From contig JBPOIL010000010.1 in assembly GCA_052034495.1 (NCBI GenBank), positions 14,457 through 78,456 on the forward strand: 64,000 nt of DNA, read 5' to 3'. How positions within the stretch are numbered: position 1 is the first letter of the stretch; every line of letters starts with the position of its first letter. The translations under genes were made by a program, and so were the position numbers. The notes under the pieces are model-generated. The model was not told the DNA's origin. It saw nothing but the letters and a program-made list of their open reading frames with translations, and did not search any database. This document shows, piece by piece, positions 1 to 64,000 of this stretch. The stretch comes from Patescibacteria group bacterium (GTDB lineage Bacteria > Patescibacteriota > Saccharimonadia > CAILAD01 > JADZBC01).

Positions 1-382
1 CTGAGCCTTGGCTTTTGGGAACTCATCACGGATCTGCTTCGTAATCTTCTTTGCCTTTTCCTGGTCTAAACCCTTGAGCAATGGAACAGTCAGCTTGCTG
101 ACCATACCGCTTTGCACAATCTCCCCCGACTTATCGAGCACCTTTAGACTGATTCCCCGCTTAAGCAGCTTAGATTCGACCACATCAAGAATCGTTTGAA
201 CCTTAAGGTCCGAGTTCGCCTCTAGCTCCAAGGTGCCTGCATCCCGTACAAACTCACACTTTGCCCCTGTGCCTTGAAAGTCATAACGCGTCTGCAGCTC
301 CCGCCCTACTTGATCGATCGCATTTATCATTTCGGACAAATCGTAATCGCTTACAACATCGAATGAAAAATCTTTTGCCATT
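1..382 (-). CDS. yajQ: YajQ-family nucleotide-binding protein (UPF0234), C-terminally truncated by the window edge
   Basis: Reverse-strand translation begins MAKDFSFDVVSDYDLSEMINAIDQVGRELQTRYDFQGTG..., matching the conserved N-terminus of YajQ. The ORF runs off the window start. Confidence 0.75.
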
Positions 383-426
383 GGTTGGGCCTCCTTATAT
401 CAGGTTTGATTATACCAGACCAAGAG

Positions 427-1461
427 CTATTCCACCCTCGTGTCCTTATTGAACACAATGTCGCTCTTTGGCTCAGCTGTCGTACCGACCTTGCCTAAGT
501 CTTTTTTGGTAACCACTGTGTTGCTCAATATCAGCTGTGTGGAGCTACCATTGCTCGTTGATACCTTAATTGTTTCGTTTGCCCTAAAGATCTGCTCACT
601 ACCGGCGACCATAGTGGCACTAAATACGTCCTTGCCGTCCGCATTCACGCTAATGTTTGCCGTGTCAGGCCCAATACGCACGACCACCTCCACGCCACCA
701 GCAACGGCCGAAGTGCTGCCGATTACCTTTTCTTCATCCGGCAAGTCAGCGTTAATCGTCCTGACTATAGTCGTACTTTTATTAAGTCTGCTGCGGGCCG
801 TTACCTTCACCTGGTTCGGGCCATCTACTAGCGTTACCCTTTCACGGAACGACCCATCGGCACCAGTAGAGACCTCTGTATCATTTATAAATAGTTCTGC
901 CGTTTGGTCGGTCTTGCCCGTAACGTATACGATGCTCGATTTAACCGTAGAGTTTTCCTGATTGTTCACCGTGAGCACTGGTGGAGCCGAAAGCACACTC
1001 AACTGCCATACAATGTACGTCGTGATGAGCCCGATGAGCACAACGCCCATGAGGGCGAGCAAGCTCTTTGGCGTAACGACAAACTTAGGAGCTCCAAGTG
1101 GCTTAAGCCCTAGTGCGGGAGAATCGGCGTGCTTGCGGTCGGCGCCACGACGTTGAGATGAAGCCTGACGCTCTTTTTTGTACAGGCTCAGCAGTGGAGC
1201 TGTATCAAAGCCCAAGTAGTCTGCATAGTTTTTAACATAGCCACGGGTATAGATATCATCAGGCAACTTATCGTAAGCTCCTGCTTCTATTCGTTCAAGG
1301 TAGCTACTGCGGATTTTAGTCTCCTTCTCTGCCTGCTTAATGGTAATTTCAAGCTCTTCACGACGGCGCTCCAATAACTCACCCAACGAAAAATCAGCGA
1401 CTCGCTTGGGAGTCGGCTGACTCTTTGGTGCTTCTGCAATTGGCTTAGTCTTCGGAGTCAC
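427..1461 (-). CDS. HTH-domain membrane protein, RodZ-like (XRE-type HTH, one transmembrane segment, DUF4115-like C-terminal domain)
   Basis: N-terminal LGELLERRREELEITIKQAEKETKIRSSYLERIE is a RodZ-type HTH. A central hydrophobic helix is followed by a Ser/Thr-rich extracellular domain. Confidence 0.65.
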   Translation of the reverse strand: MTPKTKPIAEAPKSQPTPKRVADFSLGELLERRREELEITIKQAEKETKIRSSYLERIEAGAYDKLPDDIYTRGYVKNYADYLGFDTAPLLSLYKKERQASSQRRGADRKHADSPALGLKPLGAPKFVVTPKSLLALMGVVLIGLITTYIVWQLSVLSAPPVLTVNNQENSTVKSSIVYVTGKTDQTAELFINDTEVSTGADGSFRERVTLVDGPNQVKVTARSRLNKSTTIVRTINADLPDEEKVIGSTSAVAGGVEVVVRIGPDTANISVNADGKDVFSATMVAGSEQIFRANETIKVSTSNGSSTQLILSNTVVTKKDLGKVGTTAEPKSDIVFNKDTRVE

Positions 1462-3562
1462 TCAGGCCTCCCCCGCCGCCGAGTTCGTCAATGCTACTAA
1501 TTAGCACCTCTCGTGGTTTTGCACCATCCGGTGGCCCAACTACGCCCTGTTCCTCGAGCATATCCATGAGTCTCGCCGCGCGAGCGTAGCCGACCTTCAA
1601 ACGTCTCTGAAGGTAAGATGCCGAGGCCTTGCCGCCTTGAATAACGGCTTCTGCTGCGTCGTTAAACAAGTTGTCCTCGCCCGTGTCATAGTCTCCGCCG
1701 CCCACGCCCTTTATGCGCACAGACTGAGCCAATACCTCTTCATTATATTCAGGTTCGCGAGCACTACGTAGATAGTCAGCTACCCCCTTAACCTCTTCTT
1801 CACTCAACCACACACCCTGGACACGTTTTGGCTTAATGAAGCTTGGGCTGGCAAAGAGCATATCACCCTTACCAAGCAACTTCTCCGCACCGGCCATTTC
1901 GATAATAGTCCGTGAGTCCACTTGACTAGCAGTGGTAAGGGCCACGCGAGTCGGCACGTTCGCCTTAATAATACCTGTGATTACGTTCACACTTGGGCGC
2001 TGTGTAGCAAGTACCAAGTGAATACCGACGGCACGAGCCATCTGTGTAAGGCGCTGAATAAGTGCCTCTACATCTTTGCCGGCAACCATCATCAAATCAG
2101 CGAACTCGTCTACAACGATTACAATGTACGGCATGCTATCAACGTCCTTCTGTGCATTGAACTCATCAATGCCGCGTTTGCCATGATCCTGAAGCAACCT
2201 ATAGCGTCGATCCATCTCGGCCACTGCCCACTTGAGGGCCGATATTGCCTGCATAGGCTCGACAATAACCGGGGTAAGTAAGTGTGGAATGTCTTGGTAC
2301 AAGCCAAGCTCAACGCGCTTTGGATCAACCAAGATAAGCTTGAGTTCGGAGGGTGAATTGCGATACAGCAAACTCGTGATGAGGGTATTAATCATAACCG
2401 ACTTACCGGCACCAGTCGCACCAGCAACGAGTAAATGGGGCGCCTTGCCAAGGTCTGCCGTGATAATCTCGCCGCTCACATCCCTACCAAGCACAAAGGT
2501 TAACTTGGTGCCTTTGCCGCTCACCTCTTTTGAAGCAAGAATGTCACCCAGGCGCACGGTAGCTGCCTTTTTATTTGGTACCTGAATACCAACCAAGCTT
2601 TTTCCTGGAATTGGGGCCTCAATACGAATCTGCTCGGCTTCGAGGGCCAGCGCAAGGTTGCGGTCAAGTGCGGTAATCTTGTTTAGGTTCACTCCATTCG
2701 GCGGACGCAAGCTGTACTGGGAAACCGTCGGCCCGACGTCTACACCGTGCATGTCGACTTCGTAGCCGAAGTCGCCGAAGGTACTCTGAATAAGCTTGGC
2801 GGTGGCTTTGGCATCTCCGGGATCAGCTTGAGTGGAGGTTGCTTTGACTAAGTCTAAAGGAGGATAGACCCAGTCCTTGTCCACGCTTGTGAGCATCACA
2901 CTGGCCTTCTTCTTTGGCTCTGGCTCTTCTTCTCCTACCGAACCCTTTATAGGCAACGTGGTGTTAATCTTAAACTCACTTTGCTCCACAACTTCGCCTT
3001 CACTATTACGCTCGCGGTGGAAAAGAGCCAGGAAGCTTTTAAACAAATCCTTAACTCGAGTATTGGCAGCCACAACAAGACTAATCATGAGTAATGCGGT
3101 CAAGATAAAGATAGAAACTGGCTTGTTGAGTATTGGCAGCATAGCTGAGCTCAGGCCGAGCCCAACCATTCCGCCACCGCTGCCGACAGTGGCGAAGTCT
3201 ACGCCTTCTGGAGCAAAGATTAAATGAGCCAGACCCGCCAAGCAGACGAATACAAAGATCGTGCCGAAGAGGTTATTGGGCTTAAACTCGTATTTATCGG
3301 GCTGGAATAGAACCCAAGCAATAAGCAGGAGTGCGAATGGAAGCACAAAAGCCGCCAAGCCAATTACAAAGCTGACGGCCATAAATATCCATCCACCCAA
3401 GCTGCCGGCAAAGCCGATCATAGATAGAATTAAAAACACTGCGATGGTTATAAGCACAATAGCTGCTATCTCGCGCTTTGCTTCGCCCGAGATTTCCATG
3501 CGCGGCTCGCGCGGCAGCTTTGCCTTGTCCTTCTTCTTTACCTTGCGCTGCTTCTTAGCCAT
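1445..3562 (-). CDS. ftsK: DNA translocase FtsK/SpoIIIE
   Basis: Multi-pass N-terminal membrane region. Walker A GATGAGKSV within the FtsK motor domain, and a C-terminal gamma (winged-helix) domain LEEQGVVGPPDGAKPREVL. Confidence 0.9.
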   Translation of the reverse strand: MAKKQRKVKKKDKAKLPREPRMEISGEAKREIAAIVLITIAVFLILSMIGFAGSLGGWIFMAVSFVIGLAAFVLPFALLLIAWVLFQPDKYEFKPNNLFGTIFVFVCLAGLAHLIFAPEGVDFATVGSGGGMVGLGLSSAMLPILNKPVSIFILTALLMISLVVAANTRVKDLFKSFLALFHRERNSEGEVVEQSEFKINTTLPIKGSVGEEEPEPKKKASVMLTSVDKDWVYPPLDLVKATSTQADPGDAKATAKLIQSTFGDFGYEVDMHGVDVGPTVSQYSLRPPNGVNLNKITALDRNLALALEAEQIRIEAPIPGKSLVGIQVPNKKAATVRLGDILASKEVSGKGTKLTFVLGRDVSGEIITADLGKAPHLLVAGATGAGKSVMINTLITSLLYRNSPSELKLILVDPKRVELGLYQDIPHLLTPVIVEPMQAISALKWAVAEMDRRYRLLQDHGKRGIDEFNAQKDVDSMPYIVIVVDEFADLMMVAGKDVEALIQRLTQMARAVGIHLVLATQRPSVNVITGIIKANVPTRVALTTASQVDSRTIIEMAGAEKLLGKGDMLFASPSFIKPKRVQGVWLSEEEVKGVADYLRSAREPEYNEEVLAQSVRIKGVGGGDYDTGEDNLFNDAAEAVIQGGKASASYLQRRLKVGYARAARLMDMLEEQGVVGPPDGAKPREVLISSIDELGGGGGLSDSED

Positions 3563-3703
3563 TAGCTTATTATAGGCTCTCCTGGCGCACTGTGCTAGAT
3601 GATTTATGCATGATTCACCCTCATGTTAGTCTCCATTATAGCACAGCCGTACAATAATTACAAGACTTGTCAAATATAACCATTTTGCCTACCATTAGGT
3701 GGT

Positions 3704-5458
3704 ATGAAGAACTTATTTAAACTCTACAAATATCTCGATAACTATTTTTGGAAACTGCTGGGAGTAATCCTCGTCAGTACTCTTGTTGCCGTCATGCAAT
3801 CAGTTATGCCACTCGTGGTAAAACAAATCATAACTGTTATAGGTAACTCTGCGGGGAGCAAATCTCTTACTCCACAAATTATATTCTGGCTTGCCGTAAT
3901 CCTCGCCGCAGGCCTCATAGGTAATATCGCTATGTTTTTCCAAGATAAATATCAGAATGTCCTTGGCGTAGAAGTAGCACACAAAGTACGTAATAAAGTG
4001 TTCCGAATCACACTTAGCCTCACCCCTTCCCATGTTGAGCATGAGGGGGCTGGAAAGATCATTCAGCGAATTAACGAAGGTGTCAGCCAATTCAGAAACT
4101 GGATAGGTACCGCGAGCTATGTGTTATCTAATGTCATTTTCGTCATTATCGCGTTTATCGTGATTTTCTCAAAGAGTCCCCTTTCTGCATTAATATTCTG
4201 TATAGTTTTTGCACCTATTCAAATCTATGTAATCGCAAAGAAGCTACGCCTAACAAGGCCAATGTACAAAAAATGGCAAGAAGCAGGAAGTCGCTCTATG
4301 GGCCTCTTGTCAGAAACGTTGTCCAATCTTGCCATGGTGCGCTCACTCTCGGCAGAAGATGCACTCCAAAAAAAATATAATAGCTACAATGAAGAAGTAT
4401 TTGGCCTTCAACTAGAAACAAATGTACTAGAGAGACGCTACAATACAGCACGAGACATATTGGGCCAAAGCTATCAGTTTCTGGCGATCGCGATCGCAAC
4501 TATATCCGCAGTTTATGGCAAACTCTCTCCCGCGGATATTTTTGTGTTTGCGTACTTTGCGTCCAATCTAACGAACTCTCTCAATCCAATCGCAAGAATC
4601 GTTCAGACCACAACTGAAGCCGATGTTGCAGCTGGTCGTCTGATTGAATTCTTAGAAACAAAGCCCGCCATCATTGATAAGTCGGATGCGCTCCCCCTTG
4701 TACGGCTAGAAAGCATTGAGTTCAAGAATGTGAGCTTCACATACCCTGATAGTAAAAAGAACAAGGGGGCTATAAAAAACATTGGATTCAAAATCGAAGG
4801 AAATAAAACTTTAGCATTGGTGGGCCCTAGCGGCACAGGTAAATCTACAATCACTAAGCTATTGCTTCGCTTCTTTGAACCTACTGAAGGCCAGATACTG
4901 ATAAACGGTCAGAGCATTAGTACTTTTACACAAGACTCCATTCGACAACATATTGGCATGGTTATGCAAGACGTAGCGCTATTCAACACCACGATTGATG
5001 AGAATCTTGGAATGGCGAATGCTCGTGCCGACAAGGCTGCGATTGTACAAGCCGCTAAACAGGCACATGCCGACGAGTTCATCCAAGATTTGCCAAAGAA
5101 GTACAAAACCCTGGTTGGCGAACGTGGTGTAAAACTCTCTGGTGGCCAAAAGCAGCGTGTAGCGATTGCTCGAGCAATCCTAAAGGACCCACAGCTTATC
5201 ATCCTAGACGAAGCTACGAGCGCGCTAGACAGTGAATCTGAGCGCTTAGTACAAGATGGGCTTAAGAAGCTCATGACTGGCCGAAGCGCGCTCGTTATCG
5301 CCCACCGCTTAAGTACTATTATGCACGCTGATGAGATCCTGGTGCTCAAAAACGGGAAGGTTGCTGAACGAGGCACCCACAGCGAACTGATCAATCAAAC
5401 CGGCCTGTACAAGAAGCTCTTTAACCTCCAGTCCTCAAGCGGTAAAGTTAAGCTTTAA
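3704..5458 (+). CDS. ABC transporter, fused permease/ATP-binding protein (MsbA/exporter type)
   Basis: Six transmembrane helices, then Walker A GPSGTGKST, ABC signature LSGGQKQRVAIARA and Walker B ILDEATSALD. Confidence 0.85.
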   Translation: MKNLFKLYKYLDNYFWKLLGVILVSTLVAVMQSVMPLVVKQIITVIGNSAGSKSLTPQIIFWLAVILAAGLIGNIAMFFQDKYQNVLGVEVAHKVRNKVFRITLSLTPSHVEHEGAGKIIQRINEGVSQFRNWIGTASYVLSNVIFVIIAFIVIFSKSPLSALIFCIVFAPIQIYVIAKKLRLTRPMYKKWQEAGSRSMGLLSETLSNLAMVRSLSAEDALQKKYNSYNEEVFGLQLETNVLERRYNTARDILGQSYQFLAIAIATISAVYGKLSPADIFVFAYFASNLTNSLNPIARIVQTTTEADVAAGRLIEFLETKPAIIDKSDALPLVRLESIEFKNVSFTYPDSKKNKGAIKNIGFKIEGNKTLALVGPSGTGKSTITKLLLRFFEPTEGQILINGQSISTFTQDSIRQHIGMVMQDVALFNTTIDENLGMANARADKAAIVQAAKQAHADEFIQDLPKKYKTLVGERGVKLSGGQKQRVAIARAILKDPQLIILDEATSALDSESERLVQDGLKKLMTGRSALVIAHRLSTIMHADEILVLKNGKVAERGTHSELINQTGLYKKLFNLQSSSGKVKL

Positions 5459-5642
5459 CCACGGCGGCAGATCCCTCGTCCGCCAGCTGGCGGATCGGAA
5501 AGACGAATCCGCATATACTAAAAGGCAGCCAGGAAATGTGGCAGCCTTTTATATTCCTCCTAAAACCTTGAGGGTGCTCAAGAGCTTGGGAAGAACAAGG
5601 ACATAGGAGTGGGCTGTGCGGGGGCCCGAAGGCCCCCGCGGG

Positions 5643-5963
5643 TCAGCTGTTGACGATCTTCTTGTGCCGGCGTACATGGCCGCGAGGGGTCTTCCCCAAC
5701 TCATCCTCGTAGCGGCTGCCGCCCGCCCCGACGCCCAACAAGATGTAGATGAGCCAATGGCCCCTGTTGCAGAAGCCCTTGGCTTCGTCGTCGTAGGAGA
5801 ACAAGCAGCTCTTGGTGACGCCGCACTGCGCGCACGTCCCCGAGCCTTCCTTCTCACGCAAGACAGTGCCAGCCTTCTTGTCCGACGTAACCTGGACTCG
5901 GACTGGCTGATCCACTTTCGCCACAATGACCTCCTGGGTCGTATAGATGAATGGGGGCGACAC
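5643..5963 (-). CDS. Small hypothetical protein in a high-GC islet. The likely true start is an internal GTG near 5900 that follows an AGGAGG ribosome-binding site.
   Basis: The ORF lies inside a short high-GC patch. A minus-strand TTGACA-N17-TATAGAAT promoter sits at ~6060-6105. A GC hairpin gcgggggcc-cgaa-ggcccccgc at 5620-5641 follows the stop. No recognizable domain; contains a CxxC pair. Confidence 0.35.
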   Translation of the reverse strand: MSPPFIYTTQEVIVAKVDQPVRVQVTSDKKAGTVLREKEGSGTCAQCGVTKSCLFSYDDEAKGFCNRGHWLIYILLGVGAGGSRYEDELGKTPRGHVRRHKKIVNS

Positions 5964-6110
5964 TGATCCTTAGTCGAAACAAGGTCCAGTAGAGTGCGCT
6001 CTCGTGAGAAGAACGCACATTACCGGACCCTGCTTTCCTATATCCTTGTAATGTACCTTAGCTAGGCTAAAGTTTTACTATTCTATAGTATTTTTACCTT
6101 TTTGTCAATA

Positions 6111-8186
6111 CTAGACTTCGATCACAACGGGCACAACGATTGGGTTTCGTTTGGTCACCTTGTATAAGTGATTTGAAAGCTCATCGCGCATGCGAGTTTT
6201 GATAACCAGCGAGTTGGCTGGCGTAGCTCGATCTCGATGATCGAAAATGTTTTTAACAATCTGGCGTGACTTGTTAATCAGCTCTTCGTTGTCCTTCATA
6301 TACACGAAGCCTCGGGAGATGATATCCGGGCTGGTGGTTAGTCGGCCAGTCTTGCGATCCACCGTAGCGATAGCAGTAAAGATACCATCTGAGCCCATCG
6401 CCTTACGATCGTTAAGCACCACTGCCTGGACGTCGCCGATACCATTACCATCAATCAGTACGATACCGTTCTGAACGATTGGTCCCTTCTTGATCCCCTC
6501 CTTGTCAGCAACAAGCGTCTGACCGTTCTCGATAACGAACACGTGGTCATCATCGAAGCCCTTGCGCTTACCTATTGCCGCATTGTGCACGAGGTGATGA
6601 AGCTCACCGTGGATTGGTAGGTAATACTTAGGTCGTACGAGATCCAGCATTTCTTCTATCTCTTCGGTCCATGCGTGACCAGTGGTGTGCATAATGCCGA
6701 GTCCGTCAAAGTCACGAGTACTCGACTGGTATACATATGCGCCCCAGCGGAATAGGTTGTCTACCATGCCCCAAACAGATTCTTCGTTGCCTGGGATGAT
6801 CGAGGAGCTAAGGATTACAACGTCGTTTTCTTTGAGTTTCACGTCGCGGTGTTCGCCACGGCCCATGCGCTGCAAGGCTGAGAACTCTTCACCCTGTGAA
6901 CCGGTGGTTAGAATCGCGATTTCACCGTCCTGATACTTGTTCATCTCCTGGCCCTTAATGAGCGTTCCTGCCGGAACCTTAATGTATCCAAGCTTCATAG
7001 CAAGCTCTAAGTTGTTTACCATGCTACGACCAAGCACGACGAGCTTGCGCTTTGCCTTCACCGTAGCGTCCACTACGATCTGCATACGAGTCACCTGCGA
7101 TCCAAACGATGCGATGATCGCCCGCTTGTTGTAGTTACGGATCATGATCTCGTCGAGGGTTTCTACAATCCCCTGCTCGGTTGGTGACTTACCAACAACT
7201 TCACAGTTCGTACTGTCACTCATGAGCATCAATACGCCTTCATCACCCAACTCCTTGAGGCGCTCTTTGTTCGAAGGCTTGCCGTCGATTGGGTTCTCTT
7301 CGAATCTCCAGTCGCCCGTGTCGATGATTGTGCCAAGTGGTGTACGAATAGCAAGCGCACAAGCGTCAGGAATTGAGTGGGTTATGCGGATAAACTCTAC
7401 TGAAAACACACCGGCCTGTATGCGCTCACCAGCATCCTGATCTACGATTCGCAGGTCTGGCTTGAATGGAAGCTTGTATTCTTCGAGCTTGCGTTCAATG
7501 AATTTAATGCTGAATTTAGCACCATAAATCGGAGCCGGCATCTTTGGCAGCAAGAATGGTACGCCTCCTACGTGGTCTTCGTGTGCGTGGGTAATAAAGT
7601 GCCCACGGATTTTATGCTTGCGCTCTTCTAGGTAGGTTACGTCTGGCACGATAAGGTCGATGCCTGGCTGGTCATCGCCTGGGAAGGCAAAGCCAAGGTC
7701 CAGTACGATGATATCGTCCTCGTACTCGAGGGCCATGACGTTCTTACCAATCTCACCTAATCCACCGAGGGGGATGATTTTGAGCTTGCCAGCATCAGCC
7801 TTGCTCGTTTGAGCACGTACAACCTTTGAGCCATTGCCGTTTTGGTTAAATGACCCAACTACAAAGTTGGCCTTGCTGTCGCGTCCACGTCGTGGACCGC
7901 CGGGACGACCTCCGCCACCGCCACGGTTGCCCCCAGATCGACCTCCTTGGCCGCCTTGTCCGCCCTGGCCACCTTGACCATTAGGTCGGCCGCCGCGGTT
8001 GCCGCCCGGGCGGTTGTTACTATTACCCTGTCGATTGCCGGTACCTTGTGACTGTGCGGACTTTTGTTCGCCAGTTGGTTGCACTAATGTATCACGCGCA
8101 GGCGTAGCGGACTGGGCGGCTGGCTTGCTGGTCGGCATACCCAAATCGGCTGCGCTTAATGGTCGTGATGATAATTCGTTACTCAT
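6111..8186 (-). CDS. rnj: Ribonuclease J (metallo-beta-lactamase/beta-CASP RNase) with a Gly/Arg/Gln-rich N-terminal extension
   Basis: HAHEDHVGG metallo-beta-lactamase motif with beta-CASP architecture. The first ~130 aa are low-complexity (GGQGGQGGQGGRSGGNRGGGGG). Confidence 0.9.
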   Translation of the reverse strand: MSNELSSRPLSAADLGMPTSKPAAQSATPARDTLVQPTGEQKSAQSQGTGNRQGNSNNRPGGNRGGRPNGQGGQGGQGGQGGRSGGNRGGGGGRPGGPRRGRDSKANFVVGSFNQNGNGSKVVRAQTSKADAGKLKIIPLGGLGEIGKNVMALEYEDDIIVLDLGFAFPGDDQPGIDLIVPDVTYLEERKHKIRGHFITHAHEDHVGGVPFLLPKMPAPIYGAKFSIKFIERKLEEYKLPFKPDLRIVDQDAGERIQAGVFSVEFIRITHSIPDACALAIRTPLGTIIDTGDWRFEENPIDGKPSNKERLKELGDEGVLMLMSDSTNCEVVGKSPTEQGIVETLDEIMIRNYNKRAIIASFGSQVTRMQIVVDATVKAKRKLVVLGRSMVNNLELAMKLGYIKVPAGTLIKGQEMNKYQDGEIAILTTGSQGEEFSALQRMGRGEHRDVKLKENDVVILSSSIIPGNEESVWGMVDNLFRWGAYVYQSSTRDFDGLGIMHTTGHAWTEEIEEMLDLVRPKYYLPIHGELHHLVHNAAIGKRKGFDDDHVFVIENGQTLVADKEGIKKGPIVQNGIVLIDGNGIGDVQAVVLNDRKAMGSDGIFTAIATVDRKTGRLTTSPDIISRGFVYMKDNEELINKSRQIVKNIFDHRDRATPANSLVIKTRMRDELSNHLYKVTKRNPIVVPVVIEV

Positions 8187-8286
8187 GTATTAGAATTTCC
8201 TTTCGTTTCGTTATGAGTTCATTCTGAATGTGGTTCAGAATCCCTGATCTCTAATTCCGCTAGGAGCGAGAGACCCTGAAGTCTAT

Positions 8287-8883
8287 TCACAATGAGGTTT
8301 GTTTAATAATCTCCGGGATGCGAGCAAAGTCTTCGAGGAGTGTTGCCCGCATACTGCCGTTATACAAGGCTGCGGCCGGGTGATACAGCGGCAAGAACCT
8401 CTGGTCTTTGAGTTCTAAGTCTCCAGCCTGCACTGTGTCTTTAATCGCTACACCATGCGCCTCACTAATCTTTAGTTTCGGGAAGAATACATTCATGGAA
8501 TGTCTACCCAGAAACACGACTAGGCGCGGACGAATAACGTGTATCTGCTCTATAAGGTACGGTAAGCAAGCCTTAATCTCTTGTTTACTCGGGTCACGGT
8601 TATCAGGCGGGCGAAACTTCACGATATTGGTTATAAATACTTTCTCGCGGCTCAGGCCAATGCTACCAAGCATCTCGCCCAAAAACTTACCGCTTGCACC
8701 AATAAAGGGTCGTCCTTGCCTATCCTCCTGTGCCCCGGGGGCTTCACCCACAAACATAATGTCTGCTTCTGGGGAACCCTCGCCGGGCACAGGGTTGAGA
8801 CACGTTCTAGCAATTTCTAGATCTAGCTCGCGGCTGCGAATGCGCTTGGCAATCGCCTCTAGCTGATCTGGCTTGCTTACCAT
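8287..8883 (-). CDS. Uracil-DNA glycosylase, family 4
   Basis: GEAPGAQEDRQGRPFIGASGKFL motif, characteristic of family-4 UDGs. Confidence 0.85.
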   Translation of the reverse strand: MVSKPDQLEAIAKRIRSRELDLEIARTCLNPVPGEGSPEADIMFVGEAPGAQEDRQGRPFIGASGKFLGEMLGSIGLSREKVFITNIVKFRPPDNRDPSKQEIKACLPYLIEQIHVIRPRLVVFLGRHSMNVFFPKLKISEAHGVAIKDTVQAGDLELKDQRFLPLYHPAAALYNGSMRATLLEDFARIPEIIKQTSL

Positions 8884-8893
8884 GCCCCTCGGA

Positions 8894-11071
8894 CTAATCC
8901 CTGCCTATTACTTTCTTGCTAAGGTTCAATCTGCCTTGTGAATCGATCTCCACGAGCTTGACGTCAAACTCATCGCCTTCCTTCAGGACAGTGTTAATGT
9001 CCTCCACCCGCTCGTCAGAAATCTGGCTGATGTGCAGCAGGCCGTCTTTGCCAGGCATAATTTCCATGAAGGCGCCGAAGTCCATTACTCGCACGACTTT
9101 TCCCTTATATACTCTGCCGACTTCTGGCTCGGCCACAAGGCTCTCAATCCACTCTTTGGCAGCCCTGGCCGCAGACTCATCGTTTGAAGCGATCATTACG
9201 AGGCCGGTGTCATCAATATCGATCTCCACGCCCGTTTCATCGATAATACGGTTAATCATTTCGCCGCCCTTACCAATAACTTCGCGGATCTTTTCTGGAT
9301 TAATGTTGAGCTTGGTAATGCGCGGTGCATATGGGCTGAGTTCTGGTCGTGGTGCGTCTAGGATCTCGAGTAACTTGCCCATGATGTGCTCACGCCCCTC
9401 GTGCGCTTGGGCTAAGGCATTCTTCATAATCTCTACAGTAATGCCTTTAACCTTAATGTCCATCTGAAGCGCAGTAATACCATCACTCGTTCCGGCAACC
9501 TTGAAATCCATGTCGCCAGCAAAGTCTTCAGTACCCTGAATGTCAGATAATACAATGTACGTACCAGGCTTGTCGTGATCGAGTACAAGACCCATAGCGA
9601 TGCCAGCAACTGGTTTGCGAATAGGAACGCCGGCGTCCATGAGGCTCAACGTAGAACCGCACACACTCGCCATAGATGTGGAGCCGTTCGAGCTCAGAAT
9701 TTCCGACACAACGCGGATGGTGTATGGGAATTCCTCGTGATCAGGCAGAACAGCTAGGAGCGCCTTTTCTGCCAAGTAGCCGTGTCCAATCTCGCGACGG
9801 CCGGCTGAGCGCATTGGCTTGGCCTCGCCCGTGGAGTATGGCGGGAAGTTATAGTGGTGCATGTAGCGCTTCTTGGTGTCTTCTTCCATAGTATCGATAA
9901 GCTGTGCATCGCTGGCTGGGCCTAGAGTCACAACGCTCAATGCCTGAGTACTGCCACGAGTAAATAAGGCGGAGCCGTGCGTACGTGGTAGTAAGCCAGT
10001 GTCGCCACTGATTGGACGAATCTCGGTAGTAGCGCGACCATCAGGTCGAGCGCCATCCTCTAGAATTGCGCGTCGGATCTCCATATCAATTACCTTGCCA
10101 AAAGCAGCCTTCACTTCGGCACGCGGATAGCGATCCTCGTTGGCTTCGTCGGTTGGGTTGTCTTCTAGAAAAGCTAGCTGATCAATCGCGTGCTGGCGGA
10201 GTTCCCCAAGAGATTCATTGCGCAGCTTGGCATCCTTGTGGCGCACGCCATCGCCAAGCTTGCCATCAAGCACCTTGGCTACTTTTTCTATAACTTCGCC
10301 TTCTGGCATGTGAAGGTCGAACTTCTGGGCCTTCACGCCCACAGCGGCAGCCATCTCCTCTTGGAGCTGAATAACCGGCTGCCAGGCTTCCTTGGCCAAA
10401 TCAAGCGCTTCAATGATTACGTCTTCGGCCACTTCGTTAGCTTCAGCCTCGACCATCATGATGGCGTCCTTGGTCCCTGCGACAGTTAGGCTTAATTTGC
10501 TATTCGCTAGCTGCTCAGCTGAAGGATAGGCAATCAACTCATCCCCCGCCATTCCGATGCGGCATGCGCCAACAGGACCGTCAAATGGCGCGCCTGAGAG
10601 CATAAGCGCACTCGAAGCGGCAATGATACTGATGATATCTGGTGTATGCTCTAAATCGGCACTCAATACCACCACGACTACTTGAACGTCGTTACGATAC
10701 CCCTTAGGGAACAGTGGTCGAATTGGTCGATCGATTAATCGACTCGTTAGAATGGCCTGCTCACTTGGGCGGCCTTCGCGCTTCACGAATCTACTGCCAG
10801 AAATCTTGCCAGCAGCATACATGCGCTCTTCGTAATCAACCATTAGGGGGAAGAAGTCGATACCTTCTCGAGGTTCGCTCGATGTCGTAGCTGTAGCCAT
10901 AACTACGGTGTCGCCATAACGCACTGTTACCGCGCCGTCAGCCATAAATGCCAATTTACCTGTCTCAATCGTTAGTTCGCGTCCTGCAAACTGCGTAGTA
11001 AAACGCTGAGTTTTACCACCAAATGGGTGGATTATCTCCATGTGTCTCCTATTCTCCCTTTGTCTTCGCAA
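8894..11071 (-). CDS. pnp: Polynucleotide phosphorylase (PNPase)
   Basis: Two RNase PH domains followed by KH and S1 domains. Sits in the conserved position downstream of rpsO. Confidence 0.95.
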   Translation of the reverse strand: MRRQRENRRHMEIIHPFGGKTQRFTTQFAGRELTIETGKLAFMADGAVTVRYGDTVVMATATTSSEPREGIDFFPLMVDYEERMYAAGKISGSRFVKREGRPSEQAILTSRLIDRPIRPLFPKGYRNDVQVVVVVLSADLEHTPDIISIIAASSALMLSGAPFDGPVGACRIGMAGDELIAYPSAEQLANSKLSLTVAGTKDAIMMVEAEANEVAEDVIIEALDLAKEAWQPVIQLQEEMAAAVGVKAQKFDLHMPEGEVIEKVAKVLDGKLGDGVRHKDAKLRNESLGELRQHAIDQLAFLEDNPTDEANEDRYPRAEVKAAFGKVIDMEIRRAILEDGARPDGRATTEIRPISGDTGLLPRTHGSALFTRGSTQALSVVTLGPASDAQLIDTMEEDTKKRYMHHYNFPPYSTGEAKPMRSAGRREIGHGYLAEKALLAVLPDHEEFPYTIRVVSEILSSNGSTSMASVCGSTLSLMDAGVPIRKPVAGIAMGLVLDHDKPGTYIVLSDIQGTEDFAGDMDFKVAGTSDGITALQMDIKVKGITVEIMKNALAQAHEGREHIMGKLLEILDAPRPELSPYAPRITKLNINPEKIREVIGKGGEMINRIIDETGVEIDIDDTGLVMIASNDESAARAAKEWIESLVAEPEVGRVYKGKVVRVMDFGAFMEIMPGKDGLLHISQISDERVEDINTVLKEGDEFDVKLVEIDSQGRLNLSKKVIGRD

Positions 11072-11198
11072 AAGGTGCTCTTCATAAGTGCCAGAGACAA
11101 TTGATCAACTTTTGATCACTTAACTCTATCACCTACAAAACGAGCAATTATTGTGTTCTATCTATGTCAAAAACGGCTGTCTAACGAACTGCTTGAAA

Positions 11199-11465
11199 TT
11201 AACGTCGAAGCTTGAGCTTCTTTACCAAAGACTCGTAACGTTTAGCGTCCTTCTTCTGGAGATAGTCCAAAAGTCGTCGGCGCTTACTCACCATTGCAAG
11301 CAAACCACGGCGGCTATGATTGTCGCCTTTGTGGAGCTTTAAGTGCTCAGTAAGTTGCTTGATTTTTTCGGTAAACAAAGCAATTTGAACCTCTGGTGAA
11401 CCAGTGTCCTTGCCGTGTACGGCGTTTGCTTTGATAAGTGTTTTCTTTTCAGTAGTTTGTAACAT
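11199..11465 (-). CDS. rpsO: 30S ribosomal protein S15
   Basis: 88-aa protein, sequence ...[32 protein letters not shown], typical of S15. Confidence 0.95.
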
Positions 11466-11495
11466 CGTTATCCTATAGTAGCAGATTGTGCCTAC

Positions 11496-12143
11496 CTAAT
11501 CAAGGTGTACGGCGTCATCTAAATTATACTCCCCAACCCTGGTACGCGTGAGCGCACTCATGTAGGCACCTGTGCCCAGGGCCGCACCAATGTCCTCCAC
11601 GAGGCTACGAATGTACGTGCCGCTCGATACGTCAGCTCGAAAATGCAGTTTGGGGTAGCTATAATTCAGCAACTCAATGTGCGCGATGGTGACCTTGCGG
11701 GGCTCTATGGTTACTTCTTTGCCCGCTCGAGCCAACTTATACGCTCGCTGACCGCCTACCTTGATCGCCGAATATACTGGTGGCGTCTGCATAATCTCTC
11801 CCTGGAACTTGAGTAACGCTTGCCTGACATCGTCCTCGTCTGGTTGCTTATCAGACACCCGGGCTAGCTCGCCTTCGCGGTCCCCTGTTGTAGAGGTCTG
11901 GCCAAGCTTAGCCTCCACCTCGTAGGTCTTATCGAGCTTTAGGAAGCTATCTGCCTTACGGGTGTAGTCTTTGCCAACCAGAATGATCATCAATCCTTCG
12001 GCCTCAGGATCAAGCGTGCCTGCATGACCGACCTTTCGAATGCCAGTTATGCGTCGTACGCGCGCCACAACGCCAAACGAACTAATGCCCGTCGGCTTGT
12101 GAACCAACCACATACCCTCACCTGTAATTTCTGCATTTGCCAT
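11496..12143 (-). CDS. truB: tRNA pseudouridine(55) synthase TruB
   Basis: GHAGTLDPEAEGL catalytic motif. Conserved truB-rpsO-pnp gene order. Confidence 0.9.
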   Translation of the reverse strand: MANAEITGEGMWLVHKPTGISSFGVVARVRRITGIRKVGHAGTLDPEAEGLMIILVGKDYTRKADSFLKLDKTYEVEAKLGQTSTTGDREGELARVSDKQPDEDDVRQALLKFQGEIMQTPPVYSAIKVGGQRAYKLARAGKEVTIEPRKVTIAHIELLNYSYPKLHFRADVSSGTYIRSLVEDIGAALGTGAYMSALTRTRVGEYNLDDAVHLD

Positions 12144-12157
12144 AACTACAGTATAGC

Positions 12158-13273
12158 CTAGCTAGCTTCGAGTGGACTCTTCATTTCGAATGGAGAACTT
12201 GGCGCCTTTGCTGCCTTCGATTCGTCCCGACCAGCGTCCAATGCTTTTTCCAGGTTGTTCGGCGTCTTCGCTCGGTTTATCGAGTTTTTTTTTAAGCCGT
12301 TTGACTCGTCTTTAGACTCCTTAGGAGCATCCTCGTCTGAGTTTGTCGGTTTAGGGTTCTTAGCTGGCTCATCTTTTGGCGCGTCTTTTGGCTCACCACT
12401 ATCGTCCGATTTAGCCGAGGCTTCTGTTTCTGCTGCAGGTTTTTCTTCGACCTTTTTAGCTTCTGGCTTTGGCTGAGAATACACCTTGGCTGGCTCTTGG
12501 GCTTTCGGCTGTGGCTGACGTTCCTGTGCAACAAGTGCCTTTACAATCTCCTGCTGTTTCGCACCTGCCGACATCATCTGGGCGGCAATGGTAAGTGCCT
12601 TAGCGGTAGTAGCTGGAGCAGTAAAGTTCGCAGTGTTAGACATGAAGCTGGCTAAGAATGCTGTAGCAATAGGCGCATCGATCATGCCCTGGCCAAGTGA
12701 TTCGATGGTAGAAATAAGGATTTCAGCCACACATGTAGCAGTCGTGTCTACCAGGTTCACGCTACCGTAATTATCATTAATACGGTGGTAGTCGATGTTA
12801 ATTAAGTGCAATCCATCAAAGATTGTCGGGCTCGCTTCGTGTAGCCTATCGAGCTTAGACAGAGATGGTACGCCAAGAGCGATTACCAAATCAAACTGGT
12901 ATGCTCCGTAGCCAAAGCTAACGTCCTTGGCCTGGAAGTTCCCGCCATGAGGAGTAATCGTTACATCCAAGCGCTGGCCTTCGACGTCGTATTTGACCTT
13001 ATCCACCTGAGTAGAATGCATATCTAGGCTGATTATGAAGTCCCGTACGCCCTGCATGTCTTTGGCCACCATAGATGTATCAAGCACGCTTGCAACTTTA
13101 GGCAAACGATCAGTTATAACCACATTAGCAACCTTGCCAAGCTTAGTAAGCACAGCGTGAAGCCCAACGGCACTGGCCAGCTGGTCGTTATTCGGATCAC
13201 GACCGGTCACAATAAGTATGTTTTGTGCCTGGCGGATCAGTTCGGTTGTTTGCTGTTTGGGTGTTAAATCCAT
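12158..13273 (-). CDS. DHH/DHHA1 phosphoesterase (NrnA-like nanoRNase/pAp phosphatase) with a Lys/Pro/Glu-rich C-terminal tail
   Basis: N-terminal DHH fold. The C-terminal ~130 aa are low-complexity (KPEAKKVEEKPAAETEASAK...). Confidence 0.75.
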   Translation of the reverse strand: MDLTPKQQTTELIRQAQNILIVTGRDPNNDQLASAVGLHAVLTKLGKVANVVITDRLPKVASVLDTSMVAKDMQGVRDFIISLDMHSTQVDKVKYDVEGQRLDVTITPHGGNFQAKDVSFGYGAYQFDLVIALGVPSLSKLDRLHEASPTIFDGLHLINIDYHRINDNYGSVNLVDTTATCVAEILISTIESLGQGMIDAPIATAFLASFMSNTANFTAPATTAKALTIAAQMMSAGAKQQEIVKALVAQERQPQPKAQEPAKVYSQPKPEAKKVEEKPAAETEASAKSDDSGEPKDAPKDEPAKNPKPTNSDEDAPKESKDESNGLKKNSINRAKTPNNLEKALDAGRDESKAAKAPSSPFEMKSPLEAS

Positions 13274-13387
13274 GAGAATCCTTTGAGATTCACTATAATA
13301 GCAATTTTTGAGTGATTTGTCAATACTAGCACAAGCTTTTTACAGGTATACAGGTCTGTGGCCCGGGGACGAATCCCCGGGCCACGG

Positions 13388-13666
13388 TCACAACTTCTTT
13401 ACAACGCGCTCGGCAATCGGGCCCAATGCCCAGAAGATCGCACAGCTGGCGAGAAGCCAAACTGCGGTGGGATGGAACCCGGCGAGGAGAATGGCGGGGA
13501 TCGTGCCCGCAATCAGGCTCGTCAGCAACCGCCCGACCAGAATCAAACGCTTCTGCGCGCCCTGGTCTGGCCAACTGGGATCCTCCTTCCCAGATTCGCC
13601 GCTCCAGCCTGGAATTTGGCTTTCGTTCACGTCACGCTCCTTTGTAGCGTAGAGTTGTGCTTTCAA
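13388..13666 (-). CDS. Small membrane protein (two predicted transmembrane helices) in a high-GC islet
   Basis: High-GC ORF. A GC hairpin gcccgggga-cgaat-tccccgggc (13358-13383) follows the stop. Possible GTG start preceded by AAAGGAG. Confidence 0.35.
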   Translation of the reverse strand: MKAQLYATKERDVNESQIPGWSGESGKEDPSWPDQGAQKRLILVGRLLTSLIAGTIPAILLAGFHPTAVWLLASCAIFWALGPIAERVVKKL

Positions 13667-14114
13667 AGTCCCTTGCGAACCTGCGCGAATTTTACGCCTA
13701 GATGGTCAGAATAACAAGCCGCCATGCCATAAGCTCATTGACTTTTAGCCTCAACTTTGCTAGTATTTATAGCCCTGTCCGCTTTATGCAAGTTCAAAAG
13801 GATGTACAAACGTGCATTGCACGCATAGCCCATGTAAACTCACCTGCCCAGCGGTTCAGTCCGTCCTGGAATGGATCAAGCACATGCTCGACATGTTCGG
13901 GAACATCATGCTCAGTGGCGTAGAAACCCTGTGCGAAGACCTTCACCGACTCCCCCTCTGCACCCGCTAAGGGGCCAAGTCGCAAAGCGGATGGCGGTGT
14001 TCGAGGCCTCGCGGCCTCGGATGCCCATCCCAGCTATTATCCCACTCTCTTTACAGGAGAGCCCAGTTACGCTATAATAAGCGCTGTTTTAATTGATTCT
14101 AAGAAAGAGACTAC

Positions 14115-14522
14115 ATGCCAATTATCAAATCAGCCATTAAGCGCGTTCGTCAGCAAAAAGTCCGACGTGCTCGCAACGTGGAAACCAAGACCGAAGTCCG
14201 CAAGCAAATTAAGCTCTTCCGAGCTGATGTATCTGCTGCAGACCTTAAAAAGGCCCAGGCCGACCTCGTAGCTGCCGTGTCTAAGCTCGACCGCGCCGTA
14301 AAGCGTGGCGTATTGCACAAGAACACTGCCGCTCGTAAAAAGAGCCAGCTCACCAAAGAGTACAACGCCGTAGCGGCCAAGCCATATGGCACAGAGAACC
14401 CAGGCACTGCCAAGGCTAAGCCAGCCGCAAAGAAGGCACCAGCCAAGGCTCCTGCCAAAAAGGCCGCTCCGAAGGCAACTGCCTCAAAGAAGCCAGCTGC
14501 CAAAAAGCCAGCTAGCAAGTAA
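14115..14522 (+). CDS. rpsT: 30S ribosomal protein S20 with an Ala/Lys/Pro-rich C-terminal extension
   Basis: MPIIKSAIKRVRQQKVRRARN... matches the S20 N-terminus. A TATAAT -10 box lies at ~14068. The tail is AKPAAKKAPAKAPAKK. Confidence 0.9.
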   Translation: MPIIKSAIKRVRQQKVRRARNVETKTEVRKQIKLFRADVSAADLKKAQADLVAAVSKLDRAVKRGVLHKNTAARKKSQLTKEYNAVAAKPYGTENPGTAKAKPAAKKAPAKAPAKKAAPKATASKKPAAKKPASK

Positions 14523-14539
14523 AGGCTTCTCGCCTACTA

Positions 14540-14566
14540 AAAAGACCCTCATCTGAGGGTCTTTTT
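14540..14566. terminator. Bidirectional intrinsic terminator between rpsT(+) and holA(-)
   Basis: aaaagaccctca-tctg-agggtcttttt: a perfect stem with A/T runs on both sides. Confidence 0.8.
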
Positions 14567-15503
14567 AGTTAGCCTGCTCGTCTTTCCTGCACAGAGCAAT
14601 AATCAGGTCCTGCAATGCGCCGCGGCTATCCTTGTTACCCGACTTAATGCTGTAATCGGCATCAATAATCAGCTTGTAGGCGTGCTTGAGGTCTTCCATC
14701 GCCACTCGCGTAGCAACTCGGCTGGCGTTTTTAGCCGCGTAGGGCGAAATACCAAAGTCCTTCATCCATCCGTCCCCTCGACCCAGGTTGTCGCTAGCAA
14801 GCACGATATTTCTATACTGCCACACTAACATAGCGAGTATCTGCTGATCAGCCACCCCCTGGCGAGTAAGTGCTTTGTACATTTTCATTGCTCGGTCCAA
14901 GTTCTGAGCCACCACTGAATCAGTTAGTTCGAATATAGTCTGCTCTACATTCGGCACCACAAGCTCATCGATTGCTGCTTGCGACACGTTAGGGTCATAA
15001 GCCACGAGCTTGCGGACTTCCTGGACTAATTGCCATTGGTCATTGCCAACCGTGCGAATCAGGTTCATAGCCAAGCCAGGGTTTATGCTCCCGCCCAGCT
15101 TGGTCGCCTCTGCAATCAGCCAATCCCGCAATTGTGGATCACTTAGCTTCTTGAACTCTTTGGCCTGTTTGAGTTTTGAGAGCGTTTTGAAGTATACACT
15201 ACGCCTATCCACCTTGGGTTCTTCTATGAGCATAACGGTCGTATCGGATACTGCAGCTAAGATATCGTCGATACTCTCGGTCGCCTTTTTGTTATCCCCC
15301 AACCCGCGCACGATTATGAATCTGCTCATAGCGAGTAACGGCATCACGGCCAAAGCATCGAGCAAATCAACGGCCTTCTTCTCGCCCATATCAATTACCT
15401 CGAGGTTCAAGTCGCCATCAGACTTTTTAATATAGTGCTGCTTGAGCCGCTCGACTTCCTGTCGCATTGCGTAGCTGTTCTCGCCATAAAAGAATAGAAT
15501 CAT
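14565..15503 (-). CDS. holA: DNA polymerase III delta subunit
   Basis: MILFFYGENSYAMRQEVERLK... matches the HolA N-terminus. Length 312 aa. Confidence 0.8.
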   Translation of the reverse strand: MILFFYGENSYAMRQEVERLKQHYIKKSDGDLNLEVIDMGEKKAVDLLDALAVMPLLAMSRFIIVRGLGDNKKATESIDDILAAVSDTTVMLIEEPKVDRRSVYFKTLSKLKQAKEFKKLSDPQLRDWLIAEATKLGGSINPGLAMNLIRTVGNDQWQLVQEVRKLVAYDPNVSQAAIDELVVPNVEQTIFELTDSVVAQNLDRAMKMYKALTRQGVADQQILAMLVWQYRNIVLASDNLGRGDGWMKDFGISPYAAKNASRVATRVAMEDLKHAYKLIIDADYSIKSGNKDSRGALQDLIIALCRKDEQAN

Positions 15504-15523
15504 ACCTTACATTGTACCCTACC

Positions 15524-16006
15524 TCAGGTATAGAGTTTGGCAATCTTCTCAATGATCTGGGTTGTCGACACCTCTTCACTAAAACGAGGAATTGCCACGA
15601 GCTGAGTGCCCTGAGCATTAAGCCACTCTTCGTCTTCGAACCAGGCCGGATGCTCTTGACCAAAGACAAAAAAGTCAGGTTTTAGATCTTTAAGCAGTTT
15701 GTGCCCACGAATGGCAAGGTTCGGGGTGTGGCTCGGGGCAATAAATACATAGTCAACGCCGCCTAGTCCGTCCACAATAGCCGCCCGCTGTTCTTGAGGA
15801 ATTATTGGTCGCTTTTCCCCCTTCCTAGCTCTTGCCCTGTCATCCGGGGTAATGCCAATAACTACAATTTCCCCCTGTGACTTCAAGTGTTTTACTAGGT
15901 CGAGGTGGCCGATATGAAAGAGGTCAAATACACCGCCCGAATATGCGATAGTCTGGCCTTCGTGCTTCTTGCGGATATCTGGAAGGTCTTCTAGCGGTAT
16001 GATCAT
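15524..16006 (-). CDS. Cytidylyltransferase-like nucleotidyltransferase (glycerol-3-phosphate cytidylyltransferase / RfaE domain-II type)
   Basis: HIGH-type nucleotidyltransferase motif GGVFDLFHIGHLDLV. Length 160 aa. Confidence 0.75.
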   Translation of the reverse strand: MIIPLEDLPDIRKKHEGQTIAYSGGVFDLFHIGHLDLVKHLKSQGEIVVIGITPDDRARARKGEKRPIIPQEQRAAIVDGLGGVDYVFIAPSHTPNLAIRGHKLLKDLKPDFFVFGQEHPAWFEDEEWLNAQGTQLVAIPRFSEEVSTTQIIEKIAKLYT

Positions 16007-16030
16007 GTGACCATTCTACACTGTACTGGG

Positions 16031-16096
16031 AAATAAAAAAGGACCCTGCCGGCCGGCTCGCCTCCCGAAGGGTTTGAGCCAGCCAACCGAGTCGTC
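16031..16096 (-). repeat. Copy A of a ~65-bp conserved palindromic repeat (terminator-like or attC-like)
   Basis: gaAATAAAAAAGGACCCtGCcGGCCGGCTC-gcctcccgaagggttt-GAGCCaGCCAaCCGAGTCGTCA. Lies immediately 3' of the minus-strand ORF 16095..16487. The stem is imperfect. Confidence 0.7.
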
Positions 16097-16487
16097 AGTG
16101 GCACATGCGAGCATGACGCCTGGCCTCCTTGCGCGAGAAGCCATGCTCCATGTAATACTTGCGCGAGTCTCGCCGACGCCGCGAGCGCTCGAAGTCCTTG
16201 TGGACACCCGGCAAGAGACGCTCCGCCCCCATCTCACTGGAATAGTTCTGGCAAAAGTTAGCCAGGCACCTCAGAGGACTCTTCAGCCTTATGAGCACCA
16301 GTAGCAGTATGAGCACGGTGGCCGCACCACGCCACAACAAGACCAGCTTGAGCACGAACCACAACAGGCCGACGAAGACCAGAAGAGGGCCCATGCTCCA
16401 AGTCACCAAGCTGGCAAGCAAGCAGAAGCCTGCGAGCAAGATGGTAACGAACCCCAACTGCTGCCTCGTCATGGGATCTTGCGGCAA
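16095..16487 (-). CDS. Hypothetical membrane protein: three predicted transmembrane helices and an Arg-rich C-terminal tail. High GC.
   Basis: TTG or internal ATG start (MTRQQLGFVTILLAGF...). Three hydrophobic helices, then ERSRRRRDSRKYYMEHGFSRKEARRHARMCH. Confidence 0.4.
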   Translation of the reverse strand: MPQDPMTRQQLGFVTILLAGFCLLASLVTWSMGPLLVFVGLLWFVLKLVLLWRGAATVLILLLVLIRLKSPLRCLANFCQNYSSEMGAERLLPGVHKDFERSRRRRDSRKYYMEHGFSRKEARRHARMCH

Positions 16488-16631
16488 CCACCAGCGGATT
16501 GCCGCGCGGGCATGCTGACGGACGGTCAGCGACGTATCGAGGTCAGTGGTGATCTCGGTGGTATTTCCTCCTTATGAGGTACGGGTGGACACACAAAGTA
16601 TGCTACTACGCATGGATAATTTCAACCCCTT

Positions 16632-16699
16632 GAAATAAAAAGGACCCCGCTGGCCGGCTCGCCTCCCGAAGGATTTGAGCCGGCCAGCCGAGTCGTCAC
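16632..16699 (-). repeat. Copy B of the ~65-bp palindromic repeat (perfect 12-bp stem)
   Basis: GAAATAAAAAGGACCCC-GCTGGCCGGCTC-gcctcccgaaggattt-GAGCCGGCCAGC-CGAGTCGTCA. On the minus strand it reads as hairpin, then GGGGTCC, then TTTTTATTTC. Confidence 0.75.
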
Positions 16700-16947
16700 G
16701 CGCGAAGTTCGAGCTCCCTCTCGGTTCCATCAGCCGCCCGAACAATGATGACACCCCCCTCCAGGGCACCACACTCGACGAGCCATCCAAGCGTCTGGAG
16801 GGAAGACCTCAAGACCCAACTTGTATTCACGCCGAATCTGTCTTTGAGTCCTTCGAGGATGGCTTTCTCCTCGCGATTGACCCTGACCTGCAAGGTTTCC
16901 TCGCGGGACTGTGTACTGGACAAACTGAGCACCTGACGATCTGCCAC
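16696..16947 (-). CDS. Ribbon-helix-helix-like small protein, paralog A (~83 aa). It is the 3' part of the annotated 228-aa ORF.
   Basis: A GTG start is preceded by AAGGAGG plus 8 nt. Sequence ADRQVLSLSSTQSREETLQVRVNREEKAILEGL...VIIVRAADGTERELELRA is homologous to ORF 17620..17868. The upstream 140 codons of the table ORF are compositionally non-coding. Confidence 0.5.
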   Translation of the reverse strand: MADRQVLSLSSTQSREETLQVRVNREEKAILEGLKDRFGVNTSWVLRSSLQTLGWLVECGALEGGVIIVRAADGTERELELRA

Positions 16948-17491
16948 AACAACTACCTCCTTATTGGGTGCGGTGAAAACCGCTAGTATGGGGCTTTCTA
17001 ACCTAGACTTCAAGTCCAAAAACGAAAGAAGCCCCAGCCGGCCCCGCCCTTCCACCCGCCGAAGCGTGGTGGTTGGTACGGGACCGGCCGAAGCCGACGT
17101 GCGGTTGGCATGGCATGCATACTTCCCCGCGGGATGTCGCTGTCGCTGTGAGCTGAAGGCTGTGAGCCGACTGCCGATGGCGATGCGCAGGCTCCTGTGA
17201 CCCTGGGCAGGGGGCCGTAGACACACTCGAGCGCTCGAGTCAGGAGCTTTGCCTGCTCCAACCGTACCTCTAGTTCCCAGCTCTCGCCAAGGAGATTCGG
17301 CCTGCCTACGTATCAACCTACGTGGTGATCCGTGGATCTTTCCACTCCACCGTTCTGCGCAAGGCATCGGGTTTGGGGTCAATTCTCGTCTTTCCGAGCC
17401 GGCAACGGTCTCTCCCGTTCGTTTTTTAGATAGAAGGGGTTACGATCCCCACGTGATGGCGTCCGGCTTTTTGTTTTGCGGGACAAAAAAT

Positions 17492-17519
17492 ATTATACCA
17501 AACTTACCCAATGTGTCAA
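17492..17519 (-). promoter_or_regulatory. Consensus sigma-70 promoter (TTGACA-N16-TATAAT) reading toward RHH paralog A
   Basis: The minus strand reads TTGACAcattgggtaagtttggTATAAT, immediately downstream of repeat copy C. A ~500-nt high-GC leader follows. Confidence 0.6.
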
Positions 17520-17527
17520 TAGGGCGA

Positions 17528-17593
17528 GAATAAAAAGGACCCCGCTGGCCGGCTCGCCTCCCGGAGGATTTGAGCCAGCCAGCCGAGTCGCCA
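17528..17593 (-). repeat. Copy C of the ~65-bp palindromic repeat
   Basis: GAGAATAAAAAGGACCCC-GCTGGCCGGCTC-gcctcccggaggattt-GAGCCaGCCAGC-CGAGTCGCCA. Lies immediately 3' of ORF 17620..17868. Confidence 0.75.
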
Positions 17594-17619
17594 ACGGCTG
17601 CAAGCACCGCAAGAGAACG

Positions 17620-17868
17620 CTACAGCAAGACATGAACGCGTTCAGTCGAACCATCTGCCCTACGGATAAATAGCTCACCGCCCTTGTCTTTCACCTCCTC
17701 CAGGTACCATAGGTACATCTTCATCGCATCATTGGTCAAGGCGGCAAGAGATCTTTCCATATCTGTCGACCGCTCTCTCAGCCTGGTGGCCGTAGCCGGA
17801 TTGAGACTCAGTGACATCTTCACAGCCGGCACCGCATCAGTCCTGGGCATTGCGCACCTACCTTGCAT
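17620..17868 (-). CDS. Ribbon-helix-helix-like small protein, paralog B
   Basis: ...KMSLSLNPATATRLRERSTDMERSLAALTNDAMKMYLWYLEE...FIRRADGSTERVHVLL shows the beta-strand/helix/helix pattern of CopG/Arc-type folds. The C-terminal RADG(S)TER motif is shared with paralog A. An upstream promoter TTGAAA-N17-TATAGT lies at ~17880-17915. Confidence 0.5.
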   Translation of the reverse strand: MQGRCAMPRTDAVPAVKMSLSLNPATATRLRERSTDMERSLAALTNDAMKMYLWYLEEVKDKGGELFIRRADGSTERVHVLL

Positions 17869-17923
17869 TAGGGATTACGGATGATTACGATACTATAACA
17901 CTATAGTTAATACTTTTCAATAG

Positions 17924-18799
17924 CTACTTTAGTATCTGGCACCTGGGGCAAATATGCGTGCCGCGGCCAGCTACGCGAATCTTCTCTATTACACTGCCGC
18001 ACACGGGGCACTGCTGGCCCTCACGGCGGAACACCTGTGCGAACTTTAGGTAGCTCCCCTTATTTCCATCCGCATCCACATAGTTCTTGTCACTTGAGCC
18101 GCCGTGGTCAATCGAAAGCTGCAGAAAGTACTTGATAGCCTCGTGCAGCTTAGCGATCTTAGCCGGGGACACGTCCCCTACTTTTGTAGCCGGATGAATC
18201 TTAGCCATATGCAAGGACTCGTCAGCGTAAATGTTCCCCACGCCCGCCACGGTCGACTGATCAAGGATTGCGGCTTTGATTGTAGTCCTGGTTCGCCGCG
18301 CCAAGCGCTTACGGAACTCAGCCAACGTAAAGTCAGGCCCTAACGGCTCAGGACCCACACGTTTGAAGAAGTCAATTTCTGGCACCTCGACCGTCGGGTA
18401 GAGCTTAACCCAGCCAAACTTGCGCTGGTCGTTAAAGTACAGCTTGTCGCCATTCGTAAATTCGAGAGTAGCTCGAGTAGACCTGTCAGGCAGCTCACCT
18501 ATCAAGCTGTCGTTGGGGTGCCCAGCCCCCCAACGCTCACCATCTCCCGCTCTATATACCAACTGGCCTGTCATCTTTAGGTGAATGACCAGAGTGTACT
18601 CACTGTTCAGATCAATGAGTAAAACTTTTGCTCGCCGGCGCACACCGAGAATTTTTGAACCAATAAGATACATATTTACCTGTACGGGGTCGTTAGGGAA
18701 ACTTTTTGGCCAATCAAAATCAACCGACTCGATGGTTTTTCCTGGCAAGTATTTGTTAAGGCCTATTCGTACTGTCTCTACCTCTGGTAACTCCGGCAT
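17924..18799 (-). CDS. fpg: Formamidopyrimidine-DNA glycosylase (Fpg/Nei family)
   Basis: N-terminal MPELPEVE with catalytic Pro2, and a C-terminal zinc finger CPVCGSVIEKIRVAGRGTHICPRC. Confidence 0.85.
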   Translation of the reverse strand: MPELPEVETVRIGLNKYLPGKTIESVDFDWPKSFPNDPVQVNMYLIGSKILGVRRRAKVLLIDLNSEYTLVIHLKMTGQLVYRAGDGERWGAGHPNDSLIGELPDRSTRATLEFTNGDKLYFNDQRKFGWVKLYPTVEVPEIDFFKRVGPEPLGPDFTLAEFRKRLARRTRTTIKAAILDQSTVAGVGNIYADESLHMAKIHPATKVGDVSPAKIAKLHEAIKYFLQLSIDHGGSSDKNYVDADGNKGSYLKFAQVFRREGQQCPVCGSVIEKIRVAGRGTHICPRCQILK

Positions 18800-18866
18800 A
18801 ATCACTCCTTGGCCTCATTATACCTGGGTGGAGCGATGGGGCCAAAGAGCGAAACGTGGATATTAG

Positions 18867-19688
18867 CTAAGAAAGATCCCCATTAAACCTCCTGTCCTCA
18901 CCGTAGCCAACAAAAGTTCGCGTTCTATCCCCTGTTTCTGGGTCTGATACCCACTCATATTGCTTCGTGAGACGACTCGATATGAGATTACTACTTACTG
19001 AGACAATATAGTCGCGTAGCGACAACCCTGCTTGAGCAGCGGTTCTGTATGCCTTAAGAGGAACATCTTCGGGATACATAAGCACGCTCTTTGGATCAAC
19101 AAAAGCATCGCACAACACCCTCACAGCCTCTGCCCTGATTTGTCGGTCGTCCGCAACAGGACCAAGCCTTTCTCGTGCTAACTTCTCTAGGAAATGGGAG
19201 GGCAAGGCACTACCGATATCGATGCTAGCACGCCCGTCCAGCACCTCTTCCATATGCTTTTGAAGAAAGCCACCGCCCACCGCCATATTAACGTACATAA
19301 AACGAGAAACCCGACCATTGCCATCGGCAAAAGGATGAATCTGATTTATGCCCGCTGATACTAGTAAGGCTGCGTCCTGGATATCTGGAACCTTTTGCGC
19401 AGCAGCGTGTAGATGCTCGAGCAGCTCCAACTTATCAGCTTCATCTGGTGGCCGGTGTTCAATTATTGGTCCGTCTGGAGCATCAAGATCGCCAACAATA
19501 ACCCCCTTTCCATCTAGGCCATGGAGTGCTGGGTTTAAACCCCTTACTTTAGCATTAACCTTCACCAACAAACCCTTGAAGTCCTCAAAGGGGATGGCGT
19601 CAAATTTTTCCTTACGCTCAACTTCATCGCCATAAAGCGTCTTGGCGTCACGGCCGCTATCACGATTTTTCTCCAAAGTATTAGCCAC
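18867..19688 (-). CDS. Fic/DOC-family protein (AMPylation-type motif)
   Basis: Canonical Fic motif HPFADGNGRVSR. Its start overlaps the stop of the upstream HAD gene. Confidence 0.8.
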   Translation of the reverse strand: MANTLEKNRDSGRDAKTLYGDEVERKEKFDAIPFEDFKGLLVKVNAKVRGLNPALHGLDGKGVIVGDLDAPDGPIIEHRPPDEADKLELLEHLHAAAQKVPDIQDAALLVSAGINQIHPFADGNGRVSRFMYVNMAVGGGFLQKHMEEVLDGRASIDIGSALPSHFLEKLARERLGPVADDRQIRAEAVRVLCDAFVDPKSVLMYPEDVPLKAYRTAAQAGLSLRDYIVSVSSNLISSRLTKQYEWVSDPETGDRTRTFVGYGEDRRFNGDLS

Positions 19689-20265
19689 CTAGAACCTCCT
19701 CCTCTAAATGCCTTTTAAGGGCCTGGAGGCCGCTATCATAACAGTAGCCCTGCATGCCGGCAGCAACTGCGCCGTCAACGTTACGCTGGCGGTCATCTAC
19801 AAATAGTATTTCTTCTGCTGGAATATCGACTTTGGCCAAAATCTGTTCGTAGAAGCCGGCCTGGGGCTTAACCACACCCATATTTGACGACACAAACACG
19901 TGTTTGAAGATGGTATTAAAGCCTTCCTTTTGCAACAATTCATCGAGCAAGCTCGCGCTTGCGTTACTAGCAATGTAGATCTCGTAGCGCGGTGCGAGTT
20001 CGTTTTTGATATAGCTAAATAGCATTGGCTCGATTGGGCTTACGCCGTGCTCTCGTGCCCGCAGCACGTCCGCGTCTACCCCCGAAACCTCTCCCACCGC
20101 CCTGTAGTAGGCCTCGTCATCTGCGATCTCGCCTAGATCCCGCTTGCGAAAAAGGTCATGAAGCTTAGCCTTAACATCTTCCGGAAGCGCGGACTGATTC
20201 ACCCAATTATGGCCATAGTCGTCCAGCAAGACTCCAAAGCAATCGAAGGCAATCGCGCGAATCAT
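19681..20265 (-). CDS. HAD-superfamily hydrolase
   Basis: Motif I AFDCFGVLLDD and a HAD fold. Overlaps the polA stop by 4 nt and the Fic start by 8 nt. Confidence 0.75.
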   Translation of the reverse strand: MIRAIAFDCFGVLLDDYGHNWVNQSALPEDVKAKLHDLFRKRDLGEIADDEAYYRAVGEVSGVDADVLRAREHGVSPIEPMLFSYIKNELAPRYEIYIASNASASLLDELLQKEGFNTIFKHVFVSSNMGVVKPQAGFYEQILAKVDIPAEEILFVDDRQRNVDGAVAAGMQGYCYDSGLQALKRHLEEEVLGG

Positions 20266-23021
20266 AGTTCCTCCAGGTTCCCCCAGCTGGTGCCGCTTGA
20301 AATATTTACTTCGATCGGCACCCCGAAGGCATGCACGCCAAGCATATCGCGCCGTAATACCTGGGCCACCTCTTCAACTTGGTCCCCACCACACTCAACG
20401 ATGAGTTCGTCATGAATCTGCAGTAGCATCTGTGCGCCTTCTGGCAGCTCCTGGTGTATCTTAACCATAGCCAGCTTCATCATGTCGGCTGCCGTACCCT
20501 GCAAAGGCATATTAACCGCTGCCCGCTCTGCCGCTGAACGCACTATGTAGTTGTTAGACTTTACGTCCGGGCACGGACGGCGTCGGCCAAAGATCGTTTC
20601 GGTGTAGCCATTCTGATGCGCTTCTTTCTTAATCCTATCTATGTAATCCGCTACGCCTTTGCGAAGTTCGAAGTATCTATCTATGAAGGCTCGGGATTCA
20701 GCGTAATCCATACCTGTAGCCTGACTGAGCCCATGTGGATTCATGCCGTAAAGTACACCAAAGTTAATGGTCTTAGCCCCAGATCGCTGCTGCTTCGTAA
20801 CTTCGCTTGGATCCACTCCGAACATCTCGGCAGCTGTGAGTAAATGAATATCGACCCCACTTCTGAACGCCTCGATCATCGGCTCGTCCTGGGCCAGCTC
20901 AGCTGCCAGCCTCAGTTCGATCTGGCTGTAATCGGCCGAAACCAAAACTTTACCCTTGGCGGCCACAAAGGCCTTACGGATCTCCCTGCCCAATTCGGTT
21001 CGTACAGGTATATTCTGTAGGTTCGGATTTGTGGAGCTTAAGCGCCCAGTCTGAGCAATTGTTTGATTGTAGCTCGTATGCACCCGACCAGTAGACGCGT
21101 TTACAAGTAATGGCAGCGCGTCTACATAAGTGCTCTTAAGTTTGGCGGACTCGCGGTATTCGAATAGCAAATCGATAATTGGATGCACGCCCCGTAGCTT
21201 CTCGAGCTCCTTGGCAGCGGTCGACACTCCAGTCTTTATCTTTTTGAGCTCAGCCGATTCAATCTTAAGCTTATCGAACAAGATCACCTTGAGCTGCTGT
21301 GTGGACGCGATGTTAAACTTCTCACCTGCTAAGTCCCAAATCTGCTCTTCAATCTTTGTCAGACGGGAGTTTATATCCTTAGCAAACTCCGCCAAAAAGT
21401 CTACGTCCAGCTCTACCCCAGCGCACTCCATGTCCCCCAAGACCGGTATAAGCGGCCACTCCATACGCTGAGCCACTTCGTTCACGCTTCCGTAGGATTC
21501 GAGCTGTGGCGCAAGCAGTTCGTATAGTCGCCATGTGATGTCTGCATCCTCTGCGGCGTACATAACCGCCTCGTCCACCGGAGCCTCTGCGAAAGTCTTC
21601 TGATTCTTGCCCTTGGGTCCAATCAGCTCTGTAATGTCGATCATCTCGATACCCAGTTCATTGAAGGCCAGTGCTCCAAGCGTTTGGGCTCGACCAATTG
21701 GATTGAGCAAAAATGCAGCAACCATAGTGTCAAAACCTACTGGAGATAGATTCACACCTGCTCTCTTCATGACTTGGTAGTCAAACTTAATGTTATGACC
21801 CACTTTACCAATCTTCGGATCTTCCAAGGCTGGTTTTAAAGTATCCAGAACTACCTTCAGCTCTAGCTGTTCTCCCTCAGCGTGACCAACCGGCACATAA
21901 TAAGCTTCGCCAGTCTTCCAGCTAAAGCTCATGCCTACCAAGTTGGCATTAATTACGTCTAGACTGTCCGTTTCGGTATCGAATGCAAACTTCTTTTGCT
22001 TAGAAAGCTTGGCTGCTAAATCCTTTAGCTTTTCGGCTGAATTAACACATGCATACGTGGACGTTTTTAGGTGGTCACGATTCGGCTCTGGGCGGTTATT
22101 AGCCTCATTTTCTTCCTTGAACAGGCTGTTTTGATCACTTATTGTGTTCACGGTGTTATGGCCAGGCAGCTTAGCAAGCAAACTACGAAATTCTAAGCGA
22201 TGGAACAGTTCGTGAACATGCTTTTTGTCGTAATCGTGTATATGCGCCTTTTTGAGATCAAAGTCTAGCTCTACCTCGCGACTAATGCGAGACAGCTCCA
22301 GACTCAAGTCCGCCAGCTTACGGTTTTCTTCGAGCTTCCTACGCACAGCCGGCTTTAATTCATCGAGATGGTCATAGATACCATCTAGGGTTTTGTATTT
22401 GGAAACAAGGTCGGTAGCCGTCTTATCTCCCACCCCCGGTACACCGGGAATGTTATCACTCGCATCGCCCTTGAGAGCCTTATAAACCACGAATTCCTCT
22501 GGTGTGACTCCATACTTGGCTTCTACCGCAGCGCGGTCATACAGCACCGTGTCGCTGAAGCCACGACGCATGGTGTAGACCTTTACGTGGTCATCTACTA
22601 GCTGAAGTTCGTCCATATCCCCCGTGACAATGACCACCTCGAGCTCCTTGCCGTAGCGATGTGCCAAAGTTCCAATCACATCATCTGCCTCATAGCCGTC
22701 GCGCTCCATGAGCGGCATGTTGAAGGCCTCAACCACTTCGCGCGTTAAGGGCATTTGCGCTATCAGCTCATCGTCCGTCTTTTTACGCGTGCCCTTATAG
22801 TCGGCGTACATATCGTGACGGAACGTTTTGCCCGGTAGGTCCCAAGCTACCGCCACATAATCTGGCTTCAGGTCGGTTAATGCCTTGAGCATAATGGTCA
22901 CAAAGCCATACACGGCATTCGTAGGCGTGCCATCCTTGGTCGATAAATACGGGATAGCGTGGTAGCCGCGGTGCAACAATGCGTGACCGTCGAACAGTAC
23001 TAACTTTTTACGTTGGCTCAT
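20262..23021 (-). CDS. polA: DNA polymerase I
   Basis: 5'-3' exonuclease N-terminus (MSQRKKLVLFDGHALLHRGYHAIP), a 3'-5' exonuclease domain, and the polymerase domain (...RRRPCPDVKSNNY..., HDELIVE). The likely start is the ATG at 23021, not the table start at 23165. Confidence 0.95.
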   Translation of the reverse strand: MSQRKKLVLFDGHALLHRGYHAIPYLSTKDGTPTNAVYGFVTIMLKALTDLKPDYVAVAWDLPGKTFRHDMYADYKGTRKKTDDELIAQMPLTREVVEAFNMPLMERDGYEADDVIGTLAHRYGKELEVVIVTGDMDELQLVDDHVKVYTMRRGFSDTVLYDRAAVEAKYGVTPEEFVVYKALKGDASDNIPGVPGVGDKTATDLVSKYKTLDGIYDHLDELKPAVRRKLEENRKLADLSLELSRISREVELDFDLKKAHIHDYDKKHVHELFHRLEFRSLLAKLPGHNTVNTISDQNSLFKEENEANNRPEPNRDHLKTSTYACVNSAEKLKDLAAKLSKQKKFAFDTETDSLDVINANLVGMSFSWKTGEAYYVPVGHAEGEQLELKVVLDTLKPALEDPKIGKVGHNIKFDYQVMKRAGVNLSPVGFDTMVAAFLLNPIGRAQTLGALAFNELGIEMIDITELIGPKGKNQKTFAEAPVDEAVMYAAEDADITWRLYELLAPQLESYGSVNEVAQRMEWPLIPVLGDMECAGVELDVDFLAEFAKDINSRLTKIEEQIWDLAGEKFNIASTQQLKVILFDKLKIESAELKKIKTGVSTAAKELEKLRGVHPIIDLLFEYRESAKLKSTYVDALPLLVNASTGRVHTSYNQTIAQTGRLSSTNPNLQNIPVRTELGREIRKAFVAAKGKVLVSADYSQIELRLAAELAQDEPMIEAFRSGVDIHLLTAAEMFGVDPSEVTKQQRSGAKTINFGVLYGMNPHGLSQATGMDYAESRAFIDRYFELRKGVADYIDRIKKEAHQNGYTETIFGRRRPCPDVKSNNYIVRSAAERAAVNMPLQGTAADMMKLAMVKIHQELPEGAQMLLQIHDELIVECGGDQVEEVAQVLRRDMLGVHAFGVPIEVNISSGTSWGNLEEL

Positions 23022-23066
23022 AGGAGTATTATAGCTTATCGAGACGCCGTGTGCTTTAATGTTTGT

Positions 23067-23432
23067 ATGAGCATACGAGAACCAATTGGGGGCCATCCCC
23101 ACCTCAACGAGGAAGCTCTCCGGAGAGCAGCGGATAAGCAAGCTGCAATTGAGCGGCACCTTCACCCGGTACCGGATCTTGATCCTGACTATGGCCTAGA
23201 TGATAGCGACGACAGTAGCGAACCCCCAGCAACTTCCCCGCAAACCGAGATTCCTGTAGACCAGACAGTGGGTCGAGAGCGAGCAGCTCAAGCACGAGCG
23301 GCACTCGAGGAAGCAAAAAGACGAGCAGCGACACAAGACGAGCTGCCTACGCGGCCTCGTACTCCGAACGCTGATGACTTTGATGAACACGGTGATTTAA
23401 AGCCAGGATGGAACAAAGAAAGAACCCAATAG
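23067..23432 (+). CDS. Hypothetical acidic protein
   Basis: ORF of about 120 aa with no recognizable domain. Followed directly by a strong intrinsic terminator (23415-23450). Confidence 0.3.
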   Translation: MSIREPIGGHPHLNEEALRRAADKQAAIERHLHPVPDLDPDYGLDDSDDSSEPPATSPQTEIPVDQTVGRERAAQARAALEEAKRRAATQDELPTRPRTPNADDFDEHGDLKPGWNKERTQ

Positions 23433-23450
23433 CGGGTTCTTTCTTTGTTT
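23415..23450. terminator. Bidirectional intrinsic terminator (rpoD minus / small ORF plus)
   Basis: aaagaaagaaccc-aata-gcgggttctttctttgttt. Confidence 0.75.
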
Positions 23451-23465
23451 AGAAATGTCTTATAT

Positions 23466-24587
23466 TTACCCTAGATAGTCACGAAGCTTTTTAGCATCTT
23501 TGTGCTTGCGCAGCTTAGCCAAAGCCTTCGCTTCGATCTGGCGAATGCGCTCACGAGTTACGCCAAACTCCTGACCAACTTCCTCGAGAGTGTGGCCACG
23601 ACCTGTTTCCAAGCCAAAGCGCATGCGCAGAATCTTCTGCTCACGTGGCGTCAGCAGTGCCAGTGTTTCGTCTATGTGTTCCTTAAGTAGCTCGTAGGTA
23701 GCGGCTTCTTCAGGGCTCACACTGTCTTCGTCCTGGATGAAGTCTCCTAAGCTTGAGTCTTCGTCCTCACCCACTGTGGCGTCAAGGCTCGTAGTATCCT
23801 GAGAGATTTTGATAATGTGATTTACTTTGTCTACATCAATCTCGAGCTCTTTAGCCAGTTCCTCTGGAAGTGGCTCACGGCCGAGTTCCATAGTTAAGCG
23901 GCGCTGTGTGCGAACCAACTTGTTGATAGTCTCGACCATGTGAACCGGGATACGAATCACACGAGCTTGGTCGGCAATCGCGCGGGTAATAGCCTGGCGA
24001 ATCCACCAAGTGGCGTAGGTACTAAACTTGAAGCCTTTGGTGTAATCAAACTTCTCTACAGCACGTAAAAGCCCGGTGTTACCTTCTTGAATCAAATCTA
24101 GAAGGTCTAGGCCACGACCAATGTATTTTTTGGCAATGCTTACAACCAAGCGCATGTTCGCCTCTGCTAGGGCATCCTTTGCGGCCTTATCGCCTTTTTC
24201 GATGCGCTTAGCGAGCATAACTTCGTCTGCACCGGTAATTAGTGGGATTTTACCAATCTCACGTAGATAGAGTCGTACGGAGTCGTCAGCAATATCTTTT
24301 AACGTAGCGTCATTTACTGCGTTCTCGATATCTTCTTCTGGTTCAGTTTCCCAGATCAACTTATCTTTTTGATCAGTGACCTCGATACCCTGATCCATGA
24401 GGGTAGAATATAAATCATCGAGCGCTTCGATGTTTTCTTCGGCGTCTGGGACAGCTCCCATAACTTCTTGCTGGGTAATAAAACCCTGTTCACGGCCTTT
24501 GGCTAAAAGCCGTTCGATTTCTGGTGTCTGCTCTTGCTTATCGTCCTTCGGACCAGCAGCAGCCACAGGCAAATTCTTTTTTGCCAT
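23466..24587 (-). CDS. rpoD: RNA polymerase sigma factor RpoD/SigA (sigma-70)
   Basis: Region 2 [30 protein letters not shown] and region 4.2 [25 protein letters not shown]. Confidence 0.9.
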
Positions 24588-24595
24588 ATATTGTA

Positions 24596-26341
24596 TTACT
24601 CCTCGTTTAGTAGTGCCTGATAGTCGGCCAAGATGCGCTTAGCGCCTTCTCGGTCCCCAGCGGCTTCAGCTTCAGCTATTTGCTTTGCTAACCGTCGCTT
24701 ATTCAATTCTCGATTTAGTTTTTGCAATCTATGCACTTGGGTGTAGGCTTCGAGCCCAATATCGTGCTCCGTTAGTTCGGAGTATTCTTCTTCACCCTTT
24801 AACGCAAGAATTTTAACATCATTTTCGTGCTGTGGCAAGAGTTTTGCTAGGGTTTCCAGCTTTGCCTTTGGTTGCTTTTGGATAACTTCGAAGTATGGTC
24901 TAAACTGCTCCGTGACTTCGCTCAACTCTATATCATGCACGGCCACCCTGGCTTCAGGGTGTGCCAACATGAGTTTTAGCAGATTCTGCTCCCCTCGTTC
25001 TTGTTTGCTGAGCTGTGGGCCCTCAGATTGAGGCTGTGGGGCGGGGGCAACCTGCTGTGGGGCGGGGGCAACATCCTCGTCCTGATCCAACTTACGGCGC
25101 ACTGAATCTTCGCTCACGCCAAGCTCCTCGCTCAACCTCTTTACATAATGATCCTGCTCCACTGTGTCTTCAAGCTTGCGCAGCGTTGCGCTCAAAAAAC
25201 TACTCATCTGCTTCTTGGCGCTCGCGCTTGAAACGCCGATTGTCTCTTTGGCATAATCAAAAAGGTAGTCAACCGCGTAACGAGCATCTGCTACGGCCTT
25301 TTCCCAAAGCTTCTTGTCCTTGCGCATAAGCTCATCTGGGTCCTTCGCATTGTCAAAGGTGATAACCTCCAGCTTAATATCGATCCCCTGGGCTAATTCG
25401 ATCGCCCGCTGGGCGGCCTTAACCCCCGCTACGTCTTGGTCAAAACAAATCTTAATATTCTTTGTCAGCCTAGAAAGCACCTTAAGTTGTTCGCATGTTA
25501 AAGCCGTACCGCTACAAGCCACCACCTGCTCAAAACCACCGTCGTAGAGCGCTACCACATCCATATTGCCCTCTACAATTACAACTTCGTCATGCTTGCG
25601 AATGGCTTCTTTGGCCTGCAGGAGCCCGTAAATAGCAGTACTCTTATTATAAATTGCGGTCTGCGGGGTATTAATGTACTTAGCACCGCCTTCATCTCCC
25701 GGCAAAACTCGACCGCTAAAACCGACGGGCCTTCCCTGACTGTCAAAGATCGGAAAAACGATGCGAGCACGGAACATATCATACGCGCTACTGTTGCCTT
25801 GCTTTTGCGCCGCTACGCCAGCCTGTACCATTTGCTCGTAGCTATAGCCCTTCTTTTTGAGCATCCCAGCTAGGGCGTCCCAGCTCTGCGGAGCGTAACC
25901 CAGTTGAAACGCCTTAATTGCTTTAGGGCTCAGGCCGCGTTCCGTACGGAGGTAATCAAGCGCCTGTGGGTTGCGAGATAGAGATAAATGATAGTACCGC
26001 ACGGCGAGCTCAGCAATATCGTAGAGTGGTGCTTTGGCAGGGCCACGCTCGCCCTTACCACGCGGCTTTAGCGTAACTCCGGCACGCTTGGCTAGAATCT
26101 CTAGCGCCTCTGGAAAGCTTACTCCCTCCATACGCATTACAAAGGTGAATATGTCCCCACCCTCGTCAGTTGAAAAGTCGTGCCATATCCCCTTGTCAGG
26201 GCTGACCATGAAGCTCGGGGTCTTTTCGGCGTGGAATGGTGAAAGCGCCTTCAAGTTACGGCCGGCTGGCTTGAGCTGAATATACCCACCGATTACGTCG
26301 GCGATATCCAGCTTTTGTTTGATTTCTGCGACCTCATCCAT
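24596..26341 (-). CDS. dnaG: DNA primase DnaG
   Basis: Zinc-binding N-terminus ([11 protein letters not shown]) and a TOPRIM domain ([10 protein letters not shown]). Sits in the conserved dnaG-rpoD operon. Confidence 0.9.
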
Positions 26342-26447
26342 GAAGTTATTATACGCCAGACCTTAGAATAAGAACAAAGTATGAATAAATGGCTGAGGGC
26401 CAGGACAAAGCTTCGTTGCTCCGTCCTGGCCCGATGGTTCGATTTTG

Positions 26448-26813
26448 TCAGAGGATGATCGCAGCTCCTCGCTGGCCACGATATGCCGCGTTATCCCTGT
26501 GTGTCTGGCGACGAACCGCACGATTGCGACGACGCCGTCGCTGCTTGCGAGCCTCCAGCTTCCCTGCGTACGCCACAGTAGTGGCGATTTGGCTGTCCGT
26601 GAGACTAGCCACGAGCTGATCTACAGAGCGTGTTGAGCCACCCTCGATCAGCTTGCGAACCTGCACGAACAAGAGCTGAACTGCAGCTCTGACCACTGGT
26701 TGCTTGCGGCATCCAGTCACTTCGCAGACTCTCCTCCTAAGAGCCTGTCGCAACACCTTGTCAGGACTGGACTTGGTGGTTTTGGTCAAGGTTTCCCCTT
26801 GATGTTCTGTCAC
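26448..26813 (-). CDS. Hypothetical basic protein (Arg-rich C-terminus)
   Basis: 121-aa ORF of moderately high GC ending RKQRRRRRNRAVRRQ. No recognizable domain. Confidence 0.3.
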   Translation of the reverse strand: MTEHQGETLTKTTKSSPDKVLRQALRRRVCEVTGCRKQPVVRAAVQLLFVQVRKLIEGGSTRSVDQLVASLTDSQIATTVAYAGKLEARKQRRRRRNRAVRRQTHRDNAAYRGQRGAAIIL

Positions 26814-26864
26814 TCCGCCGCTCGGAGTGAGGTAGCAGAATTCTACACCTTAGCTGAGCTTAAA

Positions 26865-27431
26865 TCAAGAGAGGATAATATCACGTACGCTCGGAAGCTC
26901 TTCGCAGCCATGCAGGCCAGCAAAATGTCCTTTGCCAGGATCAAGAATATTTGTAGCGCCGAGCTCTCTGCCAAGCTGCTCTGACCATTCTGGGGGTAAG
27001 ACTTCGTCGTTATCTGAATAGATAGAATAAATACGTTCTGCCCTTTGCCGAATCTTGGCAAAATCAACCTCTGGTAGAACCCTTTTGCCTTCGGATTGAC
27101 GCTCGTGACCAGCAAAGCCCGCTACTAGGATCAATTTCCCCAGCCTGCCACCACCCTCATATTTATCTAGATAACGCAGGAGTATGTAGACACCTAAGCT
27201 ATGGCCCACAAGGACCGTGTTTTCATCGAATTCACCGACTACCCTGGCAACTTCTTCCACCCATTCATCAATGTTCGGCCGCTTGGGATCCGGCATAGGT
27301 GGTGCTATCGCAACGATTCCCTGTGCATTCAGCCTTCGGACAAGCCAAGATATCCAGCCCCTGCTTGGATCGTCGGCCCAACCGTGCACAATAATTACAC
27401 GCCCCACATTCTTGTCGTCAACTTTATTCAT
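26865..27431 (-). CDS. Alpha/beta hydrolase, YdeN/RBBP9-like serine hydrolase
   Basis: VIIVHGWADDP and nucleophile elbow GHSLG. Length ~190 aa. Confidence 0.7.
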   Translation of the reverse strand: MNKVDDKNVGRVIIVHGWADDPSRGWISWLVRRLNAQGIVAIAPPMPDPKRPNIDEWVEEVARVVGEFDENTVLVGHSLGVYILLRYLDKYEGGGRLGKLILVAGFAGHERQSEGKRVLPEVDFAKIRQRAERIYSIYSDNDEVLPPEWSEQLGRELGATNILDPGKGHFAGLHGCEELPSVRDIILS

Positions 27432-27460
27432 CGAATAACTATTTTATTCGATTTCGAATA

Positions 27461-28993
27461 TTATTTCCAGGACCAAGTACTTTCTAAGGTAGAAACAGCT
27501 GCTTTTGTGAACTCATCACTGCTCGTCATGTTGATTTCAAAAGACGTAATCTTCTCGCCATCAAGCTTGTATTTGCTGTCTTTGAGCACTACCACAATCA
27601 TTGTCTTGTTTTGCGGTACTTCGGTAGTGCCAGCGTTAAACACAACCTCCGTTGCATCAAAGCCACCTAGCGTAATTTGTCGCTCGGAAACAGTATTGGC
27701 TGCCGTTATCTTGTTGGCCTCTTTGGAGGCGACCACTGCCTTTTCTAGATCTTCGTACGCGGTAATAGAAGGCAGCACTGCGATAGTACTTACCCCCTGA
27801 GCACCGAAGGTGGCGTCTAACTTACACGACGTGTCGTCCGTAGGAACTGTATTGTCTGTGGGTAGTCCAAACTCATAACATTCCTTAACGATAGCCGTGT
27901 AGCCCTCTGGGACGGTAATCGTTGGCTCGGTAGATACGCTCTGGCTCTGCTCTTGGTCTCCTGAAAGCGAATCAGCTGGAACCTCGGTAGTTGGCTTACG
28001 GCCTAGAATGAGGGCCAACACAATAATTCCAAAGATCAGGACAGCGGCGCCGATACCGACTGCCATAAATATACCTTTACCGCCTTTTGCTTTACCGCTA
28101 GAGCTGCTCGCGGCGGCCATGAGCGCAGGGTCCGAGTATGGGTCGACTCCAGCTGCTGGATTAGCCGCAGGGTCATCTAGCATGGATTGTAATGTTGGGT
28201 CAGTCCCTGCCATAGCAGGATCAACTGGAGCGGCTACGCCTGGAGCCATACCTGCACCGGCCGCTGGGTCAACAAACTGCTGTCCAAACGCCGGTTCGGG
28301 TGCGGCTGGCGCAGGCTCGGGCATAGTGGGGGCAACAGGCATAGGTCCGGGTCCCATTGGGACCACCATAGGCGCTGGCTCCGGCATTGGGGCTGGTGCT
28401 GCCACTGGAGCAGCCGCTATTGGTTGTTCTGGCAGGAAGGGTGCTGGTGGCGCTGTCGCAGCGTCCATCTCGAGTGGGTTGGGCGGTAATGGCTCAGGAG
28501 CTGAGGGGTAAGAACTAGCTGGAGCGCCCACACCTACATCCTGCGAAGGGTCGTAGGCTTGAGTCGGCATTGGAGCAGGTGCTATTGGCGCTGGCTCCGG
28601 AGCAATTGGCTGGGGCGCAACCGAGACAGTATCTATTGGCGCGGCGACTGCGGGCATAACGGGCGCGACAGGTGCAGCGGCAACCGCAGGGTCAGTAAAG
28701 CCGGCCATAGGGTTTGGCTCTGGGTCTGCTATATGCGCCTCTACTGCGGCTGCAGCAGGATCTGCTGGCGCCACAACCGGCATTGGAGCTGCCACGGGGG
28801 CTGGAGCTACTGAGTCCACCATAGGCGCGCTATTGAGCTGAGCATTTACAGCATCCTGGAGCGGCGAACCAGTACTGGGTGCAGCAGCAGCACCTGGGGC
28901 GTAGGTAGGGGGAATTTGCGCGTTTAAATCAGCCCCAGGTTGCGAGGCTGCGCTCTGATCATTCAGTGGTGATTGTGGATCTTGTGGCGTCAT
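27461..28993 (-). CDS. Pro/Ala-rich membrane-anchored protein with a globular C-terminal extracellular domain
   Basis: ~280 aa of PA-rich low complexity, then one transmembrane helix (IFMAVGIGAAVLIFGIIVLALIL), then a ~180-aa domain. Confidence 0.6.
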   Translation of the reverse strand: MTPQDPQSPLNDQSAASQPGADLNAQIPPTYAPGAAAAPSTGSPLQDAVNAQLNSAPMVDSVAPAPVAAPMPVVAPADPAAAAVEAHIADPEPNPMAGFTDPAVAAAPVAPVMPAVAAPIDTVSVAPQPIAPEPAPIAPAPMPTQAYDPSQDVGVGAPASSYPSAPEPLPPNPLEMDAATAPPAPFLPEQPIAAAPVAAPAPMPEPAPMVVPMGPGPMPVAPTMPEPAPAAPEPAFGQQFVDPAAGAGMAPGVAAPVDPAMAGTDPTLQSMLDDPAANPAAGVDPYSDPALMAAASSSSGKAKGGKGIFMAVGIGAAVLIFGIIVLALILGRKPTTEVPADSLSGDQEQSQSVSTEPTITVPEGYTAIVKECYEFGLPTDNTVPTDDTSCKLDATFGAQGVSTIAVLPSITAYEDLEKAVVASKEANKITAANTVSERQITLGGFDATEVVFNAGTTEVPQNKTMIVVVLKDSKYKLDGEKITSFEINMTSSDEFTKAAVSTLESTWSWK

Positions 28994-29052
28994 ACAAATA
29001 CTATTTGCCTACAAGTATATCAACTTTACCCGATAAGCACAAAATACTTATG

Positions 29053-29976
29053 CTAGTGCGATTCCAGATAGCGCATGTAGCGCGACCACTCTCCTCCGAG
29101 TAGACTAACTGCCAGCTCAATGCCGAGTTGAACGGTCTTCCCCTCTTCGTCCCGCGCGGGATTCACCTCTACCACATCTACCGCAACAATATTTAGTTCA
29201 GAAAGTTTCCTGCAAAGGTAACCGACTTCTCGATAGCTCAGCCCGCCCTGGTTAATGATTCCCGTTCCTGGAGCTTCGCTCACGTCGACCGAGTCGATAT
29301 CGAGCGCTACGTGCAATGGCCTCTCCCCCACAAGCTCCCGAGCGGTAGTAAACGCATGCGCCACCCCCTGCTCAGTAATCTCATCCATAGTAATGTAGCG
29401 AATTCCTTTGGCCTGCATATAGCGCACCTCGTGATCATCCATGTCTTTGGCCCCAAGGATAATCACCTCGTCATAATTGTAGTGAGGTCCACCGAACTCA
29501 GCGTGCAAGGCATCGCCGAGCGCAGTTGAAAGCGGCATTCCATGCAAATTGCCGGTTAGGGTCTCTTCTGGATTAGAGCAATCGGGGTGTGCGTCGATAT
29601 ACACGATGCAAGCGCCAGCATGCCTTTGCTTTGTGGCCAGCATACTACCCATGCCAATGGAGTGATCTCCGCCCAGGGTCAAAGCGATGTCGCCCCTGTT
29701 CGTACTCTCCGTAATCTGGCCCAGTAACTCTCTATTGAAATTAACTACCGCATCAAAGTTGCGCAGCTTGCCTTTGTCGATCGGCTCCCCATCCGCTTCG
29801 ATCGACTCACGAACCTCTGCTTTAATTCCGTTATGTGCGAGGGCCGTCAATAAGCCCTCCCGGAGCATTGCGTCGGGCCCCTGATCCACGCCATTACTAA
29901 AACTACCGAGTGCGAGTGGGGCCTGGAATATCTTTAACATCTCCACTATTATACGCCGCGACCCTATAAGCGCCAA
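29053..29976 (-). CDS. Arginase/agmatinase/formiminoglutamase-family ureohydrolase
   Basis: Manganese-binding motifs GGDHSIGMGS and DAHPD (VYIDAHPDCS), plus SLDIDxxDP-like (ALDIDSVDV). Confidence 0.85.
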   Translation of the reverse strand: MALIGSRRIIVEMLKIFQAPLALGSFSNGVDQGPDAMLREGLLTALAHNGIKAEVRESIEADGEPIDKGKLRNFDAVVNFNRELLGQITESTNRGDIALTLGGDHSIGMGSMLATKQRHAGACIVYIDAHPDCSNPEETLTGNLHGMPLSTALGDALHAEFGGPHYNYDEVIILGAKDMDDHEVRYMQAKGIRYITMDEITEQGVAHAFTTARELVGERPLHVALDIDSVDVSEAPGTGIINQGGLSYREVGYLCRKLSELNIVAVDVVEVNPARDEEGKTVQLGIELAVSLLGGEWSRYMRYLESH

Positions 29977-29978
29977 TC

Positions 29979-31319
29979 ATGTATAATGGCCTTATGTCTA
30001 AAGCAATCAAGCAAATAAAAAACACCCTCCGTCCACTTATCCCCCGCGAAGCCCTGAATCGCTACCACTACCCCGAAGCTCGCCTAGCCCAGCTAAAGCA
30101 TAAAAACCCGTCTGAGAAGATGATTATCATTGGTGTGGTTGGCTCTAAGGGAAAAACCACAACCTCGAACATGATTTGGGCAGCACTTAGTGCCGATGGC
30201 AGCAAAGTTGGTCAAATTGGTACCGCCAACATCCGCATTGCCGGCCACGAGGAGCTGAATAAGCACCATATGACCATGCCGAATGCATTTATATTGCAGG
30301 GCTACCTAAAGCGTATGTTGGCGGCGGGCTGCAAATACGTCGTCATGGAAGTCCCAAGCGAGGGCCAAACACAGTACCGCCATGTGGGCATTAACTTCGA
30401 TGTGCTCGTGTTTACCAACGTAACGCGCGAGATCATGGCCGCGCATCGTAACAGCATGGAGGTCCTACACCAACACAATAAGCGTGTTTTTGTACAGATG
30501 GCACGAGGCAAGCACAAAATTCTGGGTGGCAAACGCATTCCTAAAATCATCATCGCCAACAGCGACGCCCACGATGCACCAGCCTATTCTGGCTTCAAGG
30601 CAGACCAAAAAATTAGCTACAGCATAAAGTCCAATAGTGACTATAAAGCAATTGATGTAAAAGCATCGAACAAGGGCATTGATTTTAAGATCAACGGCCA
30701 CCCATACCACCTAGACATACTTGGCACCATTAACGTCATTAACGCAGCTGGAGCGATCGCCACAGCGTTCGCGCTCGGCAAAGACGCAGAAGCAACTAGC
30801 AAAGGGCTTACTACTCTCGGAGCAATCCCCGGCCGCATGGAAGTTATTGACGAAGGCCAGGACTTCACTGTAATCGTCGACTACGCTCACGAGCAAGTTA
30901 GTATGCAGGCACTCATGGACGGCGCAAACGCCATGAAGGCCAAGGGGGCCAAGGTCATTACCCTACTCGGTGCCGAGGGTGGAGGCAGGGATGTAGAAAA
31001 ACGCCCCGACATGGGTGCAATCGCCGCCAAGGGCTCGGACACCATTATAATCTGCAACGTCGATCCGTATAGCGATGATCCAATGCAGATCATTCATGAC
31101 ATTGCCAAGGGCGCAGAAGAAGCCGGCGCCAAGCTAGATAAGGATATGTTCTGCATCGAAGACCGTCGCAAAGCAATTGCCAAGGCACTCAAGTTAGCCA
31201 AGAAGAACGACATAGTGCTCATTACCGGCAAAGGCAGCGAGCAATCAATGGTTATTGGTGGCAAGAAGATTGATTGGGACGACCGCGATGTGGTCCGTGA
31301 AGAGCTTAAAAAGCTTTAG
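29979..31319 (+). CDS. Mur ligase family protein (MurE-like)
   Basis: GVVGSKGKTTTSNM P-loop, DYAHEQ, GAEGGGRDVEKR and ITGKGSEQ motifs typical of Mur ligases. Confidence 0.8.
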   Translation: MYNGLMSKAIKQIKNTLRPLIPREALNRYHYPEARLAQLKHKNPSEKMIIIGVVGSKGKTTTSNMIWAALSADGSKVGQIGTANIRIAGHEELNKHHMTMPNAFILQGYLKRMLAAGCKYVVMEVPSEGQTQYRHVGINFDVLVFTNVTREIMAAHRNSMEVLHQHNKRVFVQMARGKHKILGGKRIPKIIIANSDAHDAPAYSGFKADQKISYSIKSNSDYKAIDVKASNKGIDFKINGHPYHLDILGTINVINAAGAIATAFALGKDAEATSKGLTTLGAIPGRMEVIDEGQDFTVIVDYAHEQVSMQALMDGANAMKAKGAKVITLLGAEGGGRDVEKRPDMGAIAAKGSDTIIICNVDPYSDDPMQIIHDIAKGAEEAGAKLDKDMFCIEDRRKAIAKALKLAKKNDIVLITGKGSEQSMVIGGKKIDWDDRDVVREELKKL

Positions 31320-31336
31320 TGGTCGCAAGCGAAACT

Positions 31337-32215
31337 CTAGTGTAAATTCTTGTTGAGGATATAAGTATAATCCTCTAAGGTGTTGATCTCTTTAGTTTGG
31401 TCTTCTCTCTTATCGATCTTTATTCTACCCTGAATTGCGCCCGTGCTCCTGTAGGTCACCCCCATGGGCCTAGGTAGATCCTCTATCGGTATCTTCGGGT
31501 TTGGAGAAGATATTCCATACGTCGTAACTACCACACCACTACGAAAACTTTTAAGCTGTGAGTCACTAAAATCGGTTTCTCCGTCAACCTTACTAGAGAG
31601 TAACTTACCCATAATGCCAGCGGGAAATTTTATCTGTCCACATATCTCATCAAAACCAACGACAGTCCCCTGCATATTCCTAAAACCATAGGCGGGGTAT
31701 ATATCATAAAAGTAAGTGGGAGCGGAAGCACCTCTTGAGAAATAGTCATATGTAGCATCTGAATGGCCTGTTGATGAGATTGCCGGAGAAAGCTTGTCTT
31801 TTCCGAGTACAAAGCTTCTATCGATCACCGTCTGCCTAATGGTTGGGTGAAACCCCTCTACACCGCAGGCAGTTATGACCAAGTGGTCGACAATGCTATC
31901 CTTATTCACGTATGCAGTCGCCCACCAGCCCCTGCGGGAATATGTATAGACCCTATATCCAATAGGGAGATCCTCCGCCTGTGTAGGCACGCCCAACTTG
32001 TCGTCAAAGTATTGCTTCGGCTGCATGGGCGCAATACTCTCAATTTTTGATTGTTCTACCTCCCTCCAGCCGAAATATTGGTTATAAAAGCTAGTAGCTC
32101 CACCCACGATAGCTATTGCAGCAACAACGCCAGACATTATCGTAGCAAATAAAATAAGTGCCTGGAGAACGCTACTATGAGGGCTGGTCTCTTGTAGTGG
32201 CGTCTCCTTAGCCAT
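31337..32215 (-). CDS. Hypothetical membrane-anchored protein
   Basis: N-terminal transmembrane helix and a 292-aa ORF with no recognizable domain. Confidence 0.5.
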   Translation of the reverse strand: MAKETPLQETSPHSSVLQALILFATIMSGVVAAIAIVGGATSFYNQYFGWREVEQSKIESIAPMQPKQYFDDKLGVPTQAEDLPIGYRVYTYSRRGWWATAYVNKDSIVDHLVITACGVEGFHPTIRQTVIDRSFVLGKDKLSPAISSTGHSDATYDYFSRGASAPTYFYDIYPAYGFRNMQGTVVGFDEICGQIKFPAGIMGKLLSSKVDGETDFSDSQLKSFRSGVVVTTYGISSPNPKIPIEDLPRPMGVTYRSTGAIQGRIKIDKREDQTKEINTLEDYTYILNKNLH

Positions 32216-32226
32216 TCTGGGCGACC

Positions 32227-33120
32227 CTAAGCTTTTTGGAGCTTACTGACTGCCTCTGGGCACATACCCTCATGCTTTGCTTCGCAGTCTTCGCAGCAAA
32301 TGAACAGCTGGTGGCAATCTGGCTTGGTACAGTCAATGTAGTGGTCGCTTGGTGTGCCGCAATGCTCACATTCAGCTAGAACCTTCTGCCCTGCCGGAGT
32401 ATCGATCTTTTGAGTCAGTCGGTCGTCGAACACAAAGTTCTTGCCTTCGAAGTAGCCATCCGGGAATTGCTCAAGGTACTTCACAATTCCGCCTTCCAGC
32501 TGCTTTACATTCTTATAGCCCATTTCCTGCAGTAGTGGTGCTGCCTTTTCGCAACGGATTCCGCCTGTGCAATATGGCACGATCGGTGCATCTGGGTCCT
32601 CAGGTAAGTTCATTTGCTTTACCTTTTCAGGCAATTCATAAAACTTATCAGTCTCGGGCTGAATGGCGTCCTTGAATCGACCCACCTTGTACTCATAATC
32701 ATTGCGCATGTCCACCAATGTGACCTGCTTACCACTCTCGAATAGTTCGTGTAATTCCTCTGGCTTAATGTAGCTATTCTTGCTCATATCCACTTCCCTA
32801 CCCAGAGTCACGATCTCGTCGCGCTTCTTAACGATCAGTTTGTGGAATGGCATGCGTGGTGCTGGGCTCCATTTAAATACAATGTCGTTGAACTGTGGGT
32901 GTGCGTTCATATAGCGCACGTAGTCCTTCAGCTGCGCCTTGGTCCCTGCGACTGTACCATTAATACCTTCTTCGGCAATCAAAATCCGGCCCATTATGCC
33001 AAGCCCTTTGCAAACAAGCTTGTGTTGCTGGGCTTCAAACTCTGGGTTTGGCACCTGAACAAACTTGTAGTACAAAAGCACAAAGATTGGCTTCGGATTT
33101 GGTTGTTTTACGGTTGTCAT
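32227..33120 (-). CDS. trhO: Rhodanese-domain protein, TrhO/YceA-type tRNA uridine(34) hydroxylase
   Basis: N-terminal UPF0176 region (ILIAEEGINGTVAG), a rhodanese domain with catalytic CTGGIRCEKA, and a C-terminal Cys-rich tail. Confidence 0.8.
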   Translation of the reverse strand: MTTVKQPNPKPIFVLLYYKFVQVPNPEFEAQQHKLVCKGLGIMGRILIAEEGINGTVAGTKAQLKDYVRYMNAHPQFNDIVFKWSPAPRMPFHKLIVKKRDEIVTLGREVDMSKNSYIKPEELHELFESGKQVTLVDMRNDYEYKVGRFKDAIQPETDKFYELPEKVKQMNLPEDPDAPIVPYCTGGIRCEKAAPLLQEMGYKNVKQLEGGIVKYLEQFPDGYFEGKNFVFDDRLTQKIDTPAGQKVLAECEHCGTPSDHYIDCTKPDCHQLFICCEDCEAKHEGMCPEAVSKLQKA

Positions 33121-33170
33121 ATAGATAGGATTATAGCCGATTTAAGGTGATATTTCCAGCAGTCTGCAGC

Positions 33171-33599
33171 TTAGGAGTTCAGGGCGGCAACAACTATGAT
33201 GGATATCCAAAGCGCTTGGGAAAGTGCAATAGAAAAGACCGACCAGGCTTTATAGCTATTTGGCGTGTCCCAGAACTTCTGGCCACTTAGCTGGGTGGTG
33301 CGTTTACGGAGTGCATCGAGATTCAAGCCATTCACCGCCAGCAGTATTACGAGTGTCATCTTTACCCTCGTTAAGGGTTTGCTTAAATCCGGACCAAGTA
33401 GGGCGCCGCTGATCATCATACCAACAAGCCCTGCCCATATGACTGGCTGAGCCCAAGCGGTGATTTTGAGCATGCGCTCTCGACCAAGTTCGCCTAAAAG
33501 CCATAATCCACCGATTAAATCCACGATAATAACCGTTCCGTAAGCCAGGGCCAGTGATGCCAAATGTACAATAAACCAGATTGTGCTGCCGTCTTCCAT
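33171..33599 (-). CDS. Hypothetical integral membrane protein
   Basis: Four predicted transmembrane helices. Length 142 aa. Confidence 0.5.
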   Translation of the reverse strand: MEDGSTIWFIVHLASLALAYGTVIIVDLIGGLWLLGELGRERMLKITAWAQPVIWAGLVGMMISGALLGPDLSKPLTRVKMTLVILLAVNGLNLDALRKRTTQLSGQKFWDTPNSYKAWSVFSIALSQALWISIIVVAALNS

Positions 33600-33642
33600 A
33601 CTCTAAGTATGCGCCTAGCTATCTAAGTTTGCCAAGTGCAAA

Positions 33643-34458
33643 TTACCTAAGCCTGTAGTGGTCTTTTGTATTTTCTATAAAGCCTTCCTGTATAAGTGCG
33701 TCTATAATCTTCTGAACTCGAGCCGTGTCGGCCTCTAGGTGCTCAAGCTGACTCAATATATCTTGGCGAGTCGTTGCACCACCCAGTAGCATCCTCAGCA
33801 CTTCGCCCCGAATCTGTCTATCAGACCCTGCAAATTTTGACTGCTTAGCATAGTGTTTACTCCTCCGATTTGGGTTCGGCAACTGAGTCGCCAAATAACT
33901 GCCGTAATCCATCAGCGCCCAGTACCACTCCCGCGGCTCTTCGCCATCGAGCGCCTTCTCGATGAGTGGTAAAAGCTCGGTGTCAGCCACCCCTTCCTGG
34001 TCGGCAAAGCAATGGTGAATAAACACCCTGCGAATGTTGGTTTCAATAAAAACGACGGGGGCATTAAAGGCAAAGGCGGCTATGGAGCCTGCAGTATTTG
34101 GGCCGATGCCAGGCAACTTGCGGAGCTCTGCTGGATCGTTTGGCAACTCTCCGCCACACTCCCCCACTACTATCTCAGCGGCGGCCTTAAGCCATAAGGC
34201 ACGGCGATTATAGCCTAGCCCCTGCCACAGTCTAACGACTTCCGCCTGCGGGGCAGCAGCTAGCTGCTCGAAGCTCGGGAGCTCCGTAATAAATTCCGTG
34301 TACTTCGCCCGCACCCTACTAACTTGTGTTTGCTGAAGCATAACTTCGCTGATGAATATCGAATACGGACTGACATCAACGCGCCATGGTAAATCATGGC
34401 GGCCATGCTCCCTGTAGTATTCATGTACGTACTTTTTGAGTTCTTGAAGGCTCTTCAT
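33643..34458 (-). CDS. HhH-GPD DNA glycosylase, MutY/EndoIII-like, lacking the 4Fe-4S cysteine cluster
   Basis: LPWR...PYSIFISEVMLQQTQV, an HhH LPGIGPNTAGSIAAFAF, and a catalytic Asp region. No Cys-x6-C-x2-C-x5-C cluster. A helical tail replaces the Nudix domain. Confidence 0.7.
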   Translation of the reverse strand: MKSLQELKKYVHEYYREHGRHDLPWRVDVSPYSIFISEVMLQQTQVSRVRAKYTEFITELPSFEQLAAAPQAEVVRLWQGLGYNRRALWLKAAAEIVVGECGGELPNDPAELRKLPGIGPNTAGSIAAFAFNAPVVFIETNIRRVFIHHCFADQEGVADTELLPLIEKALDGEEPREWYWALMDYGSYLATQLPNPNRRSKHYAKQSKFAGSDRQIRGEVLRMLLGGATTRQDILSQLEHLEADTARVQKIIDALIQEGFIENTKDHYRLR

Positions 34459-34470
34459 TCAATCAGTATA

Positions 34471-35196
34471 TCAGGAGTGGGTGCGAAGCCTGTGCTCTGC
34501 CTGACGCAAGAACTTCAACCATGCCCAGAAAACCATATGATTCTTGACCGAAGCCCAGAAGTGACCCAGATAGCGATTCCTGATTATCCGATGCTTAACG
34601 CCAGATGCCGCTAGTGCCTTTACGAATAACTCCGTATTGTTCGGCGGTATCGTCTTATCGGCCTTGGAGTAATACAGCAGGACATGTCGTTTTCCAAGCC
34701 TATCGAGGTGCTCGCAGGCTTCGACTGGACGTAGTTCGTTGTAGAGTGTTGCCTCGCTGTAACCCTGAACTTCATAGAGCGGGCGGAAAGCCTGCCCATA
34801 AGGTGAATGCCAAATAAATTCGCTCGTGCTGCCCCTCATGGTGTTCAGAATGACCGCGGAGATTGCGGGAATGGTCTTGGTGCAAGCCAGTGCCAATTCA
34901 GACCCTAGGCTATTCCCAAACGCCGCAAAGAACTCGACGCCCTGCGCGTGAAAGCCTAGCACATCTGCCTCCACATCATCAGTAAGTGCCTTGAGCTGGC
35001 CCAGGAATCCTTTATTGTCAGCTTCGATCACGTAGTCCTCTGCCAGGCTATAAGCGTGCACCCTATAGCCAGCAATGTTCGCCATCCAGTACACAGGCAA
35101 ATATGCCCAGAGCGGCATGCGCCAGCCGCAAAAGTAAAAAATGACCCCTCGCCTGGCCTTACCATATATACGCTTCTTAAACGGGTCTACGTGCAT
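34471..35196 (-). CDS. Alpha/beta-hydrolase-fold protein (GxSxG)
   Basis: GNSLG nucleophile elbow. Length 241 aa. Confidence 0.5.
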   Translation of the reverse strand: MHVDPFKKRIYGKARRGVIFYFCGWRMPLWAYLPVYWMANIAGYRVHAYSLAEDYVIEADNKGFLGQLKALTDDVEADVLGFHAQGVEFFAAFGNSLGSELALACTKTIPAISAVILNTMRGSTSEFIWHSPYGQAFRPLYEVQGYSEATLYNELRPVEACEHLDRLGKRHVLLYYSKADKTIPPNNTELFVKALAASGVKHRIIRNRYLGHFWASVKNHMVFWAWLKFLRQAEHRLRTHS

Positions 35197-35219
35197 ATCC
35201 CTATCATAGCATGAGCGGC

Positions 35220-36200
35220 TTAGCTAATACGGCTGCGCCACTCCTGAATAACCTTGTGAGCACTCGCGTAATCTTTGCACTCCATAAGCTCAGCCCGGAA
35301 CTCGGACGCATTAGCAAAGTCCTTCACGTAGATCTTGAAGAACTTTTTGAGCGGCTCGAAGCGCTTCAGATTGTTCCAGGTTTTCTCGTGTAGCTCTAAG
35401 TGATAAACGAGTATATCAATCAGTTCATCGGCGGCGTGCAGTTGTTGCTCCTTCTCAAACACATGAATGTTCTGGAATATGCCTCGTCCAATCATGATAC
35501 CGTCAACTCCCGACTCCTGCGCCAACTGCTCGCCCTGCTCGCGACTCAGCACATCGCCGTTTCCTACGATAACTGTACTAACGCCGAGCTCGTCGCGCAG
35601 TTTTACAACCTTACCAATCTCGTCCCAGTGTGCGGGCACTTTGCTCATCTCCTTGGCAGTACGTCCATGAATAGTTAGCGCCGCCAGATTGTGACCGAGT
35701 AAAAACTCTGCCCACTCTTCCGTCATTACCTTGTTGATGCCAATGCGCGTTTTAACACTAACGGGCAACTTGCCGCCGCTCCCGTTCTGGACTGCACGAA
35801 TAATCTCCCCAGCAAGTTCGTATTGGCCGATCATACCAGCACCATTGCCGCCCGCTACTACGCTACGCTCAGGGCAACCCATATTAATATCGATTCCCGC
35901 AAAACCCATGTCCACTAGTTCACGGGCCATCATGAAGTAATTTTCTGGGTTCTTACCCCAAATCTGTGCAATCAATGGCTGCTCGACCTGATTATCCCAG
36001 CGTAGTTTTCGACCAACAGAATCCTTGCCAGGAGAAAAATATCCATCTACATTGGTAAACTCGGTAAAGAATAAGTCTGGCTTGGCGGCTTTTGCCACTA
36101 CTTGTCGAAACACCGTATCGCTCACATCATCAAGCGGCGCGAGTACAAAAAATGGCTTCACCAGCTCTGCCCAAATGTTATGTGAACTTTTTTTGTTCAT
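35220..36200 (-). CDS. dus: tRNA-dihydrouridine synthase
   Basis: TIM-barrel flavoenzyme with a DINMGCP active-site motif. Confidence 0.9.
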   Translation of the reverse strand: MNKKSSHNIWAELVKPFFVLAPLDDVSDTVFRQVVAKAAKPDLFFTEFTNVDGYFSPGKDSVGRKLRWDNQVEQPLIAQIWGKNPENYFMMARELVDMGFAGIDINMGCPERSVVAGGNGAGMIGQYELAGEIIRAVQNGSGGKLPVSVKTRIGINKVMTEEWAEFLLGHNLAALTIHGRTAKEMSKVPAHWDEIGKVVKLRDELGVSTVIVGNGDVLSREQGEQLAQESGVDGIMIGRGIFQNIHVFEKEQQLHAADELIDILVYHLELHEKTWNNLKRFEPLKKFFKIYVKDFANASEFRAELMECKDYASAHKVIQEWRSRIS

Positions 36201-36243
36201 AGCGTCATATTTTAGCCTTTTTAGCCTATAATGTTAAGTACTT

Positions 36244-37713
36244 ATGCGAGATATCGGCCCCAAGAAACCTGCAGCGGCTAAAAAGCCGGATATAGAAACT
36301 CCGCCGCCGGCGTTTACTTATGACCCCCTAAACCCGGCGGACAACCTGGAAGAGCTAGATAGCTTGACCGATTCAAGCAACTCCCCTCTGCCTCCGCATG
36401 GGCCCAGAGGCAAAAAGCCGAAAAAGAAGTTCAAAGATCAGAAGTGGTGGAAATGGCTCCTAGGCATTGGCCTGCTCACAGGCTTACTTGCGTTTGCCTT
36501 CCTATCATTTCAGGTTGGTAAGATAACTACAAATCCGTTTAGCTGGGGTAAGCTCAAAGGCGAAGCCGACGGCAGGGTGAATATTCTACTCCTAGGCGTT
36601 GGTGACCCTGGTCACGCTGGCGAAGGCCTGGCCGACACCAACATGGTGATTAGCCTGAACACCAAGACCGACAAGGTCGCCATGATTAGCTTGCCTCGTG
36701 ATTTGCGGGTTAAGGTACCTGGCTATGGCTACCAAAAAATCAACAACGCCCATGCTGAGGGAGACATTCCGCTAGCTGTTAAAACGGTAGAGCAAACGCT
36801 CGATCTTCCAGTCCACTATTATGTCCGTGCCAACTTTAGTGGGCTCGAGCAGGCAGTAGACGCAGTGGGTGGCATTACAATTGACGTCAAGGAACCTCTC
36901 TACGACCCCGAATACCCGTGTGATAAGAATCAATACCGCAGCTGTGGTTTTAAGTTAAAGGCCGGCACGACCCAGATGGATGGCGCCCTAGCGTTAAAAT
37001 ACGCCCGCTGCCGCAAAGGAACTTGTGGTGATGACTTTGGTCGCGCTATGCGCCAGCAGGAAGTCTTGCAAGCGATTCGCGCCAAAGCCATGAGTATGGA
37101 AACCCTATCAAACCCCGCTAAGCTCAATGCCCTACTTGGGTCTGCCGCCAACAATATCAAAACCGATTTGAGCATTAATAACATCATGAGGCTCAGCGAA
37201 TTCTCCAAGAAGTTCGGTGATGCAAACGAAACGATCAACGTGGTATTCAGCCTTAAGCCAAATGGCTTCCTAAAAAGCTCTGGTACGAGCAGTGACTTAT
37301 TGCCAGTTGGTGGGAACTTTGATGCCATTCAGGCCTTCGTAGCCAACGTGTTCACCGTAGGCCCGGTGTGGAAGGAAGAGCCAACCGTAATTATCCAAAA
37401 CGGCACCACCACGCCAGGTGTCGCCAAGAAGCTTAGTGACACAATCGAAGATGGTAAGTTCGCCAACCTGATTGAGATTTTAGCGCTAACCAACGCTACG
37501 ACAAAAGATTACACGACGAGCCAGATCGTTGACTACACCGGCGGCAAGAAGCCAGCTGCTGCCAAATATCTACAAAGCCTGGTGGGCGTGACCCCGACTG
37601 CTCCAGCCAAGACGGCCAGTGGAAAGCCAGAAGCATCTGTAGCCGACTTTGTAATCATCCTAGGCAGTGATTACATAGCGAAAACTAGTTCGACCACAGC
37701 TACCAAGCAATAG
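36244..37713 (+). CDS. LCP-family (LytR-CpsA-Psr) cell-envelope phosphotransferase
   Basis: N-terminal transmembrane anchor, then an LCP domain with DTNMVISLNTKTDKVAMISLPRDL...NAHAEG. Confidence 0.85.
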   Translation: MRDIGPKKPAAAKKPDIETPPPAFTYDPLNPADNLEELDSLTDSSNSPLPPHGPRGKKPKKKFKDQKWWKWLLGIGLLTGLLAFAFLSFQVGKITTNPFSWGKLKGEADGRVNILLLGVGDPGHAGEGLADTNMVISLNTKTDKVAMISLPRDLRVKVPGYGYQKINNAHAEGDIPLAVKTVEQTLDLPVHYYVRANFSGLEQAVDAVGGITIDVKEPLYDPEYPCDKNQYRSCGFKLKAGTTQMDGALALKYARCRKGTCGDDFGRAMRQQEVLQAIRAKAMSMETLSNPAKLNALLGSAANNIKTDLSINNIMRLSEFSKKFGDANETINVVFSLKPNGFLKSSGTSSDLLPVGGNFDAIQAFVANVFTVGPVWKEEPTVIIQNGTTTPGVAKKLSDTIEDGKFANLIEILALTNATTKDYTTSQIVDYTGGKKPAAAKYLQSLVGVTPTAPAKTASGKPEASVADFVIILGSDYIAKTSSTTATKQ

Positions 37714-37753
37714 CCTGCGTGACTTAAGCCCCAGATAAGGCTATAATAGACAT

Positions 37754-37936
37754 ATGAATACTACGAGCATGACCAAAGAAGAAATTATCAAGCGTCTTGC
37801 CGCCGTCGAAGTTGAACTCCAAAAATACTACGACAAAGCCCAGATAACAGACCCAGATGAGCTCAAAGCTATGAGTGCACGTGCATATGACTCATTGATT
37901 GCCGAACGCGATCGCCTGAACCGCGCTCTCTCTTAA
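37754..37936 (+). CDS. Small hypothetical protein (60 aa)
   Basis: ORF only; predicted helical. Confidence 0.25.
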   Translation: MNTTSMTKEEIIKRLAAVEVELQKYYDKAQITDPDELKAMSARAYDSLIAERDRLNRALS

Positions 37937-37952
37937 ATCCCAAGTGACGCAA

Positions 37953-38381
37953 CTATTTTGTGTTGTGCTCGAACTTTACTGCACACCAGTCTTCGTCTAA
38001 GTTACAGACGGTTTTTGCTACTAAGCCTGCCTTCTTGCCAACTTCTTTCACGTCACCTTCACTCAAGTCACTCTTTAGCTCTGAGGCCTCCTGCGGCCAA
38101 GTGATCCAAAGCGCGCCTTTGCCATTTAGGCAGTTCATTAGGTACTCAAACTGCTGTTCCAAATCAGCCTTTTCCTGAGTAAAGAATTGGATGAGGTCGA
38201 ACTCAACCTCTTCTAAAAAATTCTCAACTCTTACGGAATCAGGCAGGTCGCCTAAGCGCTCCTCGAAATTCTCTGGTGGATTAATAATAGTAATGCAGTA
38301 CTCAGGCTTAATGCCTAGCTTCTCTACAAGTGATTTTTCTGCGCCTGTCATAATAATTACCTCTTCATCCTTACTATACAA
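37953..38381 (-). CDS. Hypothetical cytoplasmic protein
   Basis: 142-aa ORF with no clear motif. Confidence 0.45.
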   Translation of the reverse strand: MYSKDEEVIIMTGAEKSLVEKLGIKPEYCITIINPPENFEERLGDLPDSVRVENFLEEVEFDLIQFFTQEKADLEQQFEYLMNCLNGKGALWITWPQEASELKSDLSEGDVKEVGKKAGLVAKTVCNLDEDWCAVKFEHNTK

Positions 38382-38468
38382 CTTTCGCCGCGACTAGGCC
38401 AATCAAGAAGGCCTCGAGATTACTCTCGAGGCCTGGGCTAGCGGATCCTATCGCCCGCCTCACCCTCG

Positions 38469-38843
38469 TCATTGCTGAAGCCACCACTCATAGAACAGCT
38501 GGTGCTTCGTCAGAAGCCCAAGGAGCTCATGATTGCTCCTAGAAACGTCTTCTAGCTCGACAACCACAACTTCTGCGGCGACGGACATCGGACGAGCATG
38601 TGCCGCGCTACTCTCCCGAATAGCGGTGAGCTCTTCGTTGGTGGCTAGACGCACCCGAACGACTTGACGAACGCCGTCGAACATCACTCCTCGCTCGCCG
38701 TCGCCCTGACAGTGGTTCCAGTGTGTGCACTCGGACCTGAACTTGCTACCAGCGGTCAGCTTTGGAGGAGCTTCTGGCGTGACCAGTGTGTAGTACCTCC
38801 TACCGATCAAAAGGAGCCTTACCCTTGGCGCATGAACGCTCAA
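38469..38843 (-). CDS. Hypothetical protein (moderately high GC)
   Basis: 124-aa ORF with no recognizable domain. Confidence 0.3.
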   Translation of the reverse strand: MSVHAPRVRLLLIGRRYYTLVTPEAPPKLTAGSKFRSECTHWNHCQGDGERGVMFDGVRQVVRVRLATNEELTAIRESSAAHARPMSVAAEVVVVELEDVSRSNHELLGLLTKHQLFYEWWLQQ

Positions 38844-38954
38844 TCACCCCACCTCCTTAGGTTGCGTTGGCTTGAACATATTTATACATCATAACCCGCC
38901 ATCACGCGAGCATAAGCGTTTTATTCGCTGAGCGTTCGGTAGTATACTATATGG

Positions 38955-40145
38955 ATGATACCGCAAGCCAATACCCCCCTCGCCGAGCGCATGCGTCCCA
39001 ACACGATTAATGACGTCATGGGTCAGGAGCACATAATCGGCGACCAACAATTCCTAAGAAGCGTCATTGAACAAGGCAGGCCTGTCAGCATGATCCTGTG
39101 GGGTCCCCCAGGAACTGGTAAGACAACGCTGGCCCGAATCATTGCCCGCGCAAGTAACTTTGAGTTTGAAGAAATTAGTGCGGTTACATCTGGCCTACCG
39201 GATGTAAAGAAGGTAATAGAACGAGCCAAAATTGCGAAGAATGAAGGTAAAAACTCCCTGCTTTTCGTAGACGAGATCCACCGCTTCAACAAAGCCCAGC
39301 AAGACGCCTTTCTGCCCCATGTAGAGAACGGCACCATTGTAATGATAGGTGCTACAACTGAAAACCCGAGCTTCGAGGTTATTGGCCCCCTACTTAGTCG
39401 CAGTCGCGTAGTCGTGCTTGAACCACTCAGCAAAGACAGCATAGTCGCCATTCTAAAGCGTGCTGTTAAGCACCTGGGCACTACAAAAGTTGAGCCCAAG
39501 GCTATTGATCTACTCGCTGAAATGTCAGGAGGAGATGCGCGCATGGCTCTGACCGGCTTGGAAGCAGCTGCAGCAATTGAACAAAAAACCATCTCAGCCG
39601 AGACCATCAAGCAGGCCATGCAGCAAAAAACAGCTCGTTACGACAAGGGTGGCGAGTATCACTTCAACTTAATATCCGCATACATTAAATCCATGCGCGG
39701 CGGAGACGTCGATGCAGCACTCTACTACATGGCTCGCATGCTAGCCGGCGGCGAGGACCCTAAGTTCATAGCTCGTCGCTTAGTGGTCTTCGCTAGCGAA
39801 GACGTTGGTCTAGCCAGCCCCGGAGCGCTGACCTTGGCTGTATCAGCATTCCAGGCTGTTGAGCGAATCGGCATGCCAGAATGTCAAATAATACTCTCCC
39901 AAGCAACCATCACGATGGCTCGGAGTAAAAAGTCTCGTAGTAGCTACGATGCCATAATGACTGCAAACCAGGCGGCAAAGGATTTCCCCGATGCCCAGGT
40001 GCCTTTGCACTTACGGAACGCCCCCACCAAGCTCATGAAGAACCTTGGCTACGGCAAGGGAGCCAAGTGGGAAGCTGGCTTTGAACACCCAGACGGATTC
40101 ATACCAAAAGAGCTAAAAGGAAGAAGTATTTACCCAGGAGAGTAA
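38955..40145 (+). CDS. rarA: Replication-associated recombination protein A (AAA+ ATPase RarA/MgsA)
   Basis: Walker A ILWGPPGTGKTTLARIIA and Walker B LLFVDEIHRFNK. Confidence 0.9.
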   Translation: MIPQANTPLAERMRPNTINDVMGQEHIIGDQQFLRSVIEQGRPVSMILWGPPGTGKTTLARIIARASNFEFEEISAVTSGLPDVKKVIERAKIAKNEGKNSLLFVDEIHRFNKAQQDAFLPHVENGTIVMIGATTENPSFEVIGPLLSRSRVVVLEPLSKDSIVAILKRAVKHLGTTKVEPKAIDLLAEMSGGDARMALTGLEAAAAIEQKTISAETIKQAMQQKTARYDKGGEYHFNLISAYIKSMRGGDVDAALYYMARMLAGGEDPKFIARRLVVFASEDVGLASPGALTLAVSAFQAVERIGMPECQIILSQATITMARSKKSRSSYDAIMTANQAAKDFPDAQVPLHLRNAPTKLMKNLGYGKGAKWEAGFEHPDGFIPKELKGRSIYPGE

Positions 40146-40149
40146 TAGA

Positions 40150-40578
40150 ATGATAGTAGCCAGGCCAATTACAGAGCTCAATGATGAGCTGACTCAAAGA
40201 ATCCAAGAACTTAAAGCGCAATTATCAAAAGGCCGTAGAGGCAGCCTGAAGCAGTATGATGCGGCCGTAAACAATACCAATACAATAATAATCGGTGCTT
40301 GGGACGGGGAAAAGCTAGCTGGTATCGGAGTACTAAACATTGTTCAGACCCTTGGTGGCTGCGCGGGCGACATAGACGACGTAGTGGTGGGCGAAGAGTA
40401 TCGAGGCCAAGGCGTAGGTCGGATTATAATGGATGCGATAATTACTACGGCGAAAAACAAAGGCGCCACAAAGCTTAGGCTAACGTCAGCCGCGCGACGC
40501 GTAGAGGCTAACGGTCTGTATAGATCACTGGGCTTCAAACTACGCGAAACAAATAGCTACGTTTACAACGTAAAGTAA
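40150..40578 (+). CDS. GNAT-family N-acetyltransferase
   Basis: Acetyl-CoA-binding motif RGQGVGRIIMDAI. Confidence 0.8.
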   Translation: MIVARPITELNDELTQRIQELKAQLSKGRRGSLKQYDAAVNNTNTIIIGAWDGEKLAGIGVLNIVQTLGGCAGDIDDVVVGEEYRGQGVGRIIMDAIITTAKNKGATKLRLTSAARRVEANGLYRSLGFKLRETNSYVYNVK

Positions 40579-40797
40579 GCTAAATAAAAGCAGCCTAGCA
40601 AAGCTAGACTGGATAAGTGCTGATAGTGCTTCGAGCTCGCGGGGAGGATCTCCCTCCCCGCCGCTCAAGTACTGCATGAACCGTGCTTCAGCTGATGCTG
40701 CTTTGCCGAAGCCACTCCTCCTGAGAGGATGCGTGCAACAGGGAGTACCCTACTGCAACGACGACTGCCGCGATCAACCCGATCGCCGCCCAGCGCT

Positions 40798-41229
40798 TCA
40801 TCCCAGCCTGCCGAAAGCTTCGAGCCCAGCGGTGTCGGCTGCGGCCGGGGTGGACCAACTCTTTGGCCTGGCCAGGCCACCCTGCTTTGCCGACCTGGCT
40901 GTACAGCGCTTGCCCTCCAGCCTCTTCTGGGCGGCACCCTTGGCGTCGCTGTAGATCTTGATGAGGAGGAAGTCGAAGAGGACCACCACCCCAGCAAGCA
41001 GCTTCGGGTAACGCCTGGCGAGACGCAACACCGGGCCGGCCGTGACGGCCAGAACACCAGAGAAGGCGCCGATGCCAACCCAGACGATCTTGCTGGGGTT
41101 GTCTTCGGTGTAGACCCTCCCGTGGGCAGCGGCCTCCCGCTTTGCCGACGCATCGCCGAACTTGGCGAAGAGCCAGAACAGGGTGGCCCCCACCAAGCCA
41201 CCCACTACCAATTGCTGAGACTTCCGCAT
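40798..41229 (-). CDS. Hypothetical membrane protein (three transmembrane helices) in a high-GC islet
   Basis: High-GC ORF. Overlapping alternative frames look non-protein. A GC hairpin gcggggagg-atct-ccctccccgc at 40640-40661 lies downstream. Confidence 0.4.
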   Translation of the reverse strand: MRKSQQLVVGGLVGATLFWLFAKFGDASAKREAAAHGRVYTEDNPSKIVWVGIGAFSGVLAVTAGPVLRLARRYPKLLAGVVVLFDFLLIKIYSDAKGAAQKRLEGKRCTARSAKQGGLARPKSWSTPAAADTAGLEAFGRLG

Positions 41230-41312
41230 GTTTCCCCCTAGGGTCTAGACGATTGCGGTAGCAACATTGTGCCCTAAATAGACCTGGTTTTCAAGCATAA
41301 GGATGCTTTAAC

Positions 41313-41888
41313 TTACTTGATAAACCCTTTTATCGCCTCATTGCCCGTTAGCAACTTCAGCTGATCCTTCATCCAGTACGAATACACGCCCGGATCATGT
41401 GGGTCTTTGGCTACCTCGTCTAGTAGCCACTGCCAAGTAACCCATTTGTAGTCTGCTACCTCGTCTGGGTTTGGCACAGGATCTTGATCCAACACACCAG
41501 CAAAGATCGGACAAAATTCGTATTCTACGATTCCATTGTACGGCGGCGTCTTATATATGTATTCACTAACCGCATTAACGAGGCCGTTCACGGTCGGGAG
41601 CCCGAGCTCATAATCAAGACGGCGGGCGATTGCAGCTTCAAAAGATTCCCCTGGCCCAGGATGCCCACAAACGCTATTCGTCCAAACATTCGGCCAAATC
41701 TTCTTACCCGCAGCGCGCTGTGTGATGAGTAGCTCTCCCTTAGAATTAAACACATAGCAGGAAAAAGCCCGGTGCAATTTAGTGAGCGCACCATGGCTAT
41801 CGATCTTGGGGCCCGTCTCACCCGTAGGCTTGCCAGTATCGTCTACGAATACTACTTGTTCCTGATTCAGCTGATCTATACTTACCAT
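41313..41888 (-). CDS. idi: Isopentenyl-diphosphate delta-isomerase, type 1 (Nudix)
   Basis: FSCYVFNSKGELLITQRAAGKKIWPNVWTNSVCGHP...E-rich Nudix-like motif matching type-1 IDI. Confidence 0.85.
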   Translation of the reverse strand: MVSIDQLNQEQVVFVDDTGKPTGETGPKIDSHGALTKLHRAFSCYVFNSKGELLITQRAAGKKIWPNVWTNSVCGHPGPGESFEAAIARRLDYELGLPTVNGLVNAVSEYIYKTPPYNGIVEYEFCPIFAGVLDQDPVPNPDEVADYKWVTWQWLLDEVAKDPHDPGVYSYWMKDQLKLLTGNEAIKGFIK

Positions 41889-41895
41889 ATACTAA

Positions 41896-42603
41896 TTATA
41901 CCTCACCCCGTAAGTATTGTTGCCGCAATGGCTCGTCGAAACGCTCAATTGCGTAACGTAACATGGTGCGCGGCATAACCCTATAATGTTTCTTTAAAAA
42001 CTCCTCTTCGACCTCCTGACCACAACTCTTCCCCACCTCCCTGAGCATCCAGCCGACGGCTTTATGAATCAAATCATGTGTGTCACCCACCAAGATCTCG
42101 GCAATAGCAAAGGTGTCTTTATTCTCTCCGAGGCTAATGAAATGTGCGGTAGCAATAATAGCAATCCTGCGTTCCCATAAGTTGTCTGAACGAGCTAGTT
42201 CGTATAGCACGGCGCGATCTTTGTCCGCCAGGTACGCACCAACAATATTTGAGGCCGAACTATCTACCAGGTCCCAGTTATTTACGCGCTTGGTGTGCGC
42301 CATATAAAAGTCGTATATCTCGCCTCTCGCCTGCTCATCCAACTTCTTGAACCTATAGACCAGTATCAGAAGGCCCGTTAATCGCTCTTCGTGCACCGGG
42401 CTCAGTAGTAACTTTTCTACTTCCCCAAAGCTTAGGTCGGCGTATTGCCTAGCTACCTTGCGCTGATTCGGCACGGTCACGCCAATAAATACATCGCCCT
42501 CGCCATACTGGCCAGGACCTGTTTTGAAGAACCACTCAGAATTCTTAGCACGCTCGGGCGATGCGACCTGCTGCAACGCCTTTACGACGTCAGCGGCCCT
42601 CAC
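41896..42603 (-). CDS. DNA alkylation repair protein (AlkD/AlkC-like HEAT-repeat glycosylase)
   Basis: 235 aa. N-terminal KALQQVASPERAKNSEWFFKTGPGQYGEGDVFIGV is characteristic of the AlkD family. Confidence 0.75.
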   Translation of the reverse strand: MRAADVVKALQQVASPERAKNSEWFFKTGPGQYGEGDVFIGVTVPNQRKVARQYADLSFGEVEKLLLSPVHEERLTGLLILVYRFKKLDEQARGEIYDFYMAHTKRVNNWDLVDSSASNIVGAYLADKDRAVLYELARSDNLWERRIAIIATAHFISLGENKDTFAIAEILVGDTHDLIHKAVGWMLREVGKSCGQEVEEEFLKKHYRVMPRTMLRYAIERFDEPLRQQYLRGEV

Positions 42604-42836
42604 TTGCCTGCCTTATGATTGGTCCTTCCCCAAGAAATATGCGCCCAGACGCGTTCGTGAAAGTAATATATGACGGTACTGATTACAGCTGCCCAGCCAG
42701 TTAGCTGAACGGCGCTATCCATACTGCCAGTGACGAAATATGTAACAATAAATAGCTCGAGCGAGATAATCACCCGATAGGTAAATGTTTTAGCCAGAGA
42801 TCGATAGCTATGTTCGTGATGTTTGGGTCTTTGCAT
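42600..42836 (-). CDS. DUF2061-like small membrane protein
   Basis: 78 aa with two transmembrane helices. FTYRVIISLELFIVTYFVTGS pattern. Confidence 0.55.
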   Translation of the reverse strand: MQRPKHHEHSYRSLAKTFTYRVIISLELFIVTYFVTGSMDSAVQLTGWAAVISTVIYYFHERVWAHISWGRTNHKAGK

Positions 42837-42874
42837 AAGACCATTATACTCGGCTTAGCGACGCGAGTAAGTAC

Positions 42875-43129
42875 TTAACGACGAGTTTTGCGCGAGTTTG
42901 ATGGAAAGAACTTCTTCACAAGGTCGGCCAACATTATAAGTGGGCTTGCTGTGTCCCGAACCGCCCCACTGACCTCCTGGAGGTTGTCTAGGATTTCTCC
43001 CATTTGTGCCGGTACTGTCTTCATATCCTTCATAAACCGAATAAGTAATGTTGTGGCAATAATTGCCAGCACCAAGAAGACTGCGAGAGTTATTGATAGG
43101 ATTACGACGAGTATTTGGAAAGCATTCAT
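42875..43129 (-). CDS. Small membrane protein (DUF948-like)
   Basis: N-terminal transmembrane helix, then a coiled region. Followed by the bidirectional terminator at 43188-43211. Confidence 0.5.
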   Translation of the reverse strand: MNAFQILVVILSITLAVFLVLAIIATTLLIRFMKDMKTVPAQMGEILDNLQEVSGAVRDTASPLIMLADLVKKFFPSNSRKTRR

Positions 43130-43238
43130 ATCTATATTCTATCAGATTATATGGCCTTTGTCAATGCTTAAGATCTGACGTAACTTTAAAAGGCGCCCGA
43201 GGGCGCCTTTTAACTAAGCCGTGTAGATTTACACTGAA

Positions 43239-43640
43239 CTATTCTACTACTTTGACCTCATCGCCGTGAACGGTAAGAGCAAAGATTACCAATACACTAA
43301 CTGCGATTGTGATAACCGACCAAATTGGGTAGATGTTGACTGATGCCAAGTTTGCAGCTGCGCTACCAAGTGCAATCAATACACCAACTACGCGAGCCCA
43401 AGCGGAACCCTTCATAACACCAAAGCCTGCTAAGAGAACAGTTAGGCCCAAGAGGAAGTAGGTCCAGCCCCATGTGCTAAAGTCGAGCAAGAGCAGCTTT
43501 GACTCTGTAGTAACGAGCCAATCGCTGTTGAAGAGGACTGTGAGTCCGGCGATCATTTGGAAAGTACCAAGCATGGTCATCATGAAGCCTGCGAAGAAAA
43601 TCCAGCCGACCCAGCCAGTAACGTTATTTTTAGTTGCCAT
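43239..43640 (-). CDS. Hypothetical integral membrane protein
   Basis: Four predicted transmembrane helices. Length 133 aa. Confidence 0.5.
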   Translation of the reverse strand: MATKNNVTGWVGWIFFAGFMMTMLGTFQMIAGLTVLFNSDWLVTTESKLLLLDFSTWGWTYFLLGLTVLLAGFGVMKGSAWARVVGVLIALGSAAANLASVNIYPIWSVITIAVSVLVIFALTVHGDEVKVVE

Positions 43641-44036
43641 GATAAAACTTCTTAATTACCCTTTAATTGTCCTCCTGCCCTTGGTATCTTGTCAATAGTA
43701 TGGTCTAGCTATGCTTCTGTCGTGGTGTTGTAACAATGTAGATAAGCGCCACGAAGGCCAATAGTACAAGAATAGTACAAACAATACTGAGTGGCGTTTG
43801 GTCCGGCCAGAACGCAAGGTATAGGGCGGACAGAGCAGCTGCGGCGCCATAAAGATACTGACGAGCGGCAACGTTGCAATTCCTTTTGGCATGCTGAGCG
43901 CCGGCACAGTGCTCTTGGCACGAAACCTAGGCCTGTTTGCATCTAACTCTTCCGCCACTGGAATCCTCTTGCTCCTTATCGGGCTTGGCATTTTGGTAAT
44001 TGCCGTATCCCCCAAGGGCAAACCACAAGACTAGAC

Positions 44037-44471
44037 TTATTCGCCGGCTTTTAGCTTTTGTTTGCGTTCGCGTAGCTTTTTCAAGTTCGTAACATTTGGT
44101 ATGGGTTGAGTCTTTATACTTAGGTCTGGCACTTCTTTAGAAAACCCAAGTCTTGCCATACCTATAAATGCCCCGATAGTGAGCCAGGTCGCGGAGTATG
44201 CAAAGCTCTTGCCGAATGCGCGCCCTAATCGCTCTGCAGTGGCGAGCGAGTAAACAAACCCAACGTACGGAACGAGGGCATAGAAAAACCAGTGTCGAGG
44301 TAGGCCTACAGATGCCATCAGCGCCATGAAATTATATCCAGGTACAAACGCCTGCCACCAAGGAGTCTGTAATTTACGTAGCACAGCAGCCAAGCAGATG
44401 CAGTACCAAAAGTAAGCCACGAGAATAATCGCTATCACAATCATGCCAAATTGGGCTATAGCTTCACTCAT
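44037..44471 (-). CDS. Hypothetical integral membrane protein
   Basis: Three to four predicted transmembrane helices. Length 144 aa. Confidence 0.5.
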   Translation of the reverse strand: MSEAIAQFGMIVIAIILVAYFWYCICLAAVLRKLQTPWWQAFVPGYNFMALMASVGLPRHWFFYALVPYVGFVYSLATAERLGRAFGKSFAYSATWLTIGAFIGMARLGFSKEVPDLSIKTQPIPNVTNLKKLRERKQKLKAGE

Positions 44472-44510
44472 GTCTATATCGTAGCACAGAGGCTCATTAT
44501 GAAGCGCAAG

Positions 44511-45281
44511 TTATGGGCGCAACGTACCAAAGAACACTTGCCAGGCGAGTGCTGATTTGGCAACTAGGCTAAGAATTATATACACGCGCTCACCATACAG
44601 GTAGTCCTTCCATTTTCCAACTTGCTTGTACTGCAGGAACATATTGATCGCAAAGATGTTAAAGAAGGCAAAGATCGAAACGTAAATCCAGTAAACAAAA
44701 GCGGGGATGTTGCCACTGCCGTAGGTGTTGCTCGCCCAGAATGAAGTAGCAACGATTATCCATGGAACTATGCCGGCAATACAACCAACGACGAAACTAA
44801 CCCACTTAGTCTTTTCTGTAGTCTGATTGTGAATCTCCATCACCAAGCCCATCAGATTCATGACCGCGACAAGCGCAAATATACCGATTAAAAGCGAGAG
44901 GTCGTATATGCCGACCAGGAGCGAAATAGCCACCATCATGGTGCTAGCAGATAACGAGTATTCGATCCAGCGAGCTCGGTTGATACCTTTGCCAAGGTCC
45001 TTGTTATAACGCTTATTGTAAACCGTAGCGATTATCAGGTGCGCCAATGATGACATTACCAGGAACGCAACCACGAGGTATGCTAGCGGGACATCAAAGA
45101 GGGTCTTTGTAGCAGACTCTAAGTTTTGAGTCTGCCGGTTGAAAGATAGGAAGCTCGTGGTAACAGGCAGTAAAAACTCTTTGCTCAAGAGCAAGATAGC
45201 CAAGGCCTGGACCGCGTGCAACGCAGCCATTTTAAAGTTAAATGATCTCAGCCCTGCTTTCGTAATCTTTTTTCGAGCCAC
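44511..45281 (-). CDS. Heliorhodopsin
   Basis: Seven transmembrane helices. Strong similarity to heliorhodopsin 48C12 in RWIEYSLSASTM, VGCIAGIVPW and YLYGERVYIILSLVAKSALAWQVFFGTL. The retinal Schiff-base Lys in LVAKSA is present. Confidence 0.85.
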   Translation of the reverse strand: MARKKITKAGLRSFNFKMAALHAVQALAILLLSKEFLLPVTTSFLSFNRQTQNLESATKTLFDVPLAYLVVAFLVMSSLAHLIIATVYNKRYNKDLGKGINRARWIEYSLSASTMMVAISLLVGIYDLSLLIGIFALVAVMNLMGLVMEIHNQTTEKTKWVSFVVGCIAGIVPWIIVATSFWASNTYGSGNIPAFVYWIYVSIFAFFNIFAINMFLQYKQVGKWKDYLYGERVYIILSLVAKSALAWQVFFGTLRP

Positions 45282-45776
45282 TTCGTAATCTCCTTATTTA
45301 GGATGATTATAGCATAACGCCTATGCTAGCGGTTGCACGTAGTGTTCTATACCATACTGTTAGGCCGGCCATGAAAGGAGTCGAGTTGCCGAATAGGATA
45401 GCCAAGCGGCACCTGGTGCCAACTCACGACAGTCCGCGAACGTGGTGTCAAATGGGATCAGGCCACGTTCACACAACTGAAAGCCCATCTGGGGCAACAT
45501 GCAACGGGTGTCTCAAGGCGTATTGGAGGACGGTAGTACCAGATCCAGCTGTCATTACAGACCTGCTGCTAGCACTCCACCCCAACAACTCAGACCCCAT
45601 GACCTCGTGCCAGCGTGTGCTCTACCAAGTACTAACTGGTCACAAGCTCCCAAATGCCTGAACTCACATCGACGTGGGTTCAGGCATTTCCCTTTATCTA
45701 CTTTTTTGTTTCAGTTTATCGCAGTGTTTCCTTGTAAATTACCTATTTAACAGATTGTATTTAGTGCCAATAAGCA

Positions 45777-45805
45777 TTGACAAAATACTAAATTTGTGCT
45801 AATAT
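45777..45805 (+). promoter_or_regulatory. Consensus sigma-70 promoter TTGACA-N17-TAATAT for the high-GC operon
   Basis: TTGACA at 45777-45782, a 17-nt spacer, TAATAT at 45800-45805. AAGGAG lies 7 nt before the TTG start at 45873. Confidence 0.65.
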
Positions 45806-45872
45806 TCTTGGGTTACCTGGCTTCGAACCAGGAGCACATCACATCCAAGAAGCATACCAAGGAGAAGGTGCC

Positions 45873-46502
45873 TTGCAGGCAACCGACCAGTCCACATCCA
45901 CCTCGCGAGCACTCGTGCTCGCCGACAAGATCCTGCCGGCCATCATGGACCCGGCGCAGTTCCCGCAGATCGCGGGCGGCAAGTCCCAGACCGACAAGAT
46001 CAACCTCGCGCGCGACGTGGCCGACATCGTCGTTCGTCGCAACGCCGACGAGAGCCAGGACGAGGGCTTCGCCCTCACCCTGGTGACCACCATGGACGAG
46101 TTCCCCAAGAAGGCTTCCAAGGCTGCCGTCAGCCTGCTGCTCGACACGGGGATGAGCTCGATGGAGGTGCACGGGGCGATGAAGTTCGCCACGGAGCTGG
46201 ACGTCAGCCTGGACTTCGCCATCACGTGGATGAAGTACTGGGACGTCACCCTGTCCGACGAGGACGAGGTGTCAGCCTGTGCGGACTCCACCATCGAGCT
46301 GCTCAACGCGCAGCCGCGCGGCGTCGGGATCAACGCCCAGGGCAAGCTCCAGGGCGGGACCCGTCCGCGGAACCCGCACTCGGTCCCCGACCCGGGGCAG
46401 AGCCAGGACCGCGAGCAGATCCTGCTCACGGCCCGCCAGCTCGGCGAAGACCTCAACAAGAGGACCCTCGACGAGCTGGTCGACCACTTCGGTGGCTCCT
46501 GA
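45873..46502 (+). CDS. Hypothetical protein (high GC), first gene of a two-gene operon
   Basis: TTG start with a good ribosome-binding site. 209 aa, no recognizable domain. Its stop overlaps the next start (TGATG). Confidence 0.5.
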   Translation: MQATDQSTSTSRALVLADKILPAIMDPAQFPQIAGGKSQTDKINLARDVADIVVRRNADESQDEGFALTLVTTMDEFPKKASKAAVSLLLDTGMSSMEVHGAMKFATELDVSLDFAITWMKYWDVTLSDEDEVSACADSTIELLNAQPRGVGINAQGKLQGGTRPRNPHSVPDPGQSQDREQILLTARQLGEDLNKRTLDELVDHFGGS

Positions 46503-47431
46503 TGGCTCGCCTACAGAACCCCTTCTTGACCCTCGGGCTCACCCCCGCAGTGGTCAAGAAGGCCAAGTTCGAAGGCGCCATCGCCATCGCCAAGGTCATG
46601 TACCTGCAGAACAGTCGCCTTCACCACCCCGACACGGGCGGTGACAGGCGGCTGTTCGAGGCCGTGGCCGAGGCGTGGGAGCTACTCAACGGCGAGATGG
46701 CACAGGCCTTCTACGACGAGTACGTCTCGTCGCAGGCCGCCAAGCGGGCAGAGTCAGCAGCCCAGCTCCGCCTCGAACATGAGGCCGAGCTGAAGCAGTG
46801 GCGGGACGCCCTCGAGCGCACGCTCGAAGCGCCCCACCGTCAAGGAAACGTGTTCAACCCCACGGCAGGCCTTCGGGTCCTGCTGAGGGGCAAGCACTCC
46901 TTCCTGGAGCTGACGTTCGAGGGCGGCAAGCTGGCAGTACACACGCATGACCAGCTAGACCAAGAAGAGATGCCCTCCACTGTCAAGGGAGGCATGTCGG
47001 CCTACTACTACTCCAACGGGGAAACCCTGAAGAGTCATGGTGGAATCGACGGTGACGGCAAGGAGCTGGAAGCCGACGAGGGCCCAACCGACCTTCGGGA
47101 AGGATGGTACCAAATCGGACCAGTCACGGACGAAGGGACCAATCTCTACTCCCCGCTGGAGCCTTCGGGCAGAAAGCAGGAGAAGGACGTCTCGCCGTTC
47201 GTGCTGATCAGGGGCCACGCCACACGGGTCGCAGCCGACATCGGTCGGCAGCGTAGGCTCTCGGCAGGCGAGGACGATGCGTCCATCGCCGGCATCGAGG
47301 TCTCAAGTCTCGTGAGCAACCCTCAGCTCCTCAGCTTCGAGTGGAAGGAGGGCGCAGCCCTACTGGCCATCACACCGGGCCAAAGGATCGACATCCTCGG
47401 CACGGTGGTTGGCATCTACGCGCCGACCTGA
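46502..47431 (+). CDS. J-domain (DnaJ-like, HPD motif) protein with a ~240-aa C-terminal domain of unknown function
   Basis: MARLQNPFLTLGLTPAVVKKAKFEGAIAIAKVMYLQNSRLHHPDTGGDRRLFEAVAEAWELL has helix II, the HPD loop and helix III spacing of a J domain. The table ORF starting at 46226 overlaps the upstream gene and is an over-extension. Confidence 0.6.
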   Translation: MARLQNPFLTLGLTPAVVKKAKFEGAIAIAKVMYLQNSRLHHPDTGGDRRLFEAVAEAWELLNGEMAQAFYDEYVSSQAAKRAESAAQLRLEHEAELKQWRDALERTLEAPHRQGNVFNPTAGLRVLLRGKHSFLELTFEGGKLAVHTHDQLDQEEMPSTVKGGMSAYYYSNGETLKSHGGIDGDGKELEADEGPTDLREGWYQIGPVTDEGTNLYSPLEPSGRKQEKDVSPFVLIRGHATRVAADIGRQRRLSAGEDDASIAGIEVSSLVSNPQLLSFEWKEGAALLAITPGQRIDILGTVVGIYAPT

Positions 47432-47463
47432 GCTGAGCTCTCATGCTTCCTGGGATGTGATTC

Positions 47464-47541
47464 CCGGGGACGCCCCTAAAAAGGCGTCCCCGGTTTCCCA
47501 AGCAATTATCTAAAAACCACCTCAAACACGAGGTGGTTTTT
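47464..47541. terminator. Tandem hairpins ending the high-GC operon
   Basis: A GC hairpin ccggggacgcc-cctaaaaag-ggcgtccccgg (47464-47493) is followed by the bidirectional terminator aaaaaccacctc-aaacac-gaggtggttttt (47512-47541). Confidence 0.75.
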
Positions 47542-47567
47542 GCTTCATAAGATATTAAATACCTAGC

Positions 47568-47909
47568 TTAACAACGCTCATCGCCCCATACACTTAAATC
47601 TTTAATCACTTTGTGAAGCGAGCGGCCCTTTTCGGTAAGAGTGTACTCAACCTTAGGTGGCACTTCGGCATACACCTTCTTCGTTATAATCTTATCCTGT
47701 TCAAGCTGCTGTAGGCGCAAGGCCAGCGTACGAGGACTAAGGCCTAAATCATCCTGCAATTCCCCGAAGCGCTTAGTGCCATCAAACAAACTATACAGAA
47801 TCATAAGCGCCCATTTGCTGCCAATTATCTTGAGAGTCTTGGCAAGACCGCAGTTAACATAGTCTTTCTTTTGCTCTGGTTTGGCTGATTTTTGGGTTGC
47901 TTTCATAGC
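47568..47909 (-). CDS. HxlR-family winged-helix transcriptional regulator
   Basis: CGLAKTLKIIGSKWALMILYSLFDGTKRFGELQ is the HxlR/MarR-like HTH. Divergent from the FMN reductase gene. Confidence 0.8.
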   Translation of the reverse strand, partial: AMKATQKSAKPEQKKDYVNCGLAKTLKIIGSKWALMILYSLFDGTKRFGELQDDLGLSPRTLALRLQQLEQDKIITKKVYAEVPPKVEYTLTEKGRSLHKVIKDLSVWGDERC

Positions 47910-48018
47910 CGAATTATAACACAAAACTATAGCATGATACTATACTGTTTGTAACTGCTTTACATTGTATAGTTATTACTATAGACTTTATACTATATAA
48001 AATATAGTAAGGAGAAAT

Positions 48019-48537
48019 ATGAAAATACAAATTATCACCGGATCTGTTCGTAAAGAAGCGCTAGGCGCAAGCGTAGCCAGCTGGGTTGTAGAGGTTATAA
48101 ACAAAATCGACAATCTTGATGTCGAGCTGCTGGACCTGCGAACATACGACCTCCCCTTATCTCTCGAGCAGAATGCCGACACGGTAAAGTGGAACGAAAA
48201 GCTGTCTGAGGCCGATGCCTATGTGCTCATCACGCCGGAGTACAATCACGGCTACCCTGCTGCGCTTAAAAACGCCTTGGACCACAGCCACGCATGGGAA
48301 GGCAGGCCCGTGCTATTAATCGGCTACTCTGTAGGCCCAGCTGCCGGAATCCGTGCCGTAGAGCAATTACGACCAGTAGTCAGCGAGCTTGGCATGGTGC
48401 AGCTAAAGTACGCCCTGCAACTCCCGTCTGCGCAAGACACACTCGCTAAAGATTCCGAGATAAAACAGCAGCTCGGCGAATCTCTTGTCCGCTCAGTCGA
48501 GGACTTGAAAGACTTGGCGTCTAGACTAAGCCGCTAA
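48019..48537 (+). CDS. NAD(P)H-dependent FMN reductase (flavodoxin-like fold)
   Basis: MKIQIITGSVRKEALGASVASWV... and LITPEYNHGYP motif. Confidence 0.8.
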   Translation: MKIQIITGSVRKEALGASVASWVVEVINKIDNLDVELLDLRTYDLPLSLEQNADTVKWNEKLSEADAYVLITPEYNHGYPAALKNALDHSHAWEGRPVLLIGYSVGPAAGIRAVEQLRPVVSELGMVQLKYALQLPSAQDTLAKDSEIKQQLGESLVRSVEDLKDLASRLSR

Positions 48538-48575
48538 CGCTTAGTTCGCTCGGCTTTGTAGAGTATAATTACGTT

Positions 48576-50078
48576 ATGAGCAAACTTCTCCGCGAACATG
48601 ACGACATGATCAACGCAGCCTTAAAGAAGGCTTCGGATCTAGGGGTTTACCTAGTGTTGAGAGTTAACAAGAATGAACGCATCTCCCTTGACTGGAAAGA
48701 TGGTGGCGTTGAGTCCGTTTCTATTGGGGATAAAACAGGGGTCGGGCTATACACGTTTACGGAGTCTGGTCATGTCGGCTTCGGCTCTAGCAACCTAATA
48801 AGCGAGGCCAATATCGTCGCTCTGGTAGAGAGTACTGCCGCCATCGCCAAAGCAAATGAACTCACAGGTACTGACAGCGCCAAAGAAATATACGGCCTAG
48901 CCAAACAAGAGAACCTTGGTGAAGACGGCCTCCACTATAATACTGTCGAGGTAGCTTCAATCGACCAGAGTGACCTGCAAAAATACTGCAAGAAGATCGA
49001 AGATATCATCTTGGCGAACGGCAAGGACGTACGCCCGATCATTAGCACGAGCTACGAGCAAGTCCAGTGGCGAATTCTACGTAGTGACGGGACTGACGTC
49101 GACTTTGCCCTGCCCTACGCCCGTGCCAGAATCAGTATGACGCTGCGCAAAGACGATGTCTCGACTCGAGGATTCGTAGCCCTATTCAAACCAAGCCTGC
49201 AAGCACTCTTGGACGACCTAGGAACACCGAGTGAACTCATAGCCCGCGAAGTTGCAATGATGCGCGACCAACTGAAAGTCGGCCCAGTCCAAGATCCTGG
49301 TACGAACAAGCCCGTCTTGATAGCTGGCGATCTAGCCGGAACGTTGGTACATGAAGCTCTGGGGCATCCGGCCGAATCAGATGCTGTTGCTGAAAACGCA
49401 AGTGTGCTTGGCGATGAAAACAGCCAGTTTACAAAAGGGGCTCTAGTCGCCGCCATAGGGGTTACTGTCGTTGATCACGAAGAAGGACTAAACCACGGCT
49501 TTCATCCGTACGGCACGTTCGGGAACAAGCGCGAACCAGTAACAATTATTGACGATGGCATACTTAAAGAATCACTAAGTGACATATTTACAGCGGCAAA
49601 GTCCGGTGTGGCAAACAAGAACACCGAACGGAGCGAAGACTATAGCATGGTCGCAATCCCGCGCATGTCCACCACCTACATTAAGCTCTCTCCCGAGCTG
49701 CTTATAGAAACTGACCTAGCGAGTACTGAGCCACAAGCGGTCCAGGCTGCCCTAAAGAAACACGGCATATTTAAGAAATACCCGACCATCCACTACCTTA
49801 TTGGTTTTAGGGGTGGTTCAGTCTCGCCAAAAACTGGAACATTTATGTTCGGGTCAGGCTACACTTACGAGCTTAGTGAAAAAGGAGCAAAGGCAGTTAA
49901 GCCAGCTTCATTCAGTGGTGATGTCCTTGGCGCACTTAAGTCAATTGAGTTTGGTGCCGGCAAACTCACGACGGACGACATTGGCTACTGCGGTAAATCT
50001 AGTCAGCGCGCCTATGTGAGTGATGGCGGTCATGAGCTCATATTCTTTGCGCCAACCAAGCACGTGGGGATAGCATAA
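48576..50078 (+). CDS. tldD: TldD-family metallopeptidase (U62)
   Basis: HExxxGH zinc motif VHEALGHPAESD. Length 500 aa. Paired with the downstream TldE/PmbA-like gene. Confidence 0.85.
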   Translation: MSKLLREHDDMINAALKKASDLGVYLVLRVNKNERISLDWKDGGVESVSIGDKTGVGLYTFTESGHVGFGSSNLISEANIVALVESTAAIAKANELTGTDSAKEIYGLAKQENLGEDGLHYNTVEVASIDQSDLQKYCKKIEDIILANGKDVRPIISTSYEQVQWRILRSDGTDVDFALPYARARISMTLRKDDVSTRGFVALFKPSLQALLDDLGTPSELIAREVAMMRDQLKVGPVQDPGTNKPVLIAGDLAGTLVHEALGHPAESDAVAENASVLGDENSQFTKGALVAAIGVTVVDHEEGLNHGFHPYGTFGNKREPVTIIDDGILKESLSDIFTAAKSGVANKNTERSEDYSMVAIPRMSTTYIKLSPELLIETDLASTEPQAVQAALKKHGIFKKYPTIHYLIGFRGGSVSPKTGTFMFGSGYTYELSEKGAKAVKPASFSGDVLGALKSIEFGAGKLTTDDIGYCGKSSQRAYVSDGGHELIFFAPTKHVGIA

Positions 50079-51364
50079 TGGAAAAGATGATTGAAGAGCT
50101 GGCATCTAAGCTCAAGGCGGATCCGTCAATCTCAAAGTACCAACTGAGTCACAGTGTAAACCGTACAGTCAGTGGCGGCTTCCTTAATAATGCTGTTGGC
50201 GGCATATATAGGCCTGTCCAGGTATGTGATAAGTCGGCCATGTCATACCGGGTTGAGTTTGCAGATGGCCAGGCAAGTAACGGCGGCATGCCGGCAAGCA
50301 CAGAGATCAAGCAAATAATCAAAGTGATCAACCAGGGCAAGCACAAACCGACTGAACAAATCGAGATCGCGCCTAAACTAGATACTATTCCGAACATCAA
50401 GCTCATGGATACCGAGCTAGCTGCCAAGATTCAAGGCGAGCCTGATTTTATTAGCCAATCTGTCAAGGAACTCCAGAATAACCATAATTTCGAAGAGATA
50501 GAAAATACTGAGGGAGAAATAGAAGCGACGCATGGCATGACGAGGATCGTGAACTCGAACGGTCTAGACATTACATCTGAGGGCACCAAGTATTCGTCCT
50601 ATGTCTCACTTAATGACCGTATTGGTTACGCTGAGTCGACACGAAGGCTGCAAGACCCTCGAGCTATGCAGAACTATAGCAACCACTATACCGAGATTGC
50701 TCTTGCCCTAGAATCAAAGCCGGCCGAGCTAGCTTCTAACACATACCCGGTACTCTTTTCTTCAAGCACTGGCTGGAGCATACTGGGTGCGTATTTGCGC
50801 TCAAATCTGAGTGGATTTAACCTTGATGCCGGACAAAGCCGCTTCACACTTGATGAGCTTAAGTCTCACAAGCAAATTGCTCACGATGGTTTTAATTTAT
50901 CTTACAACCAGCTCGTGGACATGGACCCGTACAGCTTTAAATTCGACGGCGAAGGCATTCCTGCCCAGAAGTTTGAGCTTATAAAAGGCGGTAAACTTGT
51001 TGATCCTATTTGCGACCTTAAGTCGGCCCATAAGCTGGGTCATGTGCCGCGCTCGCTCGGCGGGCTAAAAACCAATCTTGTGCAGGCGACTGAATATGAT
51101 GAGTTCAAGAAGGAAAAGCCTACTTTCCTGCTGGTCTTTGGACTTCTCGGCCTTCACTCAGTAAACAACGTAACTGGTGACTTCTCCCTCCCATCAGACA
51201 ACATACTTCTCGTGCAGGACGGGAAGATTATTGGTCCAGTCAATGGAGTTTTTAGCGGCAACTTCTTCGACATTCTCATGCAGCCTTCAACTGGCTTCGT
51301 AAACGCTCCACATCTGTTCGACTCACCAGCCCTTACCTTCGAAACTCAAGTAACGGTAAAGTAA
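50078..51364 (+). CDS. TldE/PmbA-family protein (U62 partner, no HExxH)
   Basis: U62-like fold, similar in length to TldD, immediately downstream with a stop/start overlap. Confidence 0.75.
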   Translation: MEKMIEELASKLKADPSISKYQLSHSVNRTVSGGFLNNAVGGIYRPVQVCDKSAMSYRVEFADGQASNGGMPASTEIKQIIKVINQGKHKPTEQIEIAPKLDTIPNIKLMDTELAAKIQGEPDFISQSVKELQNNHNFEEIENTEGEIEATHGMTRIVNSNGLDITSEGTKYSSYVSLNDRIGYAESTRRLQDPRAMQNYSNHYTEIALALESKPAELASNTYPVLFSSSTGWSILGAYLRSNLSGFNLDAGQSRFTLDELKSHKQIAHDGFNLSYNQLVDMDPYSFKFDGEGIPAQKFELIKGGKLVDPICDLKSAHKLGHVPRSLGGLKTNLVQATEYDEFKKEKPTFLLVFGLLGLHSVNNVTGDFSLPSDNILLVQDGKIIGPVNGVFSGNFFDILMQPSTGFVNAPHLFDSPALTFETQVTVK

Positions 51365-51550
51365 CCCGAATAGGAGAAGGCCCAGAGTCGAAACCCTGGG
51401 CCTTATTCACCCTCCTTCGATGCAGGTCTATGACCCGCTCAGATAGCCGTCGCTCGGCTAGCACACTATTCCCTTGTGCTAGGGTCGCTGCCATTATGTT
51501 GCCTGGCTGCAGCGAGGTGATTCTTCCGAATCTACCACGGGCCAAAGCCC

Positions 51551-51868
51551 TCAGAAGCGGCTGCTGCACTCCTTGGGGAGCATCAACACGTCGCCCTTGC
51601 TGAACTGCTCCTTGCCGTAGACCTCACTGCGCTGGATGATCAGCCGGCGCCACGCCTGGAGCGACTCGCGCCCCGGCTTGGTCGTCTTGGCGAACTCGTC
51701 CATCGTCAGCGGCGTCTGCAGCGTCACTGCCGCTTCGCAGCCGTAGCGGTCGTTCAGCGACTGGCCGTTGAGTGAGTGGCTCACGCCACCGCAGCCGGCC
51801 AGCACGAAGACGAGGAGGATTGCCGCAGTAACCGCGCGGCGCCGATGAGTGGTGATGTGTGTGTTCAT
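51551..51868 (-). CDS. LysM-like small lipoprotein, paralog 1 (high GC)
   Basis: Signal peptide with lipobox LAGC. C-terminal ...WRRLIIQRSEVYGKEQFSKGDVLMLPKEC resembles the end of a LysM motif. Paralogous to 57370..57678. Confidence 0.5.
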   Translation of the reverse strand: MNTHITTHRRRAVTAAILLVFVLAGCGGVSHSLNGQSLNDRYGCEAAVTLQTPLTMDEFAKTTKPGRESLQAWRRLIIQRSEVYGKEQFSKGDVLMLPKECSSRF

Positions 51869-53462
51869 CTCGCTACTGGCATTACCAGCAATGAGATGAA
51901 CACAACGCTCAACCGAATTTCAACTCCTGTTTCGCCATAACTTGGCTCATCGGTGCAGATCACTATCTGCAGACAGGGTCCCTCCAAGGAGCACGTCCTG
52001 CTCCCTGTAGGGATTTACGCATTGCCCGATCGGGCTTGAAGGCCACTTCGCGCTGGCCTGCTCTCTTTTTGTGGTCATGAGCTAGACCGTTGCGGTGCCT
52101 AGAAGGCTTCTTTTTCTCGCCAACTATACTTCTGTTGTCAGGCCGTCGCTACGGCCCCGAAGCTCCTACCGGCGGCGGCGTGGGTTCGGCGGACCGAACG
52201 CCTCGTCGTAGCTGATGGGGTCCCCCTTGAGGTCTTCCGGATCCTCATCCGTCTCCCAGCGCCCAAACAGGACATTGCGAGGATCGAACGATGCACCTTC
52301 ATGCTCTTCTGAACTACGTGGCATAACCGCCCCTTGCTACGGAGTTGCGATTCAACTCCCCGACGGGAGGCACCCGCCTCTTACCTCCGGCTGGGGAGTT
52401 GAATTGTTAAAGTCTGTAAAAGTTCTCTGATAGTTTCGTCATTTCTGACTCATCAGCTCGGACATACATCCGAGGACTATCTACTCACGAACCCTTAACG
52501 GGCTCGCGAGCGACCCTGGGGAGCCTCTGCACGACAGCGCAAAGTCTACAACCCAGGTAAGGTTTGCCTAGCTTCACTCGACCGAGTGACCTAGAGCGGC
52601 TTACCTTCTGCCGCGGCGTGATTGCGTTCGCCTTAGAGGGCATACCGGTTTTCAGGCCGTGTATGTCCGGGGTAGCGAAACGCACTTTTAGCTAGTGGAG
52701 TTAACCCCGGATCACTTGTTGGTCTCCCACCACTCTCGTGGTCGCGCGTCCCGCTTGGGACTACACGTCGGGGTTTGTACCCGCAGGCTGATCCAATCTC
52801 CTCTCCTGTGCATACCCCTTTCTCCGCGCCGCGGAGGGTTTGGACGGGCCGCCCTCATCGCTCGATCGCGACATGCACTTTACTAGCATCGAACTGTGGC
52901 TGTGATTGGCGGGGATGCTTCCGCGCAATCACTTTGCTAAGGTCTATCCAGGTAAGCTGCGGGTAGCAACCTTACTGGACTCCTTGGCTTCTAGGTACTA
53001 CGTAGCTCTGGGAGGATCTGGTACCTCAACCGGAGCCGGGGTTGTCATGGCCGTGCTTTCGCTCGGCGCCCCTATTCCCTAAGGGCACGTGCCATACGCG
53101 CCCACTTTCGTCCACAATCCTCGCTCGCATAGGCTGGCAAGGAAACTCCCGAAGGAGCGCTGTCCGTGAACATTTGTTGGCCTCAACAGCCAGGGTGCTG
53201 GCGTCCTGTCATGCTTGGTGTAAATATTTACAGAACCCAGCGCCTTGACTGTCGATAACCTTTGACGTTTATTTTTTGAAGTTCTACGCGCTCTTCAGCT
53301 GCACTGTCGAGAATATTACACGGTTGTTTATTTTTTGTCAATACTTTTTGTCACTATATTGCAAACATTATGCAATATTATCTTGATCTAACCTGTAAAA
53401 TACTGTTGAACTTTCCAAACACTTAAGCATAAGCCTGTTGGGTACTTGTAGGTTTTTGTAAC

Positions 53463-53485
53463 AAAAAACGCCCTTAAGGGCGCTT
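53463..53485 (-). terminator. Intrinsic terminator on the minus strand
   Basis: The minus strand reads aagcgccctt-aagggcgttttttg. Confidence 0.55.
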
Positions 53486-53887
53486 AGAGTGAGAATGATA
53501 TCTGTGATGCCAGGGTGGCCGACCGATCCCTCGCGGGAAAGGCCGGCCACCCACGTGGCGCAGAGCTGTGTCGTTCGGCGCTGGACGCACCGGCGAGAAA
53601 GCTCTGTGAGCACGGAGGCTCGTAGTTCCGAGCAGTGGTTGCTCGATTGCGGCCTGGGCGCTGGGCCCTGGCTACATCCGGTGATGAGGACGATCACTCG
53701 CCCTCCTCCTGGTTGTTGTTGGCGGCTAGATGCCGCCACCGATGCGAGCGGTCATGGTAGACCTCCCTGTGTATGACGGGCTTGCGCCATCTCGAGACGA
53801 TCCCGAGATACGGCAGCTATGCACGCATCATGTGCACTGCCGTCAGTCAGTGTTGATAATAGCAGATTTAGCCATAATTGTCAAGCT

Positions 53888-54649
53888 TTATTGACGTTTT
53901 TGGTTATTCCAGGCGAGCTCGAACAGCTGTCTTAATGCGGCTGCGATCTCTTTGCTTTCAATAATTACGCTAATGGAGTCATGTTCCCCGTAGGTGCCGA
54001 TAGCAACGCCTTCTTCGTAGAGAGCAATGTCGGCCGAAATCGGTGTATCCAGCTTAGACGTCTCCCTCATCAAGCTCTTATCCGTGTTCAGGTCCCCGAT
54101 AGTTGAGTAGTAGAACATCTTACTTGATATCTTTTTCTTTAGGCGCTTTGTCGGGTTGGCCTTCAACGCATCCGGAAAGAGTTTAACGACTTCGTTATAG
54201 TCAGAGAGGGCGTACACGGAAGACCCAGTTCTAGCCTTCCTGCGGAGGTAGCCATCAATGGCGACTGCACCTTCCTTACCGCGGAAAAACCTTACCTCTG
54301 GAGCGTCAGAAGAGCCGCCGTGCTCCTGCTGCTTTAGACTTGGCATTAAGCTCTTCAATTCACTCTTTTTTGCCTCAATACTTGTCTTCTGGCCTTCCAG
54401 ATATCGTTCTAGAGCCTCGGGGGGTTCGGCAACGAAAACAGTTTTTTTACCCTCTGTAGACTGGCTAACCATGCCCATCCCGGCAAGCTCATCGAGAATT
54501 ACATAGGTGGTAGCACGGTTTACTTCGGCTTGCTGAGCTATCTTTTGCGCGCTTGCTGAACCTAGAAAAAGCGCAGCCACGTACACACGGGCTTGCTTGT
54601 CGGTCAATCCAACAGATTGTAGTTTGGTTGCGAGTTCGATTATTTGCAT
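53888..54649 (-). CDS. TrmB-family transcriptional regulator, paralog 1
   Basis: N-terminal TrmB HTH LGLTDKQARVYVAALFLGSASAQKIAQQAEVNRATTYVILDEL, plus a C-terminal effector-like domain. Confidence 0.75.
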   Translation of the reverse strand: MQIIELATKLQSVGLTDKQARVYVAALFLGSASAQKIAQQAEVNRATTYVILDELAGMGMVSQSTEGKKTVFVAEPPEALERYLEGQKTSIEAKKSELKSLMPSLKQQEHGGSSDAPEVRFFRGKEGAVAIDGYLRRKARTGSSVYALSDYNEVVKLFPDALKANPTKRLKKKISSKMFYYSTIGDLNTDKSLMRETSKLDTPISADIALYEEGVAIGTYGEHDSISVIIESKEIAAALRQLFELAWNNQKRQ

Positions 54650-55064
54650 GCCCTACAATATACTATATTTGTCAAAATTTGTCAACATAATATAATTCTA
54701 ACCTGTACAGAGTGTCATAATGATGTTAGAATAGGCTGTCTCTGATGAAAGGAGATCACCGTGGGGAGCCTCCCCGCCGTAACCAAACCCGCCGGCCAAC
54801 GAGTGGCCTGCATCAACTTCAGAACGCAGATGGCAGCAACGCTGTCGAGCACTCCTTCTCGAGGAGATCCACCCAGCCCCTCAACGCTGGAGCACGTCAG
54901 CTCTTGTGGCTTCTGCCAGCTCGAACGATCAGGCCTTCTGAGGCTCAACTGATGCCCAGGGCGAACAAAGCCCAATATATGCCACCTACTACCCTTCCCT
55001 GGGTGGTAGGTGGCATAAGCATTTTGTGATACTATTCAGGGTGAATAGGAGGCATGTACCAATG

Positions 55065-56234
55065 CTAGAAAACAGCTCAAAAGGGGGTGAACCCCTCTCA
55101 TTTAATCCTCAAGCCAATGCCGAGATCATCAACGACGCACTAAAAGACCCTACCTACGACCCAGACGAACTCGAGGGGCTCACCAAGGAGGCTACCGCCG
55201 GCATAGGGGATTATCAAAGAAGCCAGGAGTTTGCAGACCTTACGGCAGAAGACGAAGTCACATCCATGGCGCATGAAACAATAACAAGCCTTACCGAGAT
55301 AGCATCGGACGCTGGCAAGACTCTCAATGAGATGCTTTGCGACCCTGCATTTACAGATAAAGTCCTAAGTGGTGAAACCGCCGGCATGGACCCCCGTGAC
55401 AGAGTTCGTCTGCTTGGAATAATCGCCCTGACTGCAAAGCCCGCCGGCCAGTTCTACACTGAACAAACAGTTATTAGCCGTAATGATGAAACACCAGCGG
55501 GAAAGTCTTGGCGCAAAGCAGTCAACTCGCTCCGCTCGTTCGCATACGACGAACCTACGGCAGCTAGATTTGAGGAAGCTAGTGGCGATAAGGTAGCGAT
55601 GCAGAAACTCGAAGACAGGGTGCGAGCTGCTGCCCAGGCAAGATACTGGTTAGCCAACCTAACAGAAGCTACACACACTACTCAACCGCCAGGAGACACC
55701 CAGAAGGGGCTGCAAGAAAGAGTCGAAGCCTCCACAGCAATTGACCTAGCTGACTTCATGCAGATACCCATAGGTGAGCTTGATTTCACGGTTCTCCCAG
55801 CTGGTAGTGGCGAAACACGGGCCAGCGGATCATCAGAGGATCGCGCCCATGCCGACACAATCCTCCGCGAAATAGACCCAGCAAGGATAGCTCTAATCAA
55901 AGAGTTAATCGGTATGTTCCCCGATAAGAACGGCCGCGTATACCTCTCGAGGAAACGCGATAAGAACGGGGAGCTCCACCGGAGCGTGCAGCTAGTGACT
56001 GTTTTTGATATCGACGACGCGCACCAAGTAGCAATGGCGGAGCGTCCAGCTGGCCATATTAGGAATAATGAAGCAGCAATCTATATCGTAAGTGAGCTCG
56101 TAACAGCAGGTACCTGGCAGGAAGTGCTGGCAGTGGAAAGAAAAGAGATTACAGGCTACGGTGCCGAGAAGGTCGTGCATGCGGGCGATTGGGAGAACAG
56201 AATAAGGAATAGACTCCGAGAGATATTGGTATAA
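55065..56234 (+). CDS. Hypothetical protein (~390 aa)
   Basis: A ribosome-binding site precedes MLENSSKGG. No recognizable domain. Preceded by a 16-bp-stem palindrome. Confidence 0.5.
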   Translation, partial: LENSSKGGEPLSFNPQANAEIINDALKDPTYDPDELEGLTKEATAGIGDYQRSQEFADLTAEDEVTSMAHETITSLTEIASDAGKTLNEMLCDPAFTDKVLSGETAGMDPRDRVRLLGIIALTAKPAGQFYTEQTVISRNDETPAGKSWRKAVNSLRSFAYDEPTAARFEEASGDKVAMQKLEDRVRAAAQARYWLANLTEATHTTQPPGDTQKGLQERVEASTAIDLADFMQIPIGELDFTVLPAGSGETRASGSSEDRAHADTILREIDPARIALIKELIGMFPDKNGRVYLSRKRDKNGELHRSVQLVTVFDIDDAHQVAMAERPAGHIRNNEAAIYIVSELVTAGTWQEVLAVERKEITGYGAEKVVHAGDWENRIRNRLREILV

Positions 56235-56285
56235 GAGTCTGAACATCAACTAAAACACCCGAGGCGAACCTCGGGTGTTTTAGTT

Positions 56286-56375
<90 letters not shown>

Positions 56376-56408
56376 AAACTAACTGGTATAGTTTAGCCGA
56401 AAGCCAGG

Positions 56409-57185
56409 CTATTTTCCAGCTTTACCGGCCCGCAAACCATCCCTGACAAGTCCAAATATCTGTGTCATAGCCTCGGCAATTTGTGGACTCTCTATAATGG
56501 TGCCAATCACTTCCTCGCCGTATGAGATTAGCGCGGTTTTATTGCCGTAAACATACATGTTCACCGGAGCAGTAAATGCCTCCCTGGGTGCCCAAGTCAT
56601 TTCCCTGAGCATTCGCTTGTCATTCTCCTGCCCATAGTGGATGTTGTCATCCTCGGCAGGCTCAATACCGTGGGCCTTAATCCCAAGCTTTGCACGCTGC
56701 TCCATGTGCTTATAGAGATCCTTACCAAGCACGTTAAAGTCTGCATCAGAGCGAATAAAGTAAATGTCCTGCGCCGTACGTCGCTGATCTTCGTACATCT
56801 TCATAATACCTTCTTTACCCTGAAAGAAGCGTACACCCGGCTGATGCTGGTAAGTATAGAAGTAATTAAGTAGCTGGGGCATACTGTCGCGCACCTGCTT
56901 TTCAGTACTCATTACATCTTTACGCTTCTGCTCTATCAAACGTTCAAGTGCTGTCGGGTTGGCGGGCCTATATAGCAGCTTCTTACCGCTCTCGTCCTTC
57001 TCAATAAGCCCCATGTCTACCAGGCGGTCGAGGACCATATATGAATTGGTGCGTGTTTCGCCAACCTTCTCGGCTAGCTGTGGTGCTGGTAGCGAGCCGA
57101 ATTTGATCAATGCTATGTAGGCTTTGGCTTGGCTTTTGGTCAAGCCTATTTGAGTGAGCAGCTCTATATTCATAGAGTTTATCAT
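56409..57185 (-). CDS. TrmB-family transcriptional regulator, paralog 2
   Basis: LGLTKSQAKAYIALIKFGSLPAPQLAEKVGETRTNSYMVLDRL HTH. Architecture matches the 53888..54649 paralog. Confidence 0.75.
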   Translation of the reverse strand: MINSMNIELLTQIGLTKSQAKAYIALIKFGSLPAPQLAEKVGETRTNSYMVLDRLVDMGLIEKDESGKKLLYRPANPTALERLIEQKRKDVMSTEKQVRDSMPQLLNYFYTYQHQPGVRFFQGKEGIMKMYEDQRRTAQDIYFIRSDADFNVLGKDLYKHMEQRAKLGIKAHGIEPAEDDNIHYGQENDKRMLREMTWAPREAFTAPVNMYVYGNKTALISYGEEVIGTIIESPQIAEAMTQIFGLVRDGLRAGKAGK

Positions 57186-57369
57186 AGCAAAGATTGGCTA
57201 TTTTGTCAATCCTATTTTGACTATATAGTTACCTTTTCTTATCTGTTGGTCAATATAACGTATATTATATATTGACTATTTAGGCCATTTATTGTATACT
57301 TCTCCAGGCTCAAGCAACACGGCTAGAGCCCGGGGAACACCACCCCGCCCGCTCCCTAAGGAGAGCACC

Positions 57370-57678
57370 TTGAAGACCACGACCACCCACCCCCGTAAGC
57401 GCTGGCTCGCCACCGCAGCCCTGACCCTGGCCGCCCTACTCGGCGCCCTAGGACTCAGCAGCTGCGCAGAGAGCACGCGAGACGCCTACGCCTGCAACAC
57501 CGAGGTGACGATCGACTACACCAAGCCGGTCAAGCTCAGCGACTTCGCGCAGGACACGGACCCGCGGGGCAACTGGCGAGAGTGGAAGCAGCTCCTCATC
57601 GAGCGCAACCACCTCTACGCGGACACCCTGAAGCCCGGGCAGAAGGTCAAGCTGCCTCAGGCCTGCAAGAAGGTCTGA
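57370..57678 (+). CDS. LysM-like small lipoprotein, paralog 2 (high GC)
   Basis: TTG start after AAGGAGAG. Lipobox LSSC. C-terminal WREWKQLLIERNHLYADTLKPGQKVKLPQAC is homologous to paralog 1. Confidence 0.5.
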   Translation: MKTTTTHPRKRWLATAALTLAALLGALGLSSCAESTRDAYACNTEVTIDYTKPVKLSDFAQDTDPRGNWREWKQLLIERNHLYADTLKPGQKVKLPQACKKV

Positions 57679-57807
57679 GGGGAGGAGCACAAAGGTAAAC
57701 GGGGCGGTACCTACAAACCCGCCCCCTGACTCGGAGAGTAACGCGCTCTCCCTGACGATGACCGCGCACGGTCGAAAGTCAGCACCGCACCCCACAAGGA
57801 GCAAACA

Positions 57808-58050
57808 ATGCCAGACTATGAAGCAGAAGCCAGGGCTGCTGAGCTCGAAGGAAGAGCTGAAGCAGCCCGCATCAGAGCGCGCGGCTATGAACAGCAAGCT
57901 GCCTACGCGCGCGGAGACCATCTGCGTGAAGCCACTCGCAGGCGCGAGGAGCAAGCACACATCCAGCGCGAGGTAGCTGCCGGACGTATGTGCCCTGGCG
58001 GCTGCGACACCTACTCCGGCGGATGCCGCATCCACGCCGACTCCTGCTAG
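57808..58050 (+). CDS. Small Cys-rich hypothetical protein (80 aa, high GC)
   Basis: A ribosome-binding site AAGGAGCAAAC precedes the ATG. Helical Arg/Glu-rich N-terminus. C-terminal CPGGCDTYSGGCRIHADSC. Confidence 0.4.
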   Translation: MPDYEAEARAAELEGRAEAARIRARGYEQQAAYARGDHLREATRRREEQAHIQREVAAGRMCPGGCDTYSGGCRIHADSC

Positions 58051-58111
58051 GCAGTAGCGCTCAAGGTTCCAGGGAGGTCCTTATAAAATCTCCCTCTTAC
58101 TTATTTTGGAG

Positions 58112-59157
58112 CTAACCAAGCTCCTTTTTGAACTTCTCAACGAGTTCTACTGGCGCAGGATCGACTTCATTTAAAATCCCCAGGTATGCCGATACATAAT
58201 CGCCGAGCATAATCGTGCTAAGGAGCTGCTGAATGTGTGTACTCCCTACCACTTCGACCTCGATTGGCTCATAACCATGTTTGGCTAGCACCTGCCGGGT
58301 AACCAAAATTCTCTTCTTAATCCGGTCGCTATCTAGGCTAGAATGTAGTTCCACTATCTGCGCATGCTTGTTTTCGGGTAGTATCCAGCCCTGCATCTCA
58401 TTATGATTTAGCTCTGGGAAAACGTTAGCACTGGCCATTTGCTTAGCGTTCTCATTAATGTCGATCTTCCACTTGTACGCTGCGGAGCCAAGAACAGGAC
58501 CGGCGTAAATAATGCTCGTTTTGCCATGGAGCTGCTTGGCAATCTTGCGGGCTACATTGTCATCGGCAGCATCCAGGTTCCATTGCGACTTCTGTGTGTC
58601 TAAAAAGTTCGCTACGTTCTGTAACTCCCGGCGCATGTCGACCTTACTCGCAAGGCCAAGGTTCTCGAGCACACACACAAATGCTTTGATATCGGCAAAT
58701 ACGCCTAGTCGCGGCTGGTCGTAGTGCTGCAACTCAATGTCCAGCAGGACTTTGTTTTTAGCAGCCTGCTCCAAGAGCCCACCACTCGACATCACAATTA
58801 CTTGAGCGTTTTTACGCTGGGCATCTTTTAGACAGCTCAGGGCCTCCTCTGTATTACCCGAGGCGCTCGAGACCACTACGAGCGAATGGCCGTTTACGTA
58901 GCCAGGCAGCTCATAGCCCCGTACTACCTCGAGTGGCACTATAAGCTGGTCATTAAGCCAGTTCTTCACGATCACGCCGGCAAGAGCTGAGCCGCCCATA
59001 CCCGCAAATATCACATTACGAATTCCGAGCCCGAGCTCTAGGCTCAGCTTGTCACCCATACTATCGGCAAAGTTGAGCCGCAGCTGAGCTGGCTGCGCGT
59101 CAATCGCATTGAATATATGATGCTTGTCGTACTTTTTGATGCCGTCTGTATTAACCA
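58112..59157 (-). CDS. Bifunctional phosphoglucose/phosphomannose isomerase (SIS domain)
   Basis: SIS motif VIFAGMGGSALAG. The likely start is MVNTDGIKKY at 59157, not the table start at 59293. Confidence 0.7.
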
Positions 59158-59216
59158 TAAGCTTATTATACACTGCTTGCATGGTATAATTTAGCCGATA
59201 GGGCAAGGAGTAACTT

Positions 59217-59846
59217 ATGCAAGACAAGACATATGAAGAGCTTATAGATGCGGCCAACGAGGCGCGCATTACAACTGAAGACGCCGAGGCCATTGATCTT
59301 TACCGACAAGCACTCGCAATCGGTGGTCCGCGCGATACTGAAGCACATTGGATGCTTGGCGTAAGTCTTATTAACAATGAGGAATATAGCGACGCGCTCG
59401 TTGAGCTGAACCAGGTGCTTAAAGATTGTGACGACAGCGACAAGCCAAATGTGCTAAGAGATCGCGCTAGAGCTTACGGTAAACTCAAGAAATTCGATGA
59501 GTCTGCGGCCGATATCACAAGTTCACTTAGGCAGCTTAAAGCGAGTGGCAATGAAAGCGAATACGGCGCCACCCTTGGTTTTGGCGCGCGGCTAAAGCTA
59601 GAACAAGAGGATGCCGAAGGCGCCCTAGCAGACTTCACCCATGCTGACGAAATCCTGAAAGCAGCCGACAACCGTCACTACGAACTTTACAACAAAATGC
59701 ATTATGCCGAAGCACTCGTGGACCATGGCAGCAAGCAAGATGCTGAAGCGGTCCTCGCCGAAGCAGAAGCCCTCATTCCGCAGTATGGTGGCGAAAAGCA
59801 CAGTAAACGAGCACAGGAACTGCACGACAAGCTAGCCGAAAAGTAA
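59217..59846 (+). CDS. Tetratricopeptide-repeat protein
   Basis: Repeated TPR-like helical pairs (AIDLYRQALAIGG..., ALVELNQVLKD...). Terminator at 59866-59896. Confidence 0.65.
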   Translation: MQDKTYEELIDAANEARITTEDAEAIDLYRQALAIGGPRDTEAHWMLGVSLINNEEYSDALVELNQVLKDCDDSDKPNVLRDRARAYGKLKKFDESAADITSSLRQLKASGNESEYGATLGFGARLKLEQEDAEGALADFTHADEILKAADNRHYELYNKMHYAEALVDHGSKQDAEAVLAEAEALIPQYGGEKHSKRAQELHDKLAEK

Positions 59847-59914
59847 TAAGGATCAGTACTAATCAAAAAGAGCCGGAAATCTCCCGGCTCTTTTTAGTCT
59901 TAGCGATTGGACCT

Positions 59915-61827
<1,913 letters not shown>

Positions 61828-61879
61828 GTTTACCTCCTTGTTAATTGCTTAGTGCACACAAATTACTCTTTTGTAAGCA

Positions 61880-61906
61880 TTAGCACTCTAATGCTTTGAG
61901 TGCTAA
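61880..61906 (-). promoter_or_regulatory. CIRCE operator (HrcA-binding site) upstream of groES
   Basis: TTAGCACTC-N9-GAGTGCTAA is a perfect match to the CIRCE consensus. Confidence 0.85.
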
Positions 61907-62378
61907 ATATAGTGTACAAAATGACGGGCTTGAGCGTCAAGACCCCTGCCACTTGCATCTCCGGCCTTGGAGCTCCTGCCTTCCGCGACATTCGAATATC
62001 CTGGACGTGATTCGGAGTACTCAGAACAGAAAGACCGAGGATTGTTTGAGCCTGTTTCAGGCGAGTCCCGCAGGACGCTTCTGTTTGAGTACGGAGAATC
62101 ACCACCAAGAGATGAGCCCCATGTCGCAAATACTTTTGACTACTTTTGGTATCTTCAAAAGTAGTAATGAAGAATGAGCTATCTTGTTTTAAACTGGATG
62201 CCCTTTTGAAAGACCCAAAAGGGCGAAAAGGTCTTCCGACCACGGGTTCGCATCTAGGTGCGTTCGTTCACTCATGAAACTAGAATGTCGTGCCCACTGC
62301 GAGTTTGAGGACTCTCGTGGTTCACTTGTTCTGGTTCATGAGCTCCTCACTGCCTGATGCTCCAGGGTCGGGGAGCAT

Positions 62379-62434
62379 GCAACTTTCGCTCTTTTGAGCT
62401 CATCAGAATAACCTACAGTTATTGAGTTGCCACC
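62379..62434 (-). ncRNA. Type-III hammerhead ribozyme (candidate)
   Basis: Minus strand: GGUGGCAAC-UC|AAUAAC-UGUAG-GUUAUU-CUGAUGA-GCUC-AAAA-GAGC-GAAA-GUUGC. Stem I is 6 bp with a 5-nt loop. Stem II is 4 bp with an AAAA loop. Stem III is 6 bp including A15.1-U16.1. Cleavage triplet is CUC. Confidence 0.6.
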
Positions 62435-62520
62435 CCAGGCCGAAGCCCGGGATGAGGAGTTTATATGGCTTACTCCTGTGCCTGCGTAGTTCCCGAAGGA
62501 GCTACTTGTTGTGTTGCGGC

Positions 62521-64000
62521 CTAGTTGCCGCTAGCCGATGCCGTTCGTCGACTGCGCTCTTCAGCGCTGAGCTGCGACAGCTCGTCGATGGTCGCATCGA
62601 TCTGAGCCTGCAGCTCGGCATCCGTGAGGGCCGAGAGCTCCTCGTCGGACTCACCGGGCGTGGGGGTCTCCCCCGGCACAGCCAGTTCGTCCTCGGTGCC
62701 ATCGATCAGCACGCGACCAATCTCGCCACCGTTGAGCTCCACCGCCTGATCGAGCTGACCAGGTCGGATGCGGAGCAGGTAACGGGGCTGGCCGGACTGC
62801 GTGGCGAACACCACCCAGTTGCCATCCTCGCCCGGGATGAACTCCTCCAATCGACCCTTTTGCCCCTCGTTGAGGAACGCGGGGTCGAGCTTGCGGAGGA
62901 TGTCCCTGGCGCGCCGTTCCAGATCTTGCTCGGTGAGGGCGTTGCCGTCCTCGTCTCCGTGCACCTGGACTCGAATCGTGTTCAGCTGGCCGTACGTGAC
63001 GGTGTCGCTGGGAACGAAGCTGACGGCCTGGATGACCTGGCTGCGGGTGCCCTTGGCGGTGAGCGGCGTCACGAAGTACATCCGCCCATCCTCCTGGCTC
63101 CGCAGGTTGTAGTCGGCAGGGTTCTCGGCATTCGCATCGATGTTTACCGGCTCGAAGCCGAAGGCATCGTTGCTGTACCACTTGCGCCCAGCAGCCCAGT
63201 TGACCATCTCGCGCTGCTTGGTAGCGACGCTGATGGGGTACACCGGGCCAGGAATCTCACCCGACTTCACCGAACGCTTGTACTCGATGGCCGGCGAGCC
63301 GGACTCCGAGCCACGCACCACGATGACGCCCGCAGGCACCTCAATGCTGCGTGAACCGTTCCACCGGTCGGTCTTGACCGGGATCACGATCACGGGGTTG
63401 TCATGGGTGTCGCAGTAGCCATAGACGTCGCTGAGACCCCAGTACACGTTGGCGCTCACCTGCTCCCGGATACGATCCGAGAGGCTGTTGGCGTACTCGC
63501 CCGTGATGGCCGCGTCGAGGCGGTTCTTGCCCTCGAAGCGACACTGGTGGACCTTCTCGGCGTCACCATTCCACTCGACGATGCTGTCGATGTGGATGCG
63601 CTTGCCTTCGCCGTCGCGGATGGCCGTCCACTTGCCCTTGCCTTCTCGATCTGAGATGTAGGCGTAGGTGTCGTCCAAGATGTCAGCCTTGGATGATCCA
63701 GTGGCGCGCTCGCTCATGATCCGTTGGGCGCCAGCCAGCGAGGCAGGGCGCTCTTCGAAACCACTTGCGAGGTACTCCGTGGGCTTGCCGGCCACGATCT
63801 TGGCCGGACCGACGTCGTGTCCACCCTCGAGCAACCGAGCCAGGATGCGCGGAGGCGCGTCCTTGTCAGCGTACTCGATCGAGACCGAACGCACAAACGG
63901 CGCGGCCTCGAGCTTGGAATCTGTTCCTGTGGGGAAACTCGCGGGCATAGTCATCAGGATGAAGCACACGCAAGCGACCACGGCTGTCGCCGTGATCAGC
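62521..64000 (-). CDS. Secreted or membrane-anchored hypothetical protein (high GC), probably 5'-truncated by the window edge
   Basis: Long high-GC ORF with a hydrophobic N-terminus (TATAVVACVCFILMTMPASFP), an acidic C-terminus and no recognizable domain. The opposite-strand ORF 62422..63354 is a compositional artefact. Confidence 0.5.
   Translation of the reverse strand, partial: LITATAVVACVCFILMTMPASFPTGTDSKLEAAPFVRSVSIEYADKDAPPRILARLLEGGHDVGPAKIVAGKPTEYLASGFEERPASLAGAQRIMSERATGSSKADILDDTYAYISDREGKGKWTAIRDGEGKRIHIDSIVEWNGDAEKVHQCRFEGKNRLDAAITGEYANSLSDRIREQVSANVYWGLSDVYGYCDTHDNPVIVIPVKTDRWNGSRSIEVPAGVIVVRGSESGSPAIEYKRSVKSGEIPGPVYPISVATKQREMVNWAAGRKWYSNDAFGFEPVNIDANAENPADYNLRSQEDGRMYFVTPLTAKGTRSQVIQAVSFVPSDTVTYGQLNTIRVQVHGDEDGNALTEQDLERRARDILRKLDPAFLNEGQKGRLEEFIPGEDGNWVVFATQSGQPRYLLRIRPGQLDQAVELNGGEIGRVLIDGTEDELAVPGETPTPGESDEELSALTDAELQAQIDATIDELSQLSAEERSRRTASASGN

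Follow-up and report, generated by a model that had tools for sequence, protein, structure and literature searches.

Why is the chromosome of an ultra-small bacterium interrupted by short patches with the composition of a far more GC-rich genome, and what keeps these patches GC-rich? Members of the Saccharibacteria live as obligate epibionts on Actinobacteria, and there is no explanation for the majority of their lineage-specific genes. The window, i.e. the whole 64,000-nt stretch of a Saccharibacteria chromosome analysed here, has a GC content of 51.4%. The original prediction guessed that its owner is an episymbiont, which is correct, and held that high-GC islets interrupt a backbone of about 50% GC. 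Both sliding-window GC and GC3 bore this out. Discrete patches of 0.4–1.9 kb reach 0.58–0.675 GC (Table 1), and a weaker one (13325–13665) reaches 0.54–0.59. Rather than being uniform across the window, GC3 is 0.61–0.93 in 13 islet ORFs (0.78–0.93 in the majority) against 0.45–0.60 (median 0.55) in 27 backbone housekeeping genes (Mann-Whitney p=7e-8, calculated on a preceding set whose values differed slightly). One more GC patch, at 28028–28973, was absent from the prediction; it is the Ala/Pro/Gly-rich portion of a 510-aa protein, is GC-rich through that content (GC3 0.47) and differs in kind from the islets.

Codon usage of the islets correlates with that of Micrococcales megaplasmid genes at r=0.97 and with that of their own backbone at r=0.69, and their amino-acid composition is actinobacterium-like, with more Arg and less Lys, Ile and Asn. 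Because both measures match Actinobacteria so closely, a foreign origin of many islets is plausible. They also speak for a more specific scenario: a naturally competent symbiont that repeatedly and fairly recently took up small genes of its high-GC actinobacterial host, the genes keeping un-ameliorated donor GC and being read from local promoters. A chimeric assembly, in which reads of a high-GC organism were built into a Saccharibacteria contig, has a negligible chance of explaining the pattern. Some short-read contigs do stop at or in islets (the close strain L007 near I6b, L097 within I3), but the same junctions are present in independent assemblies (Logan SRR34217545, TPA MAG CAYTBW01, and JGI/ENA/NCBI contigs of 135–936 kb), and promoters, operon overlaps and terminators are seamless with the flanks.

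Layout and content of the islet units

The islets share one layout: AT-rich DNA holds a sigma-70 promoter close to consensus, the body that follows is GC-rich, and GC hairpins that are often UUCG-capped come last. As predicted, sigma-70-like sites lie in AT-rich DNA immediately 5′ of each unit; the ten promoters scored gave 9–12 out of 12 against the sigma-70 pattern, six of them 10–12. All six hairpins quoted in the original prediction are present, and at I1 a second one, with a U-run, follows 3′ of the first at about 5567–5585. Each of the three I3 units is ended by one copy of a 65-nt repeat, in which a long GC stem encloses a UUCG hairpin and precedes a U-run.

Table 1. Positions of islet features within the window; "quoted" marks hairpins named in the original prediction.
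Feature	Position	Strand	Remarks
GC patches, 0.58–0.675 GC	5523–5977, 15985–17705, 40590–41281, 45804–47524, 51365–53221, 53439–53858, 57269–58125, 62418–64000		sliding windows
I1 promoter	6080–6108	minus	TTGACA-17-TAGAAT; score 11/12
I1 gene, 93 aa	5643–5924	minus	GC3 0.83; AGGAGG 5 nt 5′ of GTG start
I1 3′ hairpin	5618–5639	minus	GCGGGGGCC-UUCG-GGCCCCCGC; quoted
I2 promoter-like site	13689–13717	minus	
I2 gene, 79 aa	13388–13627	minus	two hydrophobic segments; GC3 0.71
I2 hairpin	13358–13385	minus	UUCG-type; quoted
Hairpin	14003–14018		quoted
I3c promoter	17892–17920	minus	
I3c gene, 82 aa	17620–17868	minus	weak I3b paralogue
I3 leader promoter	17492–17519	minus	score 12/12
I3 leader, ~470 nt	17015–17485	minus	non-coding, GC-rich; 3′ of promoter
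I3b gene, 85 aa	16696–16953	minus	ribbon-helix-helix-like
I3a promoter-like site	16597–16625	minus	
I3a gene, 130 aa	16095–16487	minus	three hydrophobic segments; GC3 0.78
65-nt terminator-like repeat, three copies	16033–16097, 16634–16698, 17529–17593	minus	89–95% identical
I4 promoter-like site	41266–41294	minus	
I4 two-gene operon	40688–41229	minus	genes joined by ATGA overlap
I4 membrane protein, 143 aa	40798–41229	minus	GC3 0.80
I4 single-pass peptide, 37 aa	40688–40801	minus	
I4 hairpin	40639–40661	minus	quoted
I4 terminator	40591–40611	minus	
I5 unit	45777–47493	plus	
I5 promoter	45777–45805	plus	
I5a, 209 aa	45873–46502	plus	GC3 0.93
I5b, 309 aa	46502–47431	plus	J-domain-like; GC3 0.80
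I5 hairpin	47464–47493	plus	quoted
I6 promoter	53313–53341	minus	TTGACA-17-TAATAT
I6 RNA, ~820 nt	52483–53305	minus	structured, non-coding; MFE z=−6.4
HHR-1, type III hammerhead	52428–52482	minus	RF00008
Acidic candidate ORF, 52 aa	52166–52324	minus	GC3 0.66; between the two I6 hammerhead sites
Degenerate hammerhead	51926–51977	minus	core CCGAUGA (U4 to C)
I6 lipoprotein, 105 aa	51551–51868	minus	lipobox LAGC; GC3 0.89
I6 hairpin	51380–51403	minus	
I6b unit	53462–53884	minus	
I6b promoter	53856–53884	minus	TTGACA-17-TATTAT
I6b RNA, ~380 nt	within 53462–53884	minus	non-coding; MFE z=−7.4; no high-GC3 ORF
I6b terminator	53466–53485	minus	
I7 unit	57272–58124	plus	
I7 promoter	57272–57300	plus	
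I7a lipoprotein, 102 aa	57370–57678	plus	lipobox LSSC; GC3 0.90
I7 hairpin	57701–57725	plus	quoted
I7b, 80 aa	57808–58050	plus	
I7 terminator	58108–58124	plus	
I8 gene	62521–64000	minus	GC3 0.82; 3′ 486 codons in window; full length 578 aa
I8 UUCG hairpin	~62433–62451	minus	
HHR-2, type III hammerhead	62378–62431	minus	RF00008; in I8 3′ UTR, just past the UUCG hairpin
GC-rich RNA tail	62230–62377	minus	3′ of HHR-2

The expectation that most islets carry small ORFs for membrane or secreted proteins holds in part. Several do encode small proteins, but three GC-rich bodies (52483–53305, 53462–53848 and 17015–17485) lack coding periodicity and are non-coding, and the proteins of I5 (209 and 309 aa) and I8 (578 aa) are too large to be called small. 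Hydrophobic segments or lipoboxes support a membrane or secreted location for I2, I3a, I4a/b, I6, I7a and I8, but not for I1, I3b, I3c, I5a and I5b. Searches of Pfam, PHROGs, NCBIfam and PADLOC gave no significant family for any islet protein. I5b contains an HPD motif (LHHPDTGGD), with scores below the cut-offs for PF00226 (E=0.021, 15.3 against 27.8 bits) and TIGR02349 (16 against 377 bits), and is under purifying selection (dN/dS 0.16 against L007). The ribbon-helix-helix (CopG) assignment of I3b is a lead only, PF01402 (RHH_1) scoring 14.9 bits against a threshold of 20.5, and a LysM assignment of I7a falls short as well (PF01476, 18.2 bits against 20.9, over the C-terminal half of the profile only). 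The I6 lipoprotein is a paralogue of I7a (E=1.6e-9; dN/dS 0.65 against L007). An AlphaFold2 model of I8 (mean pLDDT 59) predicts helices at the N-terminus, a domain rich in beta structure and one helix at the C-terminus; Foldseek retrieved nothing for it from the PDB at E≤0.001.

At the first islet, described originally as 5549–5966, a GC-rich unit with an ORF is indeed present, but its coding frame is the minus-strand 5643–5924, not the plus-strand ORF 5616–5966 that public gene calls contain. The I1 protein is Cys-rich (CxxC...C...C..H), has one short hydrophobic stretch and belongs to no matching family. It found no match among 5.8 billion proteins, a collection holding only the antisense ORF of this locus. 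In I1 at least, backbone-trained gene callers choose the opposite strand, so that the true protein is missing from the collection, which is a practical caution. Eleven other islet proteins (I2–I7) are present there.

Ordinary RNA genes (rRNA, RNase P, tmRNA) were also considered for the islets and rejected: Rfam at the gathering threshold and ARAGORN give only a tRNA-Ser. Rfam scans at relaxed thresholds, run on the whole window and on two sub-regions, add hammerheads only.

Hammerhead ribozymes, large RNAs and folding of coding sequences

Two sites match the hammerhead family RF00008: HHR-1 with 43.5 bits (E=1.4e-7 in a regional and 3.5e-6 in the window-wide scan) and HHR-2 with 35.6 bits (E=6e-4, window-wide). 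Both fall below the gathering threshold of 48.5 bits, their scores being reduced because loops 1 and 2 are short. The exact core CUGAUGA...GAAA is found in both copies and in L006, L007 (two), L093, L094 and L095, and the cleavage triplets, GUC in HHR-1 and CUC in HHR-2, conform to NUH. The alignment agrees with a type III fold (three helices, stem III open) in 119 of 119 pair cells, against 26–49% in slid controls, and the A15.1–U16.1 pair (columns 8–79) is always U-A. Both sides have changed in 14 of 18 pairs, a level reached by none of 500 shuffles; three of the loci were partly found via a pairing descriptor, and the changes inside orthologous sets are independent of it. Among these, the HHR-1 orthologue in L007 carries an A-U to G-C compensatory change in stem II, and HHR-2 is kept with compensatory changes in L093, L094 and L095. 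Run over Saccharibacteria loci (274 kb), the descriptor gave 8 matches; over other metagenome loci (992 kb) it gave none. The degenerate I6 copy corresponds in L007 to a canonical type III hammerhead (site 11847–11898). The intact copies are predicted to cleave in vivo. A literature search on hammerheads or GC3 heterogeneity in Saccharibacteria/CPR returned nothing relevant.

In I6, the stretch between the hammerheads is about 450 nt and the predicted cleavage sites are about 500 nt apart; the candidate ORF between them is 98% identical in L007. Cleavage would split the transcript into the ~820-nt structured RNA, a middle piece of ~500 nt and the lipoprotein mRNA. In I8, a terminator-like hairpin and, beyond it, a CIRCE-controlled groES promoter lie 3′ of the GC-rich tail; here the ribozyme would trim the 3′ UTR and uncouple the transcript from the downstream groES-groEL operon.

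The ~820-nt RNA compared with its counterpart in L007 has 221 consensus pairs, 17 of them compensatory and none broken; I6b does not align in L007. Neither this RNA nor the ~380-nt one matches any of 4227 Rfam families at E up to 1–5. The I3 leader has a weak folding excess (z=−1.95). At least two islets (the I6 RNA and I6b) and this leader are non-coding RNAs, which argues against an import of small genes.

Coding islets are over-folded too. In 300-nt coding segments, dinucleotide shuffling gives a folding z of −1.86 for the islets of the window and −2.62 for those of relatives. By the same measure the two backbones score +0.28 and −0.21, and Micrococcales genes matched in GC3 score −0.20. 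Actinobacterial genes therefore lack folding excess of the islet type, again a point against recent import. When synonymous codons are shuffled, the islets reach −1.61 and −2.11 and the comparison values are −0.29 and −0.30 (p=4e-5 and 9e-5), an excess that backbone and actinobacterial genes do not share. The excess is modest or nil in I3b, I3c, I7a and I2.

Persistence of composition and origin of the islets

The many-genome comparison covers the I8 region; for I1–I7 it extends to two genomes, the close strain L007 and the distant L013. I8 has its best matches in 19 proteins encoded by Saccharibacteria-like contigs. Of the eleven relatives' loci examined, eight have I8 at the same place, 5′ of groES/groEL, and five of these eight also show PGM farther upstream; in L004, L095 and L096 it is located elsewhere. 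An un-ameliorated recent import is contradicted for I8 by these matches, which lie in the same lineage at the same locus. Among the islet proteins searched, I8 alone gave the expected actinobacterial relatives: homologues on Curtobacterium and Pseudarthrobacter megaplasmids (Micrococcales), which favour import; their identity of only ~25% over 74–83% of the query (tblastn) speaks against it. A profile of the 19 family members finds them at E=1e-32 and 1e-22 (hmmsearch), and by this sequence evidence the I8 family has a common ancestor with genes found in high-GC Actinobacteria, probably the phylum of the host. An actinobacterial origin of the other islet families is possible.

I8 is under purifying selection (dN/dS 0.12) and has a GC3 of 0.64–0.83 across relatives, against mostly 0.3–0.65 in backbone genes (locus medians 0.39–0.62). 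Between these genomes the 4-fold sites of GroEL are saturated (0.29–0.38 identical, 0.27 expected), yet I8 and a syntenic cluster of 261-, 166-, 80- and 140-aa genes keep a GC4 of 0.62–0.89. Polarised third-position substitutions give an equilibrium GC3 of 0.74–0.79 for I8 and 0.43–0.58 for GroEL, GroES, SIS and PGM of the same genomes, parsimony polarisation being error-prone at 14–20% divergence. Both results tell against recent import. The newest I8 differences (window against L006, 98% identical) run 7–11 from GC to AT and 3–5 the opposite way. This lean favours import and fits decay; an AT bias of young polymorphisms is common to most bacteria. Since GC3 of I8 is 0.68 in L094, maintenance is not uniform.

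Islet content differs between relatives. I1–I3 are missing from the syntenic sites in L013, as the original prediction would have it, and I1–I7 have no homologues among the relatives' loci compared, L007 apart; both observations favour recent import, as does the resemblance of hairpins without U-runs to actinobacterial terminators. A search of genome contigs with PmbA found only a near-identical MAG, an exact match to ribosomal protein S20 only the same strain, and a PNPase-alignment search of metagenomes at least 80 distant loci, L013 being the only syntenic one among the matches listed. The twelve islet proteins other than I8 are unmatched in PLSDB plasmids and INPHARED phages (concatenated query, tblastn against INPHARED), as is I5b alone against INPHARED (tblastn), and this, like the lack of any match to I1 among 5.8 billion proteins, weighs against an imported origin. 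The high-GC actinobacterial donor thus gains from codon usage, the I8 homologues and the absence of I1–I3, and loses from persistence, equilibrium GC3 and folding excess. Support for recent import from Actinobacteria is partial, and we regard such import as rather unlikely to be the main explanation.

Alternatively, a GC-rich family of mobile elements or phages may circulate among Saccharibacteria, with the islets as its cargo or remnants; they would then pass from lineage to lineage and retain the composition of their vehicle. Such movement would agree with the variable islet content, with the 65-nt terminator found three times behind unrelated genes, and with mosaic identity. I8 and its UTR are 84% identical between the window lineage and L093, against 73% for groESL and 65% for SIS; third-position identity is 0.73 in I8 against 0.30–0.49 in the flanking backbone genes; and I5 is 91–100% identical to L007, against 65–82% in its flanks. 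However, constraint from RNA structure on silent sites could alone reduce I8 divergence, and recombination is not islet-specific, because backbone blocks (PmbA) are also 99–100% identical between the window and L007. The 64 kb consist of housekeeping genes and islets throughout; genes for an integrase, a transposase, a capsid or any other phage product are absent, the islets lack flanking direct repeats, and no tRNA targets were found; the promoters look native; and I8 occupies one syntenic locus in eight relatives' loci. No islet protein matched a PHROG or phage, and IMG/VR yielded neither a relative of I8 nor an exact match to the hammerhead, ncRNA block or 65-nt terminator DNA motifs. With no attC-like core sites seen by eye in the 65-nt repeat either, the suggested family of GC-rich mobile cassettes is not supported, and the mobile or phage reading as a whole appears improbable.

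Mosaic identity between strains also indicates frequent recombination in a transformable organism, and GC-biased gene conversion at islets acting as recombination hot spots, rather than selection on RNA, might drive silent GC. The incongruence of I8 with its flanks and the raised equilibrium GC3 specific to I8 agree with this. In bacteria, however, the known effects of such conversion amount to a few percent of GC3, not 30–40 points; recombined backbone blocks (PmbA) are not GC-rich; and neither folding in excess of synonymous-codon shuffles nor the coincidence of GC-rich boundaries with transcript bodies is predicted. We therefore consider it very improbable.

Proposed nature of the islets and comparison with known systems

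The explanation that we favour, at about even odds, is that the islets are lineage-specific accessory transcription units whose GC-richness is held long-term, most likely by selection on RNA. It builds on the observed anatomy of the units, the ribozymes, the persistence of composition and the folding excess at synonymous sites. GC-richness is apparently maintained by RNA-structure selection because saturated syntenic orthologues stay GC-rich, equilibrium GC3 is about 0.75–0.8 and folding is in excess. In each unit a strong native sigma-70 promoter comes first. The GC-rich body specifies either a structured non-coding RNA or proteins, which are small membrane proteins, lipoproteins or proteins of RHH-like or J-like type. 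GC hairpins of high stability, frequently capped by UUCG and in some cases trailed by a U-run, form the end. Two units, I6 and I8, would be cut by type III hammerheads. Silent sites would be kept GC-rich by selection for dense RNA pairing, and the trait selected is therefore probably RNA stability, i.e. resistance to RNases.

More speculatively, and in our opinion doubtful as yet, the islets could form a class of "armoured" transcripts: strongly promoted, hyper-structured mRNAs and ncRNAs, processed by hammerheads, with host-like codon usage and RNA-selected silent sites. In the boldest form, these RNAs or small surface proteins might be made for the host interface, long-lived or exported RNAs might act on or in the host, and the ~820-nt and ~380-nt RNAs might be new large-RNA families.

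A compact class of accessory units is hereby defined in one clade, and it can be spotted from sequence alone, its marks being a consensus promoter and, 3′ of it, a body that has high GC3 and is over-folded. The class raises the questions of gene-specific selection on RNA stability or structure in an ultra-small bacterium with RNase J and PNPase, of the role of hammerheads in a bacterial chromosome outside prophages, and of the functionality of two large structured RNAs without a family.

Several known systems resemble parts of this picture. Like integron cassettes, the islets are small single-gene units with a structured, partly conserved 3′ element, the I3 units sharing the 65-nt repeat. Unlike cassettes, each has its own promoter, and they are scattered among housekeeping genes without an attI array; with IntI absent from the window and no attC core sites (GTTRRRY/RYYYAAC) visible by eye, an identity with integron cassettes was rejected. 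Intrinsic terminators lacking a U-tract ("I-shaped") are a feature of high-GC Actinobacteria, and the perfect GC stems with tetraloops right after the stops, often without a U-run (I1, I2, I4, I8), look similar; in the islets, however, a second hairpin with a U-run usually comes next, and termination or 3′ protection are candidate roles.

Multiple hammerheads flanking genes are an arrangement described for prophage regions (Perreault et al. 2011, PMC3088659), a parallel that also favours the phage reading. Here, too, canonical cores lie between cistrons of a single transcript, the I6 sites, both intact in L007, would split a polycistronic RNA into segments of gene length, and the flanked genes are variable and hypothetical. 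The present ribozymes differ in being type III, in scoring below the gathering cut-off of Rfam and in residing on a Saccharibacteria (CPR) chromosome with no integrase or phage genes nearby; HHR-1 lies directly 3′ of a structured non-coding RNA, and HHR-2 in the 3′ UTR of I8, a gene that is conserved on the chromosome and precedes groESL.

The I6 and I6b RNAs recall GOLLD, ROOL, OLE, HEARO and raiA in being long, GC-rich for their genome and strongly structured, with conserved stems and variable loops; they differ in having no Rfam match and in being known so far from only the present strain and one close relative, and the ~820-nt RNA terminates at a hammerhead cleavage site.

Finally, in the model of Lawrence and Ochman, compositionally atypical islands acquired by horizontal transfer are said to ameliorate. 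The islets share with such islands the discrete, foreign-looking GC3 and codon blocks, a family with homologues in a high-GC phylum, and variable content. They differ in being tiny, lacking mobility genes and being partly non-coding, and the usual reading of GC islands, recent import with slow amelioration, is at odds with a composition that outlasts silent-site saturation, with raised equilibrium GC3 and with selected folding.

Composition and anatomy of the islets

The sequence is also present in an independent Logan assembly, and a near-identical contig is labelled as an uncultured Candidatus Saccharibacteria MAG. The backbone genes between the islets encode FtsK, RNase J, PNPase, TruB, S20, the pol III delta subunit, Fpg, PolA, RpoD, DnaG, a MurE-like ligase, TldD/PmbA, GroES/EL, heliorhodopsin and others. 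One tRNA gene was found in the window, and no other Rfam family scored above threshold there.

Overall GC of the window is 51.4%, and sliding windows resolved sharp-edged patches of GC 0.58-0.675 at 5.5-6.0, 16.0-17.7, 40.6-41.3, 45.8-47.5, 51.4-53.2, 53.4-53.9, 57.3-58.1 and 62.4-64.0 kb, with a weaker one at 13.3-13.7 kb. The GC signal of the islets is located at silent sites: GC3 is 0.61-0.93 (mostly 0.78-0.93) in islet ORFs (n=13) and 0.45-0.60 in backbone genes (n=27), a difference with a Mann-Whitney p=7e-8 when computed from earlier values that differed slightly. The discrete high-GC patches of the original prediction are thus real, GC3 being non-uniform, and 6/6 of its hairpins were found in the window; its description of the islets stands with corrections regarding the strand of I1, the non-coding members and an unrelated patch at 28.0-29.0 kb. 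The latter was rejected as a tenth islet, as its GC3 is only 0.47 and its GC-richness is due to an Ala/Pro/Gly-rich low-complexity composition; the 510-aa product has no Pfam domain. The GC3 of one orthologue can vary among lineages, since that of a TPR-like gene is 0.50 in the window and 0.66 and 0.69 in the relatives L010 and L012.

Each of the islets forms a transcription unit of its own. Immediately upstream, in AT-rich DNA, are sigma-70-like promoters with scores of 9-12 out of 12 (6/10 at 10-12, one a perfect 12), and the ORFs have AGGAG-type ribosome-binding sites. The 3' ends are perfect GC stems, often UUCG-capped, and a further hairpin, this one with a U-run, frequently comes next. 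In I3, each unit ends in a 65-nt terminator-like repeat, the copies of which are 89-95% identical. The lipoproteins of I6 and I7 are paralogues (E=1.6e-9). Low dN/dS in I8 (0.12) and I5b (0.16) indicates purifying selection and therefore real genes, but the value of the I6 lipoprotein is 0.65. Public gene calls at the I1 locus give an antisense ORF, and the GC3-rich minus-strand ORF is absent from a collection of 15 billion proteins; small GC-rich genes of these genomes may be systematically miscalled. Unusually long perfect hairpins also occur at gene ends outside the islets.

Features of the window (positions in nucleotides)
Feature	Position	Strand	Description
I1	5643-5924	minus	93-aa Cys-rich protein; ribosome-binding site and terminator
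Public call at I1	5616-5966	plus	antisense 116-aa ORF
I2			79 aa, two hydrophobic segments
Promoter-like site	13738-13766		TG-extended
Stretch before S20 gene	13770-14050	plus	~240 nt, no convincing ORF
I3			three tandem units: 82-aa and 85-aa pair (weakly RHH-like), 130-aa membrane protein
I3 leader	17015-17485	minus	folds weakly better than shuffles, z=-1.95
Low-complexity patch	28028-28973	minus	within ORF 27461-28993; GC 0.60-0.63
I4			143-aa membrane protein and 37-aa peptide, ATGA overlap
Heliorhodopsin gene	44511-45281	minus	Pfam E=9e-99
Hairpin	45652-45689	plus	16 pairs
I5			209-aa protein (GC3 0.93); 309-aa protein (I5b) with weak J-domain signal, HPD motif
I6			one small lipoprotein
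Third-hammerhead orthologue	51926-51977		core mutation, CCGAUGA
Type III hammerhead	52428-52482		43.5 bits; at end of ~820-nt RNA
I6 RNA, ~820 nt	52483-53305	minus	folding z=-6.4
I6b RNA	53462-53848	minus	consensus promoter to terminator; folding z=-7.4
Hairpin	54978-55017	plus	17 pairs
I7			one small lipoprotein
TPR-like gene	59217-59846	plus	
CIRCE-type repeat	61880-61906	minus	upstream of groES
Second hammerhead	62378-62431		35.6 bits; just past I8 stop codon
I8			578 aa, extends past window end

Structured RNAs and hammerhead ribozymes

The original prediction assigned a small ORF to each islet. Small genes were indeed found in I1-I4, I6 and I7, but coding periodicity is missing in three GC-rich stretches: the I6b RNA, the ~820-nt RNA of I6 and the I3 leader (~470 nt, downstream of the perfect 12/12 promoter). 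None of the three matched any of 4227 Rfam families, permissive thresholds included. The ~820-nt RNA is 79% identical to that of the close strain L007, with indels not in threes, stems kept and loops variable; among 221 consensus pairs 17 are compensatory and 0 broken.

Two further stretches were observed. The one before the S20 gene follows the TG-extended promoter-like site and ends in a GAGGCC-UCGC-GGCCUC hairpin upstream of that gene's own promoter; it is possibly a small RNA or leader. A 145-nt block, 96% identical between lineages with flanks of 71-80%, occurs in the relatives' loci L006 (4620-4735, about 2.5 kb past the window's right end), L094 (2152-2296) and L011 (~11890-11980). It includes GCUAUAGGUAUCGAAA and consists of a consensus promoter and, behind it, a candidate small RNA of ~85 nt with a terminator at its end; a scan of L006 gave no Rfam match to the block.

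Hammerhead ribozymes lie at the end of the ~820-nt RNA and past I8, and a descriptor scan placed a third in L007, between the first and the lipoprotein gene. The I8 hammerhead is kept in L093, L094 (where stem II is expanded) and L095, with compensatory changes in stems II and III. Across seven hammerhead sequences 119/119 pair cells are paired and 14/18 pairs vary on both sides, which was equalled by 0/500 shuffles. Within Saccharibacteria loci (274 kb) the descriptor matched 8 times, and within metagenome DNA of other kinds (992 kb) it had 0 matches. We infer that the hammerheads cleave in vivo. Given the sites in the I6 transcript, three cleavage products are predicted, with the ~820-nt RNA at one end, the lipoprotein mRNA at the other and, between them, ~500 nt containing a 52-aa ORF. 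Cleavage past I8 would leave a trimmed 3' UTR ahead of the CIRCE-controlled promoter of groES.

This promoter (TTGACG) stands with a CIRCE-type inverted repeat, TTAGCACTC-N9-GAGTGCTAA, which is kept in L093, L094 and L010; about 430 bases between the I8 hammerhead and the promoter in the window are missing from L093. A hammerhead-like element after the I8 homologue of L004 (12100-12151) has GAA-U replacing GAAA (a U15.1-A16.1 swap) and may be inactive or a variant. In L095, part of the hairpin region of the I8 3' UTR occurs once more, upstream of the I8 gene (2604-2665).

Origin and possible exchange of the islets

The hypothesis that the islets are repeated recent imports from a high-GC donor is partly supported. 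Islet codon usage correlates with that of Micrococcales megaplasmid genes at r=0.97 and with that of the backbone at r=0.69, and amino-acid composition is shifted the same way (Arg up; Lys, Ile and Asn down). Homologues of I8 on Curtobacterium and Pseudarthrobacter megaplasmids are ~25% identical over 74-83% of the query by tblastn, and the I8 family profile gave E=1e-32 and 1e-22; 370 columns (positions 202-571) aligned with the Curtobacterium protein, and both N-termini are hydrophobic. In the distant syntenic relative L013 (PNPase 54% identical), I2 and I3 are missing, since Fpg is next to holA and S20 next to the DHH gene and no ORF there has GC3 >0.5; at the I1 site there is a gene unrelated to I1. 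The two megaplasmids (Curtobacterium pS16 and Pseudarthrobacter chlorophenolicus pACHL01) are dense in hypothetical genes and also encode RtcB, RNA ligase, DNA ligase, SecY and SecG, an unusual plasmid content.

However, the best relatives of I8 are 19 proteins encoded by Saccharibacteria-like contigs, which reach 936 kb in length. In 8/11 relatives' loci examined I8 precedes groES-groEL, and in five of these PGM can be seen before I8; I8 is a GC island in every one (GC3 0.64-0.83; backbone genes mostly 0.3-0.65, locus medians 0.39-0.62). Other GC3-rich families of the relatives (261, 166, 80 and 140 aa) are mutual syntenic orthologues. GroEL is ~81% identical in protein among the relatives and its 4-fold sites are saturated (0.29-0.38 identical, 0.27 expected), yet GC4 of I8 and the 261-aa family is still 0.62-0.89. 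Polarised third-position substitutions imply an equilibrium GC3 of 0.74-0.79 for I8 and, in the same genomes, 0.43-0.58 for GroEL, GroES, SIS and PGM. As neutral amelioration would erase such a signal, the composition is being held. Of the predicted link to Actinobacteria, codon usage stands for all islets and homology, in searches that for I2-I7 covered plasmids and phages, for one family, I8. Those families that could be traced contradict repeated recent import, the multi-genome comparison covering the I8 neighbourhood. As to the GC-rich mobile cassette family that was also suggested, the window has no cassette or mobile-element machinery and no integrase, transposase or phage genes.

Exchange among lineages is possible as well. 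I8 with its UTR is 84% identical to that of L093, compared with 73% for groESL and 65% for SIS, and third-position identity is 0.73 in I8 and 0.30-0.49 in flanking backbone genes; the closer relative of the window is L094 by backbone genes and L093 by I8. I5 is 91-100% identical to that of L007, with flanks at 65-82%. These results suggest that islets are swapped by recombination, but only suggest it, because backbone blocks such as PmbA are likewise exchanged (99-100% identity). The window and L007 form a mosaic of blocks 65-100% identical, indicating frequent inter-strain recombination; at ~43864-43871 of the window L007 has a 2971-bp insertion (L007 831-3793) encoding two membrane proteins of 374 and 179 aa with ordinary GC3.

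RNA folding beyond composition

Folding was scored in 300-nt windows as z against a dinucleotide shuffle and a synonymous-codon shuffle, the latter preserving codon usage and protein sequence.

Folding z by gene set
Gene set	Dinucleotide shuffle	Synonymous-codon shuffle
Window islet coding sequences	-1.86	-1.61 (10/12 negative)
Relatives' GC3-rich genes	-2.62 (18/18 negative)	-2.11 (17/18 negative)
Window backbone genes	+0.28	-0.29
Relatives' backbone genes	-0.21	
Micrococcales genes, same GC3	-0.20	-0.30

With synonymous codons shuffled, the difference between islets and actinobacterial genes has p=4e-5 and that between islets and backbone p=9e-5, so synonymous sites of the islets are arranged for more base-pairing. 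Constraint, not transfer, may account for part of the low divergence of I8 at silent sites. The account with the best support, to which we give roughly even chances, is that the islets are native accessory transcripts specific to the lineage, both coding and non-coding and some of them hammerhead-processed, whose GC-rich, over-folded RNA is maintained by selection. The islets may act as long-lived RNAs, encode proteins of the surface or the host interface, or have some other role. The excess base-pairing, which most likely ties the coding islets to the non-coding ones and accounts for the persistence of their GC, is common to both kinds and absent from genuine actinobacterial genes.

Follow-up and report, generated by a model that had tools for sequence, protein, structure and literature searches.

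A shared terminator-like hairpin closes the units of a variable gene array between fpg and holA in Saccharibacteria

Little is understood of the ways in which Saccharibacteria and other CPR bacteria, whose genomes are tiny, gain and replace genes. The stretch of DNA analysed here, 64 kb in length and hereafter called the window, raises this question at a single locus. Between fpg and a cytidylyltransferase/holA block, in a chromosomal context of polA, fpg, holA, rpsT, truB and pnp, lie several small minus-strand units and three copies of a ~66-nt palindromic element, hereafter T, one closing each of three small units. A first-pass annotation had read the three genes, each closed by a repeat of about 65 bp, as integron-type cassettes ending in attC sites or as a CALIN array, with a duplicated foreign terminator as the fallback. 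The genes and the repeats are real, as repeat search and exact mapping both show. What, then, is T, and how does the array around it change?

Repeat search recovers T as one family of three 65-nt copies, at 16033-16097, 16634-16698 and 17529-17593, with identities of 89, 100 and 95%; the boundaries from exact string mapping are listed in Table 1. The 32-nt core occurs, with up to three mismatches, at only three places in the 64 kb, where shuffled sequences lead one to expect 0.00. Every unit has its own sigma-70-like promoter, scoring 9–12 out of 12, which bears out and extends the earlier proposal of such promoters for at least two units. The one perfect promoter, TTGACA-16-TGnTATAAT (17519..17492, 12/12), had been assigned to gene A. 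It drives a separate unit, X, which has its own terminator, and the promoter of A is a weaker one; because the perfect promoter serves X and not A, the island consists of four units, not three. The start of gene M is ambiguous (TTG at 16487 or ATG at 16472). The GC content of the island is 53–58% versus 51.4% for the window and lies 2–7 points above the genome, an elevation that is present but modest, where it had been called marked.

Table 1 Features of the fpg–holA island; coordinates are positions in the window
Feature	Position	Strand	Description
T copy 1	16030-16097	−	Predicted terminator of unit M; first bases are the TGA stop of M; MFE −33.1 kcal/mol
Gene M	16095-16487	−	Small membrane protein, Arg-rich C-terminal tail, 125-130 aa
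M leader hairpin	16514-16530	−	GCUGAC-CGUCC-GUCAGC; conserved leader
M leader motif	16560-16574	−	TAAGGAGG; conserved leader
Promoter P_M and M leader	16473-16625	−	P_M is TTGAAA-17-CATACT, 16597-16625
T copy 2	16632-16698	−	Predicted terminator of RHH-A unit; first bases are the TGA stop of A; MFE −42.2 kcal/mol
Gene A	16696-16947	−	RHH-like protein, 83 aa; GTG start 8 nt past AAGGAGG
Promoter P_A	16985-17013	−	TTGAAG-17-CATACT; P_M and the 162-aa cassette promoter of L006 are homologues
Unit X	17009-17522	−	~500 nt, apparently non-coding; perfect sigma-70 promoter 17492-17519; ends in T′
T′	17018-17095	−	Predicted terminator of X; diverged two-tier hairpin and U-run, architecture as T
T copy 3	17528-17593	−	Predicted terminator of RHH-B unit; MFE −41.5 kcal/mol
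Gene B	17620-17850	−	RHH-like protein, 76 aa
Promoter P_B and last ~40 nt of fpg	17892-17965	−	P_B is TTGAAA-17-TATAGT, 17892-17920, abutting the fpg stop codon

The cargo genes M, A and B are ORFans under purifying selection. Among 5.8 G proteins, M falls into three clusters plus one remote homologue, A into two clusters and B into three, and a profile of M searched against 1.84 G representatives returned one remote homologue only, at the same locus. Their dN/dS values are 0.10–0.29 overall, 0.17–0.29 for M and 0.12 for A. Proteins A and B share only a C-terminal GG-x-hhhR-x-DG-(S)TER stretch (BLASTP E=7e-4), in agreement with the RADG(S)TER motif noticed earlier, and the ribbon-helix-helix label given to both proteins drew weak matches (Pfam RHH_1, E=0.026, for A; PHROG Arc-like, E=0.043, for B). 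An AF2 model of B (pLDDT 68.7, pTM 0.33) was too poor for a fold search. Searches of Pfam, PHROGs and PADLOC for cargo function gave nothing significant, and sequence searches of the PDB gave nothing. The leader upstream of M has hardly changed, even in comparison with L017, whose M protein is 37% identical, and its hairpin carries a compensatory A>G/U>C change in L014.

In the predicted fold of the minus-strand RNA of T, a 1x1 mismatch separates 5 bp from a further 12 bp, and beyond an internal loop comes a 3-bp stem with a UUCG or UCCG cap; the result is an 18-bp GC hairpin with an inner mini-hairpin, followed by C-U5-6-AUU. When both strands are folded, the GC stem, inner UUCG-capped stem and U-run seen at first reading hold for the coding strand. 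The three window copies have z-scores of −3.6 to −5.4 (MFEs in Table 1). Over 15 copies, folding energies are −32.8 to −41.9 kcal/mol for RNA of the coding strand and −19.4 to −34.6 kcal/mol for the complement; the non-coding strand is weaker by 7–14 kcal/mol in all 15, because the variants turn into A·C mismatches there. The stem varies by C>U or A>G changes, which preserve G-U pairing on the coding strand only, with three such pairs in copy 1. In the copy belonging to A in L006 the inner CC-UUCG-GG is swapped for UCCC-AA-GGGA, and the L014 copy has additional pairs within the internal loop. Hairpin and U-run come right after or overlap the stop codons, which lie 0–30 nt upstream, and the first bases of T hold the stop codons of three unrelated genes. 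A GC-rich hairpin, an immediate U-run, a place at the 3′ end of the unit and location on the transcribed strand are the marks of a Rho-independent terminator, and by these predicted features T behaves as an RNA-level intrinsic terminator; we infer that it terminates transcription in vivo. The earlier fallback of a duplicated foreign terminator was thus right about the nature of the element, and it misses the cassette dynamics described below.

The hairpin core of T is ~92–100% identical across lineages, the replaced inner loop in L006 aside, against saturated flanking synonymous sites; cargo and flanks have diverged far more than the repeat, as first noticed for the genes. Its distribution is equally narrow. 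All copies in 186 kb (the window plus the related loci) lie within the fpg–holA gap in one orientation, so T is not an ordinary terminator spread behind unrelated genes across this DNA, nor is it dispersed in the manner of REP or MITE elements, with three copies in 64 kb. No second T-like repeat was found in the neighbouring variable HAD–fpg gap. A GTDB scan, with a pattern blind to the GAGCT variant, found T in 1 of 185,579 species representatives, as a single copy. Neither T nor an invariant X motif had a match in IMG/VR or in JGI metagenome contigs, the latter also searched with a gapped pattern allowing any inner loop; that collection evidently does not hold these genomes. The Rfam 15 gathering scan of the window returned tRNA-Ser only, and nothing credible at E≤10 in the island.

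Could T be an attC site nonetheless? Integron cassettes are mostly promoterless and expressed from Pc, and attC sites carry core boxes, R″ (RYYYAAC) and R′ (GTTRRRY), inverted at the ends of the palindrome. A regex search for these boxes gave 0 matches on both strands of 15900-18000 and in each T copy, with 8 chance matches elsewhere in the window, and the island units have sigma-70-like promoters of their own. An attC site folds from its bottom strand, with extrahelical bases and a spacer left unpaired at the centre, this recombinogenic strand being the favoured one (compare PMC2727003); the T fold has no extrahelical bases, just the symmetric 1x1 mismatch, and keeps its pairing on the coding strand only. 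The integrase search suggested by the first-pass annotation, run with Pfam on the ~45 ORFs of the 64-kb window, found no integrase, transposase or recombinase, and neither did the search of the called genes of all related loci. On these counts the integron, attC and CALIN reading is not supported, and the dynamics of the island are apparently those of ordinary recombination.

For comparison we assembled 19 related Saccharibacteria loci from ~10 lineages. Some of these loci derive from JGI samples, of which 3300043411 contains two array types, one metagenome is the source of both L003 and L019, and four short-read contigs end inside T. Across the set the fpg–holA gap is hypervariable, with ~8 arrays that combine common modules (RHH-B, RHH-A, the membrane gene M, X and other ORFans) in differing order and number, from one to six units. 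The window reads fpg–B–X–A–M–cyt–holA; L002 and L019 read fpg–M–cyt–holA, L003 fpg–B–MTase–holA, L005 M–B–holA, L006 fpg–497aa–X–A–696aa–162aa–holA, L010-13 fpg–M–holA, L014 fpg–X–M–holA and L017 fpg–T′ remnant–M′–holA. In L005 and L006 the holA genes are almost the same, but the arrays differ. The cassette-like character proposed for the island is therefore upheld by units recombined in other orders at the same locus and exchanged between lineages, and synteny speaks against the alternative of a stable, vertically inherited three-gene locus. Judging from the compared loci, the gap is a hyperplastic hotspot of self-contained units that come and go, change order and pass from one lineage to another.

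Unit X is an independent module, next to M in L014 (fpg–X–M) and to A in L006 (X–A). Its predicted transcript of ~470 nt has no conserved ORF. In the predicted fold, 96.6% of pair cells are paired and double changes occur at 10 pairs, against 5.1 ± 1.5 in shuffles, making X a candidate structured ncRNA; it has no match in Rfam. We also considered X as a protein-coding gene and rejected this: pN/pS is 0.5–1.0 in every frame and below 0.5 in none, conserved stretches contain 1-nt indels, and the longest ORF is cut short by a stop codon in L006.

The divergence of the cargo is decoupled from that of its surroundings. For B, dS between the window and L003 is 0.057, with 0.49 for fpg; for A, dS against L006 is 0.47, with flanks at 1.6 or saturated. 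Two cargo genes far less diverged than their flanks indicate exchange between lineages. Signs of both homologous and illegitimate recombination accompany it. The window–L003 tract of at least 95% identity starts ~40 nt inside fpg, and the C-terminus of fpg covaries with the neighbouring cassette, ending in QILK* beside B and in QKLG* or QKLK* beside M or X; the last ~40 nt of fpg travel with cassette B. The 3′ end of fpg contains the 497-aa gene in L006, and a ~45-nt duplicated remnant of fpg lies downstream. Within T itself, one lineage-specific C>T variant is present in all five copies of the L005/L006 lineage irrespective of cargo, and variable sites 20 and 48 occur in all four combinations. 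Module junctions across the ~8 array types all fall at the boundary between U-run and −35 box or where a −35 box comes after the fpg stop codon, with 5–25 nt from T to the next −35 box (TTGAAA or TTGACA). The blocks joining T to P_M, P_A and P_162 are homologous, and the block joining T to an alternative promoter, P2, is identical between M and B in L005 and between A and the 696-aa gene in L006. Modules M and X keep a left boundary exact to 2–3 nt in each of three independent contexts, and a 7-bp repeat, CTATTGA, stands on either side of B; these last two features are what a site-specific or transpositional mechanism would yield as well.

Our preferred explanation, which we hold to be probable, is that terminator–promoter blocks act as portable homology in a hotspot of autonomous units, with T homogenised by RecA-type recombination. 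Each unit runs from a sigma-70-type promoter through a Shine–Dalgarno sequence (SD) and a small ORFan gene, or the X RNA, to a stop codon and T, which would close the unit and keep read-through out of the next one and, at the end of the array, out of the essential holA. T and the promoter behind it (GGnTTGAAAT-N17-CATACT or the P2 block) form a conserved block of ~100 nt. Since every cassette shares such blocks, and fpg and holA are themselves conserved, blocks and flanking genes would together serve as homology for RecA-type recombination. Crossovers between blocks of one chromosome would delete, duplicate or reorder units; recombination with DNA taken up from related lineages is proposed as well, since Saccharibacteria are naturally competent (PMC10633639, PMC10187176). 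Occasional illegitimate joins would add new cargo, and repeated crossover and conversion within T would keep it nearly identical across cassettes and lineages. RecA and transformation are thus the likely route and homogenisation the likely cause of the conservation of T, although a homology of 65–110 nt is short for efficient RecA recombination.

T is conserved beyond the need of a terminator, and sequence-specific recognition by a protein would explain this equally well. T might be where a dedicated recombinase acts whose gene lies elsewhere; this could be an integron-like enzyme, some other tyrosine or serine recombinase, or a HUH enzyme that recognises hairpins, and termination would then be secondary. 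Such an enzyme would suit the extreme conservation of T, loops included, across unrelated cargo and distant lineages, its single orientation and single locus, the stop codons inside its first bases, the precise module boundaries and direct repeat around B, and cargo that is ORFan and RHH-like, as in integron arrays. However, pairing preserved only as G-U on the coding strand, with A·C mismatches in the complement, is a signature of RNA, and the arms of T stand 16–19 nt apart versus a tyrosine-recombinase core of 6–8 nt. The tracts into fpg and the 45-nt fpg duplication misfit precise site-specific exchange, the cassettes have their own promoters, attC boxes and extrahelical bases are lacking, and no integrase, transposase or RAYT is found in the ~45 window ORFs or the called genes of the related loci. 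We regard such a recombinase as quite improbable. The same doubt attaches to the bolder idea that T is the attachment site of an undescribed CPR cassette-capture system, a functional analogue of integrons in which an enzyme encoded in trans would recognise the two-tier hairpin, in the DNA or through its transcript, and place ORFan or ncRNA cassettes with their promoters into a single chromosomal hotspot, X being a new ~470-nt structured RNA so mobilised; this we treat as a long shot.

Another possibility, unlikely in our view but to be taken seriously, is that T is kept for an RNA function beyond termination, as a regulator or RNase site or a 3′ stabiliser, and that the array varies by flank recombination and illegitimate joins, purely in the manner of minimal mobile elements, with T no substrate for recombination. 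The strand-specific, RNA-type signature accords with this, as do the high-identity tracts reaching fpg and the illegitimate-join scar in L006, and the ultra-conserved M leader with its compensatory hairpin change suggests post-transcriptional control. Reordering within arrays nevertheless cannot arise from exchange in the flanks alone (M precedes B in L005 and follows it in the window, and X lies beside A or M), and this reading is hard to reconcile with a lineage-specific T variant in all five copies whatever the cargo, the same T–P2 block between different gene pairs, and an inner loop that can be replaced with the element retained. A decayed integrated prophage, plasmid or ICE with its own repeated terminator would account for GC 2–7 points over the genome, ORFans with small RHH-like regulators and the weak Arc-like match of B. 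We found no integrase, no att-like terminal direct repeats and no phage or plasmid genes, BLAST against 50,697 phage and 72,556 plasmid records gave no DNA match, nor did IMG/VR, and one to six units in varied orders are not the nested deletions of one element; this origin is very unlikely. Plain tandem duplication of a terminator-bearing segment in one genome, which three direct copies within 1.6 kb might suggest, is scarcely credible and already contradicted by the comparative data: the genes between copies are unrelated (membrane protein versus RHH-like), the same units occur singly or reordered in other lineages, and cargo divergence is decoupled from that of the flanks.

The locus has a compact plug-in architecture of promoter, gene and common terminator, in which ORFans and a candidate new RNA change places, both inside a lineage and from one to another, with no visible mobile-element machinery. 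Saccharibacteria genetics would gain, in the gap with T and its promoters, a site that naturally tolerates insertions and a chassis for expression. The locus also carries a caution, that terminators can produce an integron-like anatomy of same-orientation cassettes with conserved palindromic ends.

That likeness extends to small, mostly ORFan cassettes with an imperfect palindrome at the 3′ end, stop codons within the palindrome and, as in Vibrio VCRs, a repeat more conserved than its cargo. The differences are that T has neither R″/R′ boxes nor extrahelical bases and favours the coding strand, as RNA, and that the units end in a U-run terminator and carry promoters, with no IntI found in window ORFs or related loci. 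In the pdif modules of Acinetobacter plasmids, too, discrete sets of genes occur in varied contexts between copies of one short conserved site; their recombinase is encoded elsewhere, and the sites are 28-bp XerC/XerD sites of 11-6-11 architecture. T is GC-rich, with 16–19 nt between its arms and a U-run. Phage morons (PMC3594210) resemble the units in being independent, with a promoter and factor-independent terminator of their own and deviating GC, between genes that are adjacent in relatives; here the setting is non-phage, and several tandem units have one terminator sequence in common.

Two systems come closer in how the units move. The minimal mobile elements of Neisseria (Saunders & Snyder 2002, as cited in PMC1797815) are small gene sets that replace one another at a syntenic position, with conserved genes on both sides and no genes for mobility, and the fpg–holA gap shows the same pattern. 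They are exchanged by natural transformation through flanking homology; here tracts enter fpg, and the host phylum is competent according to the literature. As described, they have no shared internal repeat delimiting genes, whereas here the same terminator marks each unit and reshuffling occurs inside the array. In T4-type phages, the promoter-early stem-loop (PeSL) cassettes (Arbiol et al. 2010, PMC2839356) likewise have conserved ~100-nt blocks with a strong sigma-70 promoter and a terminator stem-loop containing G-T/G-U pairs, lying between ORFans in hyperplastic regions, where differences in gene content between relatives map to the blocks. Homologous recombination between blocks is proposed there too, carrying promoter and terminator along with the gene, and mini-circles are formed. 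The present array differs in lying at a single locus between housekeeping genes of a CPR bacterial chromosome, with no viral matches and 1–6 copies per genome versus about 50 in the phages; its stem-loop precedes the promoter, is much longer (18 bp plus inner hairpin) and is far more conserved in sequence. If the terminator–promoter blocks do act as recombination handles, the principle of phage PeSLs and Neisseria minimal mobile elements would extend to a cellular CPR chromosome.

The gap between fpg and holA contains a series of small minus-strand units. The hairpin repeat that ends them, hereafter T, had been noticed in three copies by the first-pass annotation, and a repeat search recovers these as one 65-nt family with 89–95% identity to the reference copy. 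A 32-nt core (≤3 mismatches) and a 26-nt core each match only the three T sites in 64 kb (0.00 expected); the repeat is not due to chance. Every copy lies directly 3′ of one small gene (M, A or B), as proposed, and the first triplet of T is the TGA stop codon of M and of A. The C-terminal motif shared by A and B is also found, as a GG-hhhhR-x-DG-(S)TER stretch (BLASTP E = 7e-4). Their assignment as ribbon-helix-helix (RHH) proteins is left with weak matches (RHH_1, E = 0.026; Arc-like PHROG, E = 0.043), and the monomer structure model of B is poor (pLDDT 68.7). The island is enriched in GC, moderately rather than markedly (53–58% versus 51.4%). The count of three units rises to four: the perfect TTGACA-16-TGnTATAAT promoter formerly assigned to A heads a further unit, X, whose terminator T′ shares the two-tier architecture of T.

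Coordinates of island features, related arrays and neighbouring observations
Locus	Feature	Position	Strand	Remark
Window	T copies	16030–16097, 16632–16698, 17528–17593	minus	exact mapping
Window	M	16095–16487	minus	membrane protein, Arg-rich tail
Window	A	16696–16947	minus	83 aa
Window	B	17620–17850	minus	76 aa
Window	X	17009–17522	minus	promoter 17519..17492; no convincing ORF; terminator T′
Window	T′	17018–17095	minus	terminator of X
L014	X	5327–5852
L006	X	5370–5930
Window	antisense terminator-like hairpin in X	17404–17425	plus
Window	M leader	16473–16590	minus
L017	M leader	6080–6150
Window	cytidylyltransferase (cyt)	15524–16006
L003	SAM-methyltransferase-like gene	3597–4148
L006	insertion in fpg 3′ end	3790–3830
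L006	duplicated fpg remnant	5310–5365
Window	Fic-domain gene	18867–19688		HAD–fpg gap
L003	HAD–fpg gap	1650–2230
L006	HAD–fpg gap	1860–2917
L014	HAD–fpg gap	3386–4451
L017	HAD–fpg gap	3308–5073
Window	second GC-rich stretch	51450–53850
Window	hammerhead match (RF00008)	52428–52482	minus
Window	ORF-poor segment	13300–14050
Window	heliorhodopsin gene	44511–45281
Window	array			fpg–B–X–A–M–cyt–holA
L002, L019	array			fpg–M–cyt–holA
L003, L004	array			fpg–B–methyltransferase-like–holA
L005	array			...M–B–holA
L006, L007	array			fpg–497-aa GT-like–fpg remnant–X–A–696-aa–162-aa–holA
L010–L013, L016	array			fpg–M–holA (downstream end uncovered in L016 entry)
L014, L015	array			fpg–X–M–holA
L017	array			fpg–T′ remnant–M′ (37% identical)–holA

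The host is a Saccharibacteria (CPR) bacterium, and the window genes include polA, dnaG, rpoD, fpg, holA, rpsT, pnp and heliorhodopsin. A GTDB scan found T in one species representative only, a Candidatus Saccharibacteria MAG. The few homologues of M, A and B led, through exact-protein look-ups, to 19 related loci (L001–L019), all of them (19/19) sited in the fpg–holA gap, and nhmmer over 186 kb of window and loci confines T to this gap, always in the orientation of fpg and holA. Gene order and content vary between fpg and holA. B precedes M in the window and follows it in L005; X is a module of its own, adjoining A in some loci and M in others; L003 and L019 come from the same metagenome source with different arrays; and holA is nearly the same in L005 and L006, but their arrays differ greatly. 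Four independent short-read contigs (L001, L004, L007 and L008) end inside T, as expected for a repeat or strain heterogeneity; since assemblers break at T, metagenome assemblies will show fewer such arrays than exist, or show them in pieces.

The cytidylyltransferase gene, with host-like GC (49%) and no T behind it, is itself variable: it occurs in the window, L002 and L019, is absent from L005, L006, L010–L015 and L017, and gives way in L003 to a SAM-methyltransferase-like gene. Beyond fpg, the HAD hydrolase–fpg gap also varies, with a Fic-domain gene in the window and GC-rich opposite-strand ORFans of 69–76 aa (membrane), 132 aa and 222 aa in relatives; no T-like repeat was found in this gap.

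The cargo proteins M, A and B form 2–4 sequence clusters each among 5.8–15 billion proteins, with no Pfam, PHROG, PADLOC or PDB relatives; their dN/dS of 0.10–0.29 indicates real genes. The ~60-nt M leader is frozen much like the T core, with one compensatory hairpin change, in L014, and is conserved at the nucleotide level in L017 although the M protein there shares just 37% identity. A perfect TAAGGAGG motif in the leader has no canonical in-frame start codon after it; the in-frame TAA reads CAA in L016, where gene callers start the ORF further upstream.

Synonymous divergence (dS) of fpg and holA is 0.5–0.9 among most lineages and >1.4 or saturated against L006, and holA proteins are 70–72% identical to those of L006 and L017; the host lineages are well separated. 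Between the window and L003, B has a dS of 0.057 and fpg of 0.49; between the window and L006, A has a dS of 0.47 and the flanks of at least 1.6. Because B and A are less diverged than their flanks, both cassettes have moved between lineages, whereas M, with a dS similar to its flanks, gives no signal of exchange.

The near-identical window/L003 tract begins ~40 nt inside fpg, and the C-terminus of Fpg (QILK, or QKLG or QKLK) tracks the adjacent cassette, which together point to crossovers in the flanking homology. In L006, the 3′ end of fpg has received a 497-aa glycosyltransferase-like gene, which gives Fpg another C-terminus (…CQKPARA), and ~45 nt of the old fpg end persist as a duplicated remnant just before the X promoter. 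This scar resembles homology-facilitated illegitimate recombination, reportedly described by de Vries and Wackernagel in 2002. Within T, one C>T variant marks all five copies of the L005/L006 lineage whatever their cargo, an 'M-type' 3′ arm occurs in only some of the M cassettes, and all four allele combinations are seen at sites 20 and 48. Such patterns are consistent with crossovers or conversion inside T or, alternatively, with recurrent transitions at G–U-tolerant sites. The −35 box follows T by 5–25 nt, M, A and the 162-aa gene have homologous promoters and 5′ UTRs (GGnTTGAAAT-N17-CATACT ... TAAGGAGG), and an identical block of T plus an alternative promoter, P2 (GCACTTATGATTGTATTTTAAGGTGAAAAATGGTATAAAT), stands between M and B in L005 and between A and the 696-aa gene in L006. 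Cassettes are thus separated by ~100-nt conserved terminator–promoter blocks, and module junctions are located between the U-run and the −35 box.

Unit X, with a consensus promoter and its own terminator, is a separate module in three lineages. RNAalifold of the three homologues gives 138 pairs, 96.6% formed. Ten pairs have double (compensatory) changes, compared with 5.1 ± 1.5 in shuffles and 0–3 with slid partners. Among them, a hairpin with a GAAAGA cap shows GC>UA, a single helix holds three, and one case is a paired double deletion; some of the rest fall in a 5′ segment where the window copy is non-homologous and are to be discounted. No protein-level constraint shows in the reading frames (pN/pS 0.5–1.0), conserved parts contain 1-nt indels, and folding gives an MFE z-score of −1.98. 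At ~470 nt and without an Rfam match, X (n = 3 sequences) is a candidate structured ncRNA. In the window copy the 5′ ~60 nt are different and carry an antisense terminator-like hairpin; the L006 copy has a 45-nt CTTCGG-rich insertion.

Elsewhere in the window, a second GC-rich stretch (57–63%) of ~2.3 kb has almost no ORFs and includes a near-threshold type III hammerhead ribozyme (43.5 bits versus a gathering score of 48.5, E ~1e-7) with an intact catalytic core, CUGAUGAG...CGAAAC...GUC. An ORF-poor 750 nt between a DHH-family gene and rpsT, with GC up to 58%, a position conserved in relatives and no Rfam match at E ≤ 0.05, may contain an RNA gene so far missed. Among small membrane ORFs lies a heliorhodopsin gene (Pfam E = 9e-99), which suggests a lineage in a light-exposed, non-oral environment.

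As coding-strand RNA, T folds into 5 bp, a 1×1 mismatch, 12 bp, a 3×3 internal loop and a 3-bp stem capped by a UUCG or UCCG loop, followed by C-U5–6-AUU; the window copies have MFEs of −33 to −42 kcal/mol and z-scores of −3.6 to −5.4. This RNA is 7–14 kcal/mol more stable than its complement in every case (15 copies from at least 10 genomes), because all stem variants are C>U or A>G, which leave G–U pairs on the coding strand and A·C mismatches on the other. The T after gene A in L006 has its inner CC-UUCG-GG swapped for UCCC-AA-GGGA, and the L014 copy gains extra pairs in the internal loop. Such a variant pattern marks selection on an RNA hairpin, here a predicted intrinsic terminator; it is not what a DNA site folded from the bottom strand would leave. 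T has no match in Rfam. Except in that L006 copy, the 53-nt hairpin core differs at ≤4 positions among the copies compared, even in L017, whose M protein retains 37% identity, in keeping with the earlier observation that the repeat is conserved beyond its genes. That T is conserved for another RNA-level function, with shuffling that bypasses T, we hold to be unlikely.

The proposed kinship with integron attC sites or CALIN arrays is not supported: T has no RYYYAAC or GTTRRRY boxes on either strand and no extrahelical bases in its fold, the strand on which it folds best is not the one that attC uses, a U-run follows its hairpin, the cassettes have promoters of their own, and no integrase, transposase or RAYT domain occurs in the ~45 window ORFs or in any called gene of the related loci. 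The extreme conservation of T, the precise left boundaries of the modules and a 7-bp CTATTGA repeat around B would favour a site for a recombinase of another kind, acting in trans, which that domain search and the RNA-type variants lead us to consider distinctly improbable. That the island is a decayed mobile element seems very improbable beside the same search, and plain local duplication is scarcely credible for units that differ in order between lineages. The likeliest reading, which we consider reasonably probable, is that T is a terminator that doubles as shared homology. As an intrinsic terminator, it would insulate holA and every unit gained; in combination with the promoter beside it and the genes on either flank, it would provide homology for deleting, duplicating and reordering units; the same homology would let units be imported after DNA uptake; and frequent exchange would keep T uniform. 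Saccharibacteria are naturally competent (PMC10633639).

T is an ordinary part in unusual use, in a single-locus promoter–gene–terminator array that has one near-invariant terminator and is reshuffled and horizontally exchanged on a CPR chromosome; we found no description of such a shuffled array in Saccharibacteria in the literature. The same architecture and behaviour, with terminator–promoter blocks between cassettes and junctions at the U-run/−35, are seen in the promoter-early stem-loop (PeSL) cassettes of T4-type phages, in which recombination between blocks shuffles ORFans and can free mini-circles (PMC2839356). The flank-mediated component matches the minimal mobile elements (MMEs) of Neisseria (PMC1797815). 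The system is best filed with such recombination-handle systems (PeSL, MME or moron-like), and not with integrons.

Follow-up and report, generated by a model that had tools for sequence, protein, structure and literature searches.

Heliorhodopsins (HeRs) of bacteria lack ion pumping, form long-lived photo-intermediates, and have been found to regulate glutamine synthetase, photolyase, and the ABC exporter OmrDE by contact (Cho et al., 2024; PMC11109279). A viral HeR reportedly transports protons (cited in PMC11109279), and ten classes of genes have been described as recurrent neighbours of HeR: GS, NAD synthetase, photolyase, MerR, TerC, ABC transporter, SDR, alpha/beta hydrolase, DUF2177, and DUF2238 (Cho et al., 2024; PMC11109279). 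In Saccharimonadia, 80 HeRs have been catalogued, and SLVAK is the commonest motif of HeRs from CPR bacteria (Chiriac et al., 2022; PMC9166423). The same study reported that the non-Gracilibacteria CPR classes make only C10-C20 isoprenoids and have no C5 pathway. Rhodopsin-bearing Saccharibacteria lack blh, and their actinobacterial hosts have been suggested as the source of their retinal; proteins of the TaHeR type load external retinal within seconds (PMC9296517).

The HeR gene described here lies in a 64-kb stretch of DNA from a Patescibacteria group bacterium, the whole of which was analyzed and is referred to below as the window. Its product shares host group and SLVAK motif with the Saccharimonadia HeRs surveyed by Chiriac et al. 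(2022; PMC9166423). That survey contains neither the neighbours of this locus nor any linkage of HeR to idi, the gene for isopentenyl-diphosphate isomerase (IDI). As in the HeR-glutamine synthetase, HeR-photolyase, and HeR-OmrDE pairs (PMC11109279), the likely mode of action is that of a non-pumping HeR acting by contact. Unlike the HeRs of those pairs, however, the window HeR is flanked, according to Pfam assignments, by no gene of the ten classes listed by Cho et al. (2024), nor by the glutaredoxin/GSHPx or two-component genes described elsewhere (Bulzu et al., 2021).

The heliorhodopsin gene and its expression signals

The original prediction that the 256-aa protein (Table 1) is a heliorhodopsin with a conserved Schiff-base lysine was borne out by profile searches and by alignment to solved structures. 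The protein covered the whole of Pfam profile PF18761 (positions 1-242 of 242; E 9e-99; 330 bits versus a cut-off of 26.7) and scored 338 bits, versus a cut-off of 100, with the NCBIfam equivalog NF038020 'heliorhodopsin HeR'. Its best match of known structure was TaHeR of a Thermoplasmatales archaeon (PDB 6is6, 7clj), with an E-value of 2e-78 and 52% identity over 248 columns to 6is6, while 48C12 (6su3) was more distant (E about 1e-54). The retinal-binding SxxxK motif of TM7 was present as SLVAK, and its lysine, K242, was in register with K238 of TaHeR and K241 of 48C12. In addition, E107 aligned with the counter-ion glutamate in TM3 (48C12 E107), and H22 and H81 aligned with H23 and H80 of 48C12, so that the hallmark positions of 48C12 and the HeR family (H23, H80, E107, and K241) were all matched. 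Loss of the TM7 lysine, which would have spoken against the prediction, was not observed, and the counter-ion was likewise in place.

Similarity to TaHeR extended to protein length, the SLVAK lysine, the counter-ion glutamate, both histidines, and seven helices. The two proteins differ in their origin, TaHeR being archaeal and the window HeR coming from a CPR bacterium, and in a 5-residue insertion in the extracellular loop between TM5 and TM6 of the latter. Seven hydrophobic segments were predicted in the window HeR, with 18 Lys and Arg residues on the side of the N-terminus versus 3 on the other side. This distribution fits a cytoplasmic N-terminus and hence the predicted inverted topology. 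Judged by these matches, the gene encodes, beyond reasonable doubt, a full-length, intact, and canonical heliorhodopsin, which has all sequence features for binding of retinal via a protonated Schiff base. It is an ordinary HeR, of a kind that standard annotation would name.

Scanning a single genome for each species yielded 78 HeR loci, mostly from Candidatus Saccharibacteria and other Patescibacteria. The same region was found in a Saccharibacteria MAG (L001) and in a 429-kb JGI contig (L079), whose proteins were 94-100% identical to those of the window and whose HeRs showed 94-96% identity. The window therefore comes from a Saccharibacterium, a tiny episymbiont. Genes near-identical to the window HeR are thus already present in public MAGs.

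Sequences upstream of the GTG start indicated that HeR has its own putative promoter-like site and ribosome-binding site. The extended -10 element was missed by the consensus promoter scan, for lack of a good -35 element. All promoter-like sites in Table 1 are consensus matches only. A search of the window against Rfam returned a single tRNA and no match near HeR.

Table 1. Features at and around the heliorhodopsin locus, in window coordinates and listed from the divergent upstream gene to the far end of the minus-strand run.
Feature	Position	Strand	Description and evidence
Small Cys-containing protein gene	45371..45689	(+)	About 96 aa; divergent from HeR; 45-60% conserved in L001, L079, L080, L083
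HeR extended -10 element	45314-45306	(-)	TG-c-TATAAT; read directly from sequence
HeR Shine-Dalgarno sequence	45295-45290	(-)	AAGGAG; 8 nt before GTG
Heliorhodopsin (HeR) gene	44511..45281	(-)	256 aa; GTG start; 7 TM; H22, H81, E107, S238-LVA-K242
DUF5684 small membrane protein	44037..44471	(-)	144 aa; PF18936 E 1.2e-12; 39 nt after HeR
Deletion scar	43708..44034	both	blastn, tblastn, phmmer
Remnant of opposite-strand LiaF-TM gene	43891-44034	(+)	phmmer
C-terminal 69 codons of a 385-aa membrane protein	43708-43914	(-)	tblastn, 80%
Promoter-like site before DUF7144	43695-43666	(-)	Consensus scan
DUF7144 membrane protein	43239..43640	(-)	133 aa; 4 TM (predicted count); PF23636 E 3e-34
Promoter-like site just upstream of orf84	43136..43164	(-)	TTGACA-17-TAGAAT with TG; consensus scan
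orf84, single-pass membrane protein	42875..43129	(-)	84 aa; no family; Pfam, TM prediction
DUF2061 small membrane protein	42600..42836	(-)	78 aa; PF09834 E 1.4e-14; stop overlaps AlkD start by 4 nt
AlkD-like HEAT-repeat protein, DNA alkylation repair family	41896..42603	(-)	235 aa; PF08713 E 1e-63, full length
idi, type-1 isopentenyl-diphosphate isomerase	41313..41888	(-)	191 aa; 7 nt after AlkD
Hypervariable 3-TM protein downstream of idi	40798..41229	(-)	143 aa; TM prediction
Terminator-like hairpin after the 143-aa gene	40611-40591	(-)	Sequence scan

Neighbouring genes and the minus-strand run

HeR had been described in the original prediction as the last of seven consecutive minus-strand genes between positions 40798 and 45281. 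The run itself was found, but it contains eight coding ORFs rather than seven, together with a non-gene scar at 43692-44021. The description of its contents stood: five of the neighbours are small membrane proteins (DUF5684, DUF7144, DUF2061, orf84, and the 143-aa 3-TM protein), the AlkD-like enzyme was assigned by its Pfam match, and idi encodes a true type-1 IDI. The idi product exceeded the cut-offs of NF002995 (206 bits, cut-off 127) and TIGR02150 (128 bits, cut-off 105.8) in NCBIfam, matched the IDI structures of E. coli/Salmonella (PDB 3hyq, 1hzt) at an E-value of 1e-37, and retained the catalytic motifs TNSVCGHP and E-x-E in the alignment to 3hyq.

For the 143-aa protein, weak homologues were detected at the same position in the related loci L081 and L002, and its DNA was non-homologous to that of L079. 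An alternative frame of 178 aa at 40665-41201 was dropped in favour of this membrane protein with its weak positional homologues. The Cys-containing protein encoded divergently from HeR had no match in Pfam or NCBIfam. Its gene ends in a perfect 16-bp hairpin followed by a T-run at 45652-45689, which resembles a plus-strand terminator.

Comparison by blastn with L079 revealed that 2,963 bp (L079 positions 11410-14372) are missing from the window, with the junction at 43864/43871. A 109-aa ORF spanning 43692-44021 was rejected as a gene on the basis of tblastn and blastn searches against relatives, which identified it as the deletion scar. In most of the closest relatives whose sequence continues downstream (L001, L079, L081, L084, and L002), an opposite-strand LiaF-TM gene comes after the gene that adjoins HeR. 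Beyond it lie DUF308 and one or two larger membrane proteins (L079/L001, L081, L084, L002). The ancestral layout thus included an opposite-strand gene at this point, and the uninterrupted minus-strand run in the window arose through a recent 2,963-bp deletion, in which this LiaF-TM gene was lost.

Relatives whose HeR is at least 76% identical to that of the window formed one genus-level clade, comprising the window, L001, L079, L080, L081/82, L083, L084/85, and L002, with identities down to 80% (L081), 77% (L084), and 76% (L002). Only within this clade were window neighbours syntenic with HeR, so that synteny with HeR does occur in some relatives. The packed unit orf84-(DUF2061)-AlkD-idi recurred in all clade members with contigs long enough to include it, and orf84 homologues were present in L001, L079, L080, L081, L084, and L002. 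The flanking housekeeping genes were, however, equally syntenic, with PmbA-TldD-FMN reductase-HxlR on one side and RarA on the other. A GNAT gene beside RarA was kept in all clade members except L084, and the interior was reshuffled between these conserved flanks. Because the housekeeping flanks are just as syntenic, inheritance explains the conservation of the neighbours, and synteny within the clade is uninformative about function. On this comparison, HeR lies at the margin of a rapidly changing set of accessory genes that is specific to the genus and is bounded by conserved housekeeping genes.

Beyond the clade, the HeR loci of further relatives showed quite different gene contexts. When each window neighbour was searched by tblastn and phmmer against 79-88 HeR loci, only idi recurred outside the close clade; more than 70 loci with HeR identities of at most 74% lacked DUF5684, DUF7144, DUF2061, orf84, and AlkD at distances of up to 10 kb from HeR. 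Unbiased clustering of six ORFs on each side of HeR in 76 loci did not yield a dominant neighbour family, the most frequent neighbours being ABC ATPases, PD-(D/E)XK, GT2, DUF308, HAD, PAP2, and MsrA. Small membrane proteins occupied the position directly after HeR in 16 of the 76 loci, versus 234 of 1356 ORFs in the background, and were thus not enriched.

Candidate partners and the isoprenoid link

The run of membrane-protein genes had originally been taken as a co-transcribed unit whose members could be interaction or signalling partners of HeR. In such a model, DUF5684, DUF2061, DUF7144, or orf84 would serve as transducer or partner, by analogy with the sensory rhodopsin II-HtrII operon, in which the rhodopsin is co-transcribed with a membrane partner. 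Some features of the clade are consistent with it: in the seven members with sequence past HeR, a same-strand gene for a small membrane protein comes directly next (gap -20 to 64 nt), and DUF2061 and orf84 are retained somewhere in the region in every member with enough sequence. The adjacent family nevertheless switches within the clade, from DUF5684 (window, L001, L079, L080, L084) to DUF2061 (L081, L002). Neither these two families nor DUF7144 or orf84 recurred next to a rhodopsin across divergent lineages or figure among the published recurrent HeR neighbours, and Pfam searches found neither HAMP nor MCP-signal domains in any neighbour, unlike in the HtrII system, nor was a conserved partner gene present. 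The opposite-strand gene inferred for the ancestral layout and the inheritance of the whole region, together with the lack of enrichment at the class level, further argue against this model. A single transcription unit is contradicted by the opposite-strand LiaF-TM gene of relatives and by internal promoter-like sites found in consensus scans. The strongest of these sites in the region (11 of 12 matches) precedes orf84, and orf84-DUF2061-AlkD-idi has a promoter-like site of its own and would form a unit separate from HeR. Co-transcription with a set of membrane partners is therefore very unlikely, and this part of the original prediction was not upheld. DUF5684 is the only gene that is plausibly bicistronic with HeR, and DUF5684 or DUF2061 may be a lineage-specific HeR partner within the clade. 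Overall, gene context does not identify a partner of HeR in this organism.

As the only window neighbour to recur near HeR outside the clade, idi requires separate consideration. In proteorhodopsin photosystem clusters (crtE, crtI, crtB, crtY, blh, idi), idi likewise lies close to a rhodopsin gene. In contrast to such clusters, neither the window nor any related locus examined carried crt or blh genes. Within the clade of the window, idi lies 3.3-6.3 kb downstream of HeR. In three loci with HeRs of 70-73% identity (L003, L004, L088), the genes run cupin-idi-p166-HeR and overlap or are closely spaced, and in L020 the pair p166-idi lies about 8-8.7 kb downstream of HeR. On L101, a metagenome contig of 39% GC whose HeR belongs to another clade of the HeR tree, the gene 43 nt upstream of HeR encodes an IDI::polyprenyl synthase fusion. 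The HeR-linked idi genes fell on three separate branches of the idi tree.

The protein p166, absent from the window, is a soluble protein of 166 aa that has not been assigned to a family; its close relatives number at least 8000. Its gene adjoins HeR in three different gene orders, represented by L003/L004/L088, L065, and L174, and was also found without HeR. AlphaFold predicted its structure with confidence (pLDDT 90), and the model had no fold match in the PDB.

These arrangements raise the question whether HeR is tied to isoprenoid metabolism via IDI, either through light control of the use of IPP/DMAPP or through an unrecognized route for supply or handling of the chromophore. The variety of arrangements, the three idi branches, the separate HeR clade of L101, and the place of idi in proteorhodopsin photosystem clusters all point in this direction, and heliorhodopsin and isopentenyl were not mentioned together in the literature searched. 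In the window, however, idi is five genes away from HeR, with at least one strong promoter-like site in between, idi is missing within 10 kb in more than 70 HeR loci, and carotenoid genes were absent from all HeR-idi loci. A reciprocal idi-centred scan of metagenome contigs found HeR in only 1 of 80 loci, a set that held no close relative of the window genome (best idi identity 58%). A rough chance estimate for the association (p about 0.01-0.02) ignores shared ancestry. Moreover, idi, AlkD, DUF1697, cupins, and Msr have the look of accessory genes clustering in shared variable regions. Passive co-location is a real alternative, because idi and AlkD also pair beside a serine recombinase in a patch of accessory genes in L099. 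On balance, a link via IDI is doubtful. The broader idea that HeR of Patescibacteria is functionally coupled to isoprenoid metabolism, which draws on the several idi arrangements, the IDI-polyprenyl synthase fusion, and the flanking p166, is quite unlikely; the lineages concerned reportedly have no C5 isoprenoid synthesis and, in the case of Saccharibacteria, no retinal synthesis.

Function and retinal supply

By analogy with its family, in which the characterized homologues are at most 52% identical, the window HeR would be a slow-photocycle light sensor without ion pumping. Retinal binding, visible absorption, a slow photocycle, and absence of transport are likewise expected from these homologues. 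Like other bacterial HeRs, it may modulate another protein by direct contact, and it would at most be co-transcribed with the DUF5684 gene. What the original prediction says about undemonstrated ion transport by HeRs no longer holds for viral HeRs (PMC11109279). The proton transport reported for a viral HeR leaves room for a light-driven ion transporter resembling V2HeR3. Such a function is extremely improbable for the window HeR, whose closest characterized relatives are TaHeR and 48C12 and whose bacterial counterparts lack pumping and have long-lived photo-intermediates.

A light- and oxidative-stress neighbourhood, in which HeR would sense light and switch on protective and repair functions close by, namely HxlR/FMN reductase, Msr (in relatives), AlkD, and membrane proteins of the envelope-stress type such as LiaF-TM and DUF308, accords with published proposals that tie HeR to mitigation of oxidative stress, in CPR bacteria as well (PMC8612252; PMC9166423). 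MsrA or MsrB was found beside HeR or within about 6 kb of it in nine loci, including L081 and L084 of the clade, and HxlR and FMN reductase lie 2-3 kb upstream of HeR throughout the clade. Pfam assignments nevertheless place no Msr, glutaredoxin, peroxidase, or two-component gene next to HeR in the window, AlkD repairs alkylation damage rather than photodamage, and the pattern is an association only, within a highly variable set of neighbours. This explanation is hence unlikely.

As the original prediction had noted, genes for retinal synthesis are absent from the window. Among the ten ORFs of 40150-46502, Pfam detected no crt, blh, or polyprenyl-synthase domains (E<=0.01). In a window-wide Pfam scan, in which ORFs of at least 70 aa were run as concatenated pseudo-proteins, the other ORFs contained no phytoene synthase/desaturase, lycopene cyclase, blh, or polyprenyl synthase (E<=1e-5) and encoded only housekeeping proteins such as FtsK, RNase J, PNPase, Pol I, RpoD, DnaG, GroEL, and similar. 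A photosystem cluster of blh and crtE/B/I/Y near HeR was thus not found among the 70 window ORFs scanned. The organism of TaHeR similarly lacks a retinal pathway, and its HeR is quickly loaded with external retinal (PMC9296517). Because Saccharibacteria lack blh/crt genes and HeRs of the TaHeR type load external retinal quickly, all-trans retinal is proposed to be taken up from outside, probably from an actinobacterial host. Scavenging of retinal, already published for Saccharibacteria (PMC9296517), is plausible for this organism, of whose roughly 1-Mb genome the window covers about 6%.

Taken as a whole, the data are best explained by a canonical HeR of Saccharibacteria with its own expression signals, located at the edge of an accessory stretch beside a run created by deletion, and acting as a non-pumping sensor with imported retinal. 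We assign this reading a probability of roughly 0.7.

The occurrence of HeRs in Saccharimonadia, their SLVAK motif, and the missing retinal synthesis of Saccharibacteria have already been published, and the gene itself adds little to them. The useful outcome is the negative one on the membrane-protein operon. The run owes its continuity to a recent loss of DNA from a rapidly evolving accessory region, and the small membrane proteins of this neat-looking operon are therefore not to be read as a list of HeR partners. If, on the other hand, HeR were coupled to isoprenoid metabolism, a prenyl-diphosphate step would be gated by HeR or required for it; alternatively, the long-sought partners of HeRs in CPR bacteria would be p166 and IDI. 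The proximity of HeR to idi and to p166 offers a cheap and testable candidate for the target of HeR in these organisms.

Gene loss, replacement and apparent insertion around heliorhodopsin

Relative to its nearest relatives, loci L079 and L001, the window carried a clean 2,963-bp deletion downstream of the heliorhodopsin gene, with its junction at 43864/43871. This deletion removed a DUF308 gene and a gene for a membrane protein of 374 aa, together with the greater part of two others, a LiaF-TM gene and a gene encoding a 385-aa membrane protein. Remnants of the deleted genes persisted on both strands of the resulting scar (43708-44034). The slot 3' of the isopentenyl-diphosphate isomerase gene (idi) was hypervariable: positions 40666-41224, which hold a gene for a 143-aa protein with three transmembrane segments, were replaced at the DNA level and could not be aligned to L079, while the flanks were 94-97% identical, and the protein retained only weak similarity to its positional counterparts in L081 and L002, two loci of the same heliorhodopsin clade.

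Upstream, the divergent gene for a small Cys-containing protein was kept at 45-60% in L001, L079, L080, and L083, and ended in a 16-bp perfect hairpin with a T-run that resembles a plus-strand terminator. Two further genes, encoding proteins of 209 and 309 aa, lay in a stretch of 58.5% GC (approximately 50% for the window). Since this pair was confined to the window, L001, and L079, and was absent from L080 and L083, it looks like an insertion between the HxlR gene and the heliorhodopsin gene. GC content was also raised (0.55-0.60 versus approximately 0.50) at 16001-18000, 28001-30000, 52001-54000, and 62001-64000; these stretches coincided with ORFs without a Pfam match and may represent additional variable or foreign segments.

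Features in the window and in other heliorhodopsin loci
Feature	Location	Strand	Remark
Small Cys-containing protein gene, ~96 aa	window 45371-45689	divergent from heliorhodopsin	no family
Genes of 209 aa and 309 aa (latter with 'HPD' tripeptide)	window 45873-47431	+	no Pfam match
tRNA gene	window 56289-56375	-	sole Rfam match in window
p166	L003:7546-8046
p166	L004:9455-9955
p166	L088:7451-7957
p166	L065:372-833
p166	L174:10782-11288
p166	L020:16461-16961
MsrB	L081:6369-6767		near heliorhodopsin
MsrB	L084:7476-7874		near heliorhodopsin

idi and p166 in other loci

On a metagenome contig of 39% GC (L101:889-3193), a 537-aa fusion of isopentenyl-diphosphate isomerase and polyprenyl synthase was followed, after a 43-nt gap and on the same strand, by heliorhodopsin. 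At L099:6618-11907, idi was once more found near a gene for an AlkD-like protein, in the order idi-YdjM-AlkD. The same patch encodes DUF1697, a hydrolase, a CAAX protease and a serine recombinase, and has the look of an island of accessory genes.

A soluble, highly conserved 166-aa protein (p166), not encoded in the window, directly adjoined heliorhodopsin in three gene orders (idi-p166-heliorhodopsin, p166-heliorhodopsin, and heliorhodopsin-p166) and was also found at sites without heliorhodopsin. It had at least 8000 relatives, at approximately 60% identity, and no Pfam match; its predicted model was confident (pLDDT 90) and matched no PDB fold.

Methionine sulfoxide reductase genes

No methionine sulfoxide reductase gene adjoined heliorhodopsin in the window. 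Elsewhere, an MsrA gene lay next to heliorhodopsin or at most a few kb from it in L016, L022, L035, L041, L063, L069, and L173. Recurrence of methionine sulfoxide reductase genes, including MsrB, near heliorhodopsin across several Saccharibacteria lineages is in line with published oxidative-stress proposals.

Follow-up and report, generated by a model that had tools for sequence, protein, structure and literature searches.

A translationally coupled cassette in Saccharibacteria for a class-C J-domain protein and its fast-evolving helical partner

The two genes described here lie on the forward strand of a 64,000-nucleotide stretch of a Saccharibacteria contig (here called the window). ORF1 (45873-46502; 209 aa) starts with TTG and ORF2 (46502-47431; 309 aa) with ATG, and the stop codon of the former shares one base with the start codon of the latter (TGATG). 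The TTG start of ORF1 is supported by a ribosome-binding site (AAGGAG, 45859-45864, forward strand; conserved in the alignment) located 8 nt 5' of it and by an ATG at the equivalent position in two orthologous loci. Upstream is a sigma-70-type promoter (45777-45805, forward strand) composed of a -35 hexamer (TTGACA, 45777-45782), a 17-nt spacer with an extended -10 TG, and a -10 hexamer (TAATAT, 45800-45805). It agreed with the consensus at 10 of 12 positions in a scan that returned 6 promoter-like sites in 3.2 kb versus 1.5 expected. The promoter is kept in four diverged lineages, and both hexamers are present in the related loci L001, L006, and L007. Sequence reading and the four-lineage alignment placed a stem-loop (CCTGG-CTTCGAA-CCAGG; 45816-45832, forward strand) in the 5' untranslated region; the sequence of this region is conserved, and the letters of the stem are altered yet still pairable in L001 and L006.

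On the other side of the pair, RNA folding of the 121-nt region 3' of the ORF2 stop codon (47432-47552; -54 kcal/mol, z = -7.1) revealed a GC-rich 11-bp hairpin (GGGGACGCC...GGCGTCCCC; 47464-47493, forward strand) and an intrinsic terminator consisting of an A-run, a CCACCUC/GAGGUGG stem, and a U-run (47511-47547, no strand assigned). The terminator sits between the pair and a convergent HxlR gene (47568-47924, reverse strand) and could act for both directions. The pair is a self-contained, translationally coupled two-gene operon, and the promoter, overlap, hairpin, and terminator that the earlier note had described are all present.

The foreign base composition that had been claimed for the operon was likewise borne out. 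GC content is 0.60 to 0.72 over 45800-47450 versus 0.40 to 0.50 in the immediate flanks, and 0.648 for the pair versus 0.511 for the remainder of the window. GC3 is 0.93 for ORF1 and 0.80 for ORF2, whereas the other genes of the window have values of 0.44 to 0.62. The cassette also has defined homology boundaries, with a left edge at 45772-45775 (with L001 and L006) and a right edge at 47509 (with L001). Identity to L001 is 86% for the cassette and 73 to 77% for the coding flanks, and fourfold sites are at 27 to 64% of saturation in the pair versus 65 to 102% in the flanks. At synonymous sites, the cassette of the window clade is younger than the DNA on either side of it. Because of this difference and the foreign composition, the window copy looks laterally exchanged, from promoter to terminator. 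Gene content beside the cassette varies among lineages. Two further loci, L010 and L094, have strongly divergent pairs at the same locus, within a larger neighborhood common to them and the window; long residence with fast evolution fits these pairs equally well as lateral exchange. Overlapping or antisense ORFs were considered as a source of the synonymous constraint and rejected, as synonymous-codon shuffles reached an equal alternative-frame ORF length in 14 to 52% of trials.

The dN/dS ratio is 0.15 to 0.23 for ORF2 (except for the closest pair, 0.38) and 0.3 to 0.65 for ORF1. The foreign composition and the absence of an annotated function might suggest a decaying or nonfunctional remnant of horizontal transfer. 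We consider this extremely unlikely, given that both reading frames are intact in five of five lineages with dN/dS below 1, that the promoter, ribosome-binding site, coupling geometry, and terminators are conserved, and that the J-domain motifs are invariant although identity within the family is only ~20%.

ORF2 comprises a J domain (residues 1-76; 46502-46729), a long helix (residues 78-112; 46733-46837), and a beta-rich C-terminal domain (residues ~116-309; 46847-47428), all encoded on the forward strand. The J domain had been proposed from the sequence of this one protein, and ORF2 alone indeed matched Pfam DnaJ (PF00226) weakly (E = 0.021; 15.3 bits, below the 27.8 cutoff). The assignment became solid with the family profile and the predicted fold. 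Nineteen of 24 family members matched Pfam DnaJ at E <= 0.01 (best, 1.9e-8), and the PDB matches of the family profile were J domains only (CbpA [1.2e-7], DnaJ, Sis1, and DNAJB1). The H42-P43-D44 motif is shared by all 35 family members aligned and is located between predicted helices 15-40 and 49-62, in a short HPDxGG loop; an N-terminal NPF motif is also invariant in the family. The AF2 prediction of ORF2, made from a 24-sequence alignment, was a four-helix J domain with an antiparallel helix II/III hairpin. The features of class A/B proteins (a Gly/Phe-rich linker, the CxxCxGxG zinc finger of class A, and the beta-sandwich domains of the DnaJ C terminus) are absent, with no Pfam match over the DnaJ C-terminal or zinc-finger domains and no cysteines in ORF2. 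The NCBIfam DnaJ/CbpA models matched residues 30-110 only (14 to 16 bits versus cutoffs of 377 to 403), and the HscB model (TIGR00714) was matched by a single relative, below its cutoff (E = 0.038). We assign ORF2 to class C (type III) of the J-domain proteins. Public annotation labels family members as either "hypothetical" or "curved DNA-binding protein CbpA," and the latter label is wrong.

The ~35-residue helix following the J domain is one that we infer to be a coiled-coil stalk. For the C-terminal domain, no known family was found in Pfam, PHROGs, PADLOC, or NCBIfam or by fold comparison. Residues 255-307 gave a multi-stretch match with a PKD/Ig-repeat protein (P0025) that was set aside as too weak. 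Outside the J domain, the family alignment contains no invariant column (L287 is near-invariant) and no conserved polar residue. Because it has no invariant polar residue, the C-terminal domain is, as judged from the alignment, more likely to be a binding domain than an enzyme. Neither ORF1 nor ORF2 contains a transmembrane segment or a signal peptide.

ORF1 encodes an acidic (pI 4.6), soluble, predicted helical protein with the core motif LLDTGMSSMEVHGAMKFATEL...DEDEV. It had no family match in Pfam, PHROGs, PADLOC, or NCBIfam; the view that neither this protein nor the C terminus of ORF2 belongs to a recognizable family thus stood up to the database scans. The genes preceding the J-protein genes in L010 (7e-17), L015 (8e-14), L094, and L067 encode homologs of ORF1. 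The profile-profile alignment of the ORF1 group with the larger partner family was co-linear (P = 6e-5 versus >= 0.31 in 30 shuffled controls), and iterative searches joined the remaining partners and never drew in the PNP and QueC controls. The upstream partners are one divergent helical family, in whose alignment no column is invariant. Among PDB entries, the partner profile matched designed helical-repeat proteins and nothing else, which indicates helical hairpins and not a function. ORF1 is the obligate, fast-evolving, acidic helical partner of ORF2.

A partner of this kind could also be a regulator of the J protein, like CbpM for CbpA or Tim16 for Tim14, that binds the J domain or stalk and gates access to DnaK; in that case, the actual client would be another protein, recognized by the C-terminal domain of ORF2. 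We regard this as rather unlikely, though worth weighing. The Pfam library searched against 13 partners gave only isolated, insignificant single-member matches to MerR-type models (MerR_1, 0.021; MerR-DNA-bind, 0.17), the gene order is opposite to that of cbpAM, and the partners are two to three times the size of CbpM (~100 aa). The Tim14/Tim16 matches, moreover, belong to the J domain of ORF2 and not to ORF1.

The distribution of the pair was assessed by running a full-length HMM exhaustively with HMMER over 1.84 billion cluster representatives, which retrieved just 30 relatives. This search and a word-indexed search of 5.8 billion proteins found no close homolog besides four, each on Saccharibacteria-type contigs, and a further word-indexed protein search yielded one new protein only. 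Related loci were also sought with a degenerate NPF...HPDxGG DNA pattern, which served for an IMG/VR scan as well. We define the cassette family by a J protein with NPFxxLG...HPDxGG, a stalk helix, and a C-terminal YL..(x)..RF..LG.I end, together with a same-strand overlapping upstream gene of the helical partner family. The window pair has all of these elements, and the full-length HMM matches its relatives. For every member of the full-length-matching branch whose upstream DNA could be read, a gene of ~125 to 290 aa on the same strand overlaps or abuts the start of the J gene; homologous pairs thus co-occur throughout this branch wherever the linkage can be read, contrary to the outcome (pairs that never co-occur) that the earlier note had named as a refutation. 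Partners of the ORF1 family were found in L001, L006, L007, L010, L015, L067, and L094. In a sister branch, the J-protein genes overlap unrelated upstream genes (PNP-like and QueC), and therefore a start/stop overlap alone does not prove a functional link.

The host of the pair is a member of the Saccharibacteria. Where the surroundings of a relative could be read, they were those of a Saccharibacteria-like chromosome or, in one case, of an archaeal-type contig. The three nearest clades share the broad chromosomal neighborhood of the window. The J protein had been called an orphan; given that its relatives form a scattered family in Saccharibacteria-like chromosomes, it is not one. The pair belongs to a sparse, widely scattered partner-plus-J-protein cassette family, whose members occur in genomes of the Saccharibacteria-like type and in a small number of further lineages that are also uncultivated. 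This family is not covered by any model in Pfam, NCBIfam, PHROG, or PADLOC, and we found no literature on it.

The immediate context of the cassette is variable: the pair adjoins an IS1595 transposase gene and a Replic_Relax gene in L006 and a ribosomal protein operon in L097, and it lies between the genes for RNase J and an aquaporin in L015. Mobility of this kind, together with a fast-evolving partner, would be explained if the pair were a conflict module (toxin-antitoxin-like, antiphage defense, or counterdefense) that uses or blocks DnaK. The compact form of the cassette, with its two overlapping genes, the transposase beside the L006 copy, the signature of lateral exchange, the relatively high dN/dS of ORF1, and the sparse distribution all accord with such a module. 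Nevertheless, we hold it to be unlikely: neither the two proteins of the pair nor the product of the ORF upstream of them matched PADLOC-DB at E <= 1, toxin and nuclease domains are absent, conservation of polar residues is confined to the J domain, and the neighbors in loci such as L097 and L015 are ordinary genes and not defense islands.

The earlier note had also listed a chaperone hijacker derived from a phage or mobile element; a high-GC actinobacterial host would be another conceivable source. The GC3 of 0.8 to 0.93 does resemble Actinomycetota codon usage, and J proteins do occur in phage genomes: a tblastn match limited to the J domain was obtained for two Brevundimonas phages (E, 1e-3), and phrog_14336 matched residues 31-80 of ORF2 only (E, 4e-4). 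However, the IMG/VR pattern scan returned no match, BFVD gave nothing at E <= 0.001, and the phage and plasmid tblastn matches of ORF2 (several of them nonsignificant) reached the J-domain region at most, i.e., generic J-domain similarity; those of ORF1 were all nonsignificant. There are no phage genes near the pair, its four close homologs are all on Saccharibacteria-type contigs, and its nearest distant relatives are in chromosomes syntenic with the window. We therefore disfavor both a phage and an Actinomycetota origin and consider this explanation very unlikely.

On balance, the operon probably encodes a two-protein Hsp70 co-chaperone module, consisting of a class-C J protein and its obligate partner on a laterally exchanged cassette, a reading in which we have moderate confidence. 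The C-terminal region of ORF2 would bind either ORF1 itself or a client that ORF1 holds. The J domain would then dock on the cell's own DnaK in its ATP form and trigger ATP hydrolysis, and that specific protein would thus be loaded onto DnaK for remodeling or assembly. No Hsp70 motifs or genes were found in the window or in the related loci examined; we assume the presence of DnaK in the source genome from what is generally known of Saccharibacteria. The structure of the genes, the J domain, the family, the linkage to the partner, the base composition, and the divergence are demonstrated; the binding of ORF1 to ORF2, the recruitment of DnaK, and the biological role of the pair are what we infer.

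A bolder extension of the co-chaperone reading seems improbable to us at present. The cassette might represent a hitherto unrecognized two-component system that depends on Hsp70 and belongs to episymbionts with reduced genomes (Saccharibacteria, other CPR-like lineages, and some archaea), in which the variable partner would pick the target and the J protein would commandeer Hsp70, possibly that of the host after delivery. The system would be swapped from promoter to terminator, and GC-biased conversion or a high-GC donor would hold GC3 at 0.8 to 0.93.

J-domain proteins decide the substrates of Hsp70, and class-C members with uncharacterized client domains tend to reveal new Hsp70 biology. The newly defined family adds a dedicated, coevolving partner and an uncharacterized C-terminal domain. 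Saccharibacteria proteomes are very small, and therefore each retained or exchanged gene likely matters. For CPR genomes, the pair also offers a clean case in which to study anomalies at synonymous sites and the lateral exchange of whole cassettes. The wider impact would be modest if the pair were a niche co-chaperone for one client.

Among known systems, class-C (type III) J proteins such as Escherichia coli DjlB/DjlC and HscB share with ORF2 an N-terminal J domain, whose helices II and III flank the HPD loop, and a remainder that is unrelated to DnaJ; such proteins are presumed to direct Hsp70 toward a particular client or location. Unlike the described members of this class, ORF2 has a beta-rich C-terminal domain and a long stalk helix that match no described family, and its own family has an invariant NPF motif and a dedicated, cotranscribed partner gene. 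HscB, in particular, ends in a three-helix bundle, whereas the C terminus of ORF2 is predicted to be beta-rich. The CbpA-CbpM system of E. coli is likewise a two-gene overlapping operon for a J protein and a small dedicated partner, and the J domain of CbpA is the best sequence match. CbpA, however, has DnaJ-type C-terminal client-binding domains that ORF2 lacks, and the CbpM gene lies downstream of the J gene, whereas the ORF1-family partner lies upstream, is 180 to 290 aa long, and has no detectable CbpM/MerR similarity. Tim14 (Pam18)-Tim16 (Pam16) and the polyomavirus T antigens have a short HPDKGG loop, but their likeness to ORF2 is confined to the J domain; unlike Tim14/Tim16, the pair has no membrane anchor or relation to an import motor, and no J-like fold was seen for ORF1. 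Saccharibacteria are episymbionts of high-GC Actinomycetota, and the cassette itself is high in GC, as are these hosts. Hsp70 hijackers, such as HopI1 of Pseudomonas syringae and phage J proteins, also combine a J domain with a domain particular to their lineage and are encoded on DNA that moves laterally. Unlike them, the ORF1-ORF2 pair has no secretion signal or phage context, and its relatives occur in ordinary-GC lineages and on an archaeal-type contig as well.

The two genes form an operon that is real and sharply delimited. ORF1, which encodes the partner protein (45873-46502, plus strand; TTG start; 209 aa), and ORF2, which encodes the J-domain protein (46502-47431, plus strand; ATG start; 309 aa), meet at a TGATG junction in which the TGA stop of ORF1 and the ATG of ORF2 share an A. 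Upstream lies a TTGACA-17-TAATAT promoter with an extended -10 TG (45777-45805). When the window was aligned with three diverged loci, both promoter hexamers and the AAGGAG ribosome-binding site were conserved, a 5'-UTR stem-loop (45816-45832) varied in sequence with its pairing maintained, and two lineages had ATG in place of the TTG start. RNA folding of the 121 nt past the stop yielded a GC hairpin of 11 bp followed by a terminator made up of an A-run, a stem, and a U-run (-54 kcal/mol; z = -7.1; 0 of 200 shuffles equally good). On the far side of this terminator lies the convergent HxlR gene, and it could act for both transcripts. The translational coupling, textbook promoter, and hairpin plus terminator described in the earlier note were thus all recovered. 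Both proteins are acidic and soluble, and neither contains a signal peptide or membrane segment.

The deviant composition described in the same note was also evident. The GC content of the pair was 0.648, versus 0.511 in the remainder of the window (0.60 to 0.72 in each 200-nt window across 45800-47450; 0.40 to 0.50 on either flank), and long alternative-frame ORFs in the pair were those expected from composition. GC3 was 0.93 in ORF1 and 0.80 in ORF2; the remaining long ORFs of the window ranged from 0.44 to 0.62, except for a handful of other GC3-rich ORFs. These, all on the minus strand, lie at 16095-16487 (GC3, 0.78), 51551-51868 (0.89), 57448-58035 (0.67), and 62521-63981 (0.82) against a genome GC3 of around 0.54. 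They had no significant Pfam match, and one of 105 aa has a lipoprotein-like N terminus. A common origin, or a common process raising GC, may link them to the cassette.

Taken alone, ORF2 matched Pfam DnaJ marginally (E = 0.021; 15.3 bits; cutoff, 27.8), although its top PDB sequence matches were all J domains, aligned across helix II-HPD-helix III. When 1.84 billion cluster representatives were searched exhaustively with HMMER (E ≤ 0.001), 30 proteins emerged, mostly of 280 to 375 aa, with a common N-terminal motif (NPFxxLG...(Y)...HPDxGG...F....EA(Y/W)E.L) followed by a helical segment and a C-terminal region that closes with YL(V/I)......RF..LG.I. Nine residues (N6, P7, F8, G12, H42, P43, D44, G47, and A58) were invariant in 35 aligned sequences, and the conservation pattern of the pair was noncatalytic. 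Pfam DnaJ was matched at E ≤ 0.01 by 19 of 24 family members (best, 1.9e-8), and the PDB matches of the family profile were J domains only (CbpA [1.2e-7], DnaJ, Sis1, DNAJB1, and others). On this family-level profile evidence, we consider the J domain proposed in the earlier note to be established.

The co-occurrence of the two genes, by which that note had proposed to judge the pair, was borne out. Among 5.8 billion proteins, close orthologs (77 to 99% identity) of ORF1 and of ORF2 formed four clusters each and were adjacent in every case. Distant J-protein relatives were located by exact-sequence look-up; five (P0009, P0011, P0014, P0018, and P0031) had a same-strand upstream gene of 180 to 189 aa overlapping or abutting the J start, and in a sixth (P0010) this gene was present but incomplete at the contig end. 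A degenerate DNA pattern for NPF...G...HPDxGG matched 78 metagenome loci, and those whose J proteins matched the family HMM over their full length again had an acidic partner upstream. ORF1 was homologous to the partners in the related loci L010 (BLASTP, 7e-17) and L015 (8e-14) and was linked by iterative search to those in L067 and L094. In iterative searches, the partners joined as one family of 15 to 16 sequences, and control proteins were never recruited. The ORF1-type and larger partner groups aligned colinearly over 158 columns (hhalign P = 6e-5, versus P ≥ 0.31 for 30 column-shuffled controls), with a common core resembling LLxxGhSxxEh...DEDE. Because the partner profile otherwise resembled only designed helical-repeat proteins, we take the family to consist of helical hairpins.

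A sister J-protein branch shares only the N-terminal portion and extreme C terminus. Its members (L019, L016, and about 40 further pattern loci; 270 to 300 aa) carry the same NPF...HPDxGG N terminus and a C-terminal YL...LEG.I motif, and their J start overlaps an unrelated upstream gene, encoding a PNP_UDP_1-type phosphorylase (32 loci) or QueC (10 loci). Gene overlap alone is therefore no proof of partnership; it is the covarying partner family that proves it.

Existing public annotations read "hypothetical protein" or "curved DNA-binding protein CbpA," and a literature search found no mention of the family. Housekeeping genes (RNase J, PNPase, FtsK, and others) of L015 and L018 were 57 to 73% identical to those of the window, and two Tara Oceans loci (L009 and L077) had an archaeal-type rpoH-rpoB-rpoA gene order. 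Neither the phage origin raised in the earlier note nor an Actinomycetota origin was supported: a pattern scan of IMG/VR found no relative, tblastn matches in phages and plasmids were limited to the J-domain region or nonsignificant, and in the exhaustive search no relative from beyond the clade of the window exceeded 27% identity, leaving a close donor in either group unsupported.

A near-identical locus (95% protein identity) occurs on a contig attributed to an uncultured "Candidatus Saccharibacteria" bacterium. In the window, the cassette is directly preceded by a heliorhodopsin gene (44511-45281, minus strand; Pfam E = 9e-99), which has a DUF5684 membrane protein gene next to it; HxlR, FMN reductase, and two TldD/PmbA genes lie downstream. 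The immediate context varies among lineages. A 112-aa ORF without a family match (45323-45661, plus strand), ending in a 16-bp terminator-like hairpin (45652-45689), separates heliorhodopsin from the promoter; it recurs in L008 (72% DNA identity) and is absent from L001 and L006. L001 has an additional CMAS-type methyltransferase gene after the pair, and SelR precedes the pair in L007. In L006 (3166-8957), other DNA has replaced the upstream sequence and encodes an IS1595-family transposase, a Replic_Relax protein, and a 1,261-aa surface-like protein with a faint YadA-head match, which are signs of a mobile element next to the cassette. The 3.35-kb L007 contig (1-3354) opens inside the coding sequence for a CMAS-like methyltransferase and stops in the cassette terminator; the same methyltransferase gene follows the terminator in L001. 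The contig ends seem to wrap round, which a small element of circular form, a duplication, or the assembly itself could explain.

Between the window and L001, the block from promoter to terminator (45772-47509) was 86% identical, versus 73 to 77% for flanking genes. NG86 dS was 0.18 for ORF1 and 0.47 for ORF2 (flanks, 1.2 to above 2.9), and composition-corrected fourfold sites stood at 27 to 64% of saturation (flanks, 65 to 102%). The pair is under purifying selection (dN/dS, 0.3 to 0.65 for ORF1 and 0.15 to 0.23 for ORF2 [closest pair, 0.38]; flanks, 0.02 to 0.10). The low synonymous divergence and lineage-specific context indicate that the cassette was probably exchanged after the host lineages split. 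Fourfold-site divergence of the window from L001 was 15% in ORF1 and 30% in ORF2, although both lie in one transcript. A simple recent import is complicated by L010 and L094, in which the pair occupies the same locus (SelR-pair-peptidase M3) within a neighborhood common to the window (MgsA-DNA-alkylation repair-...-pair-...-PGI). Their flanks were 62 to 79% identical and their pair proteins only 33 to 39%, and the pair was again GC3 rich (0.69 to 0.82, versus 0.36 to 0.56 in flanks). Raised GC3 is thus kept in three Saccharibacteria sublineages (window, 45873-47431; L010, 7459-8906; L094, 7459-8942); in distant family members, GC matches the surroundings. Repeated exchange with GC-biased conversion, a high-GC donor not yet sampled, and constraint on synonymous sites are all possible.

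Elsewhere in the window, about 2 kb without a convincing long ORF (51368-53355; GC, 0.56 to 0.57) contains three segments 84 to 86% identical to L001. This identity exceeds that of neighboring protein genes (73 to 77%) and suggests conserved noncoding RNA around a hammerhead/tmRNA locus. A match to the type III hammerhead ribozyme (RF00008; 52428-52482, minus strand; 43.5 bits; E = 1.2e-7, slightly under the gathering score) lies in this ORF-poor stretch, and a second hammerhead-like copy follows on the same strand after roughly 450 nt (51926-51978; CCGAUGA instead of CUGAUGA). L008 has two scoring hammerheads (15421-15476 and 15925-15979, minus strand; 42.4 and 41.3 bits). L001 has a single one, which precedes a tmRNA gene by about 90 nt (17681-17735 and 17224-17590, minus strand; tmRNA, 102 bits); no tmRNA was detected at the hammerhead site or elsewhere in the window and L008 sequences. 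The hammerhead and the hairpin after it are conserved in all three.

For the pair itself, we infer that the J domain stimulates an Hsp70. The ORF2 region from about residue 116-150 onward is common only to partner-bearing members; ORF2, possibly dimeric through a 35-residue helix, would use its C-terminal region to hold ORF1 or an ORF1-bound client. The J domain would then trigger ATP hydrolysis by DnaK, loading ORF1 or that client. The Hsp70 partner is assumed, since neither the window nor any related locus contains an Hsp70 gene. The main rival has ORF1 as a regulatory partner resembling CbpM or Tim16; a conflict-system role ranks next, and an effector role against the Hsp70 of an actinobacterial host is possible. 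Whether ORF1 or its client is delivered to DnaK, as we favor, or ORF1 regulates ORF2, the biology of the pair is testable. No new principle is demonstrated here; what the operon adds to the known Hsp40-type cochaperones is an uncharacterized family of class-C J proteins that has its own dedicated partner.
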